64,000 nt of DNA from a phage. The translations under genes and the position numbers were made by a program. Shown here one piece after another: positions 1 to 64,000 of this stretch. Within the stretch, counting starts at the first letter, position 1, and every line of letters begins with the position of its first letter. The stretch is from sequence record PX068454.1. The stretch is one strand, 5' to 3'. The notes beneath the pieces were generated by a model, which saw only the letters and a list, made by a program, of their open reading frames with translations, had not been told where the DNA came from and did no database searches.

Positions 1-124
1 GGCGGACGAAATGGGAATACTTCTCATTCTTATAACAATTCTCAAATATCAAGGCAGTGAGGCAAATTAATAGGTGAGGCCGTTCACACAGTGGCACAAC
101 ATTTGCAACCTATCTTGTGTGGAG

Positions 125-163
125 GAATGAGAATACCTATCATTGTGAGAACCATTATCATTA
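125..163. promoter_or_regulatory. operator-like motif (AATGAGAA..ATCATT / GAGAACCATTATCATT)
   Basis: Read directly; related copies at 11831-11857 and 11971-11987. Confidence 0.3.
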
Positions 164-454
164 CGGGCAATTTAACATAATACCCATTATGCGCACCACT
201 GGCGATACATACAGGGATTGATAACATGAGTTACTGTTTACGCATATAACAATTATATTTCTTACTATTTGTGTGGGATATAGTTAGCAACCAATAGATT
301 AGATATTGACCTGCAGACTTCTGACCGTCCAGACGTCTAAACGCCCACACACCAAGGGTTATACATACATTCCTGAATGTAAACAGGGCCGCAAAAATGC
401 TACCATACCAGTTTGTAAATTTTTCATGCAGCACTTGACAAAGAGGAGAAAAAC

Positions 455-565
455 TTGTCTGACACAATGTGACAAAATTGTCACTTTTGCCACTTTTACC
501 TTTGACACAATGTCACACAATATGCCATAATCTGACACCTTATACACTTTCGACACAATAACGAC
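455..565. repeat. cluster of GACACAAT(G) repeats with inverted repeat GTGACA-aaat-TGTCAC
   Basis: Four GACACAAT-like copies (461, 504, 534, 552) and palindrome at 469-484; no credible ORF. Confidence 0.5.
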
Positions 566-589
566 TGTTATTATTTCATGTTTCATTGT

Positions 590-660
590 TCACGTATAGA
601 CTATTCCCGCATAGACTGTTTACGCCTGGATAGTTTACACCTTGACAGTTTACACAAAGA
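590..660. repeat. direct repeats ATAGACT and (A)GTTTACAC
   Basis: gtttacgcc, agtttacacc, agtttacaca within 40 nt; further copies near 1048 and 1100. Confidence 0.45.
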
Positions 661-667
661 TGATAAG

Positions 668-910
668 CCATGACATTCGTTTGCATGATAACAATTAACA
701 AGTTAATAATATATGACATAATATAAAAGCAGGGCAACTATTAGCAGATCTATAGTTGCCTTGCTTGTTATGTCATGATTAACTAAATACAAGGCAACTA
801 TGATCTGATTAATAGATTGCAGACAAACTATCACGGGGGTGATGGTTACTGCTTTTATATTATGTCGCGACTCCGTCGCGCCATGCCATTCGTTTGCATA
901 GTTGCCTTAT
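668..910. repeat. direct and inverted repeat complex (candidate origin or packaging-site region)
   Basis: 20-nt direct repeat CCATG(A/C)CATTCGTTTGCAT at 668-687 and 881-900; inverted repeat GACATAATATAAAAGC (715-730) with GCTTTTATATTATGTC (851-866); palindrome around GCAGGGCAACTAT / ATAGTTGCCTTGC (730-765). Confidence 0.5.
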
Positions 911-1511
911 TGTTACAGGTAAAACAATTACATTATTAATTATTTCTTATCTTTCTCTTAGTCATCTAATGATTCCAGTCAGTATAGTAATGTACAGTAA
1001 ACATTAGACGACTAAAGATTTCTCTGTGTATAATAACTTATCGTGACAATTTCGAACTGTTTACGAAAAATGTTGACACCTGAGCTGATTTATGTTATGC
1101 AGTTTACACGAATAATTATTTTATGCAGGTATTGACTATTCCGTTATTCTGTGGTTGGAATAAATACTTTGCAGACTATAGAATGGCGTGCGTACGTGAA
1201 TTCTGAGATCTGGCGGCTATAGTTATACTCGATTTTTCGCGTAGAACACGCTTTCGATGCTGTGTAAGTGTATGACTTATAAAGGTTTTTAGTTGTTGAC
1301 AAGATATTGGAGATGTGCATCAGGTTAAAATTTGTGCAATAGCGGCATTACGTGCACTTTTGGGAGAGAAAACGGGTAAAAATGGCCCTGCTACCACACA
1401 ATGAAAGATTATGCAATAGTTATTTTCCATGTATATTTGTACAGTATGTGGGATTGATGGCTAGTCAATTATTCCACTTGCCAGGTAGGGCCGTTTATGG
1501 TAGGAGAAGAG

Positions 1512-1543
1512 CAGACAAAAAGAAAGGGGCCTTTAAGCCCCTT
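1512..1543 (-). terminator. rho-independent terminator
   Basis: Hairpin GGGGC-N-GCCCC followed on minus strand by TTTCTTTTTGT, just downstream of CDS 1562-1981. Confidence 0.55.
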
Positions 1544-1561
1544 GATAATTCAGTTAAGAAA

Positions 1562-1981
1562 TTATAATGATTCGTATATTTCAAAAATCCGATTTGCCAG
1601 GTCGTTACGGTAGCGGAATTTTTCCTCACGTTTGATCATCAGATCTTTAAAGCCATATTCTTTAAGCACTTCATTAACTTTATGGCGGCACACCTTCATA
1701 TTATCTTGAGCGTCACCAATAAACTTGTTGCTGTGGTGCATTGCTTTAATTTCTTCTTCCAGGACCAGGGCAACTACCCGGACCGGATCAAGCTGGTAGG
1801 CGGTAACATCGATGCGGCATTGTAGACGGCTTTTTACGTCTGCCACCGGATATACTGCAACCTCTTCCCCGTCAACATTGACAATAACTAGTTTACCATC
1901 GATTTCGAATCCTTTCGCCGCCGGACCGTGACAAAAAGCGTTATCAAAGCTACATGCCGGATTATTAGATTTAATGTTCAT
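1562..1981 (-). CDS. hypothetical protein (139 aa)
   Basis: ORF track; fits minus-strand operon; terminator downstream. Confidence 0.55.
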   Translation of the reverse strand: MNIKSNNPACSFDNAFCHGPAAKGFEIDGKLVIVNVDGEEVAVYPVADVKSRLQCRIDVTAYQLDPVRVVALVLEEEIKAMHHSNKFIGDAQDNMKVCRHKVNEVLKEYGFKDLMIKREEKFRYRNDLANRIFEIYESL

Positions 1982-2125
1982 GGTGTTTTTACCTCTTAGT
2001 TAATTTTCTTACAACTTCCCTTCAAAAAAGAATATAGCAAAACTGCCGATCCCTGTCAACCAAGGATGGCATAATTTTTATGTGATCAAGGGGCTTTATT
2101 GCCCCTGACCATGTAACTTGTTGTA

Positions 2126-2389
2126 TTATTTGTTATTCATCCAGTTTTCCCAAGCTGCCTGATAATCTGCCTCACTGCGGCGGATCTCTTCTTGCTCTTC
2201 AAGCCGGATCTCTTCTTCCAGGTACCCCAAGATATCGGCTTTTTTGGTCTGGCGTAACATCCAATCATCTTTTTTACGGGTAAAGATCTTATATGCTTTC
2301 TCGCAAACCTCTTTTTTGCTACCTTTTTGGACTTCAAGAACTTTGTAGGCCATGTACTGAACTAGTTTGAGCTGATCAAGACGTTTCAT
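2126..2389 (-). CDS. hypothetical protein (87 aa)
   Basis: ORF track; RBS-like sequence upstream. Confidence 0.5.
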   Translation of the reverse strand: MKRLDQLKLVQYMAYKVLEVQKGSKKEVCEKAYKIFTRKKDDWMLRQTKKADILGYLEEEIRLEEQEEIRRSEADYQAAWENWMNNK

Positions 2390-2451
2390 GATGTTTTTCC
2401 TCTTTATGTGGTTTTTGTTTAGTGGGCCTTTTGGCCCGTGTCATTATCTTA

Positions 2452-2724
2452 TTACTTACGGCGGCAGAATTCAAGCGTTTTTAATTGATAATCTTCCTCA
2501 GCCTGGAGTACAACCGCCTCGATCATTTCGTTGGCATTGGTGAAGCCATACCCTTGAGCGAACTCATCCGCGCCACCTTCGTGATCATGTTCTGCGTTCA
2601 TCGCTTCCACAAAATGGAATTCAAGATTATTGAGGTAAGGGCTTGATGTTCCGTCCTCTTTTTCGATGAGATCCCAGATAGCATTAAAACGTGATTCAAC
2701 TTCTTGATTAATCCAGCTTGACAT
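2452..2724 (-). CDS. hypothetical acidic protein (90 aa)
   Basis: ORF track; preceded by promoter 2779-2807 and 5' UTR hairpin 2754-2767. Confidence 0.55.
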   Translation of the reverse strand: MSSWINQEVESRFNAIWDLIEKEDGTSSPYLNNLEFHFVEAMNAEHDHEGGADEFAQGYGFTNANEMIEAVVLQAEEDYQLKTLEFCRRK

Positions 2725-2778
2725 AATGTTTTCCTCTCTTCTGGTTGTTGTGTGGGCACTTTTGCCCCTTCAAGATAA

Positions 2779-2807
2779 ATAATATCCCACCACCTGGCAG
2801 ATGTCAA
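2779..2807 (-). promoter_or_regulatory. sigma70-type promoter TTGACA-17-TATTAT
   Basis: Hexamers read on minus strand; GC hairpin at 2754-2767 in the predicted 5' UTR. Confidence 0.6.
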
Positions 2808-2830
2808 CGGTTTTTATAGTTTTTATATAA

Positions 2831-2878
2831 CAGGCACCCCCGGTGATTGTCTCCCCCCGTCGCCAGGTGCCTGCCGTG
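2831..2878 (-). repeat. conserved GC-rich element, copy C (core GGGGAGACAATCACCGGGGGTGCC)
   Basis: Near-identical core to copies at 11779-11816 and 11916-11957; flanking inverted repeat CAGGCACC/GGTGCCTG. Confidence 0.5.
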
Positions 2879-2887
2879 AAACAAGTA

Positions 2888-2919
2888 TAACAAAAAACAG
2901 GACCATTGCAAGCCCTGTT
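2888..2919 (-). terminator. rho-independent terminator
   Basis: Hairpin ACAGG-N11-CCTGT followed on minus strand by TTTTTTG; downstream of CDS 2936-3127. Confidence 0.55.
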
Positions 2920-2935
2920 TTGTAGTTTATAAGGA

Positions 2936-3127
2936 TTATATTTTTTCGCCTATGTAGTCCGGTCGGTTTTTCTCTGTCATGCGCTTTAGCAATTCTTGCA
3001 TGTTACTTATGGCTTGTAGTGTATCCCCTTCCAGGCTTGAATCGACATAATCAGGATCGTCTATGACCTTTCTATGATTATGATAACGCAGTACCGCCAA
3101 TACCTTTCTAACTTGTTCGATATTCAT
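2936..3127 (-). CDS. hypothetical protein (63 aa)
   Basis: ORF track. Confidence 0.5.
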   Translation of the reverse strand: MNIEQVRKVLAVLRYHNHRKVIDDPDYVDSSLEGDTLQAISNMQELLKRMTEKNRPDYIGEKI

Positions 3128-3139
3128 TTTTACCGCTCT

Positions 3140-3274
3140 TTAAAACAAGGTGCCAACCGTTTCCAATAGATCACTGACTACCAGGACAATACCGATCAGC
3201 ACATACCTAACCATAAGGAGAAAGAGCGCCAGCGATCCCGCCACAATCCCCAAGGTGATGATTATCTTTCTCAT
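3140..3274 (-). CDS. small hydrophobic membrane peptide (44 aa, not in ORF track)
   Basis: ATG 3 nt after stop of upstream gene; translation MRKIIITLGIVAGSLALFLLMVRYVLIGIVLVVSDLLETVGTLF. Confidence 0.35.
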   Translation of the reverse strand: MRKIIITLGIVAGSLALFLLMVRYVLIGIVLVVSDLLETVGTLF

Positions 3275-3276
3275 GG

Positions 3277-3561
3277 TTAACGGTTTACGTAAGTTTTCCC
3301 GTTTACGGTGATTGGCAGATCTTCCAGGTCTGGATCTTCCTTAAGGTCGCGAGCAAGCTCACCGCACCGGATACCCTCGAATCCGTAGTACTCTGTCGTG
3401 CCGTCCTTAAAAGTTTTAGCGGCAAGGCATAAGCGATAAGTGACCCCGATTCGATTGACGGCATGAATATCCGTTAGATTAACCTCTTTTGCCAGCTCTT
3501 TAGCCATTACAGGCGCATTAAGTCCAACAACCAGGGCAACCACTGCGATCATCTTTTTCAT
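3277..3561 (-). CDS. secreted protein with N-terminal signal peptide (94 aa)
   Basis: N-terminus MKKMIAVVALVVGLNAPVMA looks like a Sec signal peptide. Confidence 0.55.
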   Translation of the reverse strand: MKKMIAVVALVVGLNAPVMAKELAKEVNLTDIHAVNRIGVTYRLCLAAKTFKDGTTEYYGFEGIRCGELARDLKEDPDLEDLPITVNGKTYVNR

Positions 3562-3652
3562 TGTGTCTATCCTCTTTCTGCTACGTTTAAGGCGGCGGTA
3601 ACCGCCTGTTTATGCTTTATTGGTTAATTTTCAGGTATCTCTATAAATTAAA

Positions 3653-3868
3653 CTATGCTGTACGCTCAACTATAACAACGGTTTGAGGGATCTCACCTTC
3701 CACCACTATCAAGGCTTTTTTCTGCGTGATGGATATCTTTACCCGTTGCAGCGTGGCGGTGAAGTCTTTCATTTCGTCACGTGGTGTTTTAGTGCAATAC
3801 CAGATCTCAGGCTTGCCGATCTGCAAGTTGCGTAAAAATTCTGTTTTGCCTGTTTTGTTAGTGATCAT
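3653..3868 (-). CDS. hypothetical protein (71 aa)
   Basis: ORF track. Confidence 0.5.
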   Translation of the reverse strand: MITNKTGKTEFLRNLQIGKPEIWYCTKTPRDEMKDFTATLQRVKISITQKKALIVVEGEIPQTVVIVERTA

Positions 3869-3877
3869 TTGCCAACC

Positions 3878-3982
3878 TCACCCGATACCGTTGGAAGATA
3901 AGATCACATTAGCCATGGTTGCAATCAGGCCAATACCCAGGGCAATAACCAGGATCACCGCATCAATTAATTTCTGTTTCAT
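3878..3982 (-). CDS. small membrane peptide (34 aa, not in ORF track)
   Basis: RBS GAGGAA then ATG; translation MKQKLIDAVILVIALGIGLIATMANVILSSNGIG. Confidence 0.3.
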   Translation of the reverse strand: MKQKLIDAVILVIALGIGLIATMANVILSSNGIG

Positions 3983-4072
3983 TTTGTTTTCCTCTTCTTG
4001 TTCCAGGTGGCGGACCATTCCACCGCCTTATGTATTATGCTTTGTAAGATGGTTGTTTGTTTTCAAACTATT

Positions 4073-4252
4073 TTAACGATAATCATCGTACGCTTTATTA
4101 ACCTGGCGAATATAACATTCAAAAGCCAGATCAATAGATTTATATTCACGGATATACTCACCATAGGAAACCACATACATTTCTATAGCTTCCTCATATG
4201 CGAGGAGAATAGAATCCAAGCCTACGATCTCAGTCTTTGCAATAATAGCCAT
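4073..4252 (-). CDS. hypothetical protein (59 aa, not in ORF track)
   Basis: Manual translation MAIIAKTEIVGLDSILLAYEEAIEMYVVSYGEYIREYKSIDLAFECYIRQVNKAYDDYR fills an operon gap. Confidence 0.4.
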   Translation of the reverse strand: MAIIAKTEIVGLDSILLAYEEAIEMYVVSYGEYIREYKSIDLAFECYIRQVNKAYDDYR

Positions 4253-4323
4253 GATTTTTATCCTCTTTGTGGTTGGTGGGGCTTGCCCCTTTGATTTATA
4301 TACTACAGTCTTATATGGTCATG

Positions 4324-4557
4324 TCAACTATTTTCAAAAAATTTTTCTGCTGTGATATTTTTCCCGGTCGGATTGGCTACTTTTAAAATTCTATCATGCA
4401 CCGGACGCCCGAAAGAATAAGATCCGTATACAGTAAACCAATAATCGCCGTCAGGTTGTACTATTACCGCCGCATATGGTACGCCTTTTTCGTTTTTGCT
4501 GACAAAATAGATCACATTGCCATTAATAGCCTCAGCGCGTTTAATTTGTTCCATCAT
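4324..4557 (-). CDS. hypothetical protein (77 aa)
   Basis: ORF track; RBS GAGAGG upstream. Confidence 0.5.
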   Translation of the reverse strand: MMEQIKRAEAINGNVIYFVSKNEKGVPYAAVIVQPDGDYWFTVYGSYSFGRPVHDRILKVANPTGKNITAEKFFENS

Positions 4558-4611
4558 GATGATTTACCTCTCTTTATTTTCATAATTGGGGCCTTTTCGG
4601 CCCCGCCAGGT

Positions 4612-4896
4612 TTATTTATTGATAGCGTGCAGCGGGAAAGGTACGCCAGGTTGATAGATAACTTTTACAACCTCATCAGGGCAAAAGAAATTGCAGAATT
4701 CACCCTGATAAGCCTCATCCTCTTTTAATTCTTCATCAACATACTGGAAAAAGTAGTCAATGCTTGGATAATCCTGACCGGGATTATATTCAACCATGGT
4801 TAATAACAATTCTTGATCATTCCGTATGATATGCATACCAGCTTTTAAGTATTTGGCTTCCATTTCTACTACATCGCCAACGGTAACAATAGCCAT
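4612..4896 (-). CDS. hypothetical protein (94 aa)
   Basis: ORF track. Confidence 0.5.
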   Translation of the reverse strand: MAIVTVGDVVEMEAKYLKAGMHIIRNDQELLLTMVEYNPGQDYPSIDYFFQYVDEELKEDEAYQGEFCNFFCPDEVVKVIYQPGVPFPLHAINK

Positions 4897-4955
4897 GGTT
4901 TTAACTCCTATCTATCCGGTTAATGATTGGAGGCCTCCCCGCCCCCGACACCCTT

Positions 4956-4984
4956 TATTATCCATATTGTAGGACTTGATGCAA
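4956..4984 (-). promoter_or_regulatory. sigma70-type promoter TTGCAT-17-ATAATA
   Basis: Shares AATATGGATAATAA block with promoter at 6120-6148; GC hairpin downstream. Confidence 0.45.
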
Positions 4985-5101
4985 GTACTTCTTTAAAAAT
5001 TTTTTAAGCGCCTTGGGGGCCGCTGTAACGCCAAAATAATAAAGGCTATGCAACCGCATAGCCTTTATGTGATTATACCGCTGCAGGCCCTGCCAGGGGC
5101 C

Positions 5102-5452
5102 TTATTTTGCATTCTTTCCTATATTGCCGCTACGGTACCAGCGTTTACGGTGAAAATGGTAATAATCACCATCGGCATTAAACATCAGATGATTTTCAAT
5201 AGCCAGCTTACGAAGGTGGGCCGGATCTTGTTCCATTCTTGCCAGATTCTGGCGGCTGTTACGTAAGCGGATAAATTCCATATTCAGGCCGTTGATTGCA
5301 GCATGGATGTCAAAGTAACCACCTTTGAGACGTTCACGCATGGCGTTAAGCTCAACACAATATACAGATTTCTCACAAATCAAGGTATTAGCCAGGGCGC
5401 GGACCTGGGCAAGGGGGTTAAGCTCATTAAGGTAATATAGTTTTACTTTCAT
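5102..5452 (-). CDS. hypothetical protein (116 aa)
   Basis: ORF track. Confidence 0.55.
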   Translation of the reverse strand: MKVKLYYLNELNPLAQVRALANTLICEKSVYCVELNAMRERLKGGYFDIHAAINGLNMEFIRLRNSRQNLARMEQDPAHLRKLAIENHLMFNADGDYYHFHRKRWYRSGNIGKNAK

Positions 5453-5469
5453 AAAATCACCTGCTGAAA

Positions 5470-5790
5470 TTAGTTTGAGAAAACATCGTTCACAATAGCG
5501 ATCACAATGCCGCCCACCTTGTCACGGTCAACAATGCACAAATCACCATAGATCATGTGGTAGTCTGGATGATCTTTGACGGAATAGTCTATAAGTGTTT
5601 TCTTGTCATCCAGCTTACTAACTTCCATTCTCATAACGATATGAGAATCATCAAAGGCATTATTCCGAAAAGTCATAACCTGACCGCCAGGGCACCCGGT
5701 GATTTCCACCTCCACGCCGTCTACGATCTGACCATCAAAGAAATAAAGATTATTAGCCTGGATAAACATGATCATTACTCCTTTTTGCAC
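5470..5790 (-). CDS. hypothetical protein (106 aa)
   Basis: ORF track. Confidence 0.55.
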   Translation of the reverse strand: MQKGVMIMFIQANNLYFFDGQIVDGVEVEITGCPGGQVMTFRNNAFDDSHIVMRMEVSKLDDKKTLIDYSVKDHPDYHMIYGDLCIVDRDKVGGIVIAIVNDVFSN

Positions 5791-5860
5791 TGATTATTTT
5801 AACAGGGTTTAAATTTACTTTATTGATGGCCCTGGAGTCAAGGCCATCTAAAAATAAATT

Positions 5861-6061
5861 TTACAGGCCTACAATCTCTTTAATTCGTTTTACTGCTGCC
5901 TCAGCGCCTTGAGGGTAAAAATTATGGTAACCAATCACGCGAGTGATACTAATCGCCGTTTGATGATCTTCATAATCACCTTTAAAGATTTCTTGACCGT
6001 CAATCAGCACGGCAATTTTTTCTTCTTTTTTGAAGTTAATAACGCGGATATTGTTGCTCAT
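5861..6061 (-). CDS. hypothetical protein (66 aa)
   Basis: ORF track; promoter and 5' UTR hairpin upstream. Confidence 0.5.
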   Translation of the reverse strand: MSNNIRVINFKKEEKIAVLIDGQEIFKGDYEDHQTAISITRVIGYHNFYPQGAEAAVKRIKEIVGL

Positions 6062-6119
6062 TTTGTTTCTCCTTTTGGAACTTTGTCTATGCGGTGGGGA
6101 GTGTCTCCCCGTTGATTGT

Positions 6120-6148
6120 TATTATCCATATTCTGGATCGGATTGCAA
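6120..6148 (-). promoter_or_regulatory. sigma70-type promoter TTGCAA-17-ATAATA
   Basis: Followed by 5' UTR hairpin GGGGAG-N-CTCCCC at 6097-6111. Confidence 0.45.
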
Positions 6149-6157
6149 CACTCAGGG

Positions 6158-6199
6158 AGAAAAAAAAAATTGAAAAGTTAGGCCCCAGGGATCGGGGCC
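6158..6199 (-). terminator. rho-independent terminator
   Basis: Hairpin GGCCCCGATCCCTGGGGCC followed on minus strand by a T-rich run. Confidence 0.55.
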
Positions 6200-6203
6200 G
6201 TTA

Positions 6204-6323
6204 TCAGTTACTTACAGCGATAAAATACATCCCTACGCCTAACAATATTTCAAGGGCGATGATCTCAAGCCATACCATAACACGGCGCGCCTTATCGGTG
6301 CGGGGCTTATCCTTGGGTGTCAT
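6204..6323 (-). CDS. small membrane protein (39 aa, not in ORF track)
   Basis: Strong RBS GGAGGAAAGGGGGAG before ATG; hydrophobic core; ends immediately before terminator. Confidence 0.4.
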   Translation of the reverse strand: MTPKDKPRTDKARRVMVWLEIIALEILLGVGMYFIAVSN

Positions 6324-6343
6324 CGTCTCCCCCTTTCCTCCTG

Positions 6344-6583
6344 TTAGCAGTGACGTGGTTTGCAATGGCCCCCAGGAGTATTATCACCACGCACATTACA
6401 AGAAAAATTATCTCTGTCGTTGTTCGATCCATTGTTATAAAATTCCTTAAGATCAGGCCTGAAAATAAAGCTTTCGTTATTGAATCCATCCCGCCAGGCG
6501 GCTGGCTTCAAATCTTCACTAAAGGGGTTAATTAACGTGGCATTATTTAAACGGCTGGTCCACATATTTTCTATTCCTCTCAA
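6344..6583 (-). CDS. hypothetical protein (79 aa), uncertain
   Basis: ORF track; RBS GAGAGG; overlaps upstream gene; competes with ORF 6307-6489. Confidence 0.35.
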   Translation of the reverse strand: MRGIENMWTSRLNNATLINPFSEDLKPAAWRDGFNNESFIFRPDLKEFYNNGSNNDRDNFSCNVRGDNTPGGHCKPRHC

Positions 6584-6947
6584 ATAGGCGATCCGCCTCA
6601 GTTAAACAAATCTCATGGGCGTGATCTCTGGTTTTAGCTTCATCGAAAACCTGTTGTGCAAGGCTGCAACGTAGGGAGACTGGAAGATCACTATAATAGG
6701 CGTTGACAAACGTTTGAGCGTCGTACAGGTCTGAAAATACTTTACCCTTTCTATTATTCCCCTTGTCAACAATTGCAAGGATAACCAATACAATAGTTGC
6801 AACCACTCCCAGGAAAATAGATATAACAAACCATAGAAAAGCGGATCTACCCATCTTGCCAGCGATCCAGGCGTTGAACAAGGCAACTACTACAGCCAAA
6901 ATAATAAATTCCATTCTATGTACCTCTTTTGCAGTTCTGTTTAACAA
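6543..6947 (-). CDS. membrane protein (134 aa, two predicted TM helices)
   Basis: Hydrophobic segments FIILAVVVALFNAWIAG and FLWFVISIFLGVVATIVLVILAIV. Confidence 0.6.
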   Translation of the reverse strand: MLNRTAKEVHRMEFIILAVVVALFNAWIAGKMGRSAFLWFVISIFLGVVATIVLVILAIVDKGNNRKGKVFSDLYDAQTFVNAYYSDLPVSLRCSLAQQVFDEAKTRDHAHEICLTEADRLFERNRKYVDQPFK

Positions 6948-6978
6948 TAAGGCGGCAAATATGCCGCCTGTTACCTGA

Positions 6979-7359
6979 TTAAAAATTATCGCCGTAAATC
7001 TTTCCGCTTTCTGCCCACACCGCCACGCGGGGCATGTTATCCCATACGTCTTGTTTTAGATTTAACGCGTGCAATTCTTCTGTGGTGCTCATACCAGGCA
7101 CGGGCTGATTGTATACTGCAAAACGACCACCTGCATAATCATAAGCTAAAGTCAAATCGCACTGAATCATTTTCTTGATCATGGCGTTAAGCATAGCGTT
7201 AGCCGCGTACTGGTCACGTTTTAAAGGCAACTCTTTGATTAGTTTGCGATAGTTTTCGATATGGTCGCACACTGTTTCACGTGGAAGATCTTTCATATCT
7301 TCACGGAATGTAACCAGGTTAAACATAACGGTGTCAATAGCTTTAGTAGTGTTTTTCAT
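6979..7359 (-). CDS. hypothetical protein (126 aa)
   Basis: ORF track; promoter and hairpin upstream. Confidence 0.55.
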   Translation of the reverse strand: MKNTTKAIDTVMFNLVTFREDMKDLPRETVCDHIENYRKLIKELPLKRDQYAANAMLNAMIKKMIQCDLTLAYDYAGGRFAVYNQPVPGMSTTEELHALNLKQDVWDNMPRVAVWAESGKIYGDNF

Positions 7360-7414
7360 GATGTTTTCCTCTTTGTTTTGTGTGGGGGCAAGTCATCTCG
7401 CCCCCTTAAGTTTT

Positions 7415-7442
7415 AATATAGCAGGTTTTTAGATTATTGCAA
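7415..7442 (-). promoter_or_regulatory. sigma70-type promoter TTGCAA-16-TATATT
   Basis: Followed by 5' UTR hairpin GGGGGC-N-GCCCCC at 7384-7405. Confidence 0.5.
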
Positions 7443-7450
7443 CACTTTAT

Positions 7451-8074
7451 TTATGAAAAACTCATCTCCCCATATTCATCCACATCAAACCGCCAATCAT
7501 TGGCTTCAATAAGGCCGATCAGGTTTTCGGTAGTAAACTGTTCAAGATAGGCCTCCTCCAGGTCTACATAAACCTTGCGGGATAGCTCCCGTACCGTCTC
7601 GGTGATCAGCTCTTCCAGATCTTCCACTTTATTTTCTTGTTTTGCGGTCAGATCTAGCCAGGTAGTATCAATATATCCGCTTACAGTGTTTTCATGGCTG
7701 TAATGGCTGTACTTGTCGCGTTCAACACTGGCTGATAGTTCGCCATCGTGCATTGTGCCGAACAAGTGACGAATTGATCGGAACTTGGTCAGGGCCTTGA
7801 CTTTACGCAAGAATTTCTCTAAGTCTACATTTTCAGCACTAATTGACGCGCCATCGCCTTGACACCAAAAGCCGGACCAATGTACATCGGTATCTTCAAG
7901 GCCGTACTCTGGAAAAACTTGTTCTTTATAATATTCAATTACACTTTCTGCGAAAAAATCCTCTCCGCTGTGTTCTTCTCTTTCGCGGACCATTTCAATA
8001 GCTTTTTCTTTTTGTTCGTCGGTCAGCACGTCGAAAGATAAATTGCAACCTGTGGTAATGTTAACGGTAGTCAT
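7451..8074 (-). CDS. hypothetical acidic protein (207 aa)
   Basis: ORF track; promoter and hairpin upstream. Confidence 0.6.
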   Translation of the reverse strand: MTTVNITTGCNLSFDVLTDEQKEKAIEMVREREEHSGEDFFAESVIEYYKEQVFPEYGLEDTDVHWSGFWCQGDGASISAENVDLEKFLRKVKALTKFRSIRHLFGTMHDGELSASVERDKYSHYSHENTVSGYIDTTWLDLTAKQENKVEDLEELITETVRELSRKVYVDLEEAYLEQFTTENLIGLIEANDWRFDVDEYGEMSFS

Positions 8075-8131
8075 GATATTTTCTCCTATTTTCTTTGTTA
8101 GTGGCGGGAAGTTTTCCCGCCTGTGTGTTTA

Positions 8132-8159
8132 AGTATACTTATTGAGGCTTACTTGTCAA
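8132..8159 (-). promoter_or_regulatory. sigma70-type promoter TTGACA-16-TATACT
   Basis: Followed by 5' UTR hairpin GGCGGGAA-N-TTCCCGCC at 8103-8121. Confidence 0.6.
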
Positions 8160-8161
8160 CA

Positions 8162-8410
8162 CTATTTTTTTAAATTATTGTGGCGTAAAATGTTTAGAAT
8201 CTCTTCAACGTCATCAACACGGCGGCAATTTTTAAACGCTACCAATTGCCCCATGATTTTAATCACTGGGCGGCCTTGCCAGTGCCCCTGGAGAAAGCGC
8301 GCCTTGACTTTATCGGTGGAACTATCACGCCACCAAATGGCCTTGTTGTTGCAGTAGTAAAAATTATTCAGGACAACATCAACTTTATCAAAATTTTTTA
8401 ATTTACGCAT
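8162..8410 (-). CDS. hypothetical protein (82 aa)
   Basis: ORF track. Confidence 0.5.
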   Translation of the reverse strand: MRKLKNFDKVDVVLNNFYYCNNKAIWWRDSSTDKVKARFLQGHWQGRPVIKIMGQLVAFKNCRRVDDVEEILNILRHNNLKK

Positions 8411-8442
8411 GGCGTTTACTCCTTTCTCTCTTTGATGTGGTT

Positions 8443-8470
8443 AGTATAGCTAACCTGTTTAAGATGTCAA
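8443..8470 (-). promoter_or_regulatory. sigma70-type promoter TTGACA-16-TATACT
   Basis: Hexamers read on minus strand upstream of CDS 8162-8410. Confidence 0.55.
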
Positions 8471-8612
8471 GCTTTAAATAAAATCACTGTCAATGATATT
8501 TTTAACGCCATAAAACGGCCCTAAGCGATGTTTTCAGGTTAAAGGGGGGCGATTGCATAGGTGGGGCCTTTTTGGCGCTTACAGGGCCAACCAGGGGCGC
8601 TATTCGTAGGAT

Positions 8613-8643
8613 AGAAATAAAAAGCCCCGCACAATGGCGGGGC
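8613..8643 (-). terminator. rho-independent terminator
   Basis: Hairpin GCCCCGCC-N-GCGGGGC followed on minus strand by TTTTTATTTCT. Confidence 0.55.
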
Positions 8644-8651
8644 GTTGGTTG

Positions 8652-8873
8652 TTATTTGTCTTTATGGCGGTATCGTTCTGCCTGTCGTTCACGTTCCAAA
8701 AGTAGGCCAGGCAATTTACGATCATAATGATTCCGCCAGATCTTCCCAAATCTTTTTGGCTTATTCAGTTTATTGTTGCGCTGGCGACGTTCCGGCAACT
8801 CTTCGGAATCATGAGGGCGCTTTACAATTTTTTCGAAATTAATTTTCATAACTTCCCCCCTTACTGATCTCAA
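8652..8873 (-). CDS. hypothetical basic protein (73 aa)
   Basis: ORF track. Confidence 0.45.
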   Translation of the reverse strand: MRSVRGEVMKINFEKIVKRPHDSEELPERRQRNNKLNKPKRFGKIWRNHYDRKLPGLLLERERQAERYRHKDK

Positions 8874-9210
8874 TATTTGCCTGAATCGCCCGGATACGCC
8901 GTTTTATAACCTCCTGATCCTTGCAATCATATCCCCAAAAGTCTACGATTTTTGCGCCTCCAGCCTTTAGGCGGTATAGTGTTTCTTGCATCTTGTAGGC
9001 CGGGATCGGTCGCGGTGTTACCTGGTCGCCCTTCTCATTCTTGTACTTGATAATGTAGTCTTCATTGTCGTTGAATACCCAAAATGGGTATTCTGTGAGC
9101 GCGTTGCTCTCTTTTTCGTTTTTAGATTGGATCTTGTTTACAATTAAAGCCGTAGCAATAGCGCCAATAATAAAACTTGCCCCACTGATCATGTTACTTT
9201 CTCCTTTCAT
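8839..9210 (-). CDS. membrane-anchored protein (123 aa)
   Basis: N-terminal hydrophobic helix ISGASFIIGAIATALIV. Confidence 0.55.
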   Translation of the reverse strand: MKGESNMISGASFIIGAIATALIVNKIQSKNEKESNALTEYPFWVFNDNEDYIIKYKNEKGDQVTPRPIPAYKMQETLYRLKAGGAKIVDFWGYDCKDQEVIKRRIRAIQANIEISKGGSYEN

Positions 9211-9268
9211 TGTATTGATAAACTATCTTTATAGATGGCCCTGCTACCAGGACCACCGAAAAAACAGT

Positions 9269-9514
9269 TTATTTGACGATACCGACAAAACAGATCCCGC
9301 CTTCCCCTATATAGGCAATATCGGTAATTTTATAATTTGTCAAGATCCGCGTGTTCAGCTCATTAATAAAATCTGTCATCGCGTTGGTGTAGTTGTCTTC
9401 CGTGTCTAAGGCATAATCCCAGGTGTAAACCTTTTTACGTCCGAAGCCTTTTACCATGATCCGGGCGCTTTTGGTGTTGGTAGGGGCATAGTATTTGGTG
9501 ATTAGTGCTGCCAT
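9269..9514 (-). CDS. hypothetical protein (81 aa)
   Basis: ORF track. Confidence 0.5.
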   Translation of the reverse strand: MAALITKYYAPTNTKSARIMVKGFGRKKVYTWDYALDTEDNYTNAMTDFINELNTRILTNYKITDIAYIGEGGICFVGIVK

Positions 9515-9600
9515 GGTTTTAACTCCTCATTAGTTCAGTGTTAACAGTGTAAAGTTTACTTTATTGATGGCCCTGGAGTCAAGGCCATCTAAAAATAAAT

Positions 9601-9951
9601 TTACTCGTTTTCTTCCAGTTCTGCAAGCTCTTCTTTCACTTCTTCGAGCTCTGTCTGCAATTCCTGGTATTCTTCATCGTCCTCAATATCCAGGCTGTCG
9701 ATGTAGTCGCTAAATCCGCAGCGGTAAGCGATAGGATCTAGCTCTTTGAGGATACGCGACGGAAGAAAAGAAATGTTTCCGATCATAATTTCGCCGTAGA
9801 TCTCGTCTAACCATTCATCATAGTTTTCGTCGTACTTGTCCTCGTCGATTTCAAAGTTATCGATCTTGTCTTCAAGTTCTGCAATCTGTTTTTTCAGGGC
9901 GGCGATCTGCAGGGCTTTTTCTTCGGCGGTCATAGTGATGGAAGTATTCAT
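9601..9951 (-). CDS. acidic coiled-coil protein (116 aa)
   Basis: ORF track; highly acidic composition. Confidence 0.55.
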   Translation of the reverse strand: MNTSITMTAEEKALQIAALKKQIAELEDKIDNFEIDEDKYDENYDEWLDEIYGEIMIGNISFLPSRILKELDPIAYRCGFSDYIDSLDIEDDEEYQELQTELEEVKEELAELEENE

Positions 9952-10003
9952 AATGTTTTCTCCTTTTGGTGTTCTGGGAAGTTTTCCCGTTTATGTGCTT
10001 AGT

Positions 10004-10031
10004 ATTATACTGATTTAAGTTAGCTTGTCAA
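10004..10031 (-). promoter_or_regulatory. sigma70-type promoter TTGACA-16-TATAAT
   Basis: Consensus hexamers; followed by 5' UTR hairpin GGGAA-N-TTCCC at 9974-9989. Confidence 0.65.
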
Positions 10032-10226
10032 TTAAAAGTTTAAGAAAAATTTTGCGAAATCATTGGCGCTACTCATCAACATTTGCGCCAGGATGTAACC
10101 AATGATGCAAACGATAATAGTTACCTTTGTGTGCTGGCGTGTAGTGCTCATCTTCAAGCCTCCTTTTTAACTGGGATTAGTTTACTTTACTGATGGCCCT
10201 GGAGTCAAGGCCATCTAAAAATAAAC

Positions 10227-10622
10227 TCAATAAGTTTTTAGTACTTTCCCGTCCAATCTGTCAAGCTGGATCTCGATAGCTGCAGAAAACCTATTGTAAA
10301 CCACATCGCCCAAGGAGTCCAGCCAATCTATGACGTTATACACCTGCTCTTTATTCTTGCAAGTCCGGATCCGTTTCATTACGTAAGACGGATCAATATT
10401 AGCGCTCTCGTTGTTGTGGTCATGCTCCTGGCCTGCTGCATTAGTTATAGATTTTACAACCACCTGAAAAGGCTTTAAGGTGCCTTTTGCGTTCATCTCA
10501 CGCGCTTTTGCGGCGCGGTTGTTATATGTTACACAACGGCGGCAAATGTTGACCAAATGCATGTCAATAATTTTTTCATCGTTTGCCAGTTCGTTCATGA
10601 TGCGGCGTACGTTCTTATTCAT
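10227..10622 (-). CDS. hypothetical protein (131 aa)
   Basis: ORF track. Confidence 0.55.
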   Translation of the reverse strand: MNKNVRRIMNELANDEKIIDMHLVNICRRCVTYNNRAAKAREMNAKGTLKPFQVVVKSITNAAGQEHDHNNESANIDPSYVMKRIRTCKNKEQVYNVIDWLDSLGDVVYNRFSAAIEIQLDRLDGKVLKTY

Positions 10623-10670
10623 GATCTTTTTCCTTTGTGTTGGCGGGAAACATTCCCGCCTTTTGTGATT

Positions 10671-10698
10671 AGTTTACTTGAATTTTGCAGCGTGTCAA
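10671..10698 (-). promoter_or_regulatory. sigma70-type promoter TTGACA-16-TAAACT
   Basis: Followed by 5' UTR hairpin GGCGGGAA-N-TTCCCGCC at 10642-10660. Confidence 0.6.
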
Positions 10699-10704
10699 CA
10701 ATTT

Positions 10705-11103
10705 TTATTCGTGGGCGCATGTTACAATGTGCTTTTTATAGCCCAGGTGGTTAGCAAGTGCCGACAAAAACTCTTCTTCATAGATCCAGCCGTTGGCAGT
10801 GATCCCCATAGCATTTAATGCGCTCTCAAGTGCTGCATTAGCTTTATCGTAACCGTGACCGCTCGCCTTCCCGCCAGTATAACCGTACTTATTGTTCTTG
10901 TTGTCGTGAATCCAAAAAACGCAGTATTGAGTGTTCCCGCTGGCGGCGGCATAATACCGGATCTCAGCTACTTCGTGCAAATTATTGTCATCGTCCAGGC
11001 CCACCAGATTATAAGCCTTGTAAAATCCACGATCCCGGCGGCAGTTCTTGACATCAGAAAAAGAAAAGTCCGCATTATCAAAATTAAAGGTAGTGGTTTT
11101 CAT
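10705..11103 (-). CDS. hypothetical protein (132 aa)
   Basis: ORF track. Confidence 0.55.
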   Translation of the reverse strand: MKTTTFNFDNADFSFSDVKNCRRDRGFYKAYNLVGLDDDNNLHEVAEIRYYAAASGNTQYCVFWIHDNKNNKYGYTGGKASGHGYDKANAALESALNAMGITANGWIYEEEFLSALANHLGYKKHIVTCAHE

Positions 11104-11167
11104 GATTTTATCCTCTTAGTGTCTTTTGTGCTTTTAGTGTATTTGGTGTCAGACTATATGTCAATAC

Positions 11168-11365
11168 TTATTTTTTATTAAACCAGTGGTTGATCTGGCC
11201 TTTTGTCAGGGCGCAACGATTAAGCTGTTGCCGGGTATAGCTCTGACCGCGACGGAATTTATAAAGGCCTTGCCCGTTGTTGATGGTTACGTCCACCTGG
11301 CAAACCATTTGATCGGTGACGGCCTGGTGAGTGTTGCGACGTACTTTAATTCCGTAGGCGTTCAT
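11168..11365 (-). CDS. hypothetical protein (65 aa)
   Basis: ORF track; RBS AGAGAGG upstream. Confidence 0.5.
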   Translation of the reverse strand: MNAYGIKVRRNTHQAVTDQMVCQVDVTINNGQGLYKFRRGQSYTRQQLNRCALTKGQINHWFNKK

Positions 11366-11778
11366 GATTTTTATCCTCTCTGTTAATTAGTGTGGTGTTG
11401 TTCACCTTGCGAGGATAAGAATAACAGAACTCTCCGAGCTGTCAACCATTAGTTAGAATTATTTTTTGGGAAGAATTCTCCAGCCGCCGCCCCTGCCAGG
11501 TTAACCATCATTTTTCGTACTCTTCTTTATGTTCCAACGCTCCCGCCATAGCCTTTTCAACCAGGGTGATAACTTCAGCGGCGTTGATCGCTACATTTTC
11601 CAGGGGATTATATTACTTTTCATTTTTGTACCTCCTCTTCAATTGTTACCTGACCTGTAGCATAGGCCTGCCAGGCTGGCCCCGCCAGGTTGCAACGGTT
11701 AGCGCATCAGGTTAGAAAAATTTTTTGAAAAGTGTTGACAGCGGCCCCGCCAGGTGGCACAATATACCTATCGAAAGG

Positions 11779-11816
11779 ACGGCAGGCACCGGTGACGGGG
11801 GAGACAACCACCGGGG
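11779..11816 (+). repeat. conserved GC-rich element, copy A
   Basis: GGCAGGCACCGGTGACGGGGGAGACAACCACCGGGG; hairpin CCGGTG/CACCGG; promoter-like TTGACA at 11737. Confidence 0.45.
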
Positions 11817-11915
11817 ATGGGCGCTGCATAAAATGAGAACGGTTATCATTATCATTTAAAAATTTATGCAAAAAATCCTTGCTTTCTTTGTCCTGTGTGA
11901 TACTATAATAACAAG

Positions 11916-11957
11916 CCGGGGCAACAGGGGCCGGGAGACAATCACCGGGGGTGCCCG
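11916..11957 (+). repeat. conserved GC-rich element, copy B
   Basis: GGGAGACAATCACCGGGGGTGCCCGTTAT matches copy C; preceded by perfect TATAAT at 11904-11909. Confidence 0.45.
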
Positions 11958-12591
11958 TTATTCTGCAAACGAGAATGATTATCATTCAAAATTCTAAATG
12001 AGAACTCCTCGCATTTAATAAATTTAATTAGCGTGCTAATTACCCTCCGTAACAATTTCCTATAAAACAGTATCCCATAAAATATTCCCATATAGAAATT
12101 TTAAAAATCCATTTCTGAAAACGAAAAATCGATTTCGTTCCCAAAAATTTCAGGTCGAGCTCCGGAACGATTTCCAGAAAATCCGATTCAGAAAACGAAA
12201 AACAGATCGAGTACTGAGAAATTTATCGAGAAAAATTTTCAGAAAATTCAATCTTTGAAACGAAAAACAGATCGAGTACCCTGAAAGCTGTACCGCAACC
12301 TCAAGATAGTGGTTAGACTATTACCATAAAAAGTCAAGGGTAAGTGGAGGAAGTTCTAGTAGAAGGATGTGAGCATGTGCGGGAAATCTGTAATGGTGGT
12401 CTGGAATATGGTGCAAACGATAGGATGAGCGATTCAGCTTGTCGCGCCTACTCTGAAAAATCCATTTTAGTTTTCGATCCATTTTCTGATTTTCTAAGAA
12501 TTTTAAAATATCTGGTCCGGTGAAATATCAAAAGGAGGAAATCCATTTTAGAAATCCTCCTGATCTCTAGCAACCTGATAACTTAAAAATA

Positions 12592-12924
12592 TCAGGTGCC
12601 CAGTTTGTTCTTTCCTTTATACAACCGTAAGGGTATAGTTTTTGTAACAGTCCATCTCCCCAGCCCTTCCCAGTTCCAGTTGTAGGCATGGTACCCGGTT
12701 ACGCATGCACTGCTAGAGTGGTCATAGGCATAAGAGAACGCTATACGCACCAAATGGAACCAGTCTTTCCACGGTTGTGGTCCGTAAGCTTTTCTCCAAC
12801 ACCGACACAAACTAAATGTCTCAAGAATAGGTAGGATAACAAATCCATACACCGCCACCAGAATAGCCAGCGCAATGATTGTCAGGAATACATACCCTGC
12901 AGTTGAAACGATGATCTCTGTCAT
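12592..12924 (-). CDS. membrane protein (110 aa)
   Basis: Hydrophobic N-terminal region. Confidence 0.5.
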   Translation of the reverse strand: MTEIIVSTAGYVFLTIIALAILVAVYGFVILPILETFSLCRCWRKAYGPQPWKDWFHLVRIAFSYAYDHSSSACVTGYHAYNWNWEGLGRWTVTKTIPLRLYKGKNKLGT

Positions 12925-13124
12925 TTGTCGTCCCCTTTCTTACGGATATAGATGTGAGAGCCTGCCTGTATATAAATTTCTCGACCATCTTCTGCAAAGA
13001 TATGAAATACACGATCACCTTCATACTCGATACGTGATATCTTCATAATGGTCTTTCCACCTGGGATGCGGATCTCGTCCCCCACAGCGATGTTCCATGC
13101 AGATTTAAGCTTAAACATCTGCAC
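12921..13124 (-). CDS. hypothetical protein (67 aa)
   Basis: ORF track; 4-nt overlap coupling. Confidence 0.5.
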   Translation of the reverse strand: MQMFKLKSAWNIAVGDEIRIPGGKTIMKISRIEYEGDRVFHIFAEDGREIYIQAGSHIYIRKKGDDK

Positions 13125-13356
13125 CCTCCTTTGGGAGCTCTAACTCTGGCATAGCCATATACGCCACAACAGGGTTGTAATCAAAGTAGAAATGACCGTT
13201 AATTATCCCAGTTTTGTGAGCATAGTCACCAGATCCTGCAAGAACAACCTCGCAAACTCCGAAATCCACCTTGCCATTCTCATCTGCCATGGCTACAATA
13301 TACTTTCCTAGAGGCATGTTTTTAACGCCGTCTACAAATGTCCACCCTTTGTTCAT
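13111..13356 (-). CDS. hypothetical protein (81 aa)
   Basis: ORF track. Confidence 0.5.
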   Translation of the reverse strand: MNKGWTFVDGVKNMPLGKYIVAMADENGKVDFGVCEVVLAGSGDYAHKTGIINGHFYFDYNPVVAYMAMPELELPKEGADV

Positions 13357-13376
13357 ACTTTATCTCCTGCATTCTC

Positions 13377-13709
13377 TTAAGGTAACCAGTAAACAATCTC
13401 GCCTTTCAGCTTCATGTCGTTTCCAACATAAATTTGCCAGCCATCCATCTTAGCAGCTGCAGGCCCAAAGTCATCCGCACCCCTTACCTCTTTCCAGGTC
13501 CCGTAGTCAGGTTGCCAGATGTAAAATCCACCTTCTTTGTCCCATGCTCCATACACTACGTTTAACAAGTTTCCCATTGCAACAATAGTGGGCCGTGGGA
13601 ACAATGCATCTACAGATGCGCCACAATATCTGGTATCTTTTAAATTGCACTCCCAAAAGATGTCTGCCAGTGTGGCGGCGATAGCTTTACGTCTTTCTAA
13701 TGTTACCAT
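13377..13709 (-). CDS. hypothetical protein (110 aa)
   Basis: ORF track. Confidence 0.55.
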   Translation of the reverse strand: MVTLERRKAIAATLADIFWECNLKDTRYCGASVDALFPRPTIVAMGNLLNVVYGAWDKEGGFYIWQPDYGTWKEVRGADDFGPAAAKMDGWQIYVGNDMKLKGEIVYWLP

Positions 13710-13716
13710 ATCATAC

Positions 13717-13908
13717 TCACTTGTTGTTAATAAGTTCTAAAACTTTCTGTCTTACCTTATCAATATCTGTTGATTCAAAAACTGTACGATATCCCCAACT
13801 TTGCCCATAAGAATGGCTGCAATCACCATAACACCATTGCTCAATTTGATAGTATTCAAGGAACGGGTGCTGTCTAACTATGATACCGTCCCGGTTAAAA
13901 ATTACCAT
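13717..13908 (-). CDS. hypothetical protein (63 aa)
   Basis: ORF track. Confidence 0.45.
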   Translation of the reverse strand: MVIFNRDGIIVRQHPFLEYYQIEQWCYGDCSHSYGQSWGYRTVFESTDIDKVRQKVLELINNK

Positions 13909-13971
13909 AATACATCACTCTCTGTTAGTTTATGCGTATATTATACACTGCAGTTTTCAGATGTCAACCTC

Positions 13972-14166
13972 TTACAGATTGCTCCAGTACAATCGGCATT
14001 TACATTTTGGGCAATGAGGTTCTTTTATGTAATAACCGTCAGTCTTTGGAACACTTTTTGGTGCAGTTTTAATATTGTACCTGGTAAAACATCGGAAGCA
14101 GGTTACCTCTCCAATCTGTTGATCGTTGATCCACTCGCCAGAGTAAAGTTCTTTCTTGTTCCTCAT
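13972..14166 (-). CDS. Cys-rich zinc-ribbon-like protein (64 aa)
   Basis: CxxC and CPKCKC pairs. Confidence 0.5.
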   Translation of the reverse strand: MRNKKELYSGEWINDQQIGEVTCFRCFTRYNIKTAPKSVPKTDGYYIKEPHCPKCKCRLYWSNL

Positions 14167-14402
14167 AAGCCCTCCTCAGTCCTCCAGAACAAATACCAAC
14201 TCTCCGGTAAATGTTTTTGCAAAGTAATAGCCTGAACATTCATCACTTTTGTACAGCCACCACGTGTCCCAGTCAGGAAGTCGTACAAGGATATGCTAGG
14301 CCCATCTATTACTGGGTATTCTTCAAACGGCCCTTGATTATCCGATTGCGTGGACACACATATGTAGGTTTTCATGCCAGAATCTCCAGCCAGAAAGCGC
14401 AC
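14163..14402 (-). CDS. hypothetical protein (79 aa)
   Basis: ORF track. Confidence 0.5.
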   Translation of the reverse strand: MRFLAGDSGMKTYICVSTQSDNQGPFEEYPVIDGPSISLYDFLTGTRGGCTKVMNVQAITLQKHLPESWYLFWRTEEGL

Positions 14403-14596
14403 GGGAACACTTTGATGATTGAATCTTTACCCGGTTCGGCAGTTCTTTTTCCGTAGGGTAGGTAGAAATACCCTCCTGCAGATTCGAACACAGCCCCTTC
14501 GGTTGTATCTATCACAGCTAGAATTAAGATTTTAGTCTCCACAGTGCTCTCCTCTCTTAGTTGTTGTGGAAACTATATCACCTCAGAAGATGGTCG

Positions 14597-15055
14597 TCAA
14601 CACTTTTTGTACTCTACTACAACCACATCAATATCTGTGGTTGCAAGATTAATTACATCTTCTACATGTTCCCACTTTAGACCGCCAATACCGCATCCGA
14701 TTTTAGGAATGTAGAACGGCAATGACACACCTTTGAATACCTCGTTGACTCGCTCAAAACCTTTCATGATTGAGAAGTATTCAGCATTGGGCCCTGGGTA
14801 GAACTGGGTATACAGGTTGATTCCATATACGACCCTGTTCTTGGCAAAATGCTCCCAACAAGAAAACATACCCAGCTTGTCTAGATTCCCATAAGCAGTC
14901 TCTTTGTCGGCTGCCAGTGCTTGAGGGAACTCACGGGCAATATCTTTCGCTATGCCTGCACCCATTGTGTGAAAGCAGTTACAACCGTGGATCAGGTGAC
15001 CAGCACCGCTCTTAAAAAGGGAGATTAAATCTCCCGCTACAGTATCAATAATCAC
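14597..15055 (-). CDS. macro-domain protein (ADP-ribose binding or hydrolysing fold)
   Basis: Motifs HGCNCFHTMGAGIA and IGCGIGG resemble macro-domain Gly-rich loops; 152 aa. Confidence 0.65.
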   Translation of the reverse strand: MIIDTVAGDLISLFKSGAGHLIHGCNCFHTMGAGIAKDIAREFPQALAADKETAYGNLDKLGMFSCWEHFAKNRVVYGINLYTQFYPGPNAEYFSIMKGFERVNEVFKGVSLPFYIPKIGCGIGGLKWEHVEDVINLATTDIDVVVVEYKKC

Positions 15056-15470
15056 GGTATGTCAGCTCCTCTTCCGCAATTTCAAAAAACTCATCCCAAC
15101 CTTGTGGCATATTTGAGTTGCCGAAGTGGCTTTCATAGTAAAGGTTCTCACCACTTGGGAGATAGAAATCTGTTACCTCGTAGAATCCACAATCGTCGCA
15201 CTCGCCTTCTTCAAACTTGGCCTCAACCTTAATACCTAGGAAGGTGAAAAGTTTATGGATATCTTCAGTTTCGAACTCCCAGCAGATATTGTTTTCCGCA
15301 TCGGTGTAGAACTGGATCAGCAGACCATTATCCAGTTTACCAAAATATTCTGTGAAGTAACTACCTTCCCAGAAATCTTTATGACAAATAATATCCATGC
15401 GCTTGCCCATGATAAAGGTGTGGGCGTTTTGGGCATCGTCACGAATCAGTTTTGGCATTTCATAGATCAT
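15045..15470 (-). CDS. hypothetical protein (141 aa), coupled to the macro-domain gene
   Basis: 11-nt overlap with downstream macro gene. Confidence 0.55.
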   Translation of the reverse strand: MIYEMPKLIRDDAQNAHTFIMGKRMDIICHKDFWEGSYFTEYFGKLDNGLLIQFYTDAENNICWEFETEDIHKLFTFLGIKVEAKFEEGECDDCGFYEVTDFYLPSGENLYYESHFGNSNMPQGWDEFFEIAEEELTYRDY

Positions 15471-15538
15471 CTTAGTTCTCCGGGTTCAACAGGTGGTGGT
15501 GCTACAGGAAGATCATAAAACATAGCTATCACAGTCTC

Positions 15539-15736
15539 TTACACAGGAATTGCTTCAAACAGGCCGTTATCTATACCGTCCTTCAGATAGAGATTATATT
15601 CTATGTCGGTATCTGTATAAAGGGCAGCATCCAGCATTCTATCTGTGAGTCCATCCATTGGGTGGAGAAACCACCACCCACGCCAGTCAAAGTAACAGCC
15701 TGGTGCATCTTCTCTTACACGGATTCGATAAATCAT
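15539..15736 (-). CDS. hypothetical protein (65 aa)
   Basis: ORF track. Confidence 0.45.
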   Translation of the reverse strand: MIYRIRVREDAPGCYFDWRGWWFLHPMDGLTDRMLDAALYTDTDIEYNLYLKDGIDNGLFEAIPV

Positions 15737-15832
15737 GGGCAGTGGCCTCCTGTTAGTTATACATCCCAGTTTTCTTCGTTCATCACGTCCTCCCGTTCTA
15801 TGAAGTTATAATTGCACACCTTTCCACCTGTG

Positions 15833-16249
15833 TCAACAGAAAACTTCAACAAACTCTTCCACAGTTTTAATGCCGTGGGAAAAAGGTTTACGGCTATAAC
15901 GGGCAATAGCACTATCAACCACCGCCCGGTACTCCAAATCTTCAGAATATTTCATGAAGCATTGCAGCGTCTCTGGGCAGATAGCTAAATAGCTCCACCA
16001 CCCTTCTTCAGATTGGTAGTCGAATCCCATACTTTCCAACCATGAAGCATATACTCCTGCACCCTCAAGCCAGTGAGTATTTTCATCCAGAAACTTGTTA
16101 ATAGACATGTGAGCTTCTAAGCATTTATCCAGCTCTTTTCCGTTAACCAGCCACGCACTGACCGTGGCGCATCCAAGGTCTACAGATTGAGTTGACAGGT
16201 TGTATTGGTCATAGTTCTCAGGTTTAACAATGATATCTTCTAATGTCAT
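15833..16249 (-). CDS. hypothetical protein (138 aa)
   Basis: ORF track; RBS AAGGAGA upstream. Confidence 0.55.
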   Translation of the reverse strand: MTLEDIIVKPENYDQYNLSTQSVDLGCATVSAWLVNGKELDKCLEAHMSINKFLDENTHWLEGAGVYASWLESMGFDYQSEEGWWSYLAICPETLQCFMKYSEDLEYRAVVDSAIARYSRKPFSHGIKTVEEFVEVFC

Positions 16250-16265
16250 TTTTTAGATCTCCTTA

Positions 16266-16297
16266 TACAAAAATGCCCCACCCTTTCGGGCAGGGCT
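16266..16297 (-). terminator. rho-independent terminator
   Basis: Minus strand GCCCTGCCCGAAAGGGTGGGGC followed by ATTTTTG; same hairpin at 26598-26619. Confidence 0.6.
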
Positions 16298-16311
16298 ATG
16301 TTAACTAAATG

Positions 16312-17538
16312 TTAAAATGGGATGTCATCATCAAAGACGTACTGTGCTGGATTCTGATCCATTGGGTCATCTTCCGCATCATTTACAGGAGGAGCGTCTA
16401 CAGTGTTTTGCTGTGGAGCTGCTTCCTGTTTGGCAGCCTGAGGTTCTTGATGGTCAGTGGACTCAGCACCGTTCTTGATCCAATCGTACAACGGCTCAGC
16501 TAGATTAGTCAAGACATCTTTTGCTTCTGCAGTAATTGCTACTGCAAAATCATCAACTTTCGTTTTCTTGTCAATACGGCGACAAGCGTTCAACACCGCA
16601 TTACCGACACTGGCACCTACTTCATCCTCAGTTCGGTTGGTGGCTTGAGCATACTCTTTCTTAAGCTCAATGGTGACTACGTGCAGTGTTTTAGCCACGC
16701 TTAGTGGGTCGTCCACCTTAAACCCGCGATCTAGGATGATTTGCAACGCATTGATGCTATGTCCCGTCTCCACACCAATAGGGTCGTAAGAGGATTTACG
16801 CTTGCCACCAGAGCCTTGGGTGCCGTTCTCTGCCTTAGGTGGATAGGCTTTGAAACCACTGATAATGTTTCCGGTGTCTTTGTCAACAATGGCTGCAACA
16901 CGACCACCTACCACCAGGTCTTTAAGCTGCTCATCAGTGACAACCATAGCACCTTCGCCAATCTTGTGGTCATTAACAGTAACCACGTTGCCAACAATCT
17001 GAGTCACATCACCATAGATGCGTAAAACGTCCTGATTGGCATTCTGCTGAGGTTTCTGCTTCTGGCCTTGTGATTGTGCACCTTGTTGCTGTTTTTGCTG
17101 CTGAGTCGCTGCTGGAGCCTCTCCTGCACCTAGCTTGACCATCTTAGCCAGTGAGCCTTTGTAATAGGTCTTACCGTTATGCTCGTTTGCCTTCAAAGGG
17201 ATATTTACGATCCATCCCGGTGTTACGGTTTCCCACTTGTCATCAATTTTAACAGAGACAGAGTCTTGATGACCCGGTTTAAGCAGTTTATCACCCATAC
17301 TGATCCAGACTTCTTCACCACCTTGAAGCAGGTTATCAGAGGAATCCAGTTCAGAAATCAGTAAAGAGATGGTGTGGCTGGACTCAATTTTCTTACCTTG
17401 CCACACAGTGGTTTTAATACCTGTTGTAGGATCAGCACCTTTGATAGGTTTGATGCTGACACGTTTAATCATGCCGTGAGCCAGTAAAACAGTTTCACGC
17501 GGATTCATCGGGTTAGCAAATTGTTGAATAACGCTCAT
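16312..17538 (-). CDS. ssb: single-stranded DNA-binding protein (408 aa)
   Basis: C-terminus ends DDDIPF, the acidic tail of bacterial SSB; Gln-rich linker. Confidence 0.7.
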   Translation of the reverse strand: MSVIQQFANPMNPRETVLLAHGMIKRVSIKPIKGADPTTGIKTTVWQGKKIESSHTISLLISELDSSDNLLQGGEEVWISMGDKLLKPGHQDSVSVKIDDKWETVTPGWIVNIPLKANEHNGKTYYKGSLAKMVKLGAGEAPAATQQQKQQQGAQSQGQKQKPQQNANQDVLRIYGDVTQIVGNVVTVNDHKIGEGAMVVTDEQLKDLVVGGRVAAIVDKDTGNIISGFKAYPPKAENGTQGSGGKRKSSYDPIGVETGHSINALQIILDRGFKVDDPLSVAKTLHVVTIELKKEYAQATNRTEDEVGASVGNAVLNACRRIDKKTKVDDFAVAITAEAKDVLTNLAEPLYDWIKNGAESTDHQEPQAAKQEAAPQQNTVDAPPVNDAEDDPMDQNPAQYVFDDDIPF

Positions 17539-17903
17539 TATTTGTCTCCTTGTTCTTCGTTAGTGTTTGCCGTGTGTGCAAACCCTGCTTGAATTAATTT
17601 GTCCTGAACTTGAGCCAGCAGGCCCATTGCAAAACTTGTGGTCCCAGAGAGGGCCATCAGCATATCTCGTTGTTGAGCTACCCAACCTAAGGCATAGTCC
17701 AAACGACGATATTTTTCTTCTTCACGCAAAGCTTGGAATAATTGTTCAGCCTCTGGCTGTTGTGTGAGCTCCTGAAGTCTTCCCATGAAAGAAGAAAGCA
17801 CTAGCAGAAGAGACACTTGATCTTTACTTAACCCTAAGAAAAATTCTTGAGGTTGTTCTTGCTCGTTCATCGCAACCGACGCTTGATCGTTCATTTGTTC
17901 CAT
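17538..17903 (-). CDS. hypothetical protein (121 aa)
   Basis: ORF track. Confidence 0.5.
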   Translation of the reverse strand: MEQMNDQASVAMNEQEQPQEFFLGLSKDQVSLLLVLSSFMGRLQELTQQPEAEQLFQALREEEKYRRLDYALGWVAQQRDMLMALSGTTSFAMGLLAQVQDKLIQAGFAHTANTNEEQGDK

Positions 17904-17986
17904 TATGGAATCTCCGATTTTATTTGAACAACATAGAAGGAGACACTATTTTAGCATCCCCTTCTGTAAATTACAATAGGTATTTG

Positions 17987-18232
17987 TTAGCCAATCACTT
18001 CGAAAGTTCCCCAATTCCCGTCCAGCAGGCAGGTGATCGGATCTCCATCGTCGTCAAAGATTTCAAAGTTTTCAGCATCCAGGATGTGGCCCTCGAACAC
18101 AATACTCTCGTCGCCACCACCAGAAATAACAGCGTATTCCTTACCTTGAGTCAAGTTTTGACACCCTTTGCCACCAAAACCTACTTCCACACAACGTACT
18201 TTCTGTCCTGCGCGAGCAACTACTTCAGCCAT
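17987..18232 (-). CDS. hypothetical protein (81 aa)
   Basis: ORF track. Confidence 0.5.
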   Translation of the reverse strand: MAEVVARAGQKVRCVEVGFGGKGCQNLTQGKEYAVISGGGDESIVFEGHILDAENFEIFDDDGDPITCLLDGNWGTFEVIG

Positions 18233-18249
18233 CTTAAGGTCTCCTGATA

Positions 18250-18570
18250 TTAATCGTCAAGTTCAAAATAGATTTTAACAGCTTCATCAAAGATTGGAAT
18301 CCCGATGTTGTTGATAAGCTGCCAAACTACCATATCTTTACCTGGATCTGGGAGAATGTCAACCTTTCTCCATGCGCTGTATATCCAGTTCGGACCACCT
18401 TCTGCACTAACTGGCAGATTTTCACCAGCTTCCTGTAGATACTTATACAGCAAAAGATATTCTGGATACTCTAGAACACTGTCCTCTGTAGTATATAGCA
18501 GTTCACGGTATACTTTTAAGAACCCTGCTGGGGTAATGTTTTCAGTCTTCATTTGCCGCTTCTCCTGCAT
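18250..18570 (-). CDS. hypothetical protein (106 aa)
   Basis: ORF track. Confidence 0.5.
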   Translation of the reverse strand: MQEKRQMKTENITPAGFLKVYRELLYTTEDSVLEYPEYLLLYKYLQEAGENLPVSAEGGPNWIYSAWRKVDILPDPGKDMVVWQLINNIGIPIFDEAVKIYFELDD

Positions 18571-18934
18571 TCATCAGGTCTGCCATAGCGTCACCCACGA
18601 AGAGAACAACCACATCGTTGACAGCGTCAGCATCATCTTTGTTGACGTTGCTGAATTTAGGACACACAGCAATGATCATATAGACACCGTTACCAACCTG
18701 GACTGTCCGTGTGGTGCACATCATGGCGGTATTTGTGCCTTCTTTGAAGGCGAAGCCTTGAAGACGCTCCTCTAAAGTGTTACCGGTAGATTTCAGAAGC
18801 GCCAGCTCGTCCAAGGCATAAATGATATCTCCGGAAGTTAGTGTTGCCTTGCCATCAGACACCATAATAACTCCATCAGCACCGTCAAGCTTAGAGGCTT
18901 CAAAGATATCAATATCCCAAATATTTTTCATCAC
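18542..18934 (-). CDS. hypothetical protein (130 aa)
   Basis: ORF track. Confidence 0.5.
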   Translation of the reverse strand: MMKNIWDIDIFEASKLDGADGVIMVSDGKATLTSGDIIYALDELALLKSTGNTLEERLQGFAFKEGTNTAMMCTTRTVQVGNGVYMIIAVCPKFSNVNKDDADAVNDVVVLFVGDAMADLMNAGEAANED

Positions 18935-19251
18935 GCTTCCTCGTCGTCTAAGGAGTTGAAGATTTCACCGAAGTATTCTAAGACTTCTAGCTCCCGTGTG
19001 GTGCAGAAAACACAGTCACCGTTGTCATCCTCGATAACGGCCTCTTTACCCAACACATCTACTTCAAGTTTATCGTTCAACAGGACAGCCCCTGTGTAAA
19101 CTTTGTCGGCTGTGCAGTCCCGAAAAGCAGAGTCTTTCTCCAGATAGTCTGGCTTAACCTTGGCTTTAATTCGTTGATATTGTTTGGTCATTGCTGTGGT
19201 CCCCTTTCGTTTTGATAGGGCCATTATATTAGGCCCCATCACTGTTGTCAA
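18931..19251 (-). CDS. hypothetical protein (about 102-106 aa)
   Basis: ORF track; likely ATG start at 19239. Confidence 0.5.
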   Translation of the reverse strand: MTTVMGPNIMALSKRKGTTAMTKQYQRIKAKVKPDYLEKDSAFRDCTADKVYTGAVLLNDKLEVDVLGKEAVIEDDNGDCVFCTTRELEVLEYFGEIFNSLDDEEA

Positions 19252-19254
19252 GTA

Positions 19255-19422
19255 TTAATGTTCAGGTTTATCGATCTCTTCTTGTGATAAAGGGGCCCCT
19301 TCTTCCAGGAGGGCTTTTACCAGAGGGTTCTCACAAAACTCTGCTTCATAAATTGCACCGACTGTGCAATCTTTAAAAGCTCGGTCATTTGCAACGCATT
19401 CTGACTTCAAAGTAATTTTCAT
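19255..19422 (-). CDS. hypothetical protein (55 aa, not in ORF track)
   Basis: RBS AAGGAGA then ATG; translation MKITLKSECVANDRAFKDCTVGAIYEAEFCENPLVKALLEEGAPLSQEEIDKPEH. Confidence 0.4.
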   Translation of the reverse strand: MKITLKSECVANDRAFKDCTVGAIYEAEFCENPLVKALLEEGAPLSQEEIDKPEH

Positions 19423-19498
19423 CTTAGCAGTCTCCTTAGTTATTTAAAAATCAACGCTCTGTTTGTGTGAAGCATCTTATATCTAATCTTACTTCTTG

Positions 19499-19897
19499 TC
19501 AATGACTATTTTCAATCAGCCACACAGGGTCGAGGTAAATTTGTTGGCGTGTTGCCCAATGACAAACTTCATTGTACATCTGAACCTCTTTGTCTGTCAA
19601 TTCACGAATAGGCTCATCTATACCCTCATTTTTGTGGTAATCCCAGTCGGCATCGATTTCCCACAGCCATGACTTGTTGTCACCACGCTTACGCACACAG
19701 AAGTCACCAGGACGGCCTGCCAGTGCATTTAAGAACTCGTTCTCTGCTCGCTCCTGAAGAATGCTAAGGAGCAAAACGTTGGAGCATGACCGTAAAATAT
19801 GCTTCAGCTCGCAGTCATCAATCTCAACTTCAATACGTTGTTTGACTGTGTGGGTACCTTTTACTAACATTCTACCTCCTCTATACAAACTCTGCAA
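19499..19897 (-). CDS. hypothetical protein (132 aa)
   Basis: ORF track. Confidence 0.55.
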   Translation of the reverse strand: MQSLYRGGRMLVKGTHTVKQRIEVEIDDCELKHILRSCSNVLLLSILQERAENEFLNALAGRPGDFCVRKRGDNKSWLWEIDADWDYHKNEGIDEPIRELTDKEVQMYNEVCHWATRQQIYLDPVWLIENSH

Positions 19898-20075
19898 GTG
19901 TTGTGTTGTTCACTGCACCGCAGTAAATGGAGTATCCCAGCCCATTAGGGTGCAGAAACCACGGCGTGCCGAAATTATCTTTCACGTAGACATCGCCGTT
20001 GCTTGTAAAGGGCCAATATTCTTCACCAAGGGTGAAATACCTGCTCATACCCTCAGCCAGATACTTTACTTTCAT
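19881..20075 (-). CDS. hypothetical protein (64 aa)
   Basis: ORF track. Confidence 0.5.
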   Translation of the reverse strand: MKVKYLAEGMSRYFTLGEEYWPFTSNGDVYVKDNFGTPWFLHPNGLGYSIYCGAVNNTTLAEFV

Positions 20076-20299
20076 AGGTCCTCTTCAACAGCTACAAACT
20101 TGGCAAGCAGGGTGGTTCCGTAGATATGATACTCACCGTTTGCCAGATGGGAGATAAACCAGGCAATCCCTTCCTCGTCTTTAATCATTTTGTTTGCACG
20201 AGCTTTATCGTAATAAACCTCGTAGGTCTTTCCTTCTTTAAAGAATGAAAGGTCTGCCATCTTTTCTTCTACAAAGGTAGCTTTAACCAAAGTCGTCAT
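20072..20299 (-). CDS. hypothetical protein (75 aa)
   Basis: ORF track. Confidence 0.5.
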   Translation of the reverse strand: MTTLVKATFVEEKMADLSFFKEGKTYEVYYDKARANKMIKDEEGIAWFISHLANGEYHIYGTTLLAKFVAVEEDL

Positions 20300-20670
20300 T
20301 GATCGGTCTCCTTCTTGTTAAGTCTGAATACTGCAATAATAGCATTTCCAAGGTGCAGTGTCAAATCATTTCCAAGATACCACAGCATCCCACGGTCATC
20401 TTTAATGAAAGGGTAACAATCTGGTGCCTTCCAGACATTGTACACTTTGCCAACCTGAAAGAAATCAGGCCCTGTTGGGATTTTAGTGCCTGGCCACACT
20501 TGAGATACCTGAACACACTCCACCTGCATAATAACAGGGATAGTCATAGATGTAAATGTTTTTGTTGGTTCTACTACCATAAAAGTTTCCTCTTTGCTCA
20601 ACAACACTTCCATGTGTTGATAGTTTACATTAGTGACAATCACCCCAATTACGACCACACAAGTATTCAC
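20296..20670 (-). CDS. hypothetical protein (124 aa)
   Basis: ORF track. Confidence 0.5.
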   Translation of the reverse strand: MNTCVVVIGVIVTNVNYQHMEVLLSKEETFMVVEPTKTFTSMTIPVIMQVECVQVSQVWPGTKIPTGPDFFQVGKVYNVWKAPDCYPFIKDDRGMLWYLGNDLTLHLGNAIIAVFRLNKKETDQ

Positions 20671-20983
20671 CTGTGATCTGGAACGGGACTCCCATCATTT
20701 TAGAAGCTTGCCAGAAGCAATGTACCACCATTTCACCCACAGGGCTCCAGATAAGTTCAAGCTTTCCGTCATCGTTCAGGATAGGATCGTACACCGTGTT
20801 TCCGTCTCTGTCAACCACTTCGTTTCCGTTCTCATCTTTGCGTGCCTTTTTGTACTTATGACCGTCGAACACATGAAGTTTGGCCTCCTGTTCTGCCTTA
20901 AATGCTTCCAGTTCTTCAATTGTGTCGAAGGTGTACACAGTCTTATACTTCGGTGTGTCAGGCACTTGAAGTTGGTACTCATC
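20630..20983 (-). CDS. DNA polymerase (family A), exon 2: motif C to C-terminus
   Basis: Frame opens as DEYQLQV and ends GRNWGDCH, like the Pol I/T7 C-terminus; no ATG, ORF track used TTG. Confidence 0.8.
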   Translation of the reverse strand, partial: DEYQLQVPDTPKYKTVYTFDTIEELEAFKAEQEAKLHVFDGHKYKKARKDENGNEVVDRDGNTVYDPILNDDGKLELIWSPVGEMVVHCFWQASKMMGVPFQITGEYLCGRNWGDCH

Positions 20984-21259
20984 CAATAGTTCAGGTAGGT
21001 CGTTAAGCTACCCCGCACCATTACGTGCATAGCCATACGTTTTCACGTAGGATCGGACCATCTCATATTCCTATGATAAGCAACCACAGGAATCCTCCCA
21101 TTTCGACCGCACTTGCTGGTCTACTTCCTTTCGGAATGGCCTCTGAGCGTTCGCTCTTTTGAGCGCTTCGTTGCGGATTACCTTGCCATAAGGTTTAGGC
21201 TTCCCGCAGTTAAAGAGGTTATTCGACATAGATTACTCTATGAAGCCACAATGTTATTT
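20984..21259 (-). ncRNA. candidate group I self-splicing intron (ORF-less, 276 nt)
   Basis: Joins ..IIYYH to DEYQLQV restoring HDE; 5' exon ends in U and intron ends in G; IGS GUGG pairs with exon CCAU; P/Q/R/S-like elements ACUGCGGGAAGCC, AAUCCGCAAC, CUCAGAGGCCAUUCC, GAGAUGGUCCGAUCC. Confidence 0.7.
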
Positions 21260-23683
21260 ATGGTAATAAATAATACGACGAACACCTTCATCGTACCACC
21301 CACGCTTCACCATCTGGTGGTGCATGAGTATCCCAACTAAGTCACACAGCGATGCACCACCATTCTGTTGGTATGCATTAAGTAAAGAGTGTTTAGATCG
21401 GGTCCAGATAGCATGACCATCAAAAGAGTAGATAAACTTCTTACCCGTTGCTTCCCAGAATTTCTCCAGATCCTCTTTACGCCCTTTAAGACCAGGGTTG
21501 GCATCCCAAAGCGCATCGATTACCCTTTGCCCCAACTCTGGGGAGATATCCAGCATATCTGCAACTTTATCTTTTTGTGCCCCATACATAACCCCATACG
21601 TGATAGGTTTACCGTCGTTACGAGACACCTCTCTACCTGCCACTTTTGTATATGCCTCAGCATTGTTTTGGTGTGCGTCCCCGTTACTTACAACATCGTA
21701 ATACAGGCCGTTGTCGAACTCAAAGGCACCCCAAGCCCCGATAAGCTGCTCTAAGTTGGACCCGTCAATACCGATCTCAAAGTATCCTGGAGGAACACCC
21801 CACAGACTACGCATCTCTTTACCCATAACCACTTTAGGAGATGGTTTAGGCATGTTTGCACAAATACTGTGTTTCTGTCGGGAAGTGTTTGTTAATCCAG
21901 AACTTTTAGCAGGAAGCTTATGGTCAATCTTCAAACGTGGGTGATTAAGAAGACCAGTATCAACCTTATCCTCCTTGATTGGATCAAGGACCGATCTGCG
22001 GTTTCGCAATGATAACCACAAGACGATATCTTTAGCCATCTCTCCGTTCAATTTTTCAAGATTCGGACATAGGTGTCCAAACGTATCTTTCAGTTGCGGA
22101 GAAGTAATAAGTGCCCTGGCTTTTCTACGTATTTTCCCGAATACTTCCTTTTTAATCCTTTCGGAGTTAGGAAAGCTTCGGAACTTGTGCACGGTTGTCT
22201 GGAACTTAGCATCAGTTTTGTTCCAGAAGTTGATAATCAGGTCACAATACTCTGACTCTAAAAGCTCGTCCATATATGCATATACTCGTGCATCAACATC
22301 TGCATCAGGTAGAGCTTTCTTCTTGCTGTCTTTAGTTACATCCTTAGTTCTCCACATTGTCGGAAGCCAACCAGCACTGATCAGGTATCGCTTAATGTCG
22401 TCCTGATTGCTGATTTTCATAAGTATCTTGCAGTCCGGCATTCGCTTCTGCTGTAGATCACTTATTGCCTGATCCATTAGCTCTTTAGGTAAAGGTTGTG
22501 GTGTTGAGGTGCCCTTAATATAGCCTCTCAAGAAATCAGCCATCTTATCGGGGTCTTTGCAGCCCATCTCTTCACACCATTTTATCCCCATCTTACTGAC
22601 ATCTCCTGTGGAGGTAAATGCTCGCTTAGGCGGGGCTTTGAACTCTAAAGCGCTCATATCTACAGGATAGCCAAGCTTATCTTTTAACCATTTCCAGCCA
22701 TTATTGGAAATTGTCCCATCTTGGTTGAACGGCTTTTCAGGGAATTTAGGCCGCTGAGATATTGATAACTCTTTTAAAGGAAGTTGAGGTTCAACACGAT
22801 CAGCGATCTCTTTCATCCACGCATCACAGCGGTCACGTAAAGCAATAGCCCCGTCTATGTCGAAATACACACCCTGACGGGCCTGCAGCTCCATCAGGAA
22901 GTGCTGCAGCATGCCTCGGCGTAATGCGTTCTTCCAGGTGATCTTCTTGAACCCTTTCGGCTTCTCTTTGGCAGGATCGTACATAAAGTTCTGCATGTCA
23001 GACTTGCCGTAGAATACACCTTTTGATTCCGCTACCAGTTCTTTCCAGAGCAGCTCCTGGATGATAACGTCCTCAAATACACGATCCACATACTTCCACA
23101 ACGGAAGATCGCGCCAGTCATCAATTTGAACTTTCTGGTTACCAAGAGCATAGCCCCATGCCATAAGGCCGTGAGGACCAACAGGCTGCATTTTCTTAGT
23201 GACCGGGTTGAATACAGAGTCCGGACAACCTTTTGGTAAAGGGCGATCAGGCCACAAGATTCGACTCATCGCCAACGTATCAAACAGGTTAACCTGGTGG
23301 TCGTTGATAGTCCCCATGCATTTAGGATCACGGAACATGTCAAAATGAATACCGGATAATCTTTCCATCAGCATAAAGTCATAACTGTAGCAGTTATGGC
23401 AGTTCAAAGCTGTTGGTGACCAGTCGGAATTGCCTGTAAGCCAACCTTCCAACTCCGAAAAATCTGCTATGCGAACTTCAAAATCTTTATAAAGAGTTTT
23501 CTTTGCCAGAATGAAGTTCTTAGCCTTTTCTATATCCTCCTCGGAGTAGTGTGTGCGGTCATTTAGAGGAAGGAACAGCATAAAACGGTTCTTATTCAGC
23601 TCTTTAAACAGACCGCAGTGATAATAAAGATCTGGGTCTTCCAGTAAACCGGATGACTCAAAATCGAACGACCACATGCTCAT
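21260..23683 (-). CDS. DNA polymerase (family A, with 3'-5' exonuclease domain), exon 1
   Basis: Exo motifs FDFESSG and CYSYD; motif A GIDGSNLEQL; motif B KPITYGVMYGAQ; stops one codon after YYH. Confidence 0.85.
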
Positions 23684-23741
23684 ATACAGTTCTCCTTAAA
23701 GGGGAGGTGGTTGTACTACCCCTCCCACTCTTTGTTAAACA

Positions 23742-25820
23742 TTAAAAAGGTGTTTCATCATCCTCAAAACCAGGAACATGGTCAGAGGACGGATCATCGT
23801 ACTGGAGGTCTTCCTGCGTGTCAACAGGCTTAACAGTAGGAGTTACAACCTTATCAGCCACAACCTTGCCCATAGGTGTTTCTACAACTGCATGCTCCTG
23901 ATCCTCAAACATAGCCTGAGGTCTCCAAACAACCTCCCCACCTTCTCCATCTGTAAACATTTGCATTTCTTTGTCCCAGTACCAATTACTGGCATCATGG
24001 AACTTACCTGTATGTGGGTCCATAACCAAAGTGTCTGCAATACCCAATGTTTTTGCTGGACGGTTTTTAAGACCTACTAAACGGACACGCCCACGAGAAC
24101 GATCCACCATTTCTTCGGCCTCGACACCTATGACTACCCAACTCAACTGTTCAAGCCCAGCCGATCCTCGCAAATTCTCTTTTCGCACAGGATACCAGAA
24201 AGGTAATGGGTTACCATCCTTGTCCTTAGGAGGCACAATCTCTGTACGTTTGAGGTGAGCGATCACCAAGATAAACACGTTAAACTGCTTACAAAACGCA
24301 GCCAGCTGAGTCATAGCCATGTCCAGTTCTTTTCGCTCATCTTTAACATTAAGCCCTGAAATTACCATAGACAGGTGATCCAGCACAATATAGCGACAAT
24401 GGTACAGGCAGACCATTTGCTTAAGCTTGGTAATCAACTCGTCCACTGGAATAGACCCGAAATGTTTGAACACTTTGATTTTTCCAGCTTTTGCCCATGA
24501 TTGGTGAATCTCTGCATGTTCTTGATCAGTTAAAAACTGGCTAGGATCTTCAACAAACTCTTTAACATCAAACCCTAACTGGTTTGCATACAAGGAGTTA
24601 ATTGCTTCCTCTGGGTCCTCCTCAAGATGAATCATGCATAGACGATCATCCTCTTCGTAGTCATCGGCCTTTGGACATGTCGGGTCCATTAGGTATCTTG
24701 CAATACAGTGTTCCAGTTTTTTGGCTACAGTTGTTTTACCACCTCCTGATGGACCTGTAAGCATTACGAGTGTCCCTTTGTGCAAGCCTTTTAGCATTTT
24801 TTGCAGTTTTGGAAACTCTGCGCTGATATCTACCCCGTTGGAAGTCTTTTTCCGCAAAGATTCGATAGAGAAGTCTTCTAAATCCGACACAGCATCAGGC
24901 ACATACTTAACAGGATGCCGGAACATGTTTACAATATCTTCCAGCTTTTTAGCCTTCAGCATGTCACGGATATCTTTTACACCATCAGGGTCGTTTACCT
25001 CGCCAGGATATTCCACGTGGTAAACGTTGTCAGCCATCAAAAATGCTGCAATATTATGTGTGGCTTCAACACCTTTGATAACGTGTTTTTGCTTCTCTAC
25101 CTCGTTAGCCGCATCGTTGTCCATTGCAAGGACCACTGTTCCGTAGCTACGGATAAATTTCTCATTGTTTGCAAAAGTATCTACTGCGTTTGCACATCCA
25201 CAGTTAATTCCGACAAAAGGCAGGCAGGGTTTTCCTGCCAAATCACCCCCGTTGATAACTGCATCGATCCCGTCCTGGACCTCTTTAGCCCACTGTTTCA
25301 CCTTTGCCGGGGCTTTAGCGTTGGTGAGAATCCCTTTTACTTGTATTTGATATGCAGCCTGCCATGCTGCAATAACATCACCTTCTCCCTCACAAACATT
25401 AATCTGCTTACGGTTGTTGGAAGATGCACACAGCTTTTGACCAAACATCTGGGAGTTAGCCTTTACTATGCCAACAACTGAGAAATGGCCCCTTTGCTCT
25501 TTAGGAATCGTCCAGTCACGCTTTTTGAAACCTGACAGATTTCCGTAGCGGTCGTAATATGGGAAATATGTTGCAGTAACTGTCACACCGTCTTCTTGAG
25601 ACAATGCTGATCGCACACCAAAATATTGTGCAGCCATCAGACCGATATTTTGTTGTGGAACAGGGACAATTTTAGTATTTTCTAAAACAGTCTCTACAGT
25701 TTCAACCTCTTTTTCATCACGATAGTCTCGTTTCACACTTCCCCCACTTTTATACTTAGTTGCTTTCGGGTTTGGCTCACCGAAACGGTTGTATGCAGAT
25801 GCCATAAATTTACTTCCCAT
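23742..25820 (-). CDS. primase-helicase (T7 gp4-like)
   Basis: TOPRIM-like LAMDNDAANE; Walker A GPSGGGKTT; 692 aa. Confidence 0.8.
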   Translation of the reverse strand: MGSKFMASAYNRFGEPNPKATKYKSGGSVKRDYRDEKEVETVETVLENTKIVPVPQQNIGLMAAQYFGVRSALSQEDGVTVTATYFPYYDRYGNLSGFKKRDWTIPKEQRGHFSVVGIVKANSQMFGQKLCASSNNRKQINVCEGEGDVIAAWQAAYQIQVKGILTNAKAPAKVKQWAKEVQDGIDAVINGGDLAGKPCLPFVGINCGCANAVDTFANNEKFIRSYGTVVLAMDNDAANEVEKQKHVIKGVEATHNIAAFLMADNVYHVEYPGEVNDPDGVKDIRDMLKAKKLEDIVNMFRHPVKYVPDAVSDLEDFSIESLRKKTSNGVDISAEFPKLQKMLKGLHKGTLVMLTGPSGGGKTTVAKKLEHCIARYLMDPTCPKADDYEEDDRLCMIHLEEDPEEAINSLYANQLGFDVKEFVEDPSQFLTDQEHAEIHQSWAKAGKIKVFKHFGSIPVDELITKLKQMVCLYHCRYIVLDHLSMVISGLNVKDERKELDMAMTQLAAFCKQFNVFILVIAHLKRTEIVPPKDKDGNPLPFWYPVRKENLRGSAGLEQLSWVVIGVEAEEMVDRSRGRVRLVGLKNRPAKTLGIADTLVMDPHTGKFHDASNWYWDKEMQMFTDGEGGEVVWRPQAMFEDQEHAVVETPMGKVVADKVVTPTVKPVDTQEDLQYDDPSSDHVPGFEDDETPF

Positions 25821-26574
25821 TAATTCTGCTCCTTACTACAGGCTCGTTTGCTAAGAATACGGCTTTTGCCCAGCCACGTGGTGTGAGGCTTCGGATCATC
25901 TTCGTTCTTGCACTCTTTCCACCCAGCTTGGCGTGTTGCATGGAATACCCGCTAACCGCGTCAACTATTTGCGGGACAGGTTTTGTGGCCGGGATTATAA
26001 ATCCATTACCTATCCAGCCGCAAGTTATTTTTGGATAGGCATCACGTGGAGCTATAAATTCAGGAAACCAGGGGTTTACATCATCCTCCGGTAAATACCC
26101 GCCATAGTCAGAAGGGTGAAAACGGTAATCAGGTTTGCGCCACAGTGTGGACATAACACCCACAGGATTCTCTACATGCCACGGGCAATCGTAAATCTCT
26201 CCCAACTCTTCTGCAACCCGAGCATCCTTTACAGCATTAATCTGGATCAACGGGTCCTTAGCCAGCTTCTTCTTAAAGTGTGCAGCACCTGACACCGCTA
26301 AGTGGGTGCACGGAGGAAATGCAAGAACAAAGTCCGGAGCTGGGTACATGCAGAAAGTTTCCTGAGGGAACCATGGATCAATCCAATAATCTACATAGTG
26401 AATATTTGGATGATCGGTGATCACCTCTGCATAACTGCCGTGGTCAGCACCTTCTGCGTTAAAGCACAGGCACAGATATCCAGCTTTTGCCCAGTCAATG
26501 ACTGCACCACCAGATCCGTCAAATAGGCTCCACACAACACCTTTGTGGTAGTGTTCTTTGTAGATAAATTTCAA
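25810..26574 (-). CDS. DNA (cytosine-5) methyltransferase-like protein, short form
   Basis: Motif I FDGSGG, PC-like FPPC, motif VI ENPVG; likely TTG start at 26574 after RBS AGGAGA. Confidence 0.55.
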   Translation of the reverse strand: MKFIYKEHYHKGVVWSLFDGSGGAVIDWAKAGYLCLCFNAEGADHGSYAEVITDHPNIHYVDYWIDPWFPQETFCMYPAPDFVLAFPPCTHLAVSGAAHFKKKLAKDPLIQINAVKDARVAEELGEIYDCPWHVENPVGVMSTLWRKPDYRFHPSDYGGYLPEDDVNPWFPEFIAPRDAYPKITCGWIGNGFIIPATKPVPQIVDAVSGYSMQHAKLGGKSARTKMIRSLTPRGWAKAVFLANEPVVRSRINGK

Positions 26575-26591
26575 TTTGCTGTCTCCTAATG

Positions 26592-26619
26592 CAAAAAGCC
26601 CCACCCTTTCGGGCAGGGC
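26592..26619 (-). terminator. rho-independent terminator
   Basis: Minus strand GCCCTGCCCGAAAGGGTGGGGC followed by TTTTTG. Confidence 0.6.
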
Positions 26620-26625
26620 CTAGTG

Positions 26626-27108
26626 TTAAACCCGGATACCTATTGTATACTCGGTGGATACCAATGTCAAATCTAAATTTAAAATTTCTTGCATCTCATA
26701 ATATGCGTCCAGGGTGAGATACATTTCCCCATCCTTTTCTACATACTTGTCCAAGTGCTTGAGGCATTTCGGATAACTATCGAGTGCAGCTTTCAGACAC
26801 TCAAACTCTGTGCTGTTGATGAGTCCTTCCATCTTGGCTACCCGTTCTGGGGTAACGATAGCACTGTAGTGAGATTTAGCTTCCTGAATGCAATGGGTCC
26901 AAGCATCAACTTTCTCTTCGAAAAGCCCGAAGAATTTCTTTTTGGTGAGCTTCAGATTCTTTAAGTGCTTAAGCACTCGGTTGCCGATCACAGCCACATC
27001 ACGAAACTTAAGGATCACTTTGTCGATATCCTCGCGGCCTATTTTCACAAAGCAAGCCTCACACATTTCAGGAGCTGCGTAACCTACTTTCCACATAAAA
27101 TCTGACAT
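26626..27108 (-). CDS. hypothetical protein (160 aa)
   Basis: ORF track. Confidence 0.55.
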   Translation of the reverse strand: MSDFMWKVGYAAPEMCEACFVKIGREDIDKVILKFRDVAVIGNRVLKHLKNLKLTKKKFFGLFEEKVDAWTHCIQEAKSHYSAIVTPERVAKMEGLINSTEFECLKAALDSYPKCLKHLDKYVEKDGEMYLTLDAYYEMQEILNLDLTLVSTEYTIGIRV

Positions 27109-27120
27109 AACACTATCTCC

Positions 27121-27519
27121 TTATTCTTCCTGAAAAGCAACGATATCATATGAACTTGCAGACGATCCTGGTGAAGAATGACTCCAGTCTAGGTCATCAG
27201 AGTAGTCAGCGTACTGTGCACCACTACGTAGTTTATATTTTACCCACTTACCTGGTGCAGGGTTTTCACCACCTTCCCATACTTCCCAGCCTTCTGGCAG
27301 GCCGTCCTGGGGATAGTCATCCACCTCACTAATAATCTTAGGGTTTGGCACCAAGATCCCTGCAGGCTCTTCCTTACGGATAAGTGTCCACACAATGTAG
27401 GTGTCTGAGCAGGCGCATGATAGCAAAGTATATCCACTATTCAGAACTTCTGCAAGCTCTTTTTCAGCATCTTCCAATTTGGTTAAGTGGTATTGGATAA
27501 CCTTCACACCTGTAATCAT
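27121..27519 (-). CDS. hypothetical protein (132 aa)
   Basis: ORF track. Confidence 0.55.
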   Translation of the reverse strand: MITGVKVIQYHLTKLEDAEKELAEVLNSGYTLLSCACSDTYIVWTLIRKEEPAGILVPNPKIISEVDDYPQDGLPEGWEVWEGGENPAPGKWVKYKLRSGAQYADYSDDLDWSHSSPGSSASSYDIVAFQEE

Positions 27520-27821
27520 CAGAAACCTCCCACTTCTTCAGCAAATGCAGCTGCTGTCGTCGCTGCATCCAGATAGGACTCTAGTTCACGGGCTGCACGT
27601 TTGTAAATTGAGTGTCGCAAATCGTTTGGCAGTTGGTGGAAGTCCACCTCTTCACCGTTGTGGTAAACATGCACATCGGTAATTTGTCTAAATCCGTAAT
27701 AGTCAACATCAGAATCACGGCACTCCGGGTCTGGCAACTGGACAACTGCCTGAGCTTCTACAGTAAACATATCGTCAAGTTCGAAATCGATTTCAAAAGT
27801 GTATGGTTTATAACGTTTCAT
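27519..27821 (-). CDS. hypothetical protein (100 aa)
   Basis: ORF track. Confidence 0.5.
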   Translation of the reverse strand: MKRYKPYTFEIDFELDDMFTVEAQAVVQLPDPECRDSDVDYYGFRQITDVHVYHNGEEVDFHQLPNDLRHSIYKRAARELESYLDAATTAAAFAEEVGGF

Positions 27822-27881
27822 CGTTTAGTGCTTCCTTAGTTTTTGTGGGGAGGAGTGCCTCCCCTTTAGACTCACATCTTA

Positions 27882-28223
27882 CTACTGAAGGTCTTCAGAG
27901 TCAAGCTCAAAAAGAATCAAACTGTGCATACCTGCAGAGAGATCAACACACCCTGCAACAATAAGGGTCTGATAGTAATGTTCAGCACCCTCGATGTCTT
28001 CGTTAAAATCTACAACAAGGTAGTCACCTTTGTTAAAGGTGTATTTGTCCGATGTAAACGCAAAACCTGCCCAGTCCCCTACTGCAGGATCTTTATCAGT
28101 CACCTTTGTTAGCAGTAGATCTTTTTCACGAGATCTTTTAGTAAAATCGTGAATCACAACATCCTTCTCTTCAGGAGTTGGATTGCCGCACACGTAGTTA
28201 ACTATATTTCTCCACAAACTCAT
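27882..28223 (-). CDS. hypothetical protein (113 aa)
   Basis: ORF track. Confidence 0.5.
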   Translation of the reverse strand: MSLWRNIVNYVCGNPTPEEKDVVIHDFTKRSREKDLLLTKVTDKDPAVGDWAGFAFTSDKYTFNKGDYLVVDFNEDIEGAEHYYQTLIVAGCVDLSAGMHSLILFELDSEDLQ

Positions 28224-29590
28224 ACGTCCCCCTCTTCGGCTCTGGTTTCAAAATCTTTCCTGACAATTTTGTCTAAGTCAGGGAATGTTGTATTGTAAAA
28301 CTCTACGACTCGCGGGTCAACAATAATGTCAACTTCTCTTAGTGGACGCAACAAGTTTATTCCCTGTATTGTCTTAACTCTACTCAAAGCGACATACGTC
28401 ATCCCAGGAGAGAAAGCTCCGTTCTTTCCAAGGTCTAGGTTGTAACAATCTAGAGTAAGTCCTTGACTTTTATGAGATGTTACGGCGTACCCAGATTTCA
28501 GAGGAAGTTGCTTGTATGACCCAATCACTACCCTCTCTATAAACTTCTCCATCTTCCTTTCTGCAATGTTGTATCTCTGAGAGGGCTTATACTCGTTATT
28601 CTCCCACAACCTCTGCTCTATGTCAACCTGTGTTCCATCTTCAAGCTCTACCACCACTGCCTTGTTCTTAAATTTAACAATTGTGGCACGTGTTCCGTTC
28701 ACATAATAAGGTACTTTGTGCGTCGGGTCAACATCGTTGGCGGTTATCATAACTTTCATGCCAATTTTCAACTTCATCTCCTGCTCAACTGGCAGGGTGG
28801 AGGGAAACTTACCCTTCATTTCACCAGTGTATACCTTCTCTGGGGCGTTGATGGCATCATAGAACCTTCTGTTCACTTCCTCTGCTTGTTTGTTGGTGGC
28901 GCAAATTGTGAGAGCATCTGTTGGTACACCACCTTTGTAACAGCGAGCATTAAGTTCTGCTACAACCTCTTTTATGCGACGACCCTCACGAACACAGTTG
29001 AGCATTGTGGCAAATCGAATAGACTCCTGTCGGAACTGATCTATTAGGGCTATGTTGTGGAGGTCAAGCTCTTTCCAAGATTCGGTATAGCAACACAGGT
29101 CCGTATGGTAGAAGTTGAAGTAGGCTTCCTTCTCCATAGAAGAGACAACAGGAGGTGCCTGGTAAAAATCGCCAAACAATATGACCTGTATGCCTCCGAA
29201 AGGTTTGTCATTTTTTCGAAGGAAGCGGAGTTTCCTATCCATCTCTATAAACTTATCAGCACGGATCATAGAGATTTCATCGATAATTAGGATGGTAAAT
29301 GCCTTGCTTTTCAAAGGCTTTGCTGTTTTTGCCCTTATTGCGGTCCAGTCTGACTCCATGCTCACACCTGCTGCAAGATCGAAGGTTCGGTGTGCTGTTG
29401 CTCCATTAACGTTTAAAGCGGCTACCCCTGTCGGGGCAACCGTTATGCAAGAGTCTCCATACATCGACTGGATCATGTTGATGAGATACGTCTTCCCACA
29501 ACCTGCAGGTCCTGAAACGAAGACATTCTCACCGCTCATGATTGCAACGAGGGCAGCATCTGTGCCTACATCATACTGCCCTTTTTCCAT
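28220..29590 (-). CDS. SF1 DNA helicase (Dda/RecD/Pif1-like)
   Basis: Walker A GPAGCGKT, Walker B ILIIDEISM, C-terminal SHKSQG..ALSRV motifs. Confidence 0.8.
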   Translation of the reverse strand: MEKGQYDVGTDAALVAIMSGENVFVSGPAGCGKTYLINMIQSMYGDSCITVAPTGVAALNVNGATAHRTFDLAAGVSMESDWTAIRAKTAKPLKSKAFTILIIDEISMIRADKFIEMDRKLRFLRKNDKPFGGIQVILFGDFYQAPPVVSSMEKEAYFNFYHTDLCCYTESWKELDLHNIALIDQFRQESIRFATMLNCVREGRRIKEVVAELNARCYKGGVPTDALTICATNKQAEEVNRRFYDAINAPEKVYTGEMKGKFPSTLPVEQEMKLKIGMKVMITANDVDPTHKVPYYVNGTRATIVKFKNKAVVVELEDGTQVDIEQRLWENNEYKPSQRYNIAERKMEKFIERVVIGSYKQLPLKSGYAVTSHKSQGLTLDCYNLDLGKNGAFSPGMTYVALSRVKTIQGINLLRPLREVDIIVDPRVVEFYNTTFPDLDKIVRKDFETRAEEGDV

Positions 29591-30795
29591 TACGCCTCCT
29601 CGTAAAGAATGTCGATAGTGTTACCGTCACGATCAACTACATATTCAATAGGGTCTCCATCTTTGCGTGCTTCCGGAGCTACCACAATCTCATAGCGGCA
29701 TGCACGGCACTTGGCGCTATTGTGTTGGTATGGCACACTAACCACATCTGCAGGGTCAACCATGACAGTCATTACAGTGCCGTAGCTCTTTGCATACTCT
29801 TTGCTGGCGCAGTGTAAGCCATAGGAGCACGCAGCTTCCGGATCATCCTCTACAAAGTTACGAGGCATGGATACAAAAGCACCCTGGTATTGTGGAACTT
29901 TACCACTGTGCCAATCTACCCACTTGCTGCCGTTAAACTGAACCCCTTTGTAGCAAATGATTCGACCATCTTCTGCAATCTGGATATCGTTGGCCTGCAT
30001 AAAATCGTAGAGCATGTTTACAGATTTTGCAGAAGGATTGCGTAGCAGGCGAACTAGGAATTTCACATAGCGGTCATCCAGCGTTCCGTCTGCATAATCT
30101 TTCTCAATTTTCTTTGCAATGGTGGATCGCATCTCTACACCGTAGTAGTAGAGCTTACCATCTTTCATGATCAGGTTGTCTGCAAGTGTGGTGAACTCAT
30201 TCTTGCGTTCCAGCCAGACAAGGATTTCACCAATTGCCTCATCATATTCCTGAACAGAGATATGGTCGAAGACTTTCTGGTAAACTTCCTCACTTTCGCT
30301 GCGGCGAATTTCAAAAATGCCTTCGTTGCAGGTGATCTGGAGGAGTTCCCCACAAATAACTACTAAAGGCTCGATGCTTCGAGTCTGTTGCTGAGACACA
30401 CTGCTCACCACCTCCAGCACCGGGTCTTTGACTTCTACTAAAGGTTCTTCTGACTTGATTGCCACCCCGGTGAACCCCACACCGTGAACAACACACAGTG
30501 GGTATATCACGCCCCAACGTTTAACGGAACCTTCGCCTAAGTCTAAGATCATGGCGTACTTACCGTTATCTTCCAGCCCATATCGAAATAGACGGGCCTC
30601 TTCACGGGTTTCAAAATCCTCACGGGTGTAGCAGACGCTGTCACGGTCAGGATCGAACAATTCTGGGGCACCCACTGCCAGTGTCCAGGTTGTGTCACCT
30701 TTCTCAATGGCACATGTGAAACCCTTCTTCTCAAGTTCTGCACGGCGGTCGCGTGCTTCTTTACGAGTTTTGAAATGTTCGTAGATGAAAATCAT
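29590..30795 (-). CDS. rIIB: rIIB-like protein
   Basis: C-terminal region (GLHCASKEY..DVVSVPYQHNSAKCRACRYEIV) matches recalled T4 rIIB; directly downstream of rIIA-like gene. Confidence 0.65.
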   Translation of the reverse strand: MIFIYEHFKTRKEARDRRAELEKKGFTCAIEKGDTTWTLAVGAPELFDPDRDSVCYTREDFETREEARLFRYGLEDNGKYAMILDLGEGSVKRWGVIYPLCVVHGVGFTGVAIKSEEPLVEVKDPVLEVVSSVSQQQTRSIEPLVVICGELLQITCNEGIFEIRRSESEEVYQKVFDHISVQEYDEAIGEILVWLERKNEFTTLADNLIMKDGKLYYYGVEMRSTIAKKIEKDYADGTLDDRYVKFLVRLLRNPSAKSVNMLYDFMQANDIQIAEDGRIICYKGVQFNGSKWVDWHSGKVPQYQGAFVSMPRNFVEDDPEAACSYGLHCASKEYAKSYGTVMTVMVDPADVVSVPYQHNSAKCRACRYEIVVAPEARKDGDPIEYVVDRDGNTIDILYEEA

Positions 30796-30805
30796 CTTGG
30801 TCTCC

Positions 30806-32788
30806 TTATTTGATGTTATTCTTTGTATCGATCAGTTCACGGTATTCAATCATAGCAGGAGTGTCCCAATATTTCAAGCCTACATGCTTCAAAAGCGGGT
30901 ATTTCTTTTCCAATCTTGCAATATAGGCCTTCCCGCATTTAACTCGGTTGGCGATTAAGATTTTGGCACGATGATTTAGCTCACTGTGCTTCCACGTGGT
31001 GTTACCTTCCCACTTGTGGAAATGTGGCCGATAATTTCCAAAATCTTGCATGGGAATAATTTTCCCTAATTGTCTATACAGGCTGTCATAAGAAGTCTCA
31101 TTTGCTGCACGGGTCAGTAAGAATTTCCAAGCATCCTCTTTCAACAGGTGCTCCACATTCTTCTCTGTAACATACTGGCAATCAGGATCAGTCCAAAGCA
31201 GACGAGATTCAGATACCAGATACAGATCTTCACCTTCAGGAATCTGAAGTGCCGCACGTACACGGTCATAATCTTGCTGGTAGATGTTACTCATCTGCCC
31301 CAGCCAACAACTTCCACGTTGGATATCACCCTCATAAGGGATGCAGTGTTTAATCTTCCGGAACTCTGCCTTAGTAATACGCTCACGGCGGAAGTAACCA
31401 TCCTTCTCAAGTTTTTTAACCCAATAGCCTGGCTCATAACGAGTTTTGGTTTCACCTTTCTTCGCAGGTCGGCGTGGAAGCTCCGATAACAATTTGACCG
31501 TATCTGCAAAGAACGGATGGTGTGCCGCCTCTTTAAACTCTTTCACCAGATCCGTGTTCCGGCAATAGAAAACGTTGCGTCCGGTGATCTCGCTTAAGTA
31601 GTTACACTTATTCCGGTTATATTTGCCGTCTCCGTCGTTAAATACAAGGTATACACCTCGTAAGAACTCCGACTTTCCGTAACGAGCATAGCCTATGCGG
31701 CCTTTATTTAAGCCGCCAGCGAAAATTTCACAATCGCCTAAGTCGCCAAGCCCTGTTTCTTCCCAACGGTTCCACATAAAGTTCTTGCCGAAGATGTGTC
31801 CGAACACTCCACTATTCTTCATCATTTCACGTGCTTCTGCGGAGGTTTTTGCCGTCTCCAGTTCTGCAACAACTTCTGCCCCGCGAAGACGTATACCTTC
31901 TTTGACAAATGCCTCCAGGCGATCCTGGAATCCACCGTCGTCATGGCCCTCTATGGTCCATTCACGCCCAGGGTTAATATTGCAATCCCCAATAGGAATT
32001 TCCACGCAGATTGCAGGGTAATCGGTCAATGTCTCCAGGAACTTGGAGCGGTAAGGTTGGTGACCCATCACAACACGGCTCTCATCAGAACTGGTATAAC
32101 CTTTCAGGATGGTCATTTTCCAGCCATCCTTCTCGTAATGATACTGTGCCTCAACCTTGTCACCTTCTAACATCTTACTGGTCATGGGATCGGTGACAGT
32201 GAACGGAAATTTTGCATAGCGCAGGCATGATGCAATAGCGGTGCGATATTTCAGAACATGCTCTTTCTTAACATGAAACTGAACTTTTACCCCGTTGTGC
32301 TCTTCAGTCTTCCGCTCACGGATCTTGGTGACATTTGGGATACCCTGGTCCAAGAACAATAGGTATGTGCTTTCCACACCGTTGTGCACACTGATTACAT
32401 CGAAAGTGTCCACCATGCTGAACGGGGCCTTTGAACCAACACCTTTATTGCCTACCAGAGCGTTGCTGTTGCGCTTGGTCGACTCACCGAGGTTCATGAA
32501 AGTGTTACGGACCATCTCTTCTGACATGCCTAATCCAACGTCCTGCACAAAGAAGTATGGTTCAAGGTCTGTAGGAGAGTGAATGATGATCGGTACATCA
32601 CCTCGTCCAGACTCAACATGTGAGTCCACAGCATTGAAGATCGGTTCACGGCAGCTTGCCAGTACCTTATCTTCATAAATCCCTTTGATGATTAGCCCAA
32701 AAGTCTCTTTGTTCAGAGAAATTGATCCCCTGGTTACCTCCATATTCCCAGTTAGCACCGCTTTAGTTTCATTGCTGTTTACAATCAT
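30806..32788 (-). CDS. rIIA: rIIA-like protein with N-terminal GHKL ATPase domain
   Basis: Bergerat motifs E..N..D (REPIFNAVD), DxGxGM (DVGLGMSEE), GxGxGSKxPF (GNKGVGSKAPF); N-terminus resembles T4 rIIA. Confidence 0.75.
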   Translation of the reverse strand: MIVNSNETKAVLTGNMEVTRGSISLNKETFGLIIKGIYEDKVLASCREPIFNAVDSHVESGRGDVPIIIHSPTDLEPYFFVQDVGLGMSEEMVRNTFMNLGESTKRNSNALVGNKGVGSKAPFSMVDTFDVISVHNGVESTYLLFLDQGIPNVTKIRERKTEEHNGVKVQFHVKKEHVLKYRTAIASCLRYAKFPFTVTDPMTSKMLEGDKVEAQYHYEKDGWKMTILKGYTSSDESRVVMGHQPYRSKFLETLTDYPAICVEIPIGDCNINPGREWTIEGHDDGGFQDRLEAFVKEGIRLRGAEVVAELETAKTSAEAREMMKNSGVFGHIFGKNFMWNRWEETGLGDLGDCEIFAGGLNKGRIGYARYGKSEFLRGVYLVFNDGDGKYNRNKCNYLSEITGRNVFYCRNTDLVKEFKEAAHHPFFADTVKLLSELPRRPAKKGETKTRYEPGYWVKKLEKDGYFRRERITKAEFRKIKHCIPYEGDIQRGSCWLGQMSNIYQQDYDRVRAALQIPEGEDLYLVSESRLLWTDPDCQYVTEKNVEHLLKEDAWKFLLTRAANETSYDSLYRQLGKIIPMQDFGNYRPHFHKWEGNTTWKHSELNHRAKILIANRVKCGKAYIARLEKKYPLLKHVGLKYWDTPAMIEYRELIDTKNNIK

Positions 32789-33285
32789 TTATTGCGCTCC
32801 TTGTAGTAGATATGGCTCCCGAATTGAGCTGTCCTCTGCATCTTTTTTGCCCATTTCGGTCGTACTTTTGTTGTATGGTAGTGTGTTGCTCCGCCTGTTA
32901 TATCCATAGCCATGTATGCAACATGGTTGTTATTATAGACCTTTAGAAGCATCTTTGCAAGACTTTTAGCGTGATCCCATGAATCTTTTTCTGTCACCTT
33001 AAAAGTTTTGCCGTGGTTTGTCCACGAAAACTGGTTAGGTTGGTAGACAATCTTTCTTATAGTGTCTGGGTATTTGGGGTGAGATTTCCTGTTTAGTGTG
33101 GCAAATCCGGATGCCAGCATACCCATCGTGCCATCCCCTCTAGCCTCCCTGTAGATATTGCATGCTAGAATGTTTTCCTTAGTATCCGACGGCTTGCAAG
33201 TGTGATATACTTTTTGTTTTGGTGCTGCAACAACAGGCAGCGATAAAAATGCGCTCAAAATAATAGCAAAGATTTTAATTTTCAC
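32785..33285 (-). CDS. secreted cell-wall hydrolase (SleB/CwlJ-like)
   Basis: Signal peptide MKIKIFAIILSAFLSLPVVAAP; motifs NIYREARGD and GMLASGFATLNR. Confidence 0.7.
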   Translation of the reverse strand: MKIKIFAIILSAFLSLPVVAAPKQKVYHTCKPSDTKENILACNIYREARGDGTMGMLASGFATLNRKSHPKYPDTIRKIVYQPNQFSWTNHGKTFKVTEKDSWDHAKSLAKMLLKVYNNNHVAYMAMDITGGATHYHTTKVRPKWAKKMQRTAQFGSHIYYKERNK

Positions 33286-33289
33286 AATA

Positions 33290-33322
33290 ACTCCAAATAG
33301 AAAATCCCCGCCGAAGCGGGGT
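33290..33322 (-). terminator. rho-independent terminator
   Basis: Hairpin CCCCGC-TTCG-GCGGGG followed by T-rich run; identical hairpin at 59767-59782. Confidence 0.5.
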
Positions 33323-33334
33323 GTGTCTTAGAAA

Positions 33335-33715
33335 TTAATCGTAGTGTGCCAAAATCTCTCCATCGTTGCAAGTCCCCTCTACGAAGTTGTGAAGATTCAT
33401 GCATTCATCTTGATAGAAGAATTTACCGCTTTTCAGCCGTAGACCAAACAACTCCGCATCTCCACGATGGCAAGCCTCTACAAGTTCATAGATTTCATAC
33501 GGTAATTCCCCATCGTCATGGAAGAACCCCGCTTTATCGTTGACATAGATGAAGAAATAGTCACTGCTGTCGCAAGCGTCCAGTATTTTAAACCAGATTT
33601 CATCCACATCTTTTTCTCGGATATCGATCACACAAGTGGAGCTGCATTCGTACTCCTTCTCCGGCTCCTCGGTCAATACCACCAAGTAGTTTCCCCGCTT
33701 ACCTACTTTAGCCAT
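33335..33715 (-). CDS. hypothetical protein (126 aa)
   Basis: ORF track. Confidence 0.55.
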   Translation of the reverse strand: MAKVGKRGNYLVVLTEEPEKEYECSSTCVIDIREKDVDEIWFKILDACDSSDYFFIYVNDKAGFFHDDGELPYEIYELVEACHRGDAELFGLRLKSGKFFYQDECMNLHNFVEGTCNDGEILAHYD

Positions 33716-33724
33716 ACAACCTCC

Positions 33725-34909
33725 TCAAGCTTTAGCTAAAATGGCGCTAAACTCTTCACCAAACTCTTTTACAATCTTCATCAGGTTTGGGTATGCTTTG
33801 ATCAGCTGAGCAACGATCTTGTCCCTGCCTTTACCAATAAGTAAGGCATTTCCTAAGGCGTTAGGTTTCATCATCGCCATAAAGACTGAGAATACAAAGT
33901 CTCGGTTCTCATCCTTGAAATTTTCCCAAAGGAAATCAAGGAAGTTTGCCACACAGCTGACGAGATCTTCGTCGGAGATACTTGCATTTTCCATCATATT
34001 ACGAATAGCGATACAACCTTCAGACCCCAGAATCCACAAGATGTCTGGCTGCTTAGGACCTACATATTCTTTGCAGCCTCCTGCCATAATCCGACCGATT
34101 TCTGGCAAGTTTCGTTTCTTGGTGTGGTAGGTCCAAATTTCTACCGCTGCAGTGTGACCAATGGCACCTTGTAGAAGGACACGGGCCATAGCGTCAGAAA
34201 TAATACCGCTGTCAAAATCGTGCAAGATGTCAGATGCAGCAACCCAAGAGCGCGGTGTAGCAAAAGATGGACAATTAATCTCAGCCATGGCCTCATAATT
34301 ATCGATGGCCGATGGGACTCTTTTCAGATATCCAATTACCGAGGAGTGCACCCCATTAAGGAATGCATAGTCCTCAATAAACACCTCTGCACTGCTTGTA
34401 ACTTCTACAATGATAAAGCGGTTAGCTAGAGGAGCTTCGAGTGCCGAAAGAACAGCACCGTCTGTAGCACGGTTACCTGCAGCTACAAAAACAGAGCCTT
34501 TAGGAAATGCATAGGTGCCGCACTTGTGGTCGAGCATAATTTGCATTGCAACCTTCTGCAGGTAGTTATCTGCATGAGTAAGCTCGTCTAGAAAGATAAT
34601 TCCGCTCCAGTCCGGATCTGCAGGCCAAAATTCTGGAATTGCAAACACTGTACGTGTAGTTCCATCTGCCTCCACAGGGATAGGCAGTCCAGATAAGTCA
34701 GCAGGATCTTTATCTGACAACCGCACGTCAACCAGGTTGTCATCTCGCTCACCGAACATATTATCAGCAATCTGCTTCATCACCTGGCTCTTCCCCACGC
34801 CCATCGGTCCTAAAATCAGGACAGATCGGTTATGACGCTGGGCAAATTGAACAATGGCTGGCAACTCGCGGACAGTGATTTGACCACTTTCGAATACGTT
34901 TCTCGACAT
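33725..34909 (-). CDS. MoxR-like AAA+ ATPase (CobS-like)
   Basis: Walker A GPMGVGKS, Walker B IIFLDEL; 394 aa. Confidence 0.75.
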   Translation of the reverse strand: MSRNVFESGQITVRELPAIVQFAQRHNRSVLILGPMGVGKSQVMKQIADNMFGERDDNLVDVRLSDKDPADLSGLPIPVEADGTTRTVFAIPEFWPADPDWSGIIFLDELTHADNYLQKVAMQIMLDHKCGTYAFPKGSVFVAAGNRATDGAVLSALEAPLANRFIIVEVTSSAEVFIEDYAFLNGVHSSVIGYLKRVPSAIDNYEAMAEINCPSFATPRSWVAASDILHDFDSGIISDAMARVLLQGAIGHTAAVEIWTYHTKKRNLPEIGRIMAGGCKEYVGPKQPDILWILGSEGCIAIRNMMENASISDEDLVSCVANFLDFLWENFKDENRDFVFSVFMAMMKPNALGNALLIGKGRDKIVAQLIKAYPNLMKIVKEFGEEFSAILAKA

Positions 34910-35178
34910 TAGTAAAAGTCCTCTACTTGTGTGTAAGTGTTTTCAAAGTTTTCCAAAACAGACATCACATCGGATCTGTCAATATCATACGCAACTCTCC
35001 AGCCATATGCAACCCTTTCTGCTGTTGCCTCTTCTGGCGCTAGTCGTCTGCTGGCATAAAAGAGTGTTGGAGTACACTTTCTTGCTTGCCCTCTAACTTT
35101 CCCATAATAATATCTGTGAATATCTTTGTCAAAATTTAATTCTTTTTCTGCACGAAGTTCGTACTGCTGGTATAACAT
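34909..35178 (-). CDS. hypothetical protein (89 aa)
   Basis: ORF track. Confidence 0.5.
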   Translation of the reverse strand: MLYQQYELRAEKELNFDKDIHRYYYGKVRGQARKCTPTLFYASRRLAPEEATAERVAYGWRVAYDIDRSDVMSVLENFENTYTQVEDFY

Positions 35179-35222
35179 CTCTACTGCTCCTTAAGCAGCA
35201 TCCTTGCTGCCATCCATACCCA

Positions 35223-35603
35223 CTAAAATGCAGTCCGAATCCAGACAAGGTTCTTATCCGCCCAATCATAGAGGCAAGTCATTGCACTATTGAATTGCTC
35301 ACACGGAGGATAATCTTCTTCCATCTTGCGCATAGCAGAGCCTTGTGGGTAAAGCTCCCGTGCTGCAAACCACGCGTCGTAGTCATCAACGGTATCGAAG
35401 TAGTATACAACATCCTCCAACTCAGGATCGAACTTTGAACTATCAGGATCCAGCTGTTCAGGGAACTTGGAGCGTAACTTGCCAGCCACAATACTTGCCA
35501 ACTCGCTAACATGCTTGTTGTCCCACTCTACCAGTTTCCCGTCTTCAGTTATGCGTCCTAACCACTGATCATGAAGGTCAACTGTTGTCTTCCACTGGGC
35601 CAT
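35223..35603 (-). CDS. hypothetical protein (126 aa)
   Basis: ORF track. Confidence 0.55.
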   Translation of the reverse strand: MAQWKTTVDLHDQWLGRITEDGKLVEWDNKHVSELASIVAGKLRSKFPEQLDPDSSKFDPELEDVVYYFDTVDDYDAWFAARELYPQGSAMRKMEEDYPPCEQFNSAMTCLYDWADKNLVWIRTAF

Positions 35604-35605
35604 TA

Positions 35606-35857
35606 TCAGTCTACCTCTTCTTCTCGTTGCAGTTCAAGATACCCATAGGTCTGGATATCTTCAAGGGTGTGGAACTCTCCATCTGCTGCTAAGGCACGGA
35701 CAACCTGGCATAGAGTTTTATAAGGTACTTTCTCCAAACCCAGATTCAGCGCAGGAAAAAACTTATCTAAGTCAACAAAATATACAAACTGTAGCTCACC
35801 AGTTTCAAAAGGCGTATCTTCGATAAACATCTTCTCGGCATTAGTCAAGATCTGCAC
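35606..35857 (-). CDS. hypothetical protein (83 aa)
   Basis: ORF track. Confidence 0.5.
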   Translation of the reverse strand: MQILTNAEKMFIEDTPFETGELQFVYFVDLDKFFPALNLGLEKVPYKTLCQVVRALAADGEFHTLEDIQTYGYLELQREEEVD

Positions 35858-35862
35858 TTTTA

Positions 35863-36219
35863 TTATTCTACCCCCTCTTCTTTTTCTTCAGCATTAGTTT
35901 CAGTGCTACCCCACTCTGGAGTTTCCACCTCGATAGTGAACTCACGCACTACACGGTAATTGCCCATGAAGCGCTCCACTTCTTCAAGGCTTATGGAGAG
36001 GCCATTGGCAACCAAATCTGCAGCACCCTTCTCTACCAGGTAGTCCAGATTGGCTTCCAAGGCTTCAGGCTCAAACCCTGTCAATGCAATCATATAACCT
36101 TCCCCTTCATCAAGGAGGGCAATACAGCCCAACTGATTTTCTTTAAAAAAGCAGTGACCATCACTATTGATTGGTTGCTCATTGCAGTAAATAGCTGCAC
36201 GATAAGTAACTTTAGACAT
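35863..36219 (-). CDS. hypothetical protein (118 aa)
   Basis: ORF track. Confidence 0.55.
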   Translation of the reverse strand: MSKVTYRAAIYCNEQPINSDGHCFFKENQLGCIALLDEGEGYMIALTGFEPEALEANLDYLVEKGAADLVANGLSISLEEVERFMGNYRVVREFTIEVETPEWGSTETNAEEKEEGVE

Positions 36220-36231
36220 TGGTAGGCCTCC

Positions 36232-36510
36232 TTAGGCAACTGTCATTTTACATTCTTGAAATTTTAGCACAAGACGGTGATTGTGTCTAGTGTCTAAAAA
36301 GATTTTTTCAACCATCAGGCACACGGTGTAACCGTCCATCTTGTTGACAACAAAATCCTCAGGGTGAGGGAGAATGTCCCCAGGATTGGGGAAACATAAC
36401 CCGCTCAAGAAGGCATCATCGGTGGTGGACCTGATGGATTTCCACACACTATCTGCCTGGACACTCTCACCAACATAATATACACTACCACATGCCTTCA
36501 TCATAGTCAA
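36232..36510 (-). CDS. hypothetical protein (92 aa)
   Basis: ORF track. Confidence 0.5.
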   Translation of the reverse strand: MTMMKACGSVYYVGESVQADSVWKSIRSTTDDAFLSGLCFPNPGDILPHPEDFVVNKMDGYTVCLMVEKIFLDTRHNHRLVLKFQECKMTVA

Positions 36511-37406
36511 ATCTCCGCGTAAATTAAACTGGAATCAGTATACTTCTTTAGTGGGTAAATATCCTGTCCATAGATGCCGTCATTAAACACCTCATCTACC
36601 CAAAGGCTACACTTATATCCCATCATCTCTAAAACACCCATCTCTTCTTCGGTAAACTTATCACCGCTCTTGCAAGATGTCAACACCTCATTCTGTACTC
36701 TTGCTACCTCGAAGCGATTATTGGCAATATCGCTATTAGCGATCAAATACTCACCCAAAGGGTGTGCGGCATTAAAGATGCACAGTGGACGGTTGACGTA
36801 ATAGTCTCCAGGTGTATAAAAATTATTGAGGTCTTTCACTAGAACATTCTTATCAGTCACTTCATTTATAACATCATGCATATCGCACATCTTTATATGT
36901 TTGAGGATTCCATCCCCCATCACAAAATAAAAACTTGCTGAAACACTTTCGGCATAGATCTTACTAGATCCGTTGTAGTTGTATTTTACTCGGATGCTAA
37001 CGGGGGTTTTTCCTGTCGCGTTAGCCATCATCCAAAGAAATGGCAGCTCATACTTCTCCTCTGAGGAAACAAAAGGTGAAGTAGCCAGAGATCGAAAACC
37101 TCCAGAGAAGTTGAAAGTTACAGAACCGCTCCGGCGGTATGATACTGCGTATTCTACTTTTATATCAACGTATCCGTTGGAGTAAGTATGCCCTCCATTA
37201 TCAAGGTATGTCCACTTATCAGACCCGGATACCAACCTCCGCTCAATTACCTTCATCACCATAGGAATTAGCGGATTAGTACAAACCGATCTTGAAGTAG
37301 CTTTATCATCCAAAGCCTCGTAAATTGCAGAAAGGATATCTCCAGCTGAAAGATTGGTTGTTATATCCTGTTGCCACCTGGTGCTAAAACTGTTAAGATT
37401 TGCCAT
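36507..37406 (-). CDS. hypothetical protein (299 aa), first gene of leftward operon
   Basis: ORF track; promoter 37447-37475 upstream. Confidence 0.6.
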   Translation of the reverse strand: MANLNSFSTRWQQDITTNLSAGDILSAIYEALDDKATSRSVCTNPLIPMVMKVIERRLVSGSDKWTYLDNGGHTYSNGYVDIKVEYAVSYRRSGSVTFNFSGGFRSLATSPFVSSEEKYELPFLWMMANATGKTPVSIRVKYNYNGSSKIYAESVSASFYFVMGDGILKHIKMCDMHDVINEVTDKNVLVKDLNNFYTPGDYYVNRPLCIFNAAHPLGEYLIANSDIANNRFEVARVQNEVLTSCKSGDKFTEEEMGVLEMMGYKCSLWVDEVFNDGIYGQDIYPLKKYTDSSLIYAEI

Positions 37407-37446
37407 GAATAAGTGCTCCTATGTTAGTTTTCTTTCGAATGGGTGC

Positions 37447-37475
37447 ACTATATCGGAGATTTAGAGTAAAGTCAA
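37447..37475 (-). promoter_or_regulatory. sigma70-type promoter TTGACT-17-TATAGT (leftward)
   Basis: Divergent partner of plus-strand promoter 37489-37517. Confidence 0.55.
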
Positions 37476-37488
37476 CACGTTTTTGAGG

Positions 37489-37517
37489 TTGACATCTCCC
37501 CAGGCTCTTGGTAAGAT
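37489..37517 (+). promoter_or_regulatory. sigma70-type promoter TTGACA-17-TAAGAT (rightward)
   Basis: Hexamers read directly; drives plus-strand block. Confidence 0.6.
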
Positions 37518-37548
37518 TTCTCCACCCACAGAGAACAAGAGACAACTC

Positions 37549-38538
37549 ATGAATCTTGAAAAATATTATACACCAGAAGAGTTAGAGCGCTTGCTCAAAA
37601 AATACAGACGCAAACAGAATAACGCACGGAAACGGGATATAGAGTTCAACCTGTCATGGGAAGAATATCTCCTATTTGGTAAAAAACTTTTAGGAGAGGG
37701 AGTATGCGACTATACCCTTATACCTTTCGACATGCACACAGATGAAAACGGACTGGGAAATCCTTTCTACCCATCTCTGGAGCGGATAGATGATGAAGGT
37801 CCTTATGCGGTTGATAATTGTTGTGTGGTGGGATTGAGATGCAACTCCCTAAAGGACTGCCTGGTAGATAAAAAGACCGCAGTCTTGATTAAAGACAAAA
37901 CTGATCGAAAAATTGTCCAGCAGATGATGCTCCACCTGAGCGAAGAGCGTATGGAGAAATTGAAAGGTGATTACACTTTTGAAGATTTCATCTTGCAATA
38001 TGGAACGGAAGAGGATAAACTGGCACTCTTTGACGAAGAATGGGAGGAAGATATGTCACCAATGCAGGATTTTAAAAACTTCATGGCTAATCGTGGAGCC
38101 AACAAGCACATTTCTGACATTGTAAACGAGCCTGTAGTAGAGGAGATTGAAGAGATGACGCAACAGGCTTACGAAGAGGAAAAAGAGCCTCAAGGGGTCG
38201 AAGAAGAGCTTACAGAAGAGGTTCCTGCACTGCCTGACGATGTTGAGATTGCCAAAGCTTACACTTTCTATTGCCAGACGTTCTACGATGCAGGTATGAA
38301 AGTTGATCTGTCCTTCAGCCAGTTTAAGAGCACATACATTCGAAAATGTTGTGCTTTAACTGGTGAGCGTCTCGGGGCCGGACTTAAACCACTATTAGTT
38401 ACCGACTGGAACAAAGGTTTCACCAAAGGTAACTTCATGGTAGTATCTCCAATCATGGAAAAGGCTATGACAGACCTTATGAAGACCACTCGCATGACAA
38501 TGACCGAGTTGGCTGGTATTTTCAAGCACGTTAAATAA
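37549..38538 (+). CDS. protein with two HNH_3-like endonuclease-type modules
   Basis: Likely ATG at 37549; motifs SLERIDDEGPYAVDNCCVVGLRCNSLK and a second related C-terminal module. Confidence 0.5.
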   Translation: MNLEKYYTPEELERLLKKYRRKQNNARKRDIEFNLSWEEYLLFGKKLLGEGVCDYTLIPFDMHTDENGLGNPFYPSLERIDDEGPYAVDNCCVVGLRCNSLKDCLVDKKTAVLIKDKTDRKIVQQMMLHLSEERMEKLKGDYTFEDFILQYGTEEDKLALFDEEWEEDMSPMQDFKNFMANRGANKHISDIVNEPVVEEIEEMTQQAYEEEKEPQGVEEELTEEVPALPDDVEIAKAYTFYCQTFYDAGMKVDLSFSQFKSTYIRKCCALTGERLGAGLKPLLVTDWNKGFTKGNFMVVSPIMEKAMTDLMKTTRMTMTELAGIFKHVK

Positions 38539-38571
38539 TGACAGGGGCCATTGGCCCCTTCTGGAGTTTTA

Positions 38572-40032
38572 ATGGATAGCAGAAGTTCAGAAATCATTAC
38601 CGCACAAAAAGATGATGCCTTGCGAATGCTGCAGGCCGCTCGCATGTACCTTCTTGAAAAGCTGCCGTTTTATGGCACACTGTTGTCAGGGTTGCAGTTC
38701 GTAGAAAACCACACATGGTGCTCCACTATGGCAACAGACCATAAACGCATCTACTACAGCCCTGAGTTCATTATGGGGTTGGCAGATGAGCGTAAAACCA
38801 TTCTTAAAGCATCTCTGACTGACAAGCAGTTTGAGATGGCTGAGGTTTTCTATTCCCCAAAATCTGTGAAAGAGGTGGCCTTTCTTCTGTCACATGAGGT
38901 GGGGCATATTATCTGTGATCATCTGGTCCGTGGTAAAAGCTTTGAGCCGGAACTGTTCAATATTGCTTGTGATCACGTTATCAACACAGGTCTTGTGGTT
39001 GACTTTAGCAAGCCTCCTTGTGTTTTCTTCCCGAAGGGGAAAAGCACTGAGTTCGTAAAAGGTAAGCCTTTTGGCTTCTTAGCTAGTTGCTACTGTGACA
39101 TGAAGTTTCATGGATGGATTGCTGAGAACGTCTATGCAGTTCTTGATAAACAAAGAGATCAGAATGGCGGTAAAAGTAAGAACGGTAAAGGTGAGAACTC
39201 CCAAGGAGATAAACGACAAACCGATGATCACATGAGGGGGAACGGTGGCACCAGTGATGATCTTGGAAAGGCTATGGGGTATGATCAGCCGCAACCAGTA
39301 ATCAGTCAATCTGATAAAGATCAGGCCATGCAGGACTCTGGTGACATGTTGGAAGCAGCAATGCAAGCTTCAGGAGGTCGTTGCCCTGAGGCGGTGCGCG
39401 AGTTTGTCAAAAACAAAGGCAAGCCTGTAATCAACTATATAGATATTATTAAGCAACGTATGTTGTCTAAACGAAAGGCCGAGCTAACCTACAGAAAACC
39501 TGGTCGCCGATCTGGGTCTTTGACCACCACAATGCGAAAAGTTGGAGCTATAAACAAGAATCAACACGTTATTGTTCCTGGTCGTAATCCGGAAAACACC
39601 ATAGATATTGTAGTGGCTTTGGACGTTTCTGGATCGATCTCGCAAAGAACTTTAAAGAAAATGTTCAATGAGATCACCGGGTTGTGCAATTTGTATAAAG
39701 AGTTTAAGGTTACGATGTTCTGTTGGTCAACCGAGGTTGGAGAGGTTAAAGTATACACTCGCGGTAACATCGATGAGATGATCAACTATGAGGTCCACTC
39801 AACATGGGGCACAACAGCCGCCTGCGTGTTCGAGTATCTGGATGCTAACATACCGAATGCAAAAGATGTCATCGTCCTTACCGACCTCTACTTTGAGCAT
39901 AACTTTGAACAAAAGGCTGTTGACAACAAGTGGAAAAAGTACGATACTTTATGGGTTCTCACCGAAGGGTATAATAAAAATTATATCCCGAGCTTTGGGA
40001 AAACTGTGGAATTAATCGAGTATGCTAAGTAA
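38572..40032 (+). CDS. vWA-domain protein with N-terminal HExxH metallopeptidase-like domain (CobT-like)
   Basis: HEVGH zinc-binding motif; MIDAS motif DVSGSIS; ATG at 38572 after hairpin. Confidence 0.7.
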   Translation: MDSRSSEIITAQKDDALRMLQAARMYLLEKLPFYGTLLSGLQFVENHTWCSTMATDHKRIYYSPEFIMGLADERKTILKASLTDKQFEMAEVFYSPKSVKEVAFLLSHEVGHIICDHLVRGKSFEPELFNIACDHVINTGLVVDFSKPPCVFFPKGKSTEFVKGKPFGFLASCYCDMKFHGWIAENVYAVLDKQRDQNGGKSKNGKGENSQGDKRQTDDHMRGNGGTSDDLGKAMGYDQPQPVISQSDKDQAMQDSGDMLEAAMQASGGRCPEAVREFVKNKGKPVINYIDIIKQRMLSKRKAELTYRKPGRRSGSLTTTMRKVGAINKNQHVIVPGRNPENTIDIVVALDVSGSISQRTLKKMFNEITGLCNLYKEFKVTMFCWSTEVGEVKVYTRGNIDEMINYEVHSTWGTTAACVFEYLDANIPNAKDVIVLTDLYFEHNFEQKAVDNKWKKYDTLWVLTEGYNKNYIPSFGKTVELIEYAK

Positions 40033-40047
40033 GAGAGGATAGTATTT

Positions 40048-40305
40048 ATGGCAACAGAGGTAGTAATTAAAGCTGAACGCCCAGTTAAAAAAGCTATCAA
40101 CACGTTCCCTGTAGGAACCATTGTGAGCATGATTACAGAGTCAGGCCGTGTATCTACACTGCTAATCGTGAAATCTGCATGCTCATCTTGTGTGTGGGCA
40201 TACGATCTTGACGAGAAAGAACTGAAAGATTTTGTCGGGGAGCTGAAAGCAACAGAGCTTGACGCTCGTATCGAAGTATTTGGTGAAACTATGGAGGAAG
40301 AGTAA
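40048..40305 (+). CDS. small protein, tandem paralog 1 (85 aa)
   Basis: Shares FxxG(T/E)(I/V)V pattern with the next two ORFs. Confidence 0.5.
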   Translation: MATEVVIKAERPVKKAINTFPVGTIVSMITESGRVSTLLIVKSACSSCVWAYDLDEKELKDFVGELKATELDARIEVFGETMEEE

Positions 40306-40568
40306 TGACTACAAAAATCACCATTGCAGAACCAAAAGCTAACACGCAACCTATCGAAAAGTTTAAATGCGGTGAGGTGGTAACATTCACACCAGATAAT
40401 GAAGATGCCAAGATTTTTGCCATGGTTACAGCCGAGTGGATGTGTGACAATACCACACAGGTGCTGCGTTTTGACACCTATCTTACAGATGAAATCAGGA
40501 ACGACAAGATCGTGACTGGTGTGGATACTGAGATTATTTTCTACAAGAGCTTTTTAGAGGGTTTCTGA
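40305..40568 (+). CDS. small protein, tandem paralog 2 (87 aa)
   Basis: ORF track; shared pattern. Confidence 0.5.
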   Translation: MTTKITIAEPKANTQPIEKFKCGEVVTFTPDNEDAKIFAMVTAEWMCDNTTQVLRFDTYLTDEIRNDKIVTGVDTEIIFYKSFLEGF

Positions 40569-40569
40569 T

Positions 40570-40803
40570 ATGGCAAAAATTCGTAAATTATCCAGCAATC
40601 AGGTTGTGAAAGACTTTGAATCTGGAGAGATCTTGTATGTCCGTGATGCAGATGATGAATGTGAAGATCTTGTTATGCTGGTAGGGTACGCTGAAGACGG
40701 ATGCATCCAGGCTGTTTTTCTTGAAACAGCGATGGTGCACTGGATAGAGCTGGACCTGAAAGCACGAAAACCTAAAGCAGAAATCATTATTTACGAAGAT
40801 TAA
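40570..40803 (+). CDS. small protein, tandem paralog 3 (77 aa)
   Basis: ORF track; shared pattern. Confidence 0.5.
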   Translation: MAKIRKLSSNQVVKDFESGEILYVRDADDECEDLVMLVGYAEDGCIQAVFLETAMVHWIELDLKARKPKAEIIIYED

Positions 40804-40819
40804 CAAGAAGGAGAGAGCC

Positions 40820-41269
40820 GTGTTGAGCAAACGTGAATGCGACAGCATTAGCCTGAATTCTTATAAAAAACAATGGTTTGGGGTAGAAGTTTGCCGACTA
40901 CGGCTGGGCTCCTACTTGAACTTCGTCCATTATGAGAGTGACAGTCGTATCGTTTCTTATGAAGTGTTCTACACTAAGAATACATTCGAGCTGAGACGTA
41001 AGGTGGATGGCGGGAGATCTGCCGCCCAGAATAATTGGGAAACTATTCTGCCTCCAGATGTTATAGGAAGTCCCCTGAATGTATCTGAAGATGAAAATCT
41101 TATGGTTCATGCTATGATGGGACTTGACAGCTTAGAGCTGGCGATCTATGATATGTCCATCGAAGCAGTTAAGTTGGACTACATCGAAAACACTTTAGAG
41201 GAAGGTATCAAGAAGTTTCTCGGTGAGAAATTGAAAGCCCACTTTCATAAGGAGCTATATCTGTTATGA
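40820..41269 (+). CDS. hypothetical protein (149 aa)
   Basis: ORF track. Confidence 0.55.
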   Translation: MLSKRECDSISLNSYKKQWFGVEVCRLRLGSYLNFVHYESDSRIVSYEVFYTKNTFELRRKVDGGRSAAQNNWETILPPDVIGSPLNVSEDENLMVHAMMGLDSLELAIYDMSIEAVKLDYIENTLEEGIKKFLGEKLKAHFHKELYLL

Positions 41270-41511
41270 AGACCCGTAAAGAACGTAACAAGATTTTACC
41301 TGGCGCTCTCGAACACATGATGAAGTGCAGATCTATCTGGCACTCTGCCAAGGAGGGCCAGCATGTGGTCGTGGTTAGTGATAATGTCAACCCGTTCGGT
41401 GATTATGTCACCATGATGACTCCATACATCCGCGACGGTGTTGTGGAAGTGGTTCCTTATAACGGTCTGCATGAGAGGCATTTTGAGAGCACTTTGCTAG
41501 TGGAGCTATAA
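41266..41511 (+). CDS. hypothetical protein (81 aa)
   Basis: ORF track. Confidence 0.5.
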   Translation: MKTRKERNKILPGALEHMMKCRSIWHSAKEGQHVVVVSDNVNPFGDYVTMMTPYIRDGVVEVVPYNGLHERHFESTLLVEL

Positions 41512-41513
41512 TT

Positions 41514-41834
41514 ATGGCGGTCAATGTGGCTTACAACACAGGAAAGCTTGACAGAGACATTGGGTGTCTTGTCCTTTCAGATACAGAGGAGTATTGGGGT
41601 TATGGGTTGCTGTCAGACCCACACCCGAGCAACCTTGTATCAACGGTGCTCTATCGCTACGACCCTGTACCAACGGTGCACGACAAAGATATTCACGACC
41701 TTCGGATCAAGTGTCTGGAAGATCTTCTGAACAATGGCTGCAACGATCTGCGGGTAGCCAAGGAGAAGCTTACAAACATTCACAAAGAGGAAGTGATGAG
41801 CACCCTCAGTAAGAGGTCAGTGCACAAAAGATGA
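41514..41834 (+). CDS. hypothetical protein (106 aa)
   Basis: ORF track. Confidence 0.5.
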   Translation: MAVNVAYNTGKLDRDIGCLVLSDTEEYWGYGLLSDPHPSNLVSTVLYRYDPVPTVHDKDIHDLRIKCLEDLLNNGCNDLRVAKEKLTNIHKEEVMSTLSKRSVHKR

Positions 41835-42079
41835 TGTTAAACTTTGCGATGGGTATCTACATGGATGGGTATAAGGGAGGGGATCCGATCCTCAAGCTTC
41901 GCTGCCCAACACTGTGGGAAAGAGTGGTTGACAGTAAAGACGGTACTGCCCTGCTAGAACTCCACACTGCAGGTTGGATTTGGCGGTATGTAGACGGATA
42001 CCCTCTGTGGGCATGTGGGCCTGGGGAATTTGTTGACAGACCTAGCGCGGTAGTGGATTTGCTATTGCAGTTTGAATAA
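41831..42079 (+). CDS. hypothetical protein (82 aa)
   Basis: ORF track. Confidence 0.5.
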   Translation: MMLNFAMGIYMDGYKGGDPILKLRCPTLWERVVDSKDGTALLELHTAGWIWRYVDGYPLWACGPGEFVDRPSAVVDLLLQFE

Positions 42080-42135
42080 AAGGTGAGTTATAAAGCATTC
42101 ATACACCTATCAACAATACAACAAGAGAGACTGAG

Positions 42136-42411
42136 ATGACGAAAGAAGAAGCTGACGTATTAGACTTTGCACTGGAGGCTACGCAGGAGGCTTTGGTGTT
42201 AGCTTGGAAAATGAACCAGCGTGCTGCAGAATGCAACCGCCGCATCAATGAGATCCTGGGTATGTCTATGTATGATTTCACCATGCATGCTGGAGAGATT
42301 CCTGAATTAACTGCTGAGATGAATGATCTTGACAATAAAATTAATATCATTCTGAAGACAGCAGAAACAACTCACCAAACCGCCCGTAAATTTATCAACG
42401 AGAAGGTGTGA
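42136..42411 (+). CDS. hypothetical protein (91 aa)
   Basis: ORF track. Confidence 0.5.
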   Translation: MTKEEADVLDFALEATQEALVLAWKMNQRAAECNRRINEILGMSMYDFTMHAGEIPELTAEMNDLDNKINIILKTAETTHQTARKFINEKV

Positions 42412-42413
42412 AT

Positions 42414-42878
42414 ATGGACTACAGCTACTGCGGAGAAGAAGTACCTTTTAACTACAGCAATCTCACCACGAGTAATCCATATGAGACTCGTCACGGCACA
42501 CACATCATTGCTATTGACTTTGATGGAACGTTTAATGCGAGCCCTTTCATCTTCTCCCGCCTTATTAAGGACCTGAAGAAGGAAGGGTGGACAGTCTATC
42601 TTGTGACTTCCCGATTTATCACTCAAGACAACGTGGACATCGAATACTGGCGCAAGGAGCTTGATGTTGGTGTGTTTTATACTGGGGGTGTTCAGAAGGC
42701 AGCCTATCTGGCGCAGTTTGATATCTACCCAGATATCTGGATTGATGATTCTCCGGCATGTATTCCGGCTAAGAATCAGTTAGAGTTTGCAATGAAGGAG
42801 ATCGAGTATAAGTCTGAGGCTAAGCGGAACGGATGGCCCTTTATTATTGAAGATTACCCAGATCCTGAACCGGAGTAA
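42414..42878 (+). CDS. HAD-superfamily hydrolase-like protein (putative nucleotidase or phosphatase)
   Basis: HAD motif I IAIDFDGT; ATG at 42414 after RBS GAGAAGG. Confidence 0.5.
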   Translation: MDYSYCGEEVPFNYSNLTTSNPYETRHGTHIIAIDFDGTFNASPFIFSRLIKDLKKEGWTVYLVTSRFITQDNVDIEYWRKELDVGVFYTGGVQKAAYLAQFDIYPDIWIDDSPACIPAKNQLEFAMKEIEYKSEAKRNGWPFIIEDYPDPEPE

Positions 42879-42883
42879 GAGCC

Positions 42884-43054
42884 ATGAGGCGAAGATATTA
42901 TTACCTGATGTGGAAGTTATATCAAAATGCTGCCAAAGCCTATCATACCATGTTTGGCAATGACGATCACTACATCATGTTACATCTCACCGCTATTAAG
43001 CATCACAATGAGTGGATTCATGCAATCGTGGCAGGTGATAAAGACTTTAAGTAA
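42884..43054 (+). CDS. hypothetical protein (56 aa, not in ORF track)
   Basis: RBS GGAG then ATG; translation MRRRYYYLMWKLYQNAAKAYHTMFGNDDHYIMLHLTAIKHHNEWIHAIVAGDKDFK. Confidence 0.3.
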   Translation: MRRRYYYLMWKLYQNAAKAYHTMFGNDDHYIMLHLTAIKHHNEWIHAIVAGDKDFK

Positions 43055-43180
43055 AATATGCCTTAAAACGCAACAGGAGTCCCTGTAGCGCACTTAACTC
43101 ACCGCAGGCATAAGATTGCATTGCTAGGTAGTTTTGTGCATCATTTTAGTTACAGAGCTTTCTAGACGGAGACTGATTAA

Positions 43181-43561
43181 ATGTGCAAGTGTAAATCCTA
43201 TAATTGGAAAGTGAAAGGTGCCAAGCATCCAAATGTTATCGTTGATGTGCCTAAAAAACTTCGAGACGGCAAAAAACGTGTGTGCCTTGATAAGTGCATG
43301 GCTAAGCCTATCATGAGTCTATGGGCGGCAGGATTGAAAACTCTAAACTGCTGCTGTGGTCATAACAAAGATGTTCCAAGCATCATTATCCCAGAGGATG
43401 CAGACCCTAAAGCTTATGCCAAAATATTGACCCGCTACCCCAGCACCTTTCTGATCGGAAAATGGTGTCACGATGAACTTCAATGGTGGATAGCGTACGG
43501 CAGTGTAGGTGCTGCTTTTGGCTTCCCAGCTTTGTCAGAGCGCTACGTCAAAGCATCATAA
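43181..43561 (+). CDS. Cys-rich hypothetical protein (126 aa)
   Basis: ORF track. Confidence 0.5.
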   Translation: MCKCKSYNWKVKGAKHPNVIVDVPKKLRDGKKRVCLDKCMAKPIMSLWAAGLKTLNCCCGHNKDVPSIIIPEDADPKAYAKILTRYPSTFLIGKWCHDELQWWIAYGSVGAAFGFPALSERYVKAS

Positions 43562-43666
43562 TCTGTTTTAAGGCCTCAAACGAGGCCTGTGCCTTCAATA
43601 ACTCTACCCTCTCTTGTGATTACACTCACCTTTCAAAAAACTTCCCCAAAACGCTTAAAAATGTTG

Positions 43667-43696
43667 TTGACAGCAAACACCCCAGTTTGCTATTCT
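43667..43696 (+). promoter_or_regulatory. sigma70-type promoter TTGACA-18-TATTCT
   Basis: Hexamers read directly upstream of CDS 43730-44059. Confidence 0.45.
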
Positions 43697-43729
43697 CATT
43701 ATCACAGATACAGAACGGAGTAACAAAAA

Positions 43730-44059
43730 ATGGCACATGTGAATATTAAACTACATTATCATGGTAGAAAACCAAAATATCCAATGCATAAAGTATTTTG
43801 GGGGTTGCATATCCAAGAAAAAGAAGGTATTGGTTACTGGTTTTGTGACCACGATAGACAATGGCATACCCATGAAGAAGTGTGCACTATGATGGAGCAG
43901 GGTATTAAATTTAATTTCTCAAACTATGATCATGGTGTTAATTGCATTCGAAAATTGAAACGATTTCTTAGAAAGAATCCTGAACTTAAAGGGCTTACAT
44001 TCTTTATGTCTCATAACTACATGGGGTATAGCGCTACTGTAACTGCAAGGATTAAGTAA
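43730..44059 (+). CDS. hypothetical protein (109 aa)
   Basis: ORF track. Confidence 0.5.
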   Translation: MAHVNIKLHYHGRKPKYPMHKVFWGLHIQEKEGIGYWFCDHDRQWHTHEEVCTMMEQGIKFNFSNYDHGVNCIRKLKRFLRKNPELKGLTFFMSHNYMGYSATVTARIK

Positions 44060-44060
44060 T

Positions 44061-44279
44061 ATGAGCAAAGTAAAATTTGTTAAATTTAAAAATCCTAACG
44101 GAATAACAGCCCTTATGATGGGTGTACACTTTACACCGGGCAAAGAGTATGAGGCAGATGTATACAATGGGATAGATGGTAAAGTTGGGATAGGTGTGTG
44201 GACAAACCGTGGAGAAAGATACTTTATCAAGGATATGGATGCTCACTGGGGTATTTGGGAAGTTGTTGGAGATCTGTGA
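44061..44279 (+). CDS. hypothetical protein (72 aa)
   Basis: ORF track. Confidence 0.5.
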   Translation: MSKVKFVKFKNPNGITALMMGVHFTPGKEYEADVYNGIDGKVGIGVWTNRGERYFIKDMDAHWGIWEVVGDL

Positions 44280-44348
44280 TGATGAAATGAAATACTGTTT
44301 CTTCGGCAATATGTAATATAGATTGGTTAAATATGGAGACTGATAGAG

Positions 44349-44549
44349 ATGGCTGATTTTTGTAAAGACTGTTCTGAAGAGTTGTTTGGTTTTGACTGCA
44401 AAGATTTGGAAGGTCTGATCACTGAGGATCAGTGGAAGGAAGGCTATGCAGCACCTGTTATTTGTGAAGGTTGTGGCTATACCTATGTTGACCATAAAGG
44501 TAAGCGCGTCAAGCCGTCTGAAGATGGGGCATGTTGGGAGTATTACTAA
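44349..44549 (+). CDS. Cys-rich zinc-ribbon-like protein (66 aa)
   Basis: CKDC and CEGCG motifs. Confidence 0.5.
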   Translation: MADFCKDCSEELFGFDCKDLEGLITEDQWKEGYAAPVICEGCGYTYVDHKGKRVKPSEDGACWEYY

Positions 44550-44560
44550 CTATAAAAAGA

Positions 44561-44590
44561 AAGGGGCCATTTGGCCCCCTTTTTTATCTA
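44561..44590. terminator. bidirectional rho-independent terminator between convergent blocks
   Basis: Hairpin GGGGCC-ATTT-GGCCCC flanked by A-run upstream and T-run downstream. Confidence 0.7.
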
Positions 44591-44597
44591 CTCCTTG

Positions 44598-47500
44598 TTA
44601 AAGAGAGAAAGTCGCGTAGGCTCCCAGACGATACTGCTGGTCACCAGGGAACATAACACCTATAGAGGCTGTCCCTAGAATCCTGCCTTCCTTTCCAGAC
44701 TCCATTCTGAACCCTACCCATCCTGAACTCCTTGCAGCCTCGATGTTGTCGCTATACCCGAAAGTGGCAAGATCGTCAACACCAGCCCCAAACAGCAACT
44801 GAAGCTGACTTCTCGGAAGCCCTATAATTTCAGGAATATACGCACCAAAGTACACCATCTGCCCTACCTTAGGACCGCTGCCGTACTCCATCGGTTTGCT
44901 TGTAGAGAAAGTCTTCATACCAGAAGTACCTGCCGGATTAGGGTATGCCCCGTTTGTTGCTGTACCTATCCACATTCTCCACTGTGGTGCCATCTGTTTG
45001 ACAGTAAAAGATGTTGAAGACGTTTTGCGACCTGCATCATCAGTAGCTACAAACGTTATAGTGACATTACCAGGAGCTTTAAATGTTACCAGCCCTGTGG
45101 TAGCATCCACTGTTGCAATGTTGGTATTACTGCTTTCCCAAGTCTTTCTAATCCCAGACACATTGGAAGGGGTAATAGAAGGTTCCTGCATCTGCAGTTT
45201 ACCACCTACAATCCCTATGCCGTTACCGGGGTTATACAACACACCAACTTCATCTATAATGTTACCTGCCTTGAGACTATACTTCCTTGAGAAGTTGTAA
45301 GTTCCGTTATAAGTGTGTGTCCCTGAGAAGGTGACATCTGCTTTTCCGTAAGAGATGCAAACCAAAGCATACTTCCTGTCAGGCAACGTTTCTCCAGTCT
45401 CTGGGTGAGTTTTACCTACCTGGAACACACCCGGGTCAGTGGAGTCGTGGCTATCACTAACGGAGCTTGGACCACCCATCAGCTGTGACAAGCAATTCCT
45501 TACCCATGTCCAGTTATTATCGCTGGAGAAGTCCACAGTCAAATCAAACACAACCCACTCATTTGGCTTCCACACAGGTGTTGTAATGGACTTGCCTACG
45601 CCACCCCCTTGGAGTGTTGCCGACTGTTCGGTGATCAGGGCTGCATAGGCCAGAGTCCCTAAACTCAGAGTCTGGCTTGCTGTCCTTACTACCTTAGAAT
45701 CAGCATCTGTGAAGTTGTTGATTATTTGGAATGTGCCATAAGTGTTTTTACAGGTAATTCTGGCGTTCAGTGTGTCAATCTTCCTCACATCTGCCATAGC
45801 AGCGTTAGACACAGAGAAGTCAGAAGCTTTAGCTGAGTTTGCCGCAACAGCAGGATCAACGTTAAGAGTTGCGTTGAACTGACAGGCAGGGGTAACCAGC
45901 AGCTTGTTATCACCTATTTGCTTCCATGAAACACTTTGAACAGGAAGATTCCATTTAATACCTGAGAAAACTTTAGCAACCCTTGGCCCCAAAGCTCCAG
46001 TCCTGTTGTCTTTACAGCACATAGACATGGTGATCGTTGACGGAGCGGCTTGACCAAACAATTGCTGCGCTTTTGCAGAGGACATAGTGTAGAAATTGTC
46101 CTTAACAAACTCATCAGCAGCTAGAGATCCGTCAGCCCTCCACCACTGAACCTGATACCCTGTTTTATCCCAGCCTCCGACCTGCTTCAAGTCCTCCCAA
46201 GAGATTTCCAGATCCCCCGTGGTCGGGTTGATTGCAGCGGTCCCTGGTGTACCGGATGACCACAATGGGATATCAAACCACGCAGGTTTAACAGATTGCA
46301 CTGCATTAGGACCTATTGCAGCAGCAAGTTGTTGACCCATCAGCACGCGAGCATCTTTCACCAGGCCCCATTCTATCATAGATCCAGAGTAACCTTCTTT
46401 CTTGTAGGCAGAGGATCCGTTCAAATGGATGAGCCTGCTGCAGTCGAAGCCATACGCTCCACCACCGTTAGGATCTGCAAAGTTGGTTATGATTCTATCC
46501 CTAATATTTTTCCATGCCCTACCTCCAATCTCGTAGTCATGGTCATAACATCTTTGCAACGTTGTCCAGCAAATGATTGCCATTCTTCTGCCACCTGTGA
46601 ACCCGAAAGCGCCGTCATTCAGCTCTTTCCACAGGTAACAGTTGGTTGTCCACATAGCCCTGTGGATATTGAACCAGTTTATAGATTTAGCGGAGTTGTT
46701 CCACTGAGTTCCGGGTAATTCAGGCCACACTGCATTGACTAGCATGTCCTCTGTACCGGCATCCATTAAGAAACCTCTTACCTTCTTGCCCATACCTGCC
46801 CTGTCTTTAGCAATCCAATTGCCAAACAGTCTCAGTTTTGGACCATAAACAACATCCTCTGGGTGCTCAAAAGAGACATACTTTAAGTAGATTGTTGGGT
46901 CACCGTGGGTGCCATCACAAACACTTTTGTGCATGTTTTCGCCAAGGTCTAGACGAAGCCCCGTCACTACTTTAGACGTGTCGGTGAATTTGTCTGTTAA
47001 GTCAAATTCATACCACCACCACCCACCACCTAGCATAAATTTCTTGCATCGCACAGCGTCTGTGTCAGATATTCTCTTATCCCCTGCAAAAGGTGAATCA
47101 GCAAACTGATAGTGCAGAGCAGTCTCAAATAGGTGGGTGGAAGTTCCGTTCTCTGCAAGAACTTGCTTACCTATCAGATCGCACTTAATGATCATCACAA
47201 CACGCTTGTATCCGTTTGTTACCGGAACTTGCATAGATATGGATGTTCCATCCATGTTCGATCTTAGATCACTCATGATGATATAGGGGTCGACAGCGTT
47301 ACCTAAAGTTTCAGGCCCTGGAATTATCTTGTATTTCTTGACCTGGCCCATAAATCTGTCACTGGCGTAAGTTGCAGCCTCAAAACAAGAGCCACCACCA
47401 GGTAATTCTCCGGGTCCCCAGAAAAATGCCCCATAGCAGTTATAGAACCACTTATTAGGGTCGTATTTGTTCTTGAAGGTCTGGACCTCGTTGGCCTGTT

Positions 47501-50234
47501 TTGTCAAGAAAACCTGCGTATCTGTAAAGATTGCAGGATTTACCCTTGCCTGACGCGGAGGGTAACCTGTAGTTTGGTTAAACCACAAATTACAAGAGTA
47601 ATCCCTCATATAGTCATAATCAGAGTATTTGTTTACATCTTCGTTCCAACACATGTTTAGGTTGGTACCTCCCATGCATACAATATATTCTGCGACATAC
47701 TTATCACTTCTGGTAGGAATACCTATGAACCATCTGTTAACAGGCTCATCCCAAGCTGTGCGCTCATCTTTAACGCAGATAGCAATCCAGTCATGTGTTC
47801 CTGTTTTCTTGCACACATCTCGCTTCATACCATAGTAGAACTCTTTAGTATTTGGCTCAGGTGCATTTATCAGGTAACTCCATGCCTGATTTGCATAAGT
47901 CCCATTGGTGCGCGGATCATGGTCAAAGGCATACATGATGATCCTTTCCCCACCAAGATGTTCGCCAAGAGTAACTTTGACATTCACATCGCCGTAACCG
48001 TTGCGAACAACATCCATATTGTCAATAGAGATGCCTCTAGGGGTATAGGCAATTTTCAGTGAGTTATCCTCACTAGTGCCACCAAGAGTGATCCCTATGT
48101 TGTTTGTTGTCCCGTCGGCATATCTTACTGTAGCTTCCCAGCGTATTCCGAAATATCCTACATCATGGCTGACAATTTTCAATGTACGAGCGCCAGGGTG
48201 AGGTTTTCCAGGATCAGGCCAAGGGTCTGGGTGTTCGTGGACAGTCAACGACGTTCCGTTTTGCTCGTTAACCTGCAACATTTTACCACCTCTACCGTTA
48301 GGGTTGAACTCCCATACGGCCTGTGTCTGCACCAAGTTGTTGTAGGTATTTCGTCTCTGATCATAAATCTCTTGGGTAACATCATAAGTGACTGATCCAG
48401 CATCCATTCTGTGGAGTCGGACCATATACGATGTATCCCCTTCTACTGCAGGCTGAGTCCCATTCAGTCCGAAGTATACAGTATCGTTAACATGGAACTG
48501 CTTGTTTCTGCCAACGGTATGCCACTTGCCGTTGGACGGATACGCAGGAACTATGGTGTTCCAGTTCAAAGTCCTTGTCGTGTGAGTTCTGCCTGTGCCA
48601 TGCTTGTCATGATAGGTTATTTTTACAGAGTACAGGCCACGTCTGTTAACATTTCTGTTATACTGGGTAACAACAACTTCGTTGGCCCCGCCGTGGTTCC
48701 AGTTGGCGGAGAATTGGTAATTTGCATCTGTAACAACCGTACCTGCAGCATTCACCAGTTCAATCTTGTCAATAATGAACGTAGCCCCATCTGGCTGAGG
48801 CTTCAATTTCATCTTGACCGTGTCACCAATGTAGATATTGCTAACACTGCTAACACCATTAACGTCAAAAATATCCTCAACACCCCAACTGTCTACTGGG
48901 ACATTTTTATACCAATTCTCAGGAACCTCTGTGAACCCCTGACTGTTAAGTCTGCCGCCAAACAGGTTGTTAGAGCCTGCAAAACTTCCCCTTGGGACTC
49001 CTGACCACCAAAGTTTACCATTAACAACAGTGAAGGTTCCTAAGAAACCTTCCCTGTGGATGCCTTGGAAATAAACACTCTCTGTCCAGCTAACTGGCAG
49101 GCGTTGCTCAACATATTTAGCTGTAGCAAGAGCTTGATAGTGGATAAAATCGGCCCTAGGACTATTGTTTGCAGATTGTGCACCAATATCATTGCATAAG
49201 TTGCGAGAGAACCCACGATACTGCTTAGTGCCATTATTGAAGAAAATGCCACTTGTGCCGTACCCACGAGCCATTATTACCTCATGGGTGTAGGTGATAT
49301 TCAGTTCCCGCCATGTATCATCTCCCCAAATGTTTTGACCATAAAATACGTTAACAAGCTGCTGGTCATCGGGTCTGTGCATCCTCTGTGTGGCAATTAT
49401 TGCCCCGTTAGGACCGCACATAAACCCTTTCCACTCCTCATCTGCAGGAATGCCCCTCAAATCGTTACGAGTAATCTGCACAGGAGGCCAAACAAGGTCG
49501 TTTCTACTGTTATTTCTCAGAAAGTCATATCCAGCAATCCAGAAACCTCTAGGACCACCGAAAATAACAGAGTTGTCATGCACCTCGCAGTTGATGCTTG
49601 GGTTTTTCCAAGGACCTGTTTCAGGATTTTCCGATGTTTCACCAATCTTTACAGGGGTTGCATGCTGATTTTTATCTACATGCAAAGATCCGTAGGTGTT
49701 GTTACCAGATCCATACAGGTTAAGTATGCCAGTGCCTTCTGCCTCTGCAATAACCCAGACAGTGTTGTTAATACCACCCATCACCTCAATAAGGCGCTCT
49801 GGGTGGGTGTCAAGGTGCAACCCTTTAACGATCTGTTCAGGAAGAGGTGTCCACTCTCTTACACAAACATCATTACCGCCTGCAGCATCAGACCCAATAA
49901 GCCCTGCAGTGCAGCCGATGTAGAAAAACTGGTTATCAAAAGTTCGGATCACAAACGCACGGTCTGCTCTCCACACATGATCAACGTTCCAGGCAGCCTC
50001 GTTGGGATAGTTTATCGTGTCAAGATCCCCAGTGCGGCACTCTCCGAACCTGTTATAGCCTGTGATATTAAGTTGACCATCATCAAAAAGTATAGCTAAG
50101 CTATTTACATAGGATACTGTAGTGCTTGTGCCATCACTGTTGTCTATTGGGTATGACAGAACAGCAAGTTCCTTAATTCCACCCCTCTTATCGAGGAAAT
50201 GACGACCAAGTTTTAGCAAAGGGATTGGAAGCAT
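44598..50234 (-). CDS. giant structural protein (1878 aa) with Ig-like (Big_2-type) domain; candidate fibre or adhesin
   Basis: Single uninterrupted ORF; Big_2-like segment (TWESSNTNIATVDATTGLVTFKAPGNVTITFVATDDAGR); position at end of tail module. Confidence 0.6.
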   Translation of the reverse strand: MLPIPLLKLGRHFLDKRGGIKELAVLSYPIDNSDGTSTTVSYVNSLAILFDDGQLNITGYNRFGECRTGDLDTINYPNEAAWNVDHVWRADRAFVIRTFDNQFFYIGCTAGLIGSDAAGGNDVCVREWTPLPEQIVKGLHLDTHPERLIEVMGGINNTVWVIAEAEGTGILNLYGSGNNTYGSLHVDKNQHATPVKIGETSENPETGPWKNPSINCEVHDNSVIFGGPRGFWIAGYDFLRNNSRNDLVWPPVQITRNDLRGIPADEEWKGFMCGPNGAIIATQRMHRPDDQQLVNVFYGQNIWGDDTWRELNITYTHEVIMARGYGTSGIFFNNGTKQYRGFSRNLCNDIGAQSANNSPRADFIHYQALATAKYVEQRLPVSWTESVYFQGIHREGFLGTFTVVNGKLWWSGVPRGSFAGSNNLFGGRLNSQGFTEVPENWYKNVPVDSWGVEDIFDVNGVSSVSNIYIGDTVKMKLKPQPDGATFIIDKIELVNAAGTVVTDANYQFSANWNHGGANEVVVTQYNRNVNRRGLYSVKITYHDKHGTGRTHTTRTLNWNTIVPAYPSNGKWHTVGRNKQFHVNDTVYFGLNGTQPAVEGDTSYMVRLHRMDAGSVTYDVTQEIYDQRRNTYNNLVQTQAVWEFNPNGRGGKMLQVNEQNGTSLTVHEHPDPWPDPGKPHPGARTLKIVSHDVGYFGIRWEATVRYADGTTNNIGITLGGTSEDNSLKIAYTPRGISIDNMDVVRNGYGDVNVKVTLGEHLGGERIIMYAFDHDPRTNGTYANQAWSYLINAPEPNTKEFYYGMKRDVCKKTGTHDWIAICVKDERTAWDEPVNRWFIGIPTRSDKYVAEYIVCMGGTNLNMCWNEDVNKYSDYDYMRDYSCNLWFNQTTGYPPRQARVNPAIFTDTQVFLTKQANEVQTFKNKYDPNKWFYNCYGAFFWGPGELPGGGSCFEAATYASDRFMGQVKKYKIIPGPETLGNAVDPYIIMSDLRSNMDGTSISMQVPVTNGYKRVVMIIKCDLIGKQVLAENGTSTHLFETALHYQFADSPFAGDKRISDTDAVRCKKFMLGGGWWWYEFDLTDKFTDTSKVVTGLRLDLGENMHKSVCDGTHGDPTIYLKYVSFEHPEDVVYGPKLRLFGNWIAKDRAGMGKKVRGFLMDAGTEDMLVNAVWPELPGTQWNNSAKSINWFNIHRAMWTTNCYLWKELNDGAFGFTGGRRMAIICWTTLQRCYDHDYEIGGRAWKNIRDRIITNFADPNGGGAYGFDCSRLIHLNGSSAYKKEGYSGSMIEWGLVKDARVLMGQQLAAAIGPNAVQSVKPAWFDIPLWSSGTPGTAAINPTTGDLEISWEDLKQVGGWDKTGYQVQWWRADGSLAADEFVKDNFYTMSSAKAQQLFGQAAPSTITMSMCCKDNRTGALGPRVAKVFSGIKWNLPVQSVSWKQIGDNKLLVTPACQFNATLNVDPAVAANSAKASDFSVSNAAMADVRKIDTLNARITCKNTYGTFQIINNFTDADSKVVRTASQTLSLGTLAYAALITEQSATLQGGGVGKSITTPVWKPNEWVVFDLTVDFSSDNNWTWVRNCLSQLMGGPSSVSDSHDSTDPGVFQVGKTHPETGETLPDRKYALVCISYGKADVTFSGTHTYNGTYNFSRKYSLKAGNIIDEVGVLYNPGNGIGIVGGKLQMQEPSITPSNVSGIRKTWESSNTNIATVDATTGLVTFKAPGNVTITFVATDDAGRKTSSTSFTVKQMAPQWRMWIGTATNGAYPNPAGTSGMKTFSTSKPMEYGSGPKVGQMVYFGAYIPEIIGLPRSQLQLLFGAGVDDLATFGYSDNIEAARSSGWVGFRMESGKEGRILGTASIGVMFPGDQQYRLGAYATFSL

Positions 50235-50246
50235 TGTGTTCTCCAG

Positions 50247-50272
50247 ATAAGAAAACCGCCCCGTCAGGAGCG
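50247..50272 (-). terminator. putative rho-independent terminator
   Basis: Hairpin AACCGC-N-GCGGTT followed on minus strand by TTTCTTAT. Confidence 0.35.
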
Positions 50273-50282
50273 GTTAGATATA

Positions 50283-52028
50283 TTAACGTTGTGCAATTAC
50301 CACGTCTACGATATCACCAACACCGCAATACGTTAATTGCAGCAAGGTAACACTGTTAGCCTTGTTGTTAATAACAGGTGTTGCCGACAGGATAGCATAC
50401 TTATCGTGCAAAGTCACGTTGTGACCTACAGCATCCTGAATTACATAGATAACTGCAGTGAATGGATAAGGTTTATCTTCCGCTGATGTACCAGGCCATT
50501 GTCCTATTGTAAAATCCCCTTTCGCGTGGACAACATACATACTGGCCTGCCCGTTAGGTGTCCATGTCCCACTGGACGCGTCAACCTCCTCTAAATCAAA
50601 ATCTACCTTTCCTGCGTGGAAAGTAGGGGCAGTAATGGTTTTACCCGCCTCAATTTCTTGAGAGGTGGTTATCTTGCCACTGGAGTTAATGCCATTACAA
50701 ACAAAGTTGACATTGGAGAAGTCTGGCAGCCACCCAGTCACTGTGCCGGATATTTCAAGGTTGTGAAGGTGGGTGGTGCCCGTCCCTGCTGCGTTTAAAC
50801 TAACATCTCCATCTACCTGCAAGTTTCTGGTAACGTTGCAGTTTTCAGAGTTTGCAGTTGTTGCAGTTAAAGTAGTGGTTGTCAGCTCGGTAATTACACC
50901 TTTGTTGGCTGTAAGCCCTTCCCCTTCAAAAGTTGCACGCTCATTGACTCTTAGGGTATTCAGAGCTATGTTTTGGATAGAGGCTGTACCTCGAATAACT
51001 ACAGATCCGCCAACTTCTAAATCACCATTTATTAATGCGTCCCCCGTGCTTTCAATATAGCTAGGGTAAATCATGGTGCCATCGACAGAGTAGGTTATCC
51101 CTGTAACAGTACCTGTCACCTCAAGGTTCTTAACCCTGGTGGTCCCATCTACCTGCAATGTCGGTTCGGTTGCTGCCTTCATGGCATTACCACGAATGTA
51201 CACGTAGTCAAAAAAGTTATTACCTAGACCATCAAAATGCACATCGTTGTTATTAGCCACTGGTTTCCCAGAAGTTATAGTGTCAGCTATAACTCTGTGA
51301 GTTGATACTTCATGAGGTTGCAGCTCTGTGCTTCTCCAGTCTGCATGCTTAGGATCGCTCCACGCAAAAGTTAGTGTAGAAGTATTTGCCGTAAGGATTA
51401 GGTTCCTGAAGCGTGCAGTAGAATCTGCTCCATTAACAGGTCCGTGTAAGGTAAGGGTGCCCCCAACTATGGTGTTGGCAAGTTCTGTAAGACCTTTTAC
51501 CACCAAAGATCCTACAGTAACTTTCATCCCCTCCATGGCTTTAAATATGCTATCCACATAGTCAACAACAAACTCTGTGTTTGCTATAGATTCGGACTTA
51601 TCGTCCATTGGAGGTGTAGGTACTCTCGGGTCACCTTCGAACCTTGGACTGTTAAGTTTTGCGTAGTATTTTGCCATTACTGCAGAATCGGTATATAATC
51701 TCCAGTTCGGAGATTGTGAAGGATCTGCTGGCATCCTAACCGGGTTAGATTTTGATGCTGCTGGGGCGTACCACCACTGAGTGCCTGTATCCCCTTTAAA
51801 CTCGTACAACTGGTTAAAAACTGTTGTGGATGCACCATACGCCCAAGGGATTGGTGGCGTTTTAAAATAAAGGGTGTCAAGCATGGCTTTTCGTACCGTA
51901 GGGATAGTGGTCCCATCCTCTACGACAACTTCATCCACAGCGTTACCGTTGACAATCAAGTGCAAACGTTCAGAATCAACAATTACTTGATCTACCGCCT
52001 GCTCGAAGCTTGTCATGTCTTGCGCCAT
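50283..52028 (-). CDS. tail fibre or tailspike-like protein (581 aa)
   Basis: Gly/Thr/Asn/Val-rich repetitive composition typical of beta-helical fibre proteins; position in tail module. Confidence 0.55.
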   Translation of the reverse strand: MAQDMTSFEQAVDQVIVDSERLHLIVNGNAVDEVVVEDGTTIPTVRKAMLDTLYFKTPPIPWAYGASTTVFNQLYEFKGDTGTQWWYAPAASKSNPVRMPADPSQSPNWRLYTDSAVMAKYYAKLNSPRFEGDPRVPTPPMDDKSESIANTEFVVDYVDSIFKAMEGMKVTVGSLVVKGLTELANTIVGGTLTLHGPVNGADSTARFRNLILTANTSTLTFAWSDPKHADWRSTELQPHEVSTHRVIADTITSGKPVANNNDVHFDGLGNNFFDYVYIRGNAMKAATEPTLQVDGTTRVKNLEVTGTVTGITYSVDGTMIYPSYIESTGDALINGDLEVGGSVVIRGTASIQNIALNTLRVNERATFEGEGLTANKGVITELTTTTLTATTANSENCNVTRNLQVDGDVSLNAAGTGTTHLHNLEISGTVTGWLPDFSNVNFVCNGINSSGKITTSQEIEAGKTITAPTFHAGKVDFDLEEVDASSGTWTPNGQASMYVVHAKGDFTIGQWPGTSAEDKPYPFTAVIYVIQDAVGHNVTLHDKYAILSATPVINNKANSVTLLQLTYCGVGDIVDVVIAQR

Positions 52029-52037
52029 GATTTCTCC

Positions 52038-52304
52038 TTAAGCTTTTTGCTCTTCGTTTTTAACGTGGTCAGGGTGCTGGCAACCCCACCGGAGCGAGAT
52101 GAATTTGCTAATAAGCTGGGGGCAAGCTACCGAAGGTGCGTATATCCACGCATACCATTCAGGAAGCGTATCATTATACCCCATATGAATAAACACCCCA
52201 GTCATCACTGCCATGCCTATGTTTGACCATAGCTTAGATTGGGACACTTTCGTAGGGTCATCAGATGCCGCAACCAACCCCCATAAAAACTGAGTTAATT
52301 TCAT
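52038..52304 (-). CDS. small membrane protein (88 aa)
   Basis: Hydrophobic segments; downstream of fibre gene. Confidence 0.45.
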   Translation of the reverse strand: MKLTQFLWGLVAASDDPTKVSQSKLWSNIGMAVMTGVFIHMGYNDTLPEWYAWIYAPSVACPQLISKFISLRWGCQHPDHVKNEEQKA

Positions 52305-52313
52305 TTACCCTCT

Positions 52314-53360
52314 TTAAGCATAAGATATCGTGATCCATTGACCGTTTACAAATTTTTGAATAGCACCAGTCCAATAGTCACCTTGATACGGGTGTTTATA
52401 GGCGTAATTGCCGGAGCACATTACATGCCCAGGGTATACTCTTGATTCTCTGTAGGTGGTTCTGAAACGGTTTGCTATCCTTACATCTTCAACACCCCTA
52501 CTAGGCATAGGGATAGTAAGGTTACCACTGCTATCTGCGCTACTACCATTTACCCTGCGGACCACGTTTCTCCCACCAACTGTTGCATATTGACCTCTGG
52601 CGGTTTTATCGTTACAATCTACTCTTCCACCTATTTGAGCGCTGCCGCAGGATTGTTGTCCATTAACAGTGGCTCTTGGTATCGTTACCGCATTGGCATT
52701 TGCAGAGGAGCTTTTTGCATCATTGCATTCAAGATTTCCTTGGATAGCCAGTCTTGCACGGTTGGCAGTTATAGCATTGAGCTTCATAGCCGAAAACACA
52801 GGCTGCCCACCAGAAGGTTGAAATCTCCAACGGAAACCGTCTATTTGGTGAGAAGGATCATCAAGGTCTGTGCCGTCAGCGCCACCGATGTTGTCCATAA
52901 TCCAGAAATCCATCATCGTCTTGTCTGGAGTTATGGTGGTGTATATCGCCGCATTGTCTGTTGACGCAGATGCAAACTCAATTCTTTGAAGACCTAAAGT
53001 TTGAGTCTGGATCATTGTGTCTCCAGTCTTGTCAACATAAAGGTCATCCATTTCTTCAGGCGAGTATACATTGAGGACTTTACGTGCAGCAGCTTTGTCT
53101 GGAACGTCTGCCAGATTATTAGTGACCCTTAAGAATCTATTGTCCCATCCGGGGACAACATCTTCTGTTAAATGCTTTAGCCACGCAGAGAGCATGTGGA
53201 GTTCAAAGTTAACAACTTCACATGCTATCCTTTGTGTCATATCCCAACCTTTCAATCTCTCTTCTTTGTTCGGTTGAGACTTGTTCAACTCTCCTGTATT
53301 TTCAAGCACAACATCCTGATTGGCCCAAATATCAAGAGGGATAACTGGTTTAGTCATCAC
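52314..53360 (-). CDS. tail fibre protein, paralog 2 (348 aa)
   Basis: Motif TGDTMIQTQTLGLQRIEF; paralogous along its length to 54373-55413. Confidence 0.65.
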   Translation of the reverse strand: MMTKPVIPLDIWANQDVVLENTGELNKSQPNKEERLKGWDMTQRIACEVVNFELHMLSAWLKHLTEDVVPGWDNRFLRVTNNLADVPDKAAARKVLNVYSPEEMDDLYVDKTGDTMIQTQTLGLQRIEFASASTDNAAIYTTITPDKTMMDFWIMDNIGGADGTDLDDPSHQIDGFRWRFQPSGGQPVFSAMKLNAITANRARLAIQGNLECNDAKSSSANANAVTIPRATVNGQQSCGSAQIGGRVDCNDKTARGQYATVGGRNVVRRVNGSSADSSGNLTIPMPSRGVEDVRIANRFRTTYRESRVYPGHVMCSGNYAYKHPYQGDYWTGAIQKFVNGQWITISYA

Positions 53361-53447
53361 GTTCTCCTGAGAAAATTCCTTAAGGACTATTTTAACACTT
53401 TAGAGAACAAAATGCAAGAACGGCATCCTTGCCGTTCTGGCCTTTGT

Positions 53448-53762
53448 TTACCTTTTACTATGCTCTACAAGCATGTGTAAAATCTTTTGCACATCAGCTC
53501 TGATACCGGAGACATCTGTCCTGACATCTTGCTTAAGGTCGTTAATATCGGCCTCTAGCTTACTTAACCGGGTCTCGATAATGGAATCAAGTCTATCTTT
53601 TGTAACCATGCTATTTTTCACTAAAATGAGGTCTTTCTCCAGCTCATCCAACCTCTTGGAAATGCCTTTCCATTTGGTGTGCCACTGGTTGAAAGCCCAT
53701 ACACAGATCGGGACAACGGTACCCATGCAGATACCGTACAATGCCGCCAAATCCAACTCCAC
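53448..53762 (-). CDS. membrane-anchored coiled-coil protein (104 aa)
   Basis: N-terminal TM helix LAALYGICMGTVVPICVWAF followed by charged helical region. Confidence 0.45.
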   Translation of the reverse strand: MELDLAALYGICMGTVVPICVWAFNQWHTKWKGISKRLDELEKDLILVKNSMVTKDRLDSIIETRLSKLEADINDLKQDVRTDVSGIRADVQKILHMLVEHSKR

Positions 53763-53773
53763 AACACCTCCTC

Positions 53774-54358
53774 TTAGAGGGTAGGTCGTTCCGGGAAGAA
53801 AATGTCAGGGGCTTTAGATGTATCTATTTCAAGAAGTTTTACCCTGTACATTTTCAAATCTCTGATGTTGCGTTTTTGGTCATCAGTAAGATCGTATTCA
53901 AGGTCAATCATGTCTTGATAGGCACCAATTCTAGCAGTAGCCCAAGCAAGTTCTGTCTCTATGACACCCTCTGCCTGTTGAACAAAGAATTCATTGTCTG
54001 TGACAAATTCATCACCAACTAAACGCAAAGCGTCGTGGTGGAGCATAATGTTTTCTGGTACCTCTTCTTTTTTGGCGATAACCACACGAAGACCTGGAGC
54101 AGGCCACAAGGCATCAGGTTCTTCTGTAGATGTCTTAAGAATACCCTTCTCGTCAACAAGTAAGAAGATACAGCCTGGATTTTCTTGTCGCAGTGTTCGT
54201 GATTGCACATACCAATCGCCATCATCATTACGTAAAAAATATCCAGTGTATGCTGTGTAATCCTCAACCTCCTGAGGAGTCAGCTCCTTGGTCTCCTTGT
54301 TGGTGTAGTATTCGCCAGATCCCGGCTGGTAAAGTTTAAACTCTTGAAGTATTTTCAT
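53774..54358 (-). CDS. tail fibre assembly protein (Tfa-like chaperone)
   Basis: Directly downstream of fibre gene; C-terminal region typical of Tfa proteins; 194 aa. Confidence 0.55.
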   Translation of the reverse strand: MKILQEFKLYQPGSGEYYTNKETKELTPQEVEDYTAYTGYFLRNDDGDWYVQSRTLRQENPGCIFLLVDEKGILKTSTEEPDALWPAPGLRVVIAKKEEVPENIMLHHDALRLVGDEFVTDNEFFVQQAEGVIETELAWATARIGAYQDMIDLEYDLTDDQKRNIRDLKMYRVKLLEIDTSKAPDIFFPERPTL

Positions 54359-54372
54359 GCTAGTCCTCCGAT

Positions 54373-55413
54373 CTACGCATAATTAACAGTGATCCATTGA
54401 CCATTTACAAGTTTTTGTAAAGGTCCTGCCCAGTAGGTTGAACCACGCATCTCTTTTTTATCACCAAAATGCCAACCTGTGACAACGTAGCCGTTGCGAA
54501 CTGGAGATTCAGAAACACCATCAACAAGTCTTGCACCGATTCTGATATCCTGTACCCCTGTCTGCGGGATGGTGATCGTTACATCGCCGTTACCGTTAGC
54601 CGTCACTCCATTCACAGAGCGCACCACATTTCTGTTACCGACAACACAATGCTGGCTTCTTACAACCATACTGTCACAACTTGCGCCGCCATTAACATAT
54701 ACGGACCCAGCTGTCAACTGACTAGCCACATTACAGTTGGTGAATGTTGCTGTGCTGCTAATGGTAAGGTTGTTACACCGCATGTTATCGACAACTTCAA
54801 CATTACCTACCACTTTCAACAGCGCACGGTTAGCCGTGATCGCGTTCAGGTACATCAAAGTGAACTCTGGATTAATGTCTGGCTGAGTTGGCTGGAATCT
54901 CCAACGAAACGCATCTACTGTAGATGTGCCACCATCATCAAACGCCCCAGTGTTATCACTTAACCCAAAGTCGAGAGTTGTCTTATCTGGACCAATAGTT
55001 GTCTCTATCCAAGCCTTATCTGTCTCGGCAGCTTTAAAGTTGATACGCTGCAAACCTAAGGGGCCTGTCATTGTATCGCCTGTAACTTTTACATACCTGG
55101 CGTCTGCCTCTTCCTTAGTAATAATCCCAAGGTTTCTACGGGCAACAGGAATGTTCAAAAGATCGCTCAGGTTATTATCACGTACCAGATAACGGCCCTC
55201 TTGGGCAGGGATCTGCTCGTCAGCAATATATTTTGCCCAAGTCCCGAGCATATTGAAAATATAGTTAAGTTCTTCACATGACGGCTTTTGACCAAGATCC
55301 CAACCTTTTCTCCACAAATCATCAATCGGGCGTAGCCTGTTCTGTCTGTGGGTGTTAGGCAGAACCTGATCCTCCTCTGCCCAAATCTCTAATGGAAAAC
55401 TAGGTTTTGACAT
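54373..55413 (-). CDS. tail fibre protein, paralog 1 (346 aa)
   Basis: Motif TGDTMTGPLGLQRINF; C-terminus ..LVNGQWITVNYA. Confidence 0.65.
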   Translation of the reverse strand: MSKPSFPLEIWAEEDQVLPNTHRQNRLRPIDDLWRKGWDLGQKPSCEELNYIFNMLGTWAKYIADEQIPAQEGRYLVRDNNLSDLLNIPVARRNLGIITKEEADARYVKVTGDTMTGPLGLQRINFKAAETDKAWIETTIGPDKTTLDFGLSDNTGAFDDGGTSTVDAFRWRFQPTQPDINPEFTLMYLNAITANRALLKVVGNVEVVDNMRCNNLTISSTATFTNCNVASQLTAGSVYVNGGASCDSMVVRSQHCVVGNRNVVRSVNGVTANGNGDVTITIPQTGVQDIRIGARLVDGVSESPVRNGYVVTGWHFGDKKEMRGSTYWAGPLQKLVNGQWITVNYA

Positions 55414-55425
55414 TTTATCTCCTGA

Positions 55426-57498
55426 TTATGAGAAGTCTGGCGGAACAACATCTTCTACATACCCTTTCAGAGCAACCTGCCCCATATGCAGAACAGTAGA
55501 ATCTCTGGCGGTAACAGTGATGCTGTCAGACATTACTTGCGGGTATGCCCACACATACTGTTTTACCTCAGGGTATCTATACTCTATGGTTGCCATGTTT
55601 CCGCAAATACATCTCCATAAAAATTCTTGGTAATTCCTGGTTGGGTCGTAGCCATATACCGGAGCAAGCTCTTTGCTAGGAACGAACCCTGCAAGGTATT
55701 GTATTTCAGACGGTTTCCAACCTAACTTAACGATAGGTATGTTTACAGACTCTTTTGCCTTTTCAATACCTCCCTGCATCACCCAATCGTAGCACTCAGT
55801 GCAGAAGAAATCAAGAGCACCTGCTTCCTTTTTATATTGGTCAGCAAGGTTCAGTTTTTGCGTAAGCTCGGTTTCCATAATAGTGGGGAAAAACAGTAAA
55901 GCTGTCATCTGAGCTGATGCAGCGTGTGCTTTTATTGCCTTTGAAATAGCTGCAATACGAGCGCCAAGCTTACCACGACAAAATGCTACATACTTGTCAT
56001 AAACACCGCCAGTTTTAGGATCGTCAATAGTCCCAATGTCTAGTGCATATTCACCAGTCTCATCATAAAACGCCTGCTTTGTAGGGTAGTCATAAATACA
56101 AGGCTTACGAGTATCGGTATTGAACCACCACCACGGTTCACCAATCTGCATAATCACTGGCAGGTTGTTTCTCATAGCGGCTGATGCAAAATTCTTAAAT
56201 ACTGCAGTAAGGAAATTCATGCCCTCTTCAATGGTTGGAGACAGGAGGTAACTACAAGGCGTATAGCCTGTTTTAGCATAGTTATCGTTCCAGTCTCTCT
56301 GGGTCCATTCCAACGGACAGGCATCGCTATAAAGCTCAAAGCTTACAGACTGCATAACGTCGAAGTCATGCCGTTTGGCGTTGTACATAAAATCATCATG
56401 CCATTTATAAGCTGCAGCGTTTAGAGCTCCTGTTTTGTTTATAGACCATTGGGTTCCTGACCATGTGTAGTCATAATAATGGCTCATACCAACATAATGG
56501 TTTATGGTTCCTGTATAGCCCAGACGCTTGATATTACTCAACACCCTTAAAGGGGATACGTTCCACATATCGTCATATGCTGTGCAGATCCCAACATCGT
56601 GTTCTTTCACCTGAATATTGTTAAGTTGCATCATTTTCCAGCCTGTGTCCGGCTGAAGAAGATCTAGACGCAACTCACATTCTACATTTTCCGTTCTCGG
56701 GTCTGTACTATTACCTACCCAATCTTTAGGCATAAGTGGTATTAGAATCCTTCTCACCTGCCGAGGATCAACACCCATCATGTTGTTGTTCTGGTCCATC
56801 CCGACGCAGTCCTCGAAATCAATATGAATTTCTGCAACATTCTTATCCTCTGAGATGCTGACAGCATATTGAGCTAAAGGAACATAGATGATTGTACCAT
56901 CAACAAGGTCTACAGTCATAATCATCTTTTCAGGGGTGGAGAAGTTGCTGGCATTGGTTATTGACATTCTGAACCAAAGCTTGGTGTTTCTCATCTCGTA
57001 GTGATCATCAAATCCAATGCCGAAATGGTCATACTTGTCAACTGTTTCCCAAATGCACCCAGCCATGCCTCCATATGTTCTTGACACTAAACGGTTAATA
57101 CAGCAGTTATTATCCGCAACAATACAGGTGCTTTCAGTCTGCTGTGTGGTTGTAACCCAGTATCTTGGGTGAAACATTCTCTCCTCAACGGTATCCCAAG
57201 ATATTCTGTCAAGATTCTCATCTGAAACTATTGTACATTTCGCTCTTTGTGTTCCAATCATAACCCCTTGGGAGTTTGATGAAAACTCCATAAAGAAGCT
57301 TCTTGGCAACCTGTTTGGCAATTTGTCAACAATTTCTACAGGGATCTCAATACTGGTTGCCCCAACCGGGATAGTTACATCGCCCTCAACATGATCATAA
57401 TCCCTACCCGGAACTGCAGTATCCTGAACTGTGCGGTAATGAAACCGTGCAGCCATTGTAGAGTAATCACGGTAAGGTTTAAAAACAGCTGTTGCCAT
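55426..57498 (-). CDS. tail-associated protein (690 aa), possible hydrolase domain
   Basis: Large ORF in tail module; no motif confidently recognised. Confidence 0.5.
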   Translation of the reverse strand: MATAVFKPYRDYSTMAARFHYRTVQDTAVPGRDYDHVEGDVTIPVGATSIEIPVEIVDKLPNRLPRSFFMEFSSNSQGVMIGTQRAKCTIVSDENLDRISWDTVEERMFHPRYWVTTTQQTESTCIVADNNCCINRLVSRTYGGMAGCIWETVDKYDHFGIGFDDHYEMRNTKLWFRMSITNASNFSTPEKMIMTVDLVDGTIIYVPLAQYAVSISEDKNVAEIHIDFEDCVGMDQNNNMMGVDPRQVRRILIPLMPKDWVGNSTDPRTENVECELRLDLLQPDTGWKMMQLNNIQVKEHDVGICTAYDDMWNVSPLRVLSNIKRLGYTGTINHYVGMSHYYDYTWSGTQWSINKTGALNAAAYKWHDDFMYNAKRHDFDVMQSVSFELYSDACPLEWTQRDWNDNYAKTGYTPCSYLLSPTIEEGMNFLTAVFKNFASAAMRNNLPVIMQIGEPWWWFNTDTRKPCIYDYPTKQAFYDETGEYALDIGTIDDPKTGGVYDKYVAFCRGKLGARIAAISKAIKAHAASAQMTALLFFPTIMETELTQKLNLADQYKKEAGALDFFCTECYDWVMQGGIEKAKESVNIPIVKLGWKPSEIQYLAGFVPSKELAPVYGYDPTRNYQEFLWRCICGNMATIEYRYPEVKQYVWAYPQVMSDSITVTARDSTVLHMGQVALKGYVEDVVPPDFS

Positions 57499-58184
57499 TA
57501 ACCCTCCTGTCTAGTTGCGTTTACTGTAATACTTTCACAATAAATAGTTGTGGTATCCCAATCAGGTCTTACGTCAGGAACATATAACAAAGTAGCCAGC
57601 CCACCAACCCCGAACTGGTTTTCTTCCCACACTGATCCGAAGCCGAGAGCTGTAGAGTCTCCTTCAAAACCAAAAGCTTGCCCTTGCGACTCCGTAAGAC
57701 GCAAATGACAAGGCAATGGCAGCATATCTAAGATCTGGTCGATAGACTGCAATATGTCAAAGCAAGTTTTTCTAATGTTTATGTCAAACCTGAAATTGTC
57801 ACCTTTCCACGTATCGAAATTGTCTCTTCCGAACAATTGTCGCAAGGTGGAGATGACATCTTCGCGAGTCCCACCCCTTGATGCTGCTGCTTGCTGAATA
57901 ACCAGGGTAGCACGAAAATCCGCATCTGAAAGCCCATTCCGAAGAATACCGAGTTGATTACCAACTTCGTCAAGGTATCTCCCGCTGGCATTGTTAAGCA
58001 ATCTTCCTTCAGCCAAGCCTACCAGCATTTTATCAACATTCTCCAACCTTTTAAGGTACACGGTTAAGAATGTGACTAAATTAACCTTCTCAGCCAGAAA
58101 ATCTCCAGGCAGGTAATCAAGACCTCCCTGAACAAAATCTGGCAGAGTGTGGATGTGGTTGACATCCGACTTAATCTCTGCCAT
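57498..58184 (-). CDS. tail or baseplate-associated protein (228 aa)
   Basis: Stop/start overlap with upstream gene; position between baseplate-like and fibre genes. Confidence 0.5.
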   Translation of the reverse strand: MAEIKSDVNHIHTLPDFVQGGLDYLPGDFLAEKVNLVTFLTVYLKRLENVDKMLVGLAEGRLLNNASGRYLDEVGNQLGILRNGLSDADFRATLVIQQAAASRGGTREDVISTLRQLFGRDNFDTWKGDNFRFDINIRKTCFDILQSIDQILDMLPLPCHLRLTESQGQAFGFEGDSTALGFGSVWEENQFGVGGLATLLYVPDVRPDWDTTTIYCESITVNATRQEG

Positions 58185-58195
58185 ATCTCACCGCC

Positions 58196-59686
58196 TTAAA
58201 TAGTTTGTTGGAAAGTTATATTACTTTCGTCTAGGTCAAACACCTCAGTCATGTTTGCAACAATATCGTTTGTAGTGTAAGCCTCATCAGAGGCTCCCAC
58301 AGGTTTGACTTGAATTACAAGTCTGTTAAATCTGCCTATTGACACAGCAGCCGATGCAGCACCAACCAATTGGATATTGTACAACGTATCTGCAACATCC
58401 AGTCCGTTAACAACCTGCAAAAGAGCCTCTACAATGGCATCTTTTTCGGTTGTGGAAAGCGCAGCACCTGAGTAGGTAATTCTTACATCTAGGCGGTAGG
58501 TATTTGCCTTGGAGTAATAAATCCTTTCAGTCTGACCGTCTGATGTGGTAATATCGTAGAAGATATTCCCATAAGTTCTGTTTGTGCAAGCTATGGTTTG
58601 ATACAGCGCCTGACAGATATCCTCTGTTGCACCACCAAACACCACCACTTGAAACTTATAAGGTGGTATACCTTTCGCATCCGTTTTATCGGTGTTGTTG
58701 GAGAACACTCTTACTTTCTCAACACCTTTCACCTCGCTTACAGCGCTAAGGATTGCAGGACGGGTAGCTTTAGATGTCAGCTGTTTAGTGCTGGAAGCTC
58801 TTAAGCGATACTCAGAGTCTTTCTCAACATCCCTACCCTCATTGAATCTTTCTCGGTTGGTAAGCTTGATAAATCCACTGGGAGTAGGTGACATTGTTGT
58901 CACGGTTTCTGCCTCTCTTGACAGCTCACCAGCCTCGTTAGCGATAACATCTAGGGTGATAGTTCTTTCACCTACAATCGGGGATACTCTGAAATCTACT
59001 CTGCTATTAAGCCCAACTTGATCAAGATTTGAATTGTATCCTATCCACAACGTTCCTGTCAACATATCTATCTGAATTAAATCGTCGTTCAACAGGGTTG
59101 TATTATCTACAATGAATTGCTTAATCTCTCCGTAAAAGCTTGGTAAATCAGAAGAGTCCAGAGACTTATCGGTTAAAACCAGACTTTTTGTTTTGATACT
59201 TCCATCTGTCTGGTTAGTAATTTGAAAGTTGTATTTACCGATTCTTAGGTCTGGAGCGTTTATTCTGTGAGCAATAAGATTTCCCGCCACCTGCACGTCA
59301 CTGCTAAGAACAAAGTTACCACTATCCAGCGTGTAGGTTTTGGAATCATAAATCATATTGTACGGCACAGTTGTGTTAATTGTCAACTGGCAAGTACCTG
59401 ATGATTTAGAACGGCCTCTTCGATAAATACCTTGCCTTCCAAGAAGTTCATCAAGGTAAATACCTTCTGCCCCATAAAGCGTCTGCGATGCGTATACAGA
59501 TGCTGCCATAAGAATAAGTTGATACTCTCGCTCGTTGAAGATAGTGGTCAGCTTATCTGCAACGGAGTTACTTTGTACGTTGAAGTTTTCGCCAAAAGCA
59601 CGGATCAGGCTTTGCTTAGTTTCAACGATTAGGTCATTTAGAGTTGGTATAACGAAACCAGCCTCTGTCAATCCATACTTAGCCAC
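58196..59686 (-). CDS. baseplate J-like protein (496 aa), tentative
   Basis: N-terminus MAKYGLTEAGFVIPTLNDL resembles baseplate J/gp47-family starts; position after tail tip gene. Confidence 0.45.
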   Translation of the reverse strand: MAKYGLTEAGFVIPTLNDLIVETKQSLIRAFGENFNVQSNSVADKLTTIFNEREYQLILMAASVYASQTLYGAEGIYLDELLGRQGIYRRGRSKSSGTCQLTINTTVPYNMIYDSKTYTLDSGNFVLSSDVQVAGNLIAHRINAPDLRIGKYNFQITNQTDGSIKTKSLVLTDKSLDSSDLPSFYGEIKQFIVDNTTLLNDDLIQIDMLTGTLWIGYNSNLDQVGLNSRVDFRVSPIVGERTITLDVIANEAGELSREAETVTTMSPTPSGFIKLTNRERFNEGRDVEKDSEYRLRASSTKQLTSKATRPAILSAVSEVKGVEKVRVFSNNTDKTDAKGIPPYKFQVVVFGGATEDICQALYQTIACTNRTYGNIFYDITTSDGQTERIYYSKANTYRLDVRITYSGAALSTTEKDAIVEALLQVVNGLDVADTLYNIQLVGAASAAVSIGRFNRLVIQVKPVGASDEAYTTNDIVANMTEVFDLDESNITFQQTI

Positions 59687-59752
59687 GTCACTCCTCCGGT
59701 ATGAAAATCTCTACAAGGTATTTTACCAAATTTTGTAACAATAGTCAATCTG

Positions 59753-59785
59753 AGCATAAAAATAAACCCCGCCGAAGCGGGGCTT
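59753..59785 (-). terminator. rho-independent terminator
   Basis: Minus strand CCCCGC-TTCG-GCGGGG followed by TTTATTTTTAT; downstream of J-like gene. Confidence 0.55.
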
Positions 59786-59790
59786 TACTG

Positions 59791-62700
59791 TTAGTCATGA
59801 GACTCGTTCCAAGGTCCCTGGAAGCTAGAGTTTGAACGACTAACTATTACGGTTGGACAAGATATTGTAACCCCTGTCACACTTGACGTTGACCATGGTG
59901 TGTAAATCTCGACGATAATGTCTATAGTTTGTTCACCAAGACCTGTTATCCCTACCGCACACATGCCGTTGTTGTCGTTTCCGTACTTCTTGCCTGCAAG
60001 GATTTGATGTCCGGCTATCCAAACGTTAAGCTGGGAGCTGGCAAGAGTACCATTCAGTTTAAAGAAGAATGTTACGTTCTTACCCTGACCTGAAACGTTA
60101 TCTACATATCTCCACCTCCAACGGCAAACCCTTTGCTGGGAGTTGTATACTGGAGCACAATCTCCGTAAGTCCTGTGTGCAACAATCGCACCTTCGAACT
60201 GGTTAGCACGGATAACGGAAGCTTCTACACGTCCACGGAATGTACCTCCTGTTGCATCTATGGTTCCTCTAAAGCTACCATTGTTGGCATAAACATCTCC
60301 ACGGAAGGTGCCACTGGTAGCGTTAACTGCCCCTGTGAAGTTACCTGCACTAGCGTTGATGTTACCTTTCACCCACACATCCATAAACTGGGCGTGCCCG
60401 TTCTTGTTAATATACCAACCGTATTTGTGGTACCCATTGCCATCGTAGTTGTTTGACGAAATTTCTTGTGCGATCTTGGCAGATGAAATCGTCCCGTTCT
60501 CTATAAAAGCATCTTTCAAGAACGCTTGGTTGTTCTTGATTGCGAAAGCAAGGGTTGCTGTTCCATTTCCAGGGTTGTATACCGCAAAATTGTTTGCACT
60601 AACCATGAAGTAGGATTGAACTTGGCCTCCAGACCCTTCCATCCCCAACTGGATACCTGCAACATATTTATTCCCTGCGGAGTCTACCTGTATTTTTGTG
60701 CCCCATTGAGCATTTACTTTACCCTCTAAGTCGGTTACAGCCTTAGATGTTGTAGCTACTGCAGCCCTGATCTCGGACACATCCCCAACATCATCAATGA
60801 TCTCCTGCTTAGCAACAGCAAGTTCTTGACGAATAGCTGACGCTGTGCCGTTGATAAGGTCCACAGTAGCTTTGTTGGTATCGGAAATTGTAGCATCCAG
60901 CGCTGTTTTTGTGGAAGTCAGTTTTCCATCCAAAGCATCAATCGCCTGCTTGTTGGTAGAAATCTCCCCACGTGCAGAAGTTATCTGCTCTGACAGTGCA
61001 GATGTTTTCTGATTCAACAAGTCAGTGGTGGCCTTGTTGGTATTGGCAATCAAGGTGTTGAGGTCAGTTTTTGCGGTGGTTATCTTGCCATCCAGGGTGG
61101 TATAGTTTTTAGATACCGTCGCGTTTGTCTGACTGATCTTTTGATCCAGAGTTTCAGATGTCCTGTTCAAAAGATCCACAGTTGCCTGGTTAGTGCTCAA
61201 GATGCTTGCGTCAAGTTCTGTTCTCTGAGTATTGATCTTACCATCCAGAGTTTTATCTCCGGCTAAATACCCGCTCTCAACTCCCTCTATCTGCTCTACC
61301 AGCTCACCTTTGGCGGCAACCAATTTCTCATCTAAAGCCTCTGTCTTTTTGTTCAGAAGATCAGCAGTTGCTTTATTGGTTGTCTCGATCAGAGATGCCA
61401 GTCTGCCACTTTCAGTGTTCAGATCGTTGGTGAATTTGTTCTGTGCAGCAACAAGTTTCCTATCCAGCGCTGTAATGTTACCATTGACATCTTCAAACTT
61501 CTGAGTTGTTTCTGTAACTACCGCACCTATTCTGTCCCCAAGTTGTTGGAACGCTTCATCTACCCTACCATCCATGTACCTGTTAAGTTCTGTGACACGA
61601 TTTTCAACCTCTTCAATAGAGGAATCCAAAGTGCTCATCAACTCTTTATAAGTTTCTGTCTTTTTGAATTCAGCATCTATCTGAGGCATCAAATCCTCAA
61701 TAGAGGTATAGCAGCGTGCAGCGCATTCTACAAACTGAGAGCTACCAAAAGCGTTTGTGGTTCGAATATACCAATAATAAACCTTATCGTTCTGCAGACC
61801 TTCAGATGTCCAAGTCGAACCAACACCCATACGGGTGGCTTCTGAAGTAACGGTTGCATCACTAGTGTCTGGCAACCTTGTCATACCAGATGTCCAAAAG
61901 TCATACTGGGTGCTTACACTTGCTAAATCCCTGCTGTGTGGAATCAAGGTGATAGCAAAGTATCCTTGCTTAACCTCTACAGAAACAGGAGCTTCAGGTG
62001 CCTGAATGTTAAACTCGCAGTACGCTTCTGGAGATACACCACCTTTATAAGATGTTGCAACCACGGTTGCTGTGTATGACCCTTTGGTCAAGCCTTCTAC
62101 TCTGACAAACTGCTCAACTGTCTGTGCTGTCCAAACAATCTCTCCGTTCTTTCTTACCTGCACAATATTTTGAGCGTAAGTTCCAACGTTGTCCCAAGCC
62201 AAAACACCGTGAGTTACTTCCCCAGCTTGGAGAACGGAGTATCTGAAGTTTTGCGGTTGAGCTACACCGGATGGGGATATCGGAATATCTACATCGCCGG
62301 AATCCGGAAGTTGCCCTGTGGCATCATTCCACTCTTTAGCATCTTGACGAAGTTTTACCTTGACACCGCCCTTTTTGGTGAACTCCCATTCAAGAACCCT
62401 CATTTCTTGGCCCACTATACCAATACTTGGGAGATTCATTGTAACGTAACGGCCAGGTTTAAATTTAAAACCTCGCATATTGCAGGTGACTTCAATAATC
62501 CTGCCAGCTCTAGCACGTCTTAAAAATATTGCAGAAACACGCTGAGCTTGATAAGGGCTGGTAACAAAGCGGTAGTCTATATCGATTATCTTTCTTTCTC
62601 CATCCTTCTCTATCCACTCTGGGACAAACACTGATGGAAAATCTGTTTCAGAATACCCTTTGGTCGGACTGGTGAATCTGCCAGTTATTGTGTTGGATCT

Positions 62701-63630
62701 TTTGTCAAACGAGGCTTCCGGATAGATCTTAACCTCACCACAGACACAGTCCTCACTCAGTGTCATTGTTGCCGGACCATAATATGCACCTACCAGCAGT
62801 CCATACTTACCAGCTACATAGCTGAGATCTGCACCACAAGCTTTCAGCATTTCTGCCATAATACTTGCTGGGGCCTCATCCATATCGAACTCGCCATTAA
62901 TGGTGTAACGGCGCTCACTAGTTCCGTCCGCGTTTCTTACCGCCTCATCGCATATGTTAGCAGCCTCCTTGAAGGACTCCCAGTTGATGGTTTCGTCAGG
63001 ACATTTAAGGTACGTTCTTAAATAGTCTAGAATCACCAAGGCCGCGTTATTGGTATACACCTCTTTACTGATACGAGGATCATAGCATTTTTTACCAACC
63101 TTGACGAGTGTAACGTTTGGCAACCCAAAAGGGAACTTGTTAGGGTCAAACCTGAAGCTGGCACGTAGCCAACTGATCCCTCTACCTATCATGTCTGGTG
63201 ACCACGACGGGCAGTGTGTACCCATGAAAGGATCAGATGTTTTTCTGTCGTTATGTAGCTCCCACGATATCAAATCTCCATACGAGGAAATAGGATTACC
63301 GTCGATGAGTATATCTTCTATACCTTCCAGGGGATGATTGGCAAGAACAATAGCACAATGGAGGGTCCTGTCCCTGTCCTGCTCCAAAAACGCAAGTAAT
63401 CCAGATGTGCGTGTCTTCCCATACACTACAGAGCAAGGTGCAGCAGAAGATCTGAGAAGCTTTTGTCTATCTTGCTGACTTCTGTAAGATTTGTTGCCCT
63501 CAAAAATCTTATCCAGAGTTCTGGTGGTAACAGTGTTCAGGCTGTCAGCCAGAGCTGCCTTGGATGCGTTCCAGTCATAACTTGAAGATCTTGCAGAAGC
63601 AACGATGTTATCAATCATTGCAATTGGCAT
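59791..63630 (-). CDS. tail tip / host-specificity protein (lambda J-like, 1279 aa)
   Basis: Fibronectin-III-like central region (QGYFAITLIPH..QYDFWTSG..YYWYIRTTNAFGSSQFVECA) matches recalled lambda J; N-terminal ..EGIEDILIDG. Confidence 0.7.
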   Translation of the reverse strand: MPIAMIDNIVASARSSSYDWNASKAALADSLNTVTTRTLDKIFEGNKSYRSQQDRQKLLRSSAAPCSVVYGKTRTSGLLAFLEQDRDRTLHCAIVLANHPLEGIEDILIDGNPISSYGDLISWELHNDRKTSDPFMGTHCPSWSPDMIGRGISWLRASFRFDPNKFPFGLPNVTLVKVGKKCYDPRISKEVYTNNAALVILDYLRTYLKCPDETINWESFKEAANICDEAVRNADGTSERRYTINGEFDMDEAPASIMAEMLKACGADLSYVAGKYGLLVGAYYGPATMTLSEDCVCGEVKIYPEASFDKRSNTITGRFTSPTKGYSETDFPSVFVPEWIEKDGERKIIDIDYRFVTSPYQAQRVSAIFLRRARAGRIIEVTCNMRGFKFKPGRYVTMNLPSIGIVGQEMRVLEWEFTKKGGVKVKLRQDAKEWNDATGQLPDSGDVDIPISPSGVAQPQNFRYSVLQAGEVTHGVLAWDNVGTYAQNIVQVRKNGEIVWTAQTVEQFVRVEGLTKGSYTATVVATSYKGGVSPEAYCEFNIQAPEAPVSVEVKQGYFAITLIPHSRDLASVSTQYDFWTSGMTRLPDTSDATVTSEATRMGVGSTWTSEGLQNDKVYYWYIRTTNAFGSSQFVECAARCYTSIEDLMPQIDAEFKKTETYKELMSTLDSSIEEVENRVTELNRYMDGRVDEAFQQLGDRIGAVVTETTQKFEDVNGNITALDRKLVAAQNKFTNDLNTESGRLASLIETTNKATADLLNKKTEALDEKLVAAKGELVEQIEGVESGYLAGDKTLDGKINTQRTELDASILSTNQATVDLLNRTSETLDQKISQTNATVSKNYTTLDGKITTAKTDLNTLIANTNKATTDLLNQKTSALSEQITSARGEISTNKQAIDALDGKLTSTKTALDATISDTNKATVDLINGTASAIRQELAVAKQEIIDDVGDVSEIRAAVATTSKAVTDLEGKVNAQWGTKIQVDSAGNKYVAGIQLGMEGSGGQVQSYFMVSANNFAVYNPGNGTATLAFAIKNNQAFLKDAFIENGTISSAKIAQEISSNNYDGNGYHKYGWYINKNGHAQFMDVWVKGNINASAGNFTGAVNATSGTFRGDVYANNGSFRGTIDATGGTFRGRVEASVIRANQFEGAIVAHRTYGDCAPVYNSQQRVCRWRWRYVDNVSGQGKNVTFFFKLNGTLASSQLNVWIAGHQILAGKKYGNDNNGMCAVGITGLGEQTIDIIVEIYTPWSTSSVTGVTISCPTVIVSRSNSSFQGPWNESHD

Positions 63631-64000
63631 TAATACCTCCAGACATCAACAACAATAGAATCTTTCATGTCGAACATAAAGACCCCTTTATCACCTTTCG
63701 CCCAAATCTGGTTGTTCCAGAACACACCCGCGGTGAGTCCGTTCAGTCCTTCGAAAATAACAATATCCCCACGCTGAACCTGTTTAGGAGTGTCCAGTCG
63801 AGTCATAAAGAAATCAAAAATAGTAGGCAGGTGTGTGGTTTTGAAATGAAGCATGCACCATCTCTTGCTTTCCAACTCTGTTTTATACGTTCCTTCGAAG
63901 TTAGAAAGAAAATCTGTTCCGTATTGGGCATCAACACACTTAGCCGCAAAGGTGCAACAATCGTGGAATCCCCATTCAAAAGGTATGGTGGCCTCTTCGT
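63630..64000 (-). CDS. 5'-truncated tail assembly protein with NlpC/P60-like Cys motif (lambda K-like)
   Basis: Frame stays open to window edge (..FEWGFHDCCTFAAKCV..); the 81-aa track ORF is its C-terminal part. Confidence 0.4.
   Translation of the reverse strand, partial: EEATIPFEWGFHDCCTFAAKCVDAQYGTDFLSNFEGTYKTELESKRWCMLHFKTTHLPTIFDFFMTRLDTPKQVQRGDIVIFEGLNGLTAGVFWNNQIWAKGDKGVFMFDMKDSIVVDVWRY

Follow-up and report, generated by a model that had tools for sequence, protein, structure and literature searches.

The minus-strand gene at 25810..26574 of the window, as the whole 64,000-nucleotide stretch of phage DNA (PX068454.1) is called here, probably encodes an active orphan SAM-dependent DNA C5-cytosine methyltransferase. 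The protein is one of a compact, phage-specific family, its gene is part of the replication module, and its likely role is anti-restriction. As judged from its sequence, the protein is a member of the compact phage 'Dcm-like' family PHROG 757, and its own activity is predicted from homology to a member of this family that has been tested, the Dcm of phage K42. The window comes from a Vequintavirus (rV5-like coliphage) with 99.8% identity to Escherichia phage RudolfGeigy at the methyltransferase locus. The first-pass annotation treated the gene as unrecognised; it was found instead that the near-identical genomes of RudolfGeigy, MaxBurger and JohannBauhin (98.6-99.8% DNA identity) already annotate it as "Dcm-like C5 cytosine methyltransferase".

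The methyltransferase ORF is a real gene. It comprises 765 nt including the TAA stop codon and gives a protein of 254 amino acids, with a TTG start codon at 26574..26572 (minus strand). The Shine-Dalgarno sequence AGGAG can be read directly at 26583..26587 (minus strand), 8 nt upstream of the TTG, and the identical 765-nt CDS was chosen in the GenBank annotation of RudolfGeigy. When called mechanically, the ORF reaches a GTG at 26604. This codon is an unlikely start because it lies inside a terminator-like hairpin (26621..26596); it is also without a Shine-Dalgarno sequence, and the annotators as well as the homologues favour the TTG. The hairpin, which has 11 pairs (seven of them G-C) followed by a T5 tail and resembles an intrinsic terminator, occupies 26596..26621 (minus strand), in the gap that separates the methyltransferase gene from the ORF upstream. 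Just upstream of it, at 26642..26670 on the same strand, there is a sigma-70-like promoter, TTGACA-17-TACAAT, with an 11/12 match. In the related Certrevirus CB7, promoters of a similar sigma-70-like type have been reported close to the genes for helicase, methylase and polymerase. An Rfam search of the promoter and hairpin region returned no RNA family.

The proposed location in a replication module was confirmed, with a PIF1/Dda-like helicase gene upstream and the genes of the primase-helicase and of a family-A DNA polymerase downstream. Besides the helicases, the primase-helicase and the polymerase, the neighbours of the gene in the window include small unknown ORFs; no cognate endonuclease is among them, and the gene is an orphan. 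Relatives occupy phage replication or nin regions (a lambdoid nin region, T1-like contigs), again with no adjoining endonuclease. The 11-nt overlap with the start of the primase-helicase gene (25810..25820, minus strand) is as first described, the stop codon being at 25810..25812 and the ATG at 25820..25818, and the RudolfGeigy annotation shows it as well. The Shine-Dalgarno sequence of the primase-helicase (AAGGAG, 25829..25834, minus strand) lies inside the methyltransferase coding sequence. Translation of the two genes is probably coupled.

A profile search had been suggested as a check on the assignment, and its outcome was divided. The PHROG 757 'DNA methyltransferase' profile matches residues 2-251 with E=1.1e-86, but scans of the protein against Pfam (PF00145), NCBIfam and PADLOC gave no methyltransferase match. 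The PHROG 757 family comprises 3,530 homologues at E<=1e-3, which fall into 1,007 clusters at 50% identity, and is present in 1,502 phage records; almost all members are 200-260 amino acids long. This abundance, together with the invariance of P88, C89, E135, N136 and P137, places the gene far beyond chance. The relation to PF00145 is distant throughout the family: the Dcm of phage KarlJaspers reaches 11.1 bits where 22 are required, and only one of 70 diverse members was recognised at E<=0.01, although a few members do pass. A search of PDB sequences with the family profile found nothing. On aligning the family profile with DNMT3A by hhalign, motifs I-IV were matched (E=7e-5, probability 63%); against M.HhaI alone, only motifs I-IV were aligned, and against the M.HhaI family alignment only motif IV. 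The sequences recovered in an M.HhaI homologue search were all more than 70% identical to M.HhaI, and no useful canonical profile came of it. The predicted fold is that of a class I SAM-methyltransferase and is nearest to the solved C5-methyltransferases, with DNMT3A/B as the nearest structural matches.

The first-pass annotation had pointed to the motifs FDGSGG, FPPC and ENPVG, and these are present at exactly F18-G23, F86-C89 and E135-G139. The SAM-binding loop F18-D-G-S-G-G23 (26506..26523, minus strand) is placed by hhalign on motif I of M.HhaI and DNMT3A, and its residues F18, G20, S21 and G22 are kept in at least 90% of the family members. Motif IV, F86-P-P-C89 (26308..26319, minus strand), contains the catalytic cysteine C89, which hhalign aligns to C81 of HhaI and to the cysteine of the DNMT3A SPC motif and which equals C82 of the K42/KarlJaspers Dcm; P87, P88 and C89 do not vary across the family alignment. 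Motif VI is represented by E135-N-P-V-G139 (26158..26172, minus strand), an ENP variant of ENV located on strand beta-5, in which E135, N136 and P137 are invariant and E135 corresponds to E128 of the K42 Dcm, one of the residues mutated in the K42 study. In a set of 70 diverse family representatives, PPC and ENP are retained by 90% or more. The invariant lysine K182 (26029..26031, minus strand), at the start of strand beta-7 in the motif VIII-like region KxTCxWxGNGF, equals K175 of the K42 Dcm, and K176 of that enzyme is replaced by I183 at a position that varies across the family. Three of the four residues exchanged in the inactive K42 mutant (C89, E135 and K182) are therefore retained.

The earlier remark that about 250 residues are too few for a full target-recognition domain (TRD) holds, since the protein has 254 amino acids and about 30 residues at the TRD position. 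In the model, beta-7 (184-189) is joined to the C-terminal helices by loops and one short helix only, so that residues 190-221 (25912..26007, minus strand) form a short loop region at the place of the canonical domain. In M.HhaI, the corresponding small-domain segment has about 80-100 residues. A canonical TRD of this size between motifs VIII and IX is absent, in keeping with the 200-260 residues of the family as a whole. Towards the C-terminus, the invariant block K220-S-x-R-T-K-x-I-R-S-L-T-P-R-G234 (25873..25917, minus strand) precedes a terminal helix; by eye, the IRSLTPRG part with this helix resembles motif IX (RxLTxRE), and in the order of secondary structure elements it stands where motif X would be expected. 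The block is a candidate equivalent of motif IX, motif X or a DNMT3-type TRD loop. The QxRxR of motif VIII is not present in the sequence. The segment K182, K/I183-T-C-x-W-x-G-N-G-F on beta-7 resembles RARYFWGNLPG of DNMT3A by eye, but the hhalign match is not significant. Local hhalign, when forced on the C-terminal halves with HhaI or DNMT3A as partner, likewise found no significant match, and the C-terminal half gave no significant sequence alignment to the canonical motifs VIII-X.

The canonical bacterial C5-methyltransferases (M.HhaI, M.HaeIII and E. coli Dcm) belong to PF00145, whereas the window protein is under the Pfam threshold. The solved bacterial chains examined have 324-482 amino acids as compared to 254 here, and, unlike the canonical enzymes, the window protein has no TRD/small domain of 80-100 residues and no recognisable QxRxR or GN(A/S)V; it does not qualify as an orthologue of E. 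coli Dcm with CCWGG specificity. Although the catalytic domains of DNMT3A and DNMT3B (PDB 5YX2, 6U8P) are closest in structure, they share only 13-16% sequence identity with it. The DNMT3 enzymes have regulatory domains, DNMT3L-assisted tetramers and a CpG target, and the substitute for the TRD is even shorter in the phage protein than in DNMT3.

The closest characterised system is the Dcm of K42/KarlJaspers (Bas06), a protein of 236 amino acids with the same architecture and motifs. The KarlJaspers protein is 53% identical to the window protein over 235 residues (BLASTP, E=4e-86); the latter is 18 residues longer, with the extra residues at both termini. Both genes are orphans in an early or replication region; KarlJaspers/K42 is a siphovirus of the Drexlerviridae and the window phage a Vequintavirus myovirus. 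It was reported that the K42 Dcm puts 5mC on the msDNA of retron Ec86, as seen from raised 5mC in LC-MS, and triggers the retron, and that the C82A/E128A/K175A/K176A mutant has lost this activity (bioRxiv 10.1101/2023.08.16.553469). In the same work, CCWGG specificity was assumed and not mapped. A search of the literature gave no experiment on the window protein or on Vequintavirus virion DNA, including methylome or restriction-digest data for rV5-like phages.

In the mechanism proposed by analogy with the superfamily, the FDGSGG loop would bind SAM, C89 of the PPC loop would attack C6 of a flipped-out cytosine and E135 of ENP would protonate or hold N3/N4, with K182 replacing the arginine of motif VIII; the methyl group would then be moved to C5. 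To read DNA, the enzyme probably relies on a pair of short conserved loops (approximately residues 158-181 and 190-221), in a manner similar to DNMT3A/B. With the sigma-70-like promoter and the probable coupling to the primase-helicase, phage DNA could be methylated in the course of its replication. The benefit would likely be protection from cognate 5mC-sensitive restriction enzymes, a plausible role; these enzymes may be of the CCWGG/EcoRII type. The name 'Dcm-like' implies CCWGG specificity, but for the window protein this target is assumed by analogy only. CCWGG was counted 136 times against 162 expected, which indicates no avoidance, and a count of this kind cannot establish specificity. 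Such methylation also has a known cost, as it can trigger retron Ec86; the sole demonstrated phenotype in the PHROG 757 family is this liability.

A role other than anti-restriction for an active DNA C5-methyltransferase (marking replicated phage DNA for regulation, for packaging or to set it apart from host DNA, or countering a defence other than restriction-modification) is the most serious of the competing explanations, though we consider it rather unlikely. In the BASEL study, Vequintavirinae were exceptionally susceptible to the six restriction-modification systems tested in spite of carrying the gene, so that any protection must be narrow, and among Drexlerviridae its authors found that resistance to restriction did not simply follow from the presence of methyltransferase genes. 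The embedding of the gene among replication genes, to which it is probably coupled, favours such a role as well. Dcm is, moreover, already present in E. coli K-12 hosts. Against this stands the classical function of orphan phage methyltransferases, which is anti-restriction; and we know of none among the six systems that is blocked by CCWGG-type 5mC, for which reason that test says little. A more specific proposal appears improbable, namely that the compact family is a minimal, TRD-less, DNMT3-like C5-methyltransferase, possibly dimeric, which reads DNA with two short loops and may have a short or non-CCWGG specificity, and that in Vequintavirus its output is held at a constant ratio to that of the primase-helicase and it acts on nascent DNA at the fork, with a main role outside classical anti-restriction. 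Its more extreme version, the transfer of a non-methyl group such as carboxymethyl from Cx-SAM, is formally conceivable.

That the protein is a CmoX-like enzyme, which would use carboxy-SAM from the host CmoA to form 5-carboxymethylcytosine instead of or besides 5mC, is very unlikely. The motif here is (A/G)FPPC and not SPPC, and no cmoA, cmoY ligase or ParB-like neighbour was found in the window. An Arg at a position that may be equivalent to N304 of HhaI would not point to CmoX, since DNMT3A, a methyltransferase, also has one there (GRSW in its sequence). CmoX itself has 372 amino acids, a full TRD, the SPPC motif and linkage to cmoA and cmoY (PDB 8YF3; PMC12783734), none of which applies to the window protein. 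The K42 homologue, furthermore, made 5mC in a cmoA-positive host. The wider suggestion of the first-pass annotation that cytosine might be modified in some other way is, by analogy, unlikely because it was 5mC that LC-MS found for this homologue. The same homologue methylates DNA, which argues against a Dnmt2-like enzyme that methylates cytosine at C5 in tRNAs of the host or the phage; given also that Dnmt2 scores below the DNA methyltransferases and that a direct reading of the window protein shows no CFT motif of Dnmt2, the chance of an RNA enzyme is slighter still. Equally slight is the chance of a catalytically dead, DNMT3L-like fold serving as a DNA-binding or accessory replisome factor. 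The missing canonical TRD, the unassignable C-terminal motifs and the overlap with the primase-helicase gene would suit such a factor, but the family alignment shows little or no variation at any catalytic or SAM-loop residue, and the activity of the homologue depends on those same residues.

The gene, predicted here to encode an active 5mC-forming enzyme, is real but ordinary: it belongs to a very common phage family and was already annotated and known. It carries little weight as a discovery, as one family member has been characterised. There is some practical relevance in that rV5-like phages are used in phage therapy and biocontrol, and a phage C5-methyltransferase has a bearing on what the phage escapes or triggers among restriction systems, type IV systems and retrons (Ec86/Eco1). 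With some 1,500 phage genomes and over 1,000 clusters at 50% identity, the family is very abundant, and it is invisible to PF00145 and without a canonical TRD. Hence the methylome of a single member would annotate thousands of genes, and it would also show how an enzyme of about 230 amino acids recognises DNA.

The methyltransferase gene is encoded on the minus strand from a TTG at 26574 to the end of a TAA stop at 25810 and gives a protein of 254 amino acids. A Shine-Dalgarno AGGAG can be read 8 nt 5' of the TTG on the same strand. The mechanical open reading frame runs back to a GTG at 26604, but a terminator-like hairpin (26621..26596) encloses that codon. The TTG is therefore preferred as the start, and an identical start is found in the GenBank annotation of a 99.8%-identical genome. 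The motifs quoted in the first-pass annotation were all found (F18DGSGG23, F86PPC89 and E135NPVG139), and the 11-nt overlap with the primase-helicase start that it described is borne out by the stop at 25810-25812 and the primase-helicase ATG at 25820-25818 (minus strand). The Shine-Dalgarno AAGGAG of the primase-helicase (25834..25829, minus strand) lies within the methyltransferase coding sequence. The assignment to a replication module was also correct, since the neighbours are the primase-helicase (PHROG 239; DnaB_C), a family-A DNA polymerase and a PIF1/Dda-like helicase. The polymerase gene (20630..23683, minus strand) is split by a group I intron at 21034..21269 (Rfam RF00028, 64.7 bits, E=5e-15); exon 1 is an 809-aa ORF (21254..23683), the second exon ends at 20630, and the polymerase is annotated as a two-piece join in the record of the Vequintavirus Escherichia phage RudolfGeigy (Bas52).

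A strong sigma-70-like promoter, TTGACA-17-TACAAT, matches 11 of 12 consensus positions at 26670..26642 (minus strand). About 20 nt downstream of it stands an intrinsic-terminator-like hairpin that ends in a T5 tail, and the two elements (26596..26670, minus strand) lie just 5' of the start codon and Shine-Dalgarno of the methyltransferase. Transcripts initiated at the promoter would run into the hairpin after roughly 15-45 nt; possible readings are an attenuator, a terminator that leaks, or production of a tiny RNA, and an Rfam scan of 26596..26670 matched no family. The authors of the genome of the related Certrevirus CB7, in which a cytosine methylase was predicted only, described promoters of the sigma-70 type close to the genes for the helicase, the methylase and the polymerase, in agreement with the promoter seen here.

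Scans of the protein against Pfam, NCBIfam and PADLOC gave no match. The methyltransferase reading is supported by a profile search, in which PHROG 757 "DNA methyltransferase" covers the full length (E=1e-86). A large protein database holds 3,530 homologues, nearly all of 220-260 aa, and 1,007 clusters, likewise of 200-260 aa, emerged when representatives at 50% identity were searched exhaustively; hence, compactness is a family trait and not the result of truncation. By tblastn, the gene is present in 1,502 phage records, from taxa including Vequintavirinae, Phapecoctavirus-like myoviruses, Drexlerviridae, Dhillonvirus, Kagunavirus and Klebsiella Webervirus. PF00145, the Pfam family of the canonical enzymes, was matched at E<=0.01 by one of 70 diverse family representatives, and the few closer members that clear the Pfam threshold do so over motifs I-IV only. 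Two relatives were looked up, one in a lambdoid prophage nin region (beside Dam, NinG, RusA and Q) and the other in T1-like contigs; no endonuclease is encoded next to either of them, and they are therefore orphan methyltransferases. Structurally similar domains (23-26% identity, TM 0.57-0.64) occur in BFVD entries A0A6J5SE15 (1397 aa) and A0A6J5NPY6 (1126 aa), where they are fused into very large proteins from uncultured Caudovirales that also contain a helicase.

The methyltransferase region shares 99.8% identity with that of RudolfGeigy, and more than 110 further rV5-like phage records match it at 90-99% identity. In RudolfGeigy, MaxBurger and JohannBauhin, the exact CDS is labelled "Dcm-like C5 cytosine methyltransferase", so the gene had been recognised and annotated before; "Dcm", "DNA methyltransferase" and "hypothetical protein" are the labels in other records. 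It belongs to a known and very common family of compact phage C5-methyltransferases, of which one representative has been characterised. A 1.33-kb segment of RudolfGeigy (10828..12160 of the sequence compared) is absent from the window at about 27818..27826, in the gap that separates ORF 27519..27821 from ORF 27882..28223, and the two genomes are 97-99% identical outside it. The segment encodes a 441-aa 'putative N6 adenine methyltransferase', a second orphan methyltransferase with a clean presence/absence polymorphism in Vequintavirus. ORF 27519..27821 (minus strand, 100 aa, phrog_4240, function unknown) also shows a weak match (E=3e-5) to phrog_1573, 'DNA methyltransferase', in the C-terminal part of that family, and its RudolfGeigy counterpart is directly upstream of the N6-adenine methyltransferase gene. 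Sixteen 'Campylobacter phage' records within MG065644-MG065690, with C. jejuni as host, are 97-99% identical to the E. coli rV5-like region; probably the host labels are wrong or the preparations were contaminated.

The characterised representative is the Dcm of K42, the phage used in a study of retron Ec86 (bioRxiv 10.1101/2023.08.16.553469); the K42 genome shares 95% identity with that of the Drexlerviridae phage KarlJaspers. It was reported that K42 evades Ec86 through disruption of the 711-bp dcm gene, that Dcm expression is toxic only with Ec86 present, that a C82A/E128A/K175A/K176A mutant is inert and that wild-type Dcm raises 5mC in msDNA, by LC-MS (bioRxiv 10.1101/2023.08.16.553469). 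The product of the 711-bp KarlJaspers gene shares 53% identity with the window protein across 235 residues (E=4e-86); the window protein has C89, E135 and K182 at the positions of C82, E128 and K175, and Ile at that of K176. The K42 results and this identity are good evidence that PHROG 757 proteins are active DNA C5-methyltransferases. The CCWGG specificity of K42 Dcm was assumed by analogy with host Dcm and is backed only by mutation of CCTGG in the msDNA stem; hence, the recognition sequence was not mapped (bioRxiv 10.1101/2023.08.16.553469).

The AlphaFold2 model, built with 62 homologues as input, is confident (pLDDT 90.7, pTM 0.90). Among the best 50 PDB matches listed by Foldseek, all are DNMT3A/3B catalytic domains except 3g7u at rank 32 (top E=6e-7), and the first matches in a viral structure library are other compact phage "DNA-cytosine methylases". 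Profile-to-sequence alignment with hhalign placed family residues 11-97 on DNMT3A motifs I-IV (E=7e-5, probability 63%) and aligned C89 with the catalytic cysteine in DNMT3A as well as in M.HhaI, the reference sequences being confirmed against the PDB. P87, P88, C89, E135, N136, P137, K182, R228, S229, P232 and R233 are invariant in the family alignments, with conservation of at least 90% at F18, G20, S21 and G22. Since all catalytic residues are invariant, the protein is unlikely to be a dead, DNMT3L-like one. In the model, only some 30 mostly loop residues (190-221) separate strand beta-7 (184-189, KxTCxWxGNGF) from the C-terminal helices, a position at which canonical enzymes carry an 80-100-aa target-recognition domain (TRD) or small domain. 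A second conserved insertion, GGYLPEDDxHPxFPxxIxPRDAY, lies at about 158-181 between beta-6 and beta-7, and these two loops are likely the DNA-reading elements. The invariant C-terminal block, K220-S-x-R-T-K-x-I-R-S-L-T-P-R-G, and the final helix after it resemble canonical motif IX (RxLTPRE) by eye, yet stand at the place of motif X in secondary-structure order; profile alignments of the C-terminal half gave nothing significant.

Most plausibly, the orphan enzyme, expressed with the replication genes, would methylate phage DNA during replication, and cognate 5mC-sensitive restriction enzymes would be blocked. The putative anti-restriction role, already proposed in the first-pass annotation, is plausible, and an active methyltransferase with a role other than in restriction is a real possibility; no test of methyltransferase-based protection was found in the literature on rV5-like phages. 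CCWGG-type 5mC is not known to block any of the six RM systems tested in the BASEL study, and the exceptional restriction sensitivity reported there for Vequintavirinae therefore limits the anti-restriction claim without refuting it. For Drexlerviridae, the BASEL authors could not tie restriction resistance to methyltransferase genes in any simple way. CCWGG is not avoided in the window (136 observed vs 162 expected), whereas RCCGGY and CCCGGG are, which is weak evidence compatible with protection of CCWGG. Against a maximal-order Markov expectation for the whole window, depletion is seen for RCCGGY (3 observed vs 15.4 expected), CCCGGG (1 vs 4.3) and GTAC (ratio 0.64), and not for CCWGG, GATC, EcoRI and EcoRV sites. 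The recorded host of the Vequintaviruses nomo and isim is wild-type K-12 MG1655, and E. coli K-12 carries McrBC; the methylated cytosine is therefore probably outside a purine-5mC context, which fits C-5mC-WGG.

Follow-up and report, generated by a model that had tools for sequence, protein, structure and literature searches.

The hydrolase-rIIA-rIIB gene block of this phage (sequence record PX068454.1; the window analysed here is the whole stretch of 64,000 nucleotides) is already known, as it was annotated in rV5 in 2013 and occurs in more than 100 deposited genomes. The explanation that we favour, with a confidence a little above even, is that this is the rV5-type block, in which the hydrolase acts as an exported accessory wall enzyme and not as the main endolysin, the rII genes being merely its neighbours. 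The window shows about 97% nucleotide identity to Vequintavirus (rV5-like) genomes and the same annotated gene order. The block corresponds to rV5 genes 2, 1, 238 and 237; genes 2, 1 and 238 appear in Table S3 of PMC3606486 (Kropinski et al. 2013). An earlier note on this DNA had called the presence of an exported hydrolase next to rII an unusual arrangement. This description does not hold: the type genome, that of rV5, and dozens of Vequintavirus records contain the arrangement in annotated form, the same hydrolase-rIIA-rIIB-helicase order is found in relatives whose hydrolase is only 48–55% identical, and T5-like phages too carry exported SleB-like genes in their early region. The signal peptide of the hydrolase and its subfamily-wide conservation had also been noted in 2020. 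The details that are new here are the terminator hairpin found upstream of the hydrolase gene in several genera, the transmembrane-protein gene that follows it in sister genera and the behaviour of rIIA-rIIB as an insert.

All features of the block lie on the minus strand and the genes are transcribed in the order hydrolase, rIIA, rIIB, helicase. Therefore, the gene encoding the SleB-like cell-wall hydrolase (32785..33285, 166 aa, GTG start; rV5 gene 2, bas56_0063) is located directly 5' of rIIA and not immediately downstream of the rII genes, as had been stated. Its stop codon overlaps the start codon of rIIA (30806..32788, 660 aa, rV5 gene 1) within an ATGA, and the 4-nt overlap described earlier can thus be read in the sequence. 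The rIIB gene (29590..30795, 401 aa, rV5 gene 238) starts 10 nt past the rIIA stop. Its own stop is overlapped by 1 nt by a gene encoding a PIF1/Dda-like helicase (28220..29590, 456 aa; Pfam PIF1, E 1.1e-32; PHROG 325, E 6.4e-112), which the synteny comparison identifies as the conserved downstream neighbour of the block. On the other side, 5' of the hydrolase gene and separated from it by a terminator, lies a gene encoding a conserved hypothetical protein of 126 aa (33335..33715; rV5 gene 3, PHROG 12370). The neighbours of the hydrolase gene thus encode this soluble protein and rIIA, and no holin or spanin gene adjoins it in the window, in agreement with the earlier observation.

The two rII proteins are readily recognized. 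The rIIA protein matches PHROG 612 'RIIA' over its full length (aa 1–658, E 2.9e-124) and Pfam HATPase_c_3 (34.9 bits for a cutoff of 25), and the motifs of its N-terminal GHKL ATPase fold are readable as E48-x3-N52-x2-D55, D83-x-G85-x-G87 and G113-x2-G116-x-G118, so that the identification of the 660-aa protein as a rIIA with GHKL motifs stands. For rIIB, which had been named from its conserved C-terminal region, the match to PHROG 609 (E 1.3e-61) is indeed restricted to residues 132–375 of 401. Ahead of this region lies an N-terminal extension of 131 aa that contains two SPOR-like repeats and gives a weak match to the peptidoglycan-binding SPOR domain (22.5 bits) when scanned alone. As rIIB carries no export signal, a periplasmic SPOR function is unlikely.

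On sequence and predicted fold, the hydrolase consists of a single domain and belongs to the SleB/CwlJ (Hydrolase_2) family of lytic-transglycosylase type, its chemistry being assigned by family. It matches Pfam Hydrolase_2 (PF07486; E 2.1e-19, 70.4 bits for a cutoff of 27, profile positions 2–100 of 100), falls in PHROG 938 'endolysin' in the profile search and matches PDB SleB 4F55 (E 2.5e-6). The AF2 model built from a 24-sequence alignment has a pLDDT of 94.9 (47 for the single-sequence model), and its sole Foldseek matches in the PDB are SleB 4FET and 4F55, with a probability of 1.0 and TM-scores, normalised to the target, of 0.75–0.79. The earlier note had proposed homology and structure prediction as a check; both lead to the SleB catalytic fold, and the identities that it gave to the three proteins (rIIA, rIIB and a SleB/CwlJ-family hydrolase that carries a signal peptide) were right. 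Glu47 of the hydrolase (YREARG motif; codon 33147..33145) aligns with the E of the YGESRGE motif of SleB, which we take to be the catalytic residue. It is invariant in all 156 relatives compared, in which Y45, R66, Q85, S87, W145 and H158 are likewise retained. The catalytic glutamate of SleB is mentioned in a passage of PMC11148199 that cites Li et al. 2012. The hydrolase was rejected as a true spore cortex-lytic enzyme SleB, since it scores below the cutoff of the SleB equivalog NCBIfam TIGR02869 (48.3 bits for a cutoff of 236.5, over profile positions 83–201 only) and lacks an N-terminal peptidoglycan-binding domain, no PG_binding domain being found by the Pfam search. From other family members only, we infer an activity on normal E. 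coli peptidoglycan. For example, a T6SS effector with a SleB fold causes E. coli cells to round and burst, its catalytic Glu being required (PMC11148199), and the loss of a SleB homologue in Zymomonas alters peptidoglycan composition and growth.

The hydrolase is encoded at 95% identity or more in 116 phage records, and relatives of this SleB-type protein occur in more than 1,100; an exhaustive homologue search returned 11,334 cluster representatives, and a word-indexed one 10 proteins. The labels of the protein are inconsistent across databases and papers, which use 'endolysin', 'amidase' or 'SleB', the first of these in several GenBank records.

The hydrolase is predicted to be a Sec-exported periplasmic protein, on the basis of its N-terminal signal and of features of an oxidising compartment. 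Its N-terminus, MKIKIFAIILSAFLSLPVVA followed by APKQK, is signal-like, with readable n, h and c regions, a mean Kyte-Doolittle hydrophobicity of 2.7 in the best 12-residue stretch and an AXA-like cleavage site (VVA↓A). The predicted signal peptide, called by eye and from hydrophobicity, covers aa 1–20 (33226..33285), with cleavage at VVA↓AP. An N-terminal hydrophobic stretch is present in 131 of 160 relatives, the sequence varying while the hydrophobic character is kept. Furthermore, Cys30 and Cys42 covary perfectly: both are present in 28 relatives and neither in 113, and in the 15 others the upstream Cys only occupies a shifted alignment position. Two other types of enzyme were considered and rejected. 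A SAR endolysin does not fit the composition of the hydrophobic region (I5–A21), which contains no Gly and ten Ile/Leu/Phe/Val and is no Gly/Ala/Ser-rich anchor; the helix-breaking Pro17 and the VVA↓A site, judged by eye, rather suit a cleavable signal peptide. A virion-associated lysin was dismissed because of the predicted export signal and because gp2 is not among the virion proteins listed in the rV5 paper (PMC3606486).

The main lysis genes probably lie elsewhere, to judge from phage AlexBoehm, which is 96.6% identical to the window over this region. AlexBoehm encodes a separate 156-aa endolysin of the lambda-R type (PHROG 90, E 3e-56), an i-/o-spanin pair beside the terminase gene and a putative holin; the endolysin and spanin genes lie outside the region covered by the window, the holin candidate being the exception. 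The earlier note had considered that a canonical lysis cassette elsewhere in the genome might account for lysis: in AlexBoehm lysis genes do lie elsewhere, but they are scattered and do not form a single cassette. LysECP26, an endolysin of the same kind and length encoded by a different rV5-like phage, has been shown by experiment to be muralytic (PMC9728275), and rV5 gp89 has been termed the 'obvious lysin'. These data weaken the suggestion that the hydrolase may be an endolysin, and a canonical holin-dependent endolysin was rejected on the separate lambda-R-type enzyme and on the lack of an adjacent holin or spanin gene. Where inspected, in Vequintavirinae genera, T5-like phages and Phapecoctavirus, a relative of the hydrolase accompanies a different canonical endolysin, whose type changes between genera while the SleB-like gene remains constant. 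The hydrolase is thus most likely, as far as its sequence and those of its relatives indicate, an accessory periplasmic muralytic enzyme and not the main endolysin.

The timing of hydrolase expression was deduced from the gene layout, no time-resolved transcriptome for Vequintavirinae having been found in the searched literature. The gene lies among replication genes in a leftward early/middle unit, and its rV5 counterpart belongs to the unit '10-1-238-164' with replication genes; no late-promoter motif was found on this strand in the ~13 kb upstream. This placement argues against a purely end-of-cycle lysis role. Between the 126-aa gene and the hydrolase gene, the scan and sequence reading reveal an intrinsic-terminator-like hairpin, CCCCGCTTCGGCGGGG, with a T-rich tail (33295..33321), which ends 20 nt before the GTG and is identical to the rV5 terminator t003 (delta-G -16.0 kcal/mol; PMC3606486 Table S4). 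Hairpins of different sequence occupy the same position directly upstream of the hydrolase gene in other genera. A Shine-Dalgarno GGAG (33291..33294) was read 5 nt before the GTG. The terminator just 5' of the gene and the GTG start probably keep expression low or delayed.

The layout also speaks for a rival reading, unlikely in our view but a genuine contender, according to which the hydrolase serves in the periplasm of the infected cell for a purpose other than final lysis, such as remodelling or loosening of the sacculus for cell enlargement or for an envelope-spanning process, muropeptide release or interference with competitors. Besides the early/middle placement away from late-promoter motifs, it is favoured by the exported T5-like homologue, also encoded in the early region and apart from lys and hol, by phAPEC8 and BF23, in which no membrane-protein gene lies beside the homologue, by the housekeeping part that a bacterial SleB homologue plays in peptidoglycan remodelling and by the constancy of the gene across genera that exchange their endolysin, a pattern suggestive of a non-redundant function. 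However, the data name no specific process, the small transmembrane-protein neighbours seen in four sister lineages look like partners in a lysis cassette, and the toxicity reported, as data not shown, for the homologue of Pectobacterium phage CB7 fits a lytic enzyme.

These neighbours are products with 1–3 transmembrane segments, encoded by a small gene located directly 3' of the hydrolase gene in Mydovirus-, Seunavirus-, Certrevirus- and LTH01-type genomes; none of them is annotated as a holin in PHROGs. No membrane-protein gene adjoins the hydrolase gene in rV5-like phages, and a permissive tblastn search of the window for a relocated homologue gave chance-level matches only. Among 55 non-redundant loci carrying viral Hydrolase_2 genes, four have a small transmembrane neighbour according to a longest-ORF heuristic that missed some known cases, and the pattern appears confined to the Vequintavirinae-like group. 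The rIIA-rIIB pair behaves as an insert between the position of the small membrane gene and the helicase gene.

It could be proposed that the hydrolase belongs to a single functional envelope-control module together with rIIA, rIIB and, in the phages that have it, the small membrane protein, and that rII restrains or times the hydrolase within this module. We consider this improbable. The tight packing with its 4-nt overlap, an order hydrolase-rIIA-rIIB that is kept down to about 50% identity for the hydrolase and 32–44% for rIIA, and the weak SPOR match of rIIB would fit such a module, as would the rapid-lysis phenotype of T4 rII mutants. Yet hydrolase and rII are adjacent in a single lineage only. 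In Certrevirus- and LTH01-type phages the hydrolase and membrane-protein genes are retained but rII is missing, in T5-like and phAPEC8-like phages no rII lies near the hydrolase gene, and rIIB has no signal that would bring its SPOR-like repeats to the periplasm. To our knowledge, T4 itself has rII but no SleB-like gene. An evolutionary version, to which we give a low probability, holds that the SleB-like enzyme, the sister-genus small membrane protein and rIIA/rIIB are the remains of one ancestral envelope/lysis-timing module, in which damage done to the wall by the periplasmic hydrolase would be sensed or restrained by rII, perhaps by way of the SPOR-like N-terminus that rIIB carries; if true, it would offer a way into a long-unsolved question, that of what rII does biochemically.

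We likewise give little credence to the hydrolase as the real, holin-independent endolysin with the lambda-R-type enzyme as a secondary one. Its membership in an 'endolysin' PHROG, the GenBank records that use this name, its conservation throughout Vequintavirinae genera and the holin-like neighbours in sister genera speak for it. However, the soluble endolysin of AlexBoehm is complete and is accompanied by a spanin pair and holin candidates, the lambda-R-type endolysin is experimentally lytic, the early/middle placement, the terminator in front and the GTG start argue for low expression, and a main lysin that is exported and active all the time would cause the premature death of the host. An inactive relic or mis-called ORF, to which the non-ATG start and the terminator immediately upstream might point, is scarcely credible given the intact family-invariant residues, the 116 records, the good Shine-Dalgarno sequence and the confident AF2 model.

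According to the favoured explanation, that of an accessory wall enzyme, the hydrolase would be synthesised as a precursor whose cleavable Sec signal peptide directs it to the periplasm and is removed after Ala20, and a Cys30-Cys42 disulfide would probably stabilise it. It would cut the glycan strands of ordinary E. coli peptidoglycan by means of Glu47, the role of main endolysin being left to the separate cytoplasmic, holin-dependent lambda-R-type enzyme. Its gene being part of the early/middle replication-gene transcription unit, its output would probably be low or delayed. Our best guess is that a small periplasmic pool is harmless as long as the membrane is energised and aids wall dissolution upon depolarisation at lysis, a behaviour that would resemble that of Sec-exported endolysins. 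The rIIA-rIIB pair would be a neighbouring cassette, translationally packed against the hydrolase gene but not a required partner. A lysis-related accessory role is plausible, small transmembrane-protein genes lying right after the hydrolase gene in sister genera.

As it stands, the hydrolase-rII block matters little, since it re-finds a known gene block. The gap is a broader one: with a SleB-type relative in so many phage records, is a second wall-cutting enzyme, one that needs no holin, in routine use among large virulent coliphages? No experiment showing the role of a phage SleB-type protein was found in the searched literature.

Among known systems, the closest are rV5, whose gp2 ('cell wall hydrolase'), gp1 (rIIA) and gp238 (rIIB) have identical lengths of 166, 660 and 401 aa, and Bas56 AlexBoehm (bas56_0063-0065). 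Both agree with the window in gene order, in the overlap and in having t003 upstream, at ~97% nucleotide identity, and show no difference of substance, the window being another isolate of the same genus. The Certrevirus CB7 encodes a homologous exported Hydrolase_2 protein (CB7_83), whose gene occupies the same place in the genome, before that of the helicase. A signal peptide was reported for this protein, as was its toxicity when expressed in E. coli (data not shown), and the SleB-like gene is conserved in all Vequintavirinae genera (PMC7344957). In contrast to the window, where rIIA directly follows the hydrolase gene and no membrane-protein gene is found there, CB7 has no rIIA/rIIB and a 65-aa gene product with two transmembrane segments (CB7_82, a holin candidate) whose gene overlaps that of the hydrolase.

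The 'SleB' of T5-like phages (BF23_00100, AKFV33 ORF81) is likewise a small Hydrolase_2 protein that is exported, and its gene lies in the early region of large virulent coliphages that possess their own separate endolysin and holin. However, its identity to the hydrolase is only about 40% over the catalytic domain, and its gene has different neighbours, no rII and no upstream terminator hairpin that could be found. A two-gene module shared with T5-like phages, made of the hydrolase gene and of rV5 gene 3, for which a resemblance to T5.083 has been stated, was also considered and rejected, since comparison with the gene that precedes sleB in BF23 showed no similarity.

Bacillus SleB (PDB 4FET, 4F55) has in common with the phage hydrolase the fold of the catalytic domain and the catalytic glutamate, but the phage protein has neither the N-terminal peptidoglycan-binding domain nor a YpeB partner. 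Bacillus SleB needs muramic-delta-lactam, which is absent from E. coli peptidoglycan and thus from the wall of the phage's host. Finally, Sec-exported and SAR endolysins, such as Lys44 of the oenophage fOg44, P1 Lyz and phage 21 R, are muralytic enzymes that reach the wall without a holin pore and are restrained until the membrane loses its energy. These enzymes are, however, the sole endolysin of their phage and are expressed late, whereas the phage group of the hydrolase has a second, canonical endolysin, and SAR endolysins carry a Gly/Ala-rich anchor where the N-terminus of the hydrolase looks like a cleavable signal peptide.

The block considered here lies on the minus strand, after genes encoding a MoxR-type ATPase (34909..33725) and a conserved hypothetical protein of 126 aa (33715..33335, PHROG 12370). 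In transcription order, it comprises the genes of a 166-aa SleB-like hydrolase with a GTG start (33285..32785), rIIA (660 aa, 32788..30806), rIIB (401 aa, 30795..29590) and, last, a PIF1/Dda-type helicase (456 aa, 29590..28220). An ATGA contains both the stop of the hydrolase gene and the start codon of rIIA, 10 nt separate the rIIA stop from the rIIB start, and the rIIB stop and the helicase start overlap by 1 base. As read from the ORFs and the ATGA, the earlier note gave the right coordinates and the right 4-nt overlap, and it also identified rIIA, rIIB and the SleB-family hydrolase correctly (PHROG 612, PHROG 609 and Pfam Hydrolase_2/PHROG 938, respectively). The hydrolase had, however, been placed downstream of rIIA; since all genes of the block are on the minus strand, it is actually the first of them, upstream of rIIA. 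Nor is the arrangement unusual, as had been claimed: it is the standard published order in Vequintavirus.

The 6.7-kb block shares 96–98% identity with the genomes of >80 Vequintavirus (rV5-like) phages in GenBank. Annotated records, such as those of navn and of the BASEL phage AlexBoehm/Bas56, have its genes in the same succession, labelled 'putative cell wall hydrolase', rIIA, rIIB and helicase. In the rV5 paper, Table S3 gives rIIA (gene 1, 660 aa), a cell wall hydrolase with PF07486 (gene 2, 166 aa), a 126-aa protein (gene 3), MoxR (gene 4), rIIB (gene 238, 401 aa) and a PIF1 ATPase (gene 237, 456 aa) (PMC3606486); the protein lengths of the block are exactly the same. According to the CB7 paper, the SleB-like protein is found in every Vequintavirinae genus and carries a signal peptide, and the CB7 homologue was toxic when expressed in E. 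coli (data not shown by its authors); in Certrevirus, the next gene encodes a 65-aa protein with two transmembrane segments, a candidate holin (PMC7344957). As the rV5 and CB7 papers already describe the genes and the hydrolase, the block is a re-discovery of a published annotation and was already known. About 16 unannotated 'Campylobacter phage' records (GenBank MG065646-MG065682), whose stated host is Campylobacter jejuni, are also 96–98% identical to the window sequence, which is that of an E. coli rV5-like phage; their host label looks doubtful. Elsewhere in the window, a group I intron (21034-21269, minus strand; Rfam RF00028, 64.7 bits, E = 4e-14) corresponds by position to the DNA polymerase gene of AlexBoehm (bas56_0073/0074), which is annotated as split, with a homing endonuclease inserted.

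The hydrolase scores 70.4 bits with Pfam Hydrolase_2 (cutoff 27), falls in PHROG 938 and is similar in sequence to the catalytic domain of Bacillus SleB (PDB 4F55, E = 2.5e-6). AlphaFold failed with the single sequence (pLDDT 47), whereas a 24-sequence alignment gave a model (pLDDT 94.9) whose sole significant PDB neighbours are the SleB catalytic domains 4FET and 4F55 (probability 1.0, target-normalised TM-score 0.75–0.79). The presumed catalytic residue, Glu47 (in YREARG), aligns with the glutamate of the SleB motif YGESRGE and is, like R66, invariant in 156/156 aligned relatives, nearly all of which also keep Y45, Q85, S87, W145 and H158. The hydrolase does not qualify as a true orthologue of SleB, as it scores 48 bits for an NCBIfam equivalog cutoff of 236.5 and is devoid of the N-terminal peptidoglycan-binding domain. 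Lytic transglycosylase is the description given for the SleB structures that have been solved, so that labelling the protein an amidase is probably wrong.

The N-terminus of the hydrolase (MKIKIFAIILSAFLSLPVVA/APKQK) displays a basic n-region, a strongly hydrophobic core of 16–17 residues, a helix-breaking proline and a small-residue -3/-1 site, and the predicted signal peptide would be cut after Ala20. A SAR anchor was rejected, the composition being unlike that of such anchors. An N-terminal hydrophobic stretch is present in 131 of the 160 relatives collected; across the alignment, this region varies in sequence while its character stays, which is the signature of real signal peptides. Furthermore, Cys30 and Cys42 covary perfectly (both in 28 relatives, neither in 113), and the 15 relatives in which only the second Cys is aligned have another Cys at most 20 residues upstream. 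This pattern fits a putative periplasmic disulfide.

A terminator-like structure precedes the hydrolase gene (33295-33321, minus strand). It includes a GC-rich hairpin (33321..33306), which ends 20 nt 5' of the GTG, and a T-rich tail (ATTTTCTATTT). The hairpin sequence is that of the rV5 terminator t003, for which a delta-G of -16.0 kcal/mol is given (PMC3606486). A GGAG is found 5 nt ahead of the hydrolase start. In loci of the Mydovirus, Seunavirus and Certrevirus types, as well as in several metagenomic loci, hairpins of differing sequence occupy the same site, 8–27 nt ahead of the hydrolase gene. Since the position is kept while the sequence is not, the hairpin is suggested to be functional; it may attenuate or time how the hydrolase, rII and helicase genes are expressed. 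Among the loci collected, a hairpin with a T-rich tail precedes the hydrolase gene in L010, L012, L014, L015, L017, L018, L032, L019, L087 (PVP-SE1) and L090 (Klebsiella phage VLCpiM5a). The gap between hairpin and GTG is too short for a promoter, and therefore the hydrolase transcripts must come from read-through. Upstream on the same strand, the strong sigma-70-like promoter closest to the hydrolase gene (37475..37447) is taken to be rV5 P010 because both hexamers agree, and the rV5 late-promoter motif is absent from the hydrolase strand between 33286 and 46505. According to the rV5 authors, genes 10-1-238-164 form one leftward unit that includes replication genes (PMC3606486). The hydrolase has a non-ATG start, GTG in the window and TTG in PVP-SE1, L010 and phAPEC8, and we infer a probably low or delayed expression. 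Within the hydrolase gene, a pattern match to the promoter consensus (32960..32932, 10/12 positions) could be a putative promoter driving rIIA independently.

The computational analysis shows the domain, fold, intact active-site residues, signal-like N-terminus and covarying Cys of the hydrolase, the terminator, the gene packing and the separate canonical lysis genes of a close relative. In the mechanism considered most likely, the protein would be made at a low level by terminator read-through, exported by Sec, cleaved from its signal peptide and stabilized by a disulfide. It would then act as a lytic transglycosylase on normal E. coli peptidoglycan and contribute at lysis as an accessory, holin-independent wall-cutting enzyme. 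The main rival explanation is that it remodels the wall early in infection, a role unrelated to lysis. Concerning related proteins, a T6SS effector with a SleB fold acts in the periplasm of E. coli, causing the cells to round up and burst, for which its catalytic Glu is needed (PMC11148199), and a SleB homologue of Zymomonas alters peptidoglycan composition when lost and impairs growth when over-expressed.

The earlier note also proposed the hydrolase as a possible endolysin; that it is the main endolysin is unlikely. Neither endolysin nor spanin was found in the 64-kb window, where the sole lysis-related candidate gene besides the hydrolase (6914..6546, minus strand) encodes a homologue of bas56_0110, a 'putative holin' in the BASEL annotation, to which it is 97.6% identical in aa sequence. 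This 123-aa protein starts with two hydrophobic segments, followed by a long soluble tail, and belongs to PHROG 13090, where no function is assigned. In the close annotated relative AlexBoehm, an i-/o-spanin pair adjoins the terminase gene, a 156-aa endolysin (bas56_0202; PHROG 90, E = 3e-56) appears on reading to resemble lambda R closely, and a tail lysozyme is also encoded. These genes tell largely against the hydrolase as endolysin: a full lysis set does exist elsewhere in AlexBoehm, but scattered rather than grouped in one canonical cassette. In rV5, gp89 (Phage_lysozyme) has been called the 'obvious lysin' and gp129 proposed as holin (PMC3606486); LysECP26, the 156-aa endolysin of another rV5-like phage, lysed 29/29 Gram-negative strains tested. 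The canonical endolysin is lambda-R-like in Vequintavirus, modular (gp146) in PVP-SE1 and an M15 peptidase in CB7 and Septuagintavirus. Since its type changes between genera while the SleB-like gene is constant, this argues that the hydrolase would have a function distinct from that of the endolysin. Besides those of the SleB-like hydrolase, the tail lysozyme and the endolysin, another annotated wall-hydrolase gene encodes a homologue of the 'cell wall hydrolase protein' bas56_0029 (63633-63998, minus strand, partial at the window end), which belongs to the baseplate/tail-fibre cluster.

PHROG 612 covers the entire rIIA (E = 2.9e-124), which also exceeds the threshold of Pfam HATPase_c_3 and displays legible GHKL motifs (E48..N52..D55; D83-x-G85-x-G87; G113-x-x-G116-x-G118). 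In rIIB, only residues 132-375 match PHROG 609 (E = 1.3e-61), in agreement with the similarity previously attributed to its C-terminal half. Residues 1-131 (30403-30795, minus strand) form an N-terminal extension outside the conserved region; it contains two repeats of ~40 aa (pattern F-x-T-R-x-E-A-R...G) and can be aligned in contigs L014 and L016, not in L008, L010 and L012. When the N-terminus is scanned alone, aa 8-42 match Pfam SPOR (22.5 bits, cutoff 21); the full-length scan gives 19.3 bits. SPOR domains bind peptidoglycan glycan strands. As rIIB is devoid of export signal, this match may reflect merely a similar fold.

The order hydrolase-rIIA-rIIB-helicase is kept in the large contigs L008-L016 (hydrolase 48–55%, rIIA 32–44% identical). 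Most of them carry, between the hydrolase and rIIA genes, a small ORF with 1-3 hydrophobic segments (51–57 aa and PHROG 24442 in Mydovirus- and Seunavirus-type loci, 77 aa in L012, 63 aa in L016). In Certrevirus-type loci (L017, L018, L032) and phage LTH01, the hydrolase gene is followed by that of a 65–70-aa two-transmembrane protein and then by the helicase gene, without rII. The small gene is missing in rV5-like phages and L015, and in phAPEC8 and BF23 the hydrolase gene is flanked by neither the small gene nor rII. By sequence, the small membrane proteins make up at least four groups unrelated to one another, a pattern shown by holins; none of them is annotated as a holin. From gene order, the hydrolase, alone or with the membrane protein, can be read as a conserved slot that the helicase follows, and rIIA-rIIB as a putative cassette present or absent between the slot and the helicase. 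That this cassette would come and go is an argument against rII and the hydrolase being functionally linked in an obligatory way.

Several annotations of these loci deserve mention. The PHROG 24442 gene lies between the SleB-like gene and rIIA in L090 (5036-5191), L087 (~4536-4700), L008 (6545-6700) and L014 (6536-6709). It is left unannotated in VLCpiM5a; in PVP-SE1, gene 244 is annotated in another frame than the conserved one, a 1-nt difference in the T-run after the ATG separating the start from the membrane-protein frame, which may be a sequencing or annotation error. The 'endolysin' CDS of VLCpiM5a (L090 4648-5031) starts internally and omits the N-terminus encoding the signal peptide, which an upstream TTG start (4501-5031) would restore. 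Four metagenomic viral contigs (L026, L028, L036, L038) carry two Hydrolase_2 genes ~1.3 kb apart on the same strand.

The sole remaining interest is thus that of a widespread, probably exported phage SleB-type enzyme, of which no characterisation was found in the literature searched. It has relatives in 1,161 phage records, among them those of T5-like phages, and in >578 viral contigs. Like the hydrolase of the window, the copy of T5-like phages has a predicted signal peptide (MKAALLLVAALTFSFSSQA/S), and its gene belongs to the early region, at a distance from lys and hol.

Follow-up and report, generated by a model that had tools for sequence, protein, structure and literature searches.

Divergently placed genes for a MoxR-class AAA+ ATPase and a predicted zincin-vWA protein in an rV5-like phage are probably the separated halves of one conserved module

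The stretch of DNA analyzed here (the window; 64,000 nucleotides of sequence record PX068454.1) belongs to a Vequintavirus, an rV5/FV3-like Escherichia coli phage with a genome of about 136 kb, and is 98% identical to phage S127 BCL3. It carries a gene for a 394-amino-acid AAA+ ATPase on the minus strand (33725..34909) and a gene for a 486-amino-acid protein, with an HExxH motif and a von Willebrand factor A (vWA) domain, on the plus strand (38572..40032). They are homologues of N4 gp24 and gp25, respectively. Both open reading frames have the boundaries given in a preliminary description of the window and agree with the CDS calls of near-identical phages in GenBank, where both genes already bear labels. 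A literature search found no published experiments on any member of this ATPase/zincin-vWA family.

The ATPase consists of an AAA+ core (approximately residues 1 to 180) followed by a family-specific helical C-terminal region (approximately residues 185 to 394). The Walker A motif GPMGVGKS (residues 34 to 41; 34787..34810, minus strand) and the Walker B motif IIFLDE(L) (residues 104 to 109; 34583..34600, minus strand) were verified at these positions, and G37, G39, K40, S41, L107, D108, and E109 are invariant across 46 sequences. Also invariant in this set are N146, R147, N163, R164, P219, and R220, which include the sensor-1 pair N146/R147, R164 of "PLANRF," and R220 of the sensor-2 motif "ATPR" (34250..34474, minus strand); sensor and arginine-finger roles for N146/R147, R164, and R220 would follow by analogy to MoxR motifs. 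No Pfam AAA family reaches its gathering score with this protein (for AAA_5, 16.9 bits where 22 is required; AAA_3 does not appear among the matches), and the assignment of the protein to MoxR is based instead on homologues, profile searches, and fold. Homologues at 31 to 36% identity carry AAA_3 (PF07726) and AAA_5 (PF07728), the family profile matches midasin in the PDB (E = 9e-11), and the best fold matches of the structural model are CbbQ and NorQ, with some 220 residues aligned to CbbQ. In the model, a beta-hairpin (E75-81/E84-90) also separates strand 2 from the Walker B strand, and a short hairpin precedes the sensor-1 strand, features that fit the helix-2-insert/pre-sensor-1 clade containing MoxR. 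Thus, the ATPase is a divergent branch of the MoxR class rather than a nonmember. In the earlier label, "MoxR/CobS-like," the first half stands on the midasin match and the AAA_3/AAA_5 relatives, but CobS is a less precise comparison than CbbQ/NorQ.

Immediately upstream lies an 89-amino-acid open reading frame (34909..35178, minus strand) whose stop codon shares bases with the ATPase start codon (TAATG) and which is found only in rV5-type phages. It is possibly translationally coupled to the ATPase. It matches phrog_13164 (E = 7e-60), where the label "ATPase" is without domain support, and it is absent from the gene families common across the loci described below; its membership in the module is uncertain.

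The zincin-vWA protein matches phrog_1314 (E = 9e-123) and contains DUF2201_N (PF13203; E = 1.4e-28, 100.7 bits against a gathering cutoff of 23.2) followed by DUF2201 (PF09967; E = 3.2e-11, 43.9 bits against 26.4); both domains are present in all 38 aligned members. The preliminary description had paired an HExxH domain with a vWA domain carrying an intact MIDAS motif, and both motifs are complete, at the sites claimed, and strongly conserved (145 to 150 of 150). The zinc-site motif HEVGHIICDH (HExxHxxxxH) spans residues 108 to 117 (38893..38922, plus strand); its HEVGH core (residues 108 to 112; 38893-38907, plus strand) lies inside a helix of the model (residues 99 to 114), and the invariant D134 and N138 follow (38959-38985, plus strand). 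Among 150 representatives, drawn one per 50%-identity cluster, H108 is kept in 149, E109 in 145, and H112 in 149, and the candidate third zinc ligands, H117 and D134, are kept in 148 and 150. Based on these motifs and on weak matches to the MJ1213 minigluzincin, HtpX, and BepA (E = 0.008 to 0.16) and to Pfam M48 (15 of 38 family members), we predict that the N-terminal domain is an HExxH zincin closest to M48 peptidases and minigluzincins. In one homologue, P0213, an intein is inserted directly after the HExxH. Fold searches with an AlphaFold2 model of the window protein (pLDDT, 83.5), which includes low-confidence acidic and glycine-rich linkers, were dominated by the vWA domain and returned vWA matches only; no structure of a DUF2201 protein was found in the PDB. 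The vWA domain (approximately residues 340 to 486; 39589..40029, plus strand) has a Rossmann-like fold, with the NorD vWA among the matches, and 22 of 38 family members weakly match VWA_CoxE. Its MIDAS residues, D351, S353, and S355 of DVSGS (D-x-S-x-S; 39622-39636), T414 (39811-39813), and D438 (39883-39885), all on the plus strand, are kept in 147 to 150 of the 150 representatives.

As first described, the two genes lie on opposite strands, with 3,662 bp between the coding sequences, on either side of a divergent sigma-70-like promoter pair at exactly 37447-37517. The promoters are consensus matches only. On the minus strand, TTGACT-17-TATAGT (37447..37475; 10/12) faces a leftward unit whose last genes are those for the ATPase, hydrolase, and rII; on the plus strand, TTGACA-17-(TG)TAAGAT, with an extended -10 element (37489..37517; 10/12), faces an Srd-like gene and the zincin-vWA gene. 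Promoter-like sites number 22 in the region, compared with 15.2 ± 4.0 in shuffled sequences, and bidirectional promoters in this region were reported in the rV5 paper.

Do the two genes belong together? We identified 91 loci with a zincin-vWA homologue: in addition to the window, these are viral contigs, phages in GenBank, a single bacterial chromosome, and a phage of 578 kb. The ATPase accompanies the zincin-vWA gene in 88 of them; in the other three, the sequence begins within about 300 nucleotides upstream of the vWA gene. Contig starts of this kind occur in L030, L051, and L092, and in L092 the pair is adjacent on one strand in reversed order. In 70 cases both genes are on one strand and the ATPase immediately precedes the zincin-vWA gene, at a gap of 4 to 1,776 bp (median, about 100 bp); with its genes side by side, the module occurs in bacteria and in many phages, N4-like and jumbo phages among them. 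The divergent split layout, with 3.6 to 5.2 kb between the genes, is found only in the rV5-type clade (17 loci, including the window), and the related Certrevirus retains the adjacent order (POP15 gp132/133). Because it is confined to this clade, the split layout is derived, and the divergent placement reflects a rearrangement particular to this lineage, not a design feature. We posit an ancestral order of ATPase followed by zincin-vWA; in the rV5-type lineage, the ATPase would have flipped across the divergent promoter region, with both genes still under one shared, early-looking control region.

The partnership proposed in the preliminary description on general grounds, that MoxR ATPases act with a vWA partner, is thus borne out by synteny and co-occurrence, and the two proteins also diverge together: their pairwise identities correlate with r = 0.95 over 69 nonredundant loci. 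Against L001 and L002, dN/dS is 0.016 to 0.038 across both genes (0.03 to 0.04 for zincin-vWA), and both are under strong purifying selection judged by sequence comparison; the value of 0.26 for zincin-vWA against L007 comes from only 10 nucleotide differences. In total, these observations make it probable that CDS 33725-34909 and CDS 38572-40032 represent the two parts, now separated, of a single conserved two-gene module of the N4 gp24/gp25 family. The module type, a MoxR ATPase with a zincin-vWA protein, has been described previously, and the present pair is a further member with a split layout.

The neighborhoods of the pair bear on when it acts. In the window, genes for an anti-sigma protein resembling Srd, for rIIA, and for a Dda-like helicase lie close by, and the surroundings in other phages include genes for RNA polymerase, helicase, DNA polymerase, and thymidylate synthase; N4 gp24/25 have been reported as middle transcripts (PMC4193335). 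In the 578-kb phage the pair lies among ClpX, ClpS, ClpP, and Hsp20 genes, and on the bacterial chromosome the same pair has no phage genes nearby. No candidate client gene is conserved beside the pair across the loci. Gene position, together with the promoter consensus, suggests that the pair acts in the early or middle, nonstructural phase of infection. Among PADLOC defense models, including the vWA-MoxR conflict systems, the zincin-vWA protein had no match, and the ATPase had only P-loop-level matches to DpdH and mad8 (E, about 1e-3).

By analogy to CbbQ-CbbO, NorQ-NorD, and midasin, we propose a mechanism in which the ATPase would assemble as a hexameric ring on which the vWA domain docks, with the MIDAS metal gripping an acidic residue on one specific target protein. 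ATP hydrolysis would pull or remodel the target, and the exposed segment would be cut by the N-terminal HExxH zincin. In this model, two polypeptides would together form an FtsH-like ATP-dependent protease with a built-in adaptor, and an ATP-driven, MIDAS-targeted remodeling and clipping machine is, on these analogies, the most likely description of the pair. Characterized MoxR-vWA systems (CbbQO, NorQD, and RavA-ViaA) carry out remodeling or cofactor loading without proteolysis, which counts against reading the pair as a protease. What might such a machine do in an infected cell? We speculate, tentatively and as a possibility that may well prove wrong, that this two-piece, adaptor-guided protease cuts or dismantles one conserved host protein or complex during early or middle infection, in host takeover or the disarming of a defense, across very different lytic phage lineages. 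Among these lineages are N4-like podophages, jumbo phages of approximately 350 kb, rV5-like myophages, and large aquatic phages. If this reading were true, two Schitoviridae core genes long listed as "unknown" would gain a function.

A different and rather improbable reading is that the pair is a virion-assembly chaperone with a maturation peptidase, which would fold or assemble tail or head parts and trim structural proteins. Such an assembly role was proposed for jumbo phages by Iyer et al. (PMC7824862), by analogy to p618 (MoxR) and p892 (vWA) of ATV. In the same direction points a jumbo-phage homologue of the ATPase, phAPEC6 gp265c, a MoxR homologue adjoining the "N4 gp25-like" gp264c, which mass spectrometry detected in purified virions (6 peptides, 19% coverage). 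However, SSB and thymidylate synthase were detected there too, which makes carry-over of abundant nonstructural proteins likely, and gp264c is not among the entries of the list that were consulted; for rV5, neither protein is named in the main text on its virion proteome. Moreover, the genes sit in early/middle, replication and takeover neighborhoods and not in morphogenesis modules, and an assembly role does not readily accommodate the copy on the bacterial chromosome.

It is less probable still that the pair matures a metal cofactor or a complex without proteolysis, the HExxH serving only to bind metal or to dock. The models here would be NorQ-NorD (iron insertion), CoxD-CoxE, CbbQ-CbbO, and the CobS-CobT and BchI-BchD chelatases. 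The closest solved folds of the ATPase (CbbQ/NorQ), the NorD match of the vWA domain, and the weak VWA_CoxE matches (22/38) are all in keeping with this idea, as are the metal-dependent nucleotide-metabolism enzymes that the phage encodes (rV5 paper). None of these cofactor-loading systems has a zincin domain, however, nor does a conserved neighboring gene offer itself as client, and 145 of 150 diverse members retain the catalytic glutamate of the HExxH, with both histidines conserved as well, a sequence signature of an active peptidase and not of a mere metal holder. That the two genes became independent in rV5-type phages, sharing real ancestry but having lost their partnership, is very improbable: they do lie on opposite strands in separate transcription units 3.6 to 5.2 kb apart at every one of the 17 rV5-type loci, and the ATPase has gained a lineage-specific, possibly coupled upstream open reading frame, but every rV5-type locus examined keeps both genes, with dN/dS of about 0.02 to 0.04 for each, matching divergence from every relative (0.73/0.63, 0.50/0.50, 0.35/0.35, and 0.24/0.23), intact ATPase and MIDAS motifs, and one divergent promoter region common to both units.

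The remodeling and clipping machine that we favor can be set beside several known systems. The closest is N4 gp24 (AAA+ ATPase) and gp25 (vWFA protein), which are Schitoviridae core genes (PMC4193335, PMC7650795). Both proteins are homologous to those of the window (hhalign probability, 100; E = 4.7e-41 for the ATPase and 2.8e-53 for gp25), the same HExxH and MIDAS motifs are present, and both genomes have rII genes close to the pair. In contrast to the window pair, the N4 genes are adjacent and codirectional with a 167-bp gap, and the window proteins are longer (ATPase, 394 versus 352 amino acids; zincin-vWA, 486 versus 380 amino acids); the zincin-vWA protein has extra low-confidence acidic/glycine-rich linkers. 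The same domain architecture, a MoxR-vWA pair with an N-terminal metallopeptidase, was described by Iyer, Anand, Burroughs, and Aravind in 2021 for group 2.2 jumbo phages (PMC7824862), and we find homologues in jumbo phages of approximately 350 kb (121Q, PBECO4, and phAPEC6), phage G, and Atu_ph07. That description is limited to jumbo phages, whereas the window phage is far smaller and has the split arrangement, and the assembly and processing role proposed there is not favored by the gene context reported here.

More distant systems share parts of the design. CbbQ-CbbO and NorQ-NorD likewise encode an ATPase alongside a MIDAS-bearing partner, but their vWA partners are without a peptidase domain, their output is remodeling or cofactor insertion, and the phage ATPase has a helical C-terminal region of about 200 amino acids beyond CbbQ. 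FtsH/Yme1 also combine an AAA+ motor with an HExxH zincin, a functional analogy only, since the architectures are not homologous: FtsH is one membrane-anchored chain with a classical-clade AAA domain and an M41 peptidase, whereas the phage pair would join a MoxR-class motor, a zincin closest to M48/minigluzincins, and a vWA adaptor in two separate soluble polypeptides. Finally, p618/p892 of Acidianus two-tailed virus, the only viral pair known to have experimental data, likewise couples a MoxR ATPase to a vWA partner; it differs in having no peptidase domain, in belonging to an archaeal virus, and in a role tied to extracellular tail growth.

The MoxR-like ATPase (CDS 33725-34909, minus strand, 394 aa) and the zincin-vWA protein (CDS 38572-40032, plus strand, 486 aa) are very probably halves of one conserved module that act together. 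The preliminary description had paired them across ~3.6 kb on opposite strands; both ORFs are present, the motifs it quoted sit at the expected codons, 3,662 bp separate the CDSs, and GenBank records give exactly the same coordinates. This confirms the observation, and 91 loci with a zincin-vWA homologue support the interpretation placed on it. These take in the window and 80 viral-contig loci found with a zincin-vWA profile, and they include the GenBank phages YP-6, BP9, POP15, N4, and phAPEC6, a short Logan contig (L003), three P0068 contigs (L004-L006), contigs L092, L093, and L094, a bacterial chromosome (L087), and two contig records of one 578-kb phage (L088, L089). The ATPase is also encoded at 88 of the 91, and the proposed partnership thus passes the test of co-occurrence and synteny. 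It lies directly upstream of the vWA gene on the same strand at 70 loci, with a gap of 4 to 1,776 bp (median, ~100 bp). Contigs L030, L051, and L092 begin no more than ~300 nt upstream of the vWA gene; in L092, which is short, the order is reversed, yet the genes are adjacent and codirectional.

The divergent layout, the genes lying 3.6 to 5.2 kb apart, is confined to the rV5-type clade (17 loci including the window; zincin-vWA protein at least 39% identical to the window's). The related genus Certrevirus retains the adjacent order (POP15 gp132/gp133), and a Certrevirus-like contig has genes for a SleB-like hydrolase and a Dda-like helicase upstream on the opposite strand. Based on these gene orders, the simplest history would be an inversion of the ATPase gene across the divergent promoter region in the rV5-type ancestor. 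Both genes have been kept under strong purifying selection after the split (dN/dS of 0.016 to 0.030 for the ATPase and 0.031 to 0.038 for zincin-vWA, at dS of 0.28 to 0.36, with loci L001 and L002 as references). Across 69 nonredundant loci the pairwise identities of the two proteins correlate (Pearson 0.95, Spearman 0.86, values inflated by shared phylogeny), and since they track each other, independent replacement of one partner is excluded. A search of neighbor families at the loci found no third gene shared with the window and conserved with the pair across lineages; the other recurring neighbors are confined to one related group of aquatic phages.

Within the window, region 33000-41000 shares 93 to 98% DNA identity with 122 deposited phage genomes, nearly all Escherichia phages of the genus Vequintavirus (rV5, FV3, S127 BCL3, and others). 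Sixteen records named "Campylobacter phage" (A140, A141, A142, A13b, A147, and others) are ~93% identical to E. coli Vequintavirus over the full 8 kb; 15 of the 16 give Campylobacter jejuni as the host, an attribution that looks doubtful on this similarity. GenBank records already call the ATPase gene "MoxR ATPase" and the zincin-vWA gene "VWA-like domain-containing protein," "metal-dependent peptidase," or "putative metallopeptidase," and the finding therefore concerns two genes annotated individually beforehand. The window pair is a split case of a known module, its gene identities already in public annotation.

The module extends well beyond this genus. By tblastn over 50,697 phage records, zincin-vWA is present in 618 and the ATPase in 813, and both occur in Vequintavirinae, many N4-like Schitoviridae, Pseudomonas phages of ~285 kb, and jumbo phages of ~350 kb (121Q, PBECO4, phAPEC6, and K64-1). 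Outside these clades, zincin-vWA alone was matched in phage G, Atu_ph07, and Aeromonas phages, and the ATPase alone in cyanophage S-TIM5. The N4 homologues, gp24 ("ATPase") and gp25, are adjacent, whereas the window pair is split; profile comparison to them gives a probability of 100 with E values of 4.7e-41 and 2.8e-53, respectively. The original N4 record noted similarity of gp24/gp25 to two Streptomyces coelicolor proteins. Both genes belong to the core set of 14 in N4-like phages, where they are entered as "unknown" and "vWFA domain" (PMC4193335; see also PMC2784036 and PMC7650795). In phAPEC6, adjacent genes are labeled "MoxR ATPase" and "N4 gp25-like protein." Our literature search found no paper connecting MoxR to rV5 or Vequintavirus and no experimental or functional study of a DUF2201 protein, COG3864, or sll7028/sll7029; published CRISPRi-ART phage screens include no rV5-type phage and no genome-wide N4 coverage.

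Names for these genes vary. We rejected the label "HNH endonuclease" for phrog_1314 (zincin-vWA) and phrog_3118 (the Srd-like gene, 37549-38538), as an HNH domain was not detected in either protein; this PHROGs label has spread into RefSeq records, including that of N4 gp25, and in some GenBank records the zincin-vWA gene goes under "anti-sigma factor."

What do the two proteins look like? In the zincin-vWA protein, Pfam recognizes DUF2201_N ("putative metallopeptidase," E 1.4e-28) and DUF2201 ("VWA-like," E 3.2e-11), with no NCBIfam match and no PADLOC defense-system match. Its model has a mean pLDDT of 83.5 and places HEVGH within helix 99-114. For both proteins, informative similarity to PDB entries emerged from profiles and not from single sequences; a single-sequence PDB search with the zincin-vWA protein gave no matches, and the whole zincin + vWA architecture is absent from the solved structures searched. 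By profile, the zincin part weakly resembles minigluzincin MJ1213 and the M48 peptidases HtpX and BepA (E 0.008 to 0.16), and family members show weak Pfam similarity to Peptidase_M48 (15 of 38) or SprT-like (3 of 38). Searching all 1.84 billion cluster representatives with HMMER returned 34,030 matches at E <= 1e-3 (15,500 at E <= 1e-30), such that ~34,000 clusters at 50% identity contain zincin-vWA. In the best 150 representatives, no two of which share a 50%-identity cluster, D134, S353, and S355 are kept in all 150; H108, H112, D351, and D438 in 149; H117 in 148; T414 in 147; and E109 in 145. The predicted peptidase site (HExxH) and the MIDAS site, whose conservation was in question, are therefore both under selection. 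In P0213, a metagenomic representative of 794 aa, a Hint + LAGLIDADG intein directly follows HEVLH (GHEVLH/CFPAG…HN/CVYEH), that is, inside the predicted peptidase active site; inteins typically insert into functionally critical motifs of this kind.

The ATPase falls below every Pfam AAA gathering score (AAA_5, 16.9 bits versus 22), matches NCBIfam and PADLOC at the P-loop level only, and in a single-sequence PDB search finds Clp proteins at the Walker A level only. Its homologues number in the thousands; where identity is 31 to 36% over ~85% of the length, they carry the MoxR and dynein-related Pfam families AAA_3 and AAA_5. A profile from a 46-sequence alignment finds midasin in the PDB (E 9e-11), and in that alignment Walker A, Walker B (L107, D108, and E109), N146/R147, R164 of "PLANRF," and R220 of "ATPR" are invariant. 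These results bear out the MoxR-like AAA+ assignment. The model has a β-hairpin that separates strand 2 from the Walker B strand and another, smaller one ahead of the sensor-1 strand; as modeled, both would be inserts typical of the helix-2-insert/pre-sensor-1 AAA+ clade. Alignment to CbbQ covers only ~220 residues, and residues ~185-394 make up a helical region that family members conserve.

Turning to the local context, a scan recovered the predicted divergent pair of sigma-70-like promoters by consensus matches at 37475..37447 (minus) and 37489..37517 (plus), among 22 promoter-like sites in the region versus 15.2 ± 4.0 expected, a mild enrichment. The plus-strand promoter falls within a longer TTG-initiated ORF, so the Srd-like gene likely begins at the ATG that GenBank uses, at 37549. 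The region's best match (TTGACA-17-TATTAT, 11/12; 35104-35132, minus) lies ~190 nt upstream of the ATPase start, inside an 89-aa ORF (34909-35178, minus) whose terminal TAATG also holds the start codon of the ATPase; the overlap suggests possible translational coupling. PHROG and some GenBank records name this ORF "ATPase" or "MoxR ATPase," although no domain backs the name, and we dropped the idea that it is part of the ATPase, as it lacks a Pfam or NCBIfam match and is lineage restricted. Between the Srd-like stop and the zincin-vWA GGAG/ATG lies a perfect GC-rich hairpin (AGGGGCC-ATT-GGCCCCT, 38544-38560), scored as a terminator on the minus strand only, the plus-strand T-run being interrupted; it could attenuate or stabilize the transcript. 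GC skew flips from negative to positive at ~37 to 38 kb and reverts at ~45 to 46 kb (over ~36000-46000), the sign change matching the coding-strand switch at the divergent promoter region. A 299-aa ORF (36507-37406, minus; phrog_12338, unknown function) is widely labeled "putative alpha 1-3 fucosyltransferase," a label that looks unsupported given no Pfam match at E <= 0.01.

These promoters, together with the window neighbors (Srd-like, rIIA [phrog_612, HATPase_c], SleB-like hydrolase, and Dda/PIF1-like helicase), the expression of N4 gp24/gp25 as middle transcripts (PMC4193335), and the placement of the pair elsewhere, argue from context for a nonstructural, early or middle role. The hydrolase (SleB/CwlJ type; 32785-33285, minus; Pfam Hydrolase_2, E 2e-19) has a hydrophobic, signal-like N terminus and sits in an early-looking leftward unit beside rIIA; the lysis gene reported for rV5, gp89, is distant from it. 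In other phages the pair lies amid genes for RNA polymerase, helicase, DNA polymerase, 5′-3′ exonuclease, and thymidylate synthase. Could the pair instead serve virion assembly with peptidolytic processing, as Iyer et al. proposed for the jumbo-phage pair (PMC7824862)? The phAPEC6 MoxR ATPase, gp265c, was detected in purified virions by mass spectrometry; however, the same list also has neighboring nonstructural proteins from locus L095 (gp259c-gp268c), namely thymidylate synthase gp259c, gp262c, gp267c, and gp268c, as well as SSB (PMC7247149), which would reflect either preparation carry-over or a packaged block of early proteins. Neither protein appears in the main text of the rV5 virion proteome. 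In bacteria, where the context is drawn from two look-ups, a chromosome (L087) has the pair with no phage genes around it, so nothing intrinsic ties the module to virion assembly. In the 578-kb phage (L088/L089, ~60-10600), whose ATPase has a ~100-aa insertion between strand 2 and Walker B, the pair belongs to a proteostasis cluster with genes for ClpX, ribosomal protein S21, Hsp20, ClpS, and ClpP.

Taken alone, the window instance is an ordinary, already annotated member of the module; what draws attention is less this locus than the question of what so widespread a phage module does, common among phages as it is and core in N4-like phages. Linking the split genes to the N4 and jumbo-phage pairs corrects the widespread "HNH endonuclease" and "anti-sigma factor" misannotation and yields three genetically tractable E. 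coli phage systems: rV5-type, N4 gp24/gp25, and the jumbo-phage pair.

For a nonstructural role, known systems suggest a mechanism. CbbQ-CbbO, NorQ-NorD, and midasin each couple a MoxR-class ring to a single vWA/MIDAS module; this module holds the client by an acidic residue, and the client is remodeled or extracted through ATP hydrolysis. Structures 6l1q, 9qh4, 9qh6, and 6qta are among the fold matches of our two proteins. By analogy, we posit that the MoxR-class ring and the vWA/MIDAS adaptor would grip a specific target for ATP-driven remodeling, and that the zincin in the adaptor's own chain would cleave it, making the pair a remodeling-coupled, target-specific protease. This is the economical reading because the adaptor chain carries a zincin with conserved catalytic residues, and we lean modestly toward ATP-driven proteolysis of a specific target outside morphogenesis. 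The likeness to FtsH would be functional only, in that proteolysis is ATP driven; unlike FtsH, the window system comprises two soluble polypeptides with a MIDAS adaptor.
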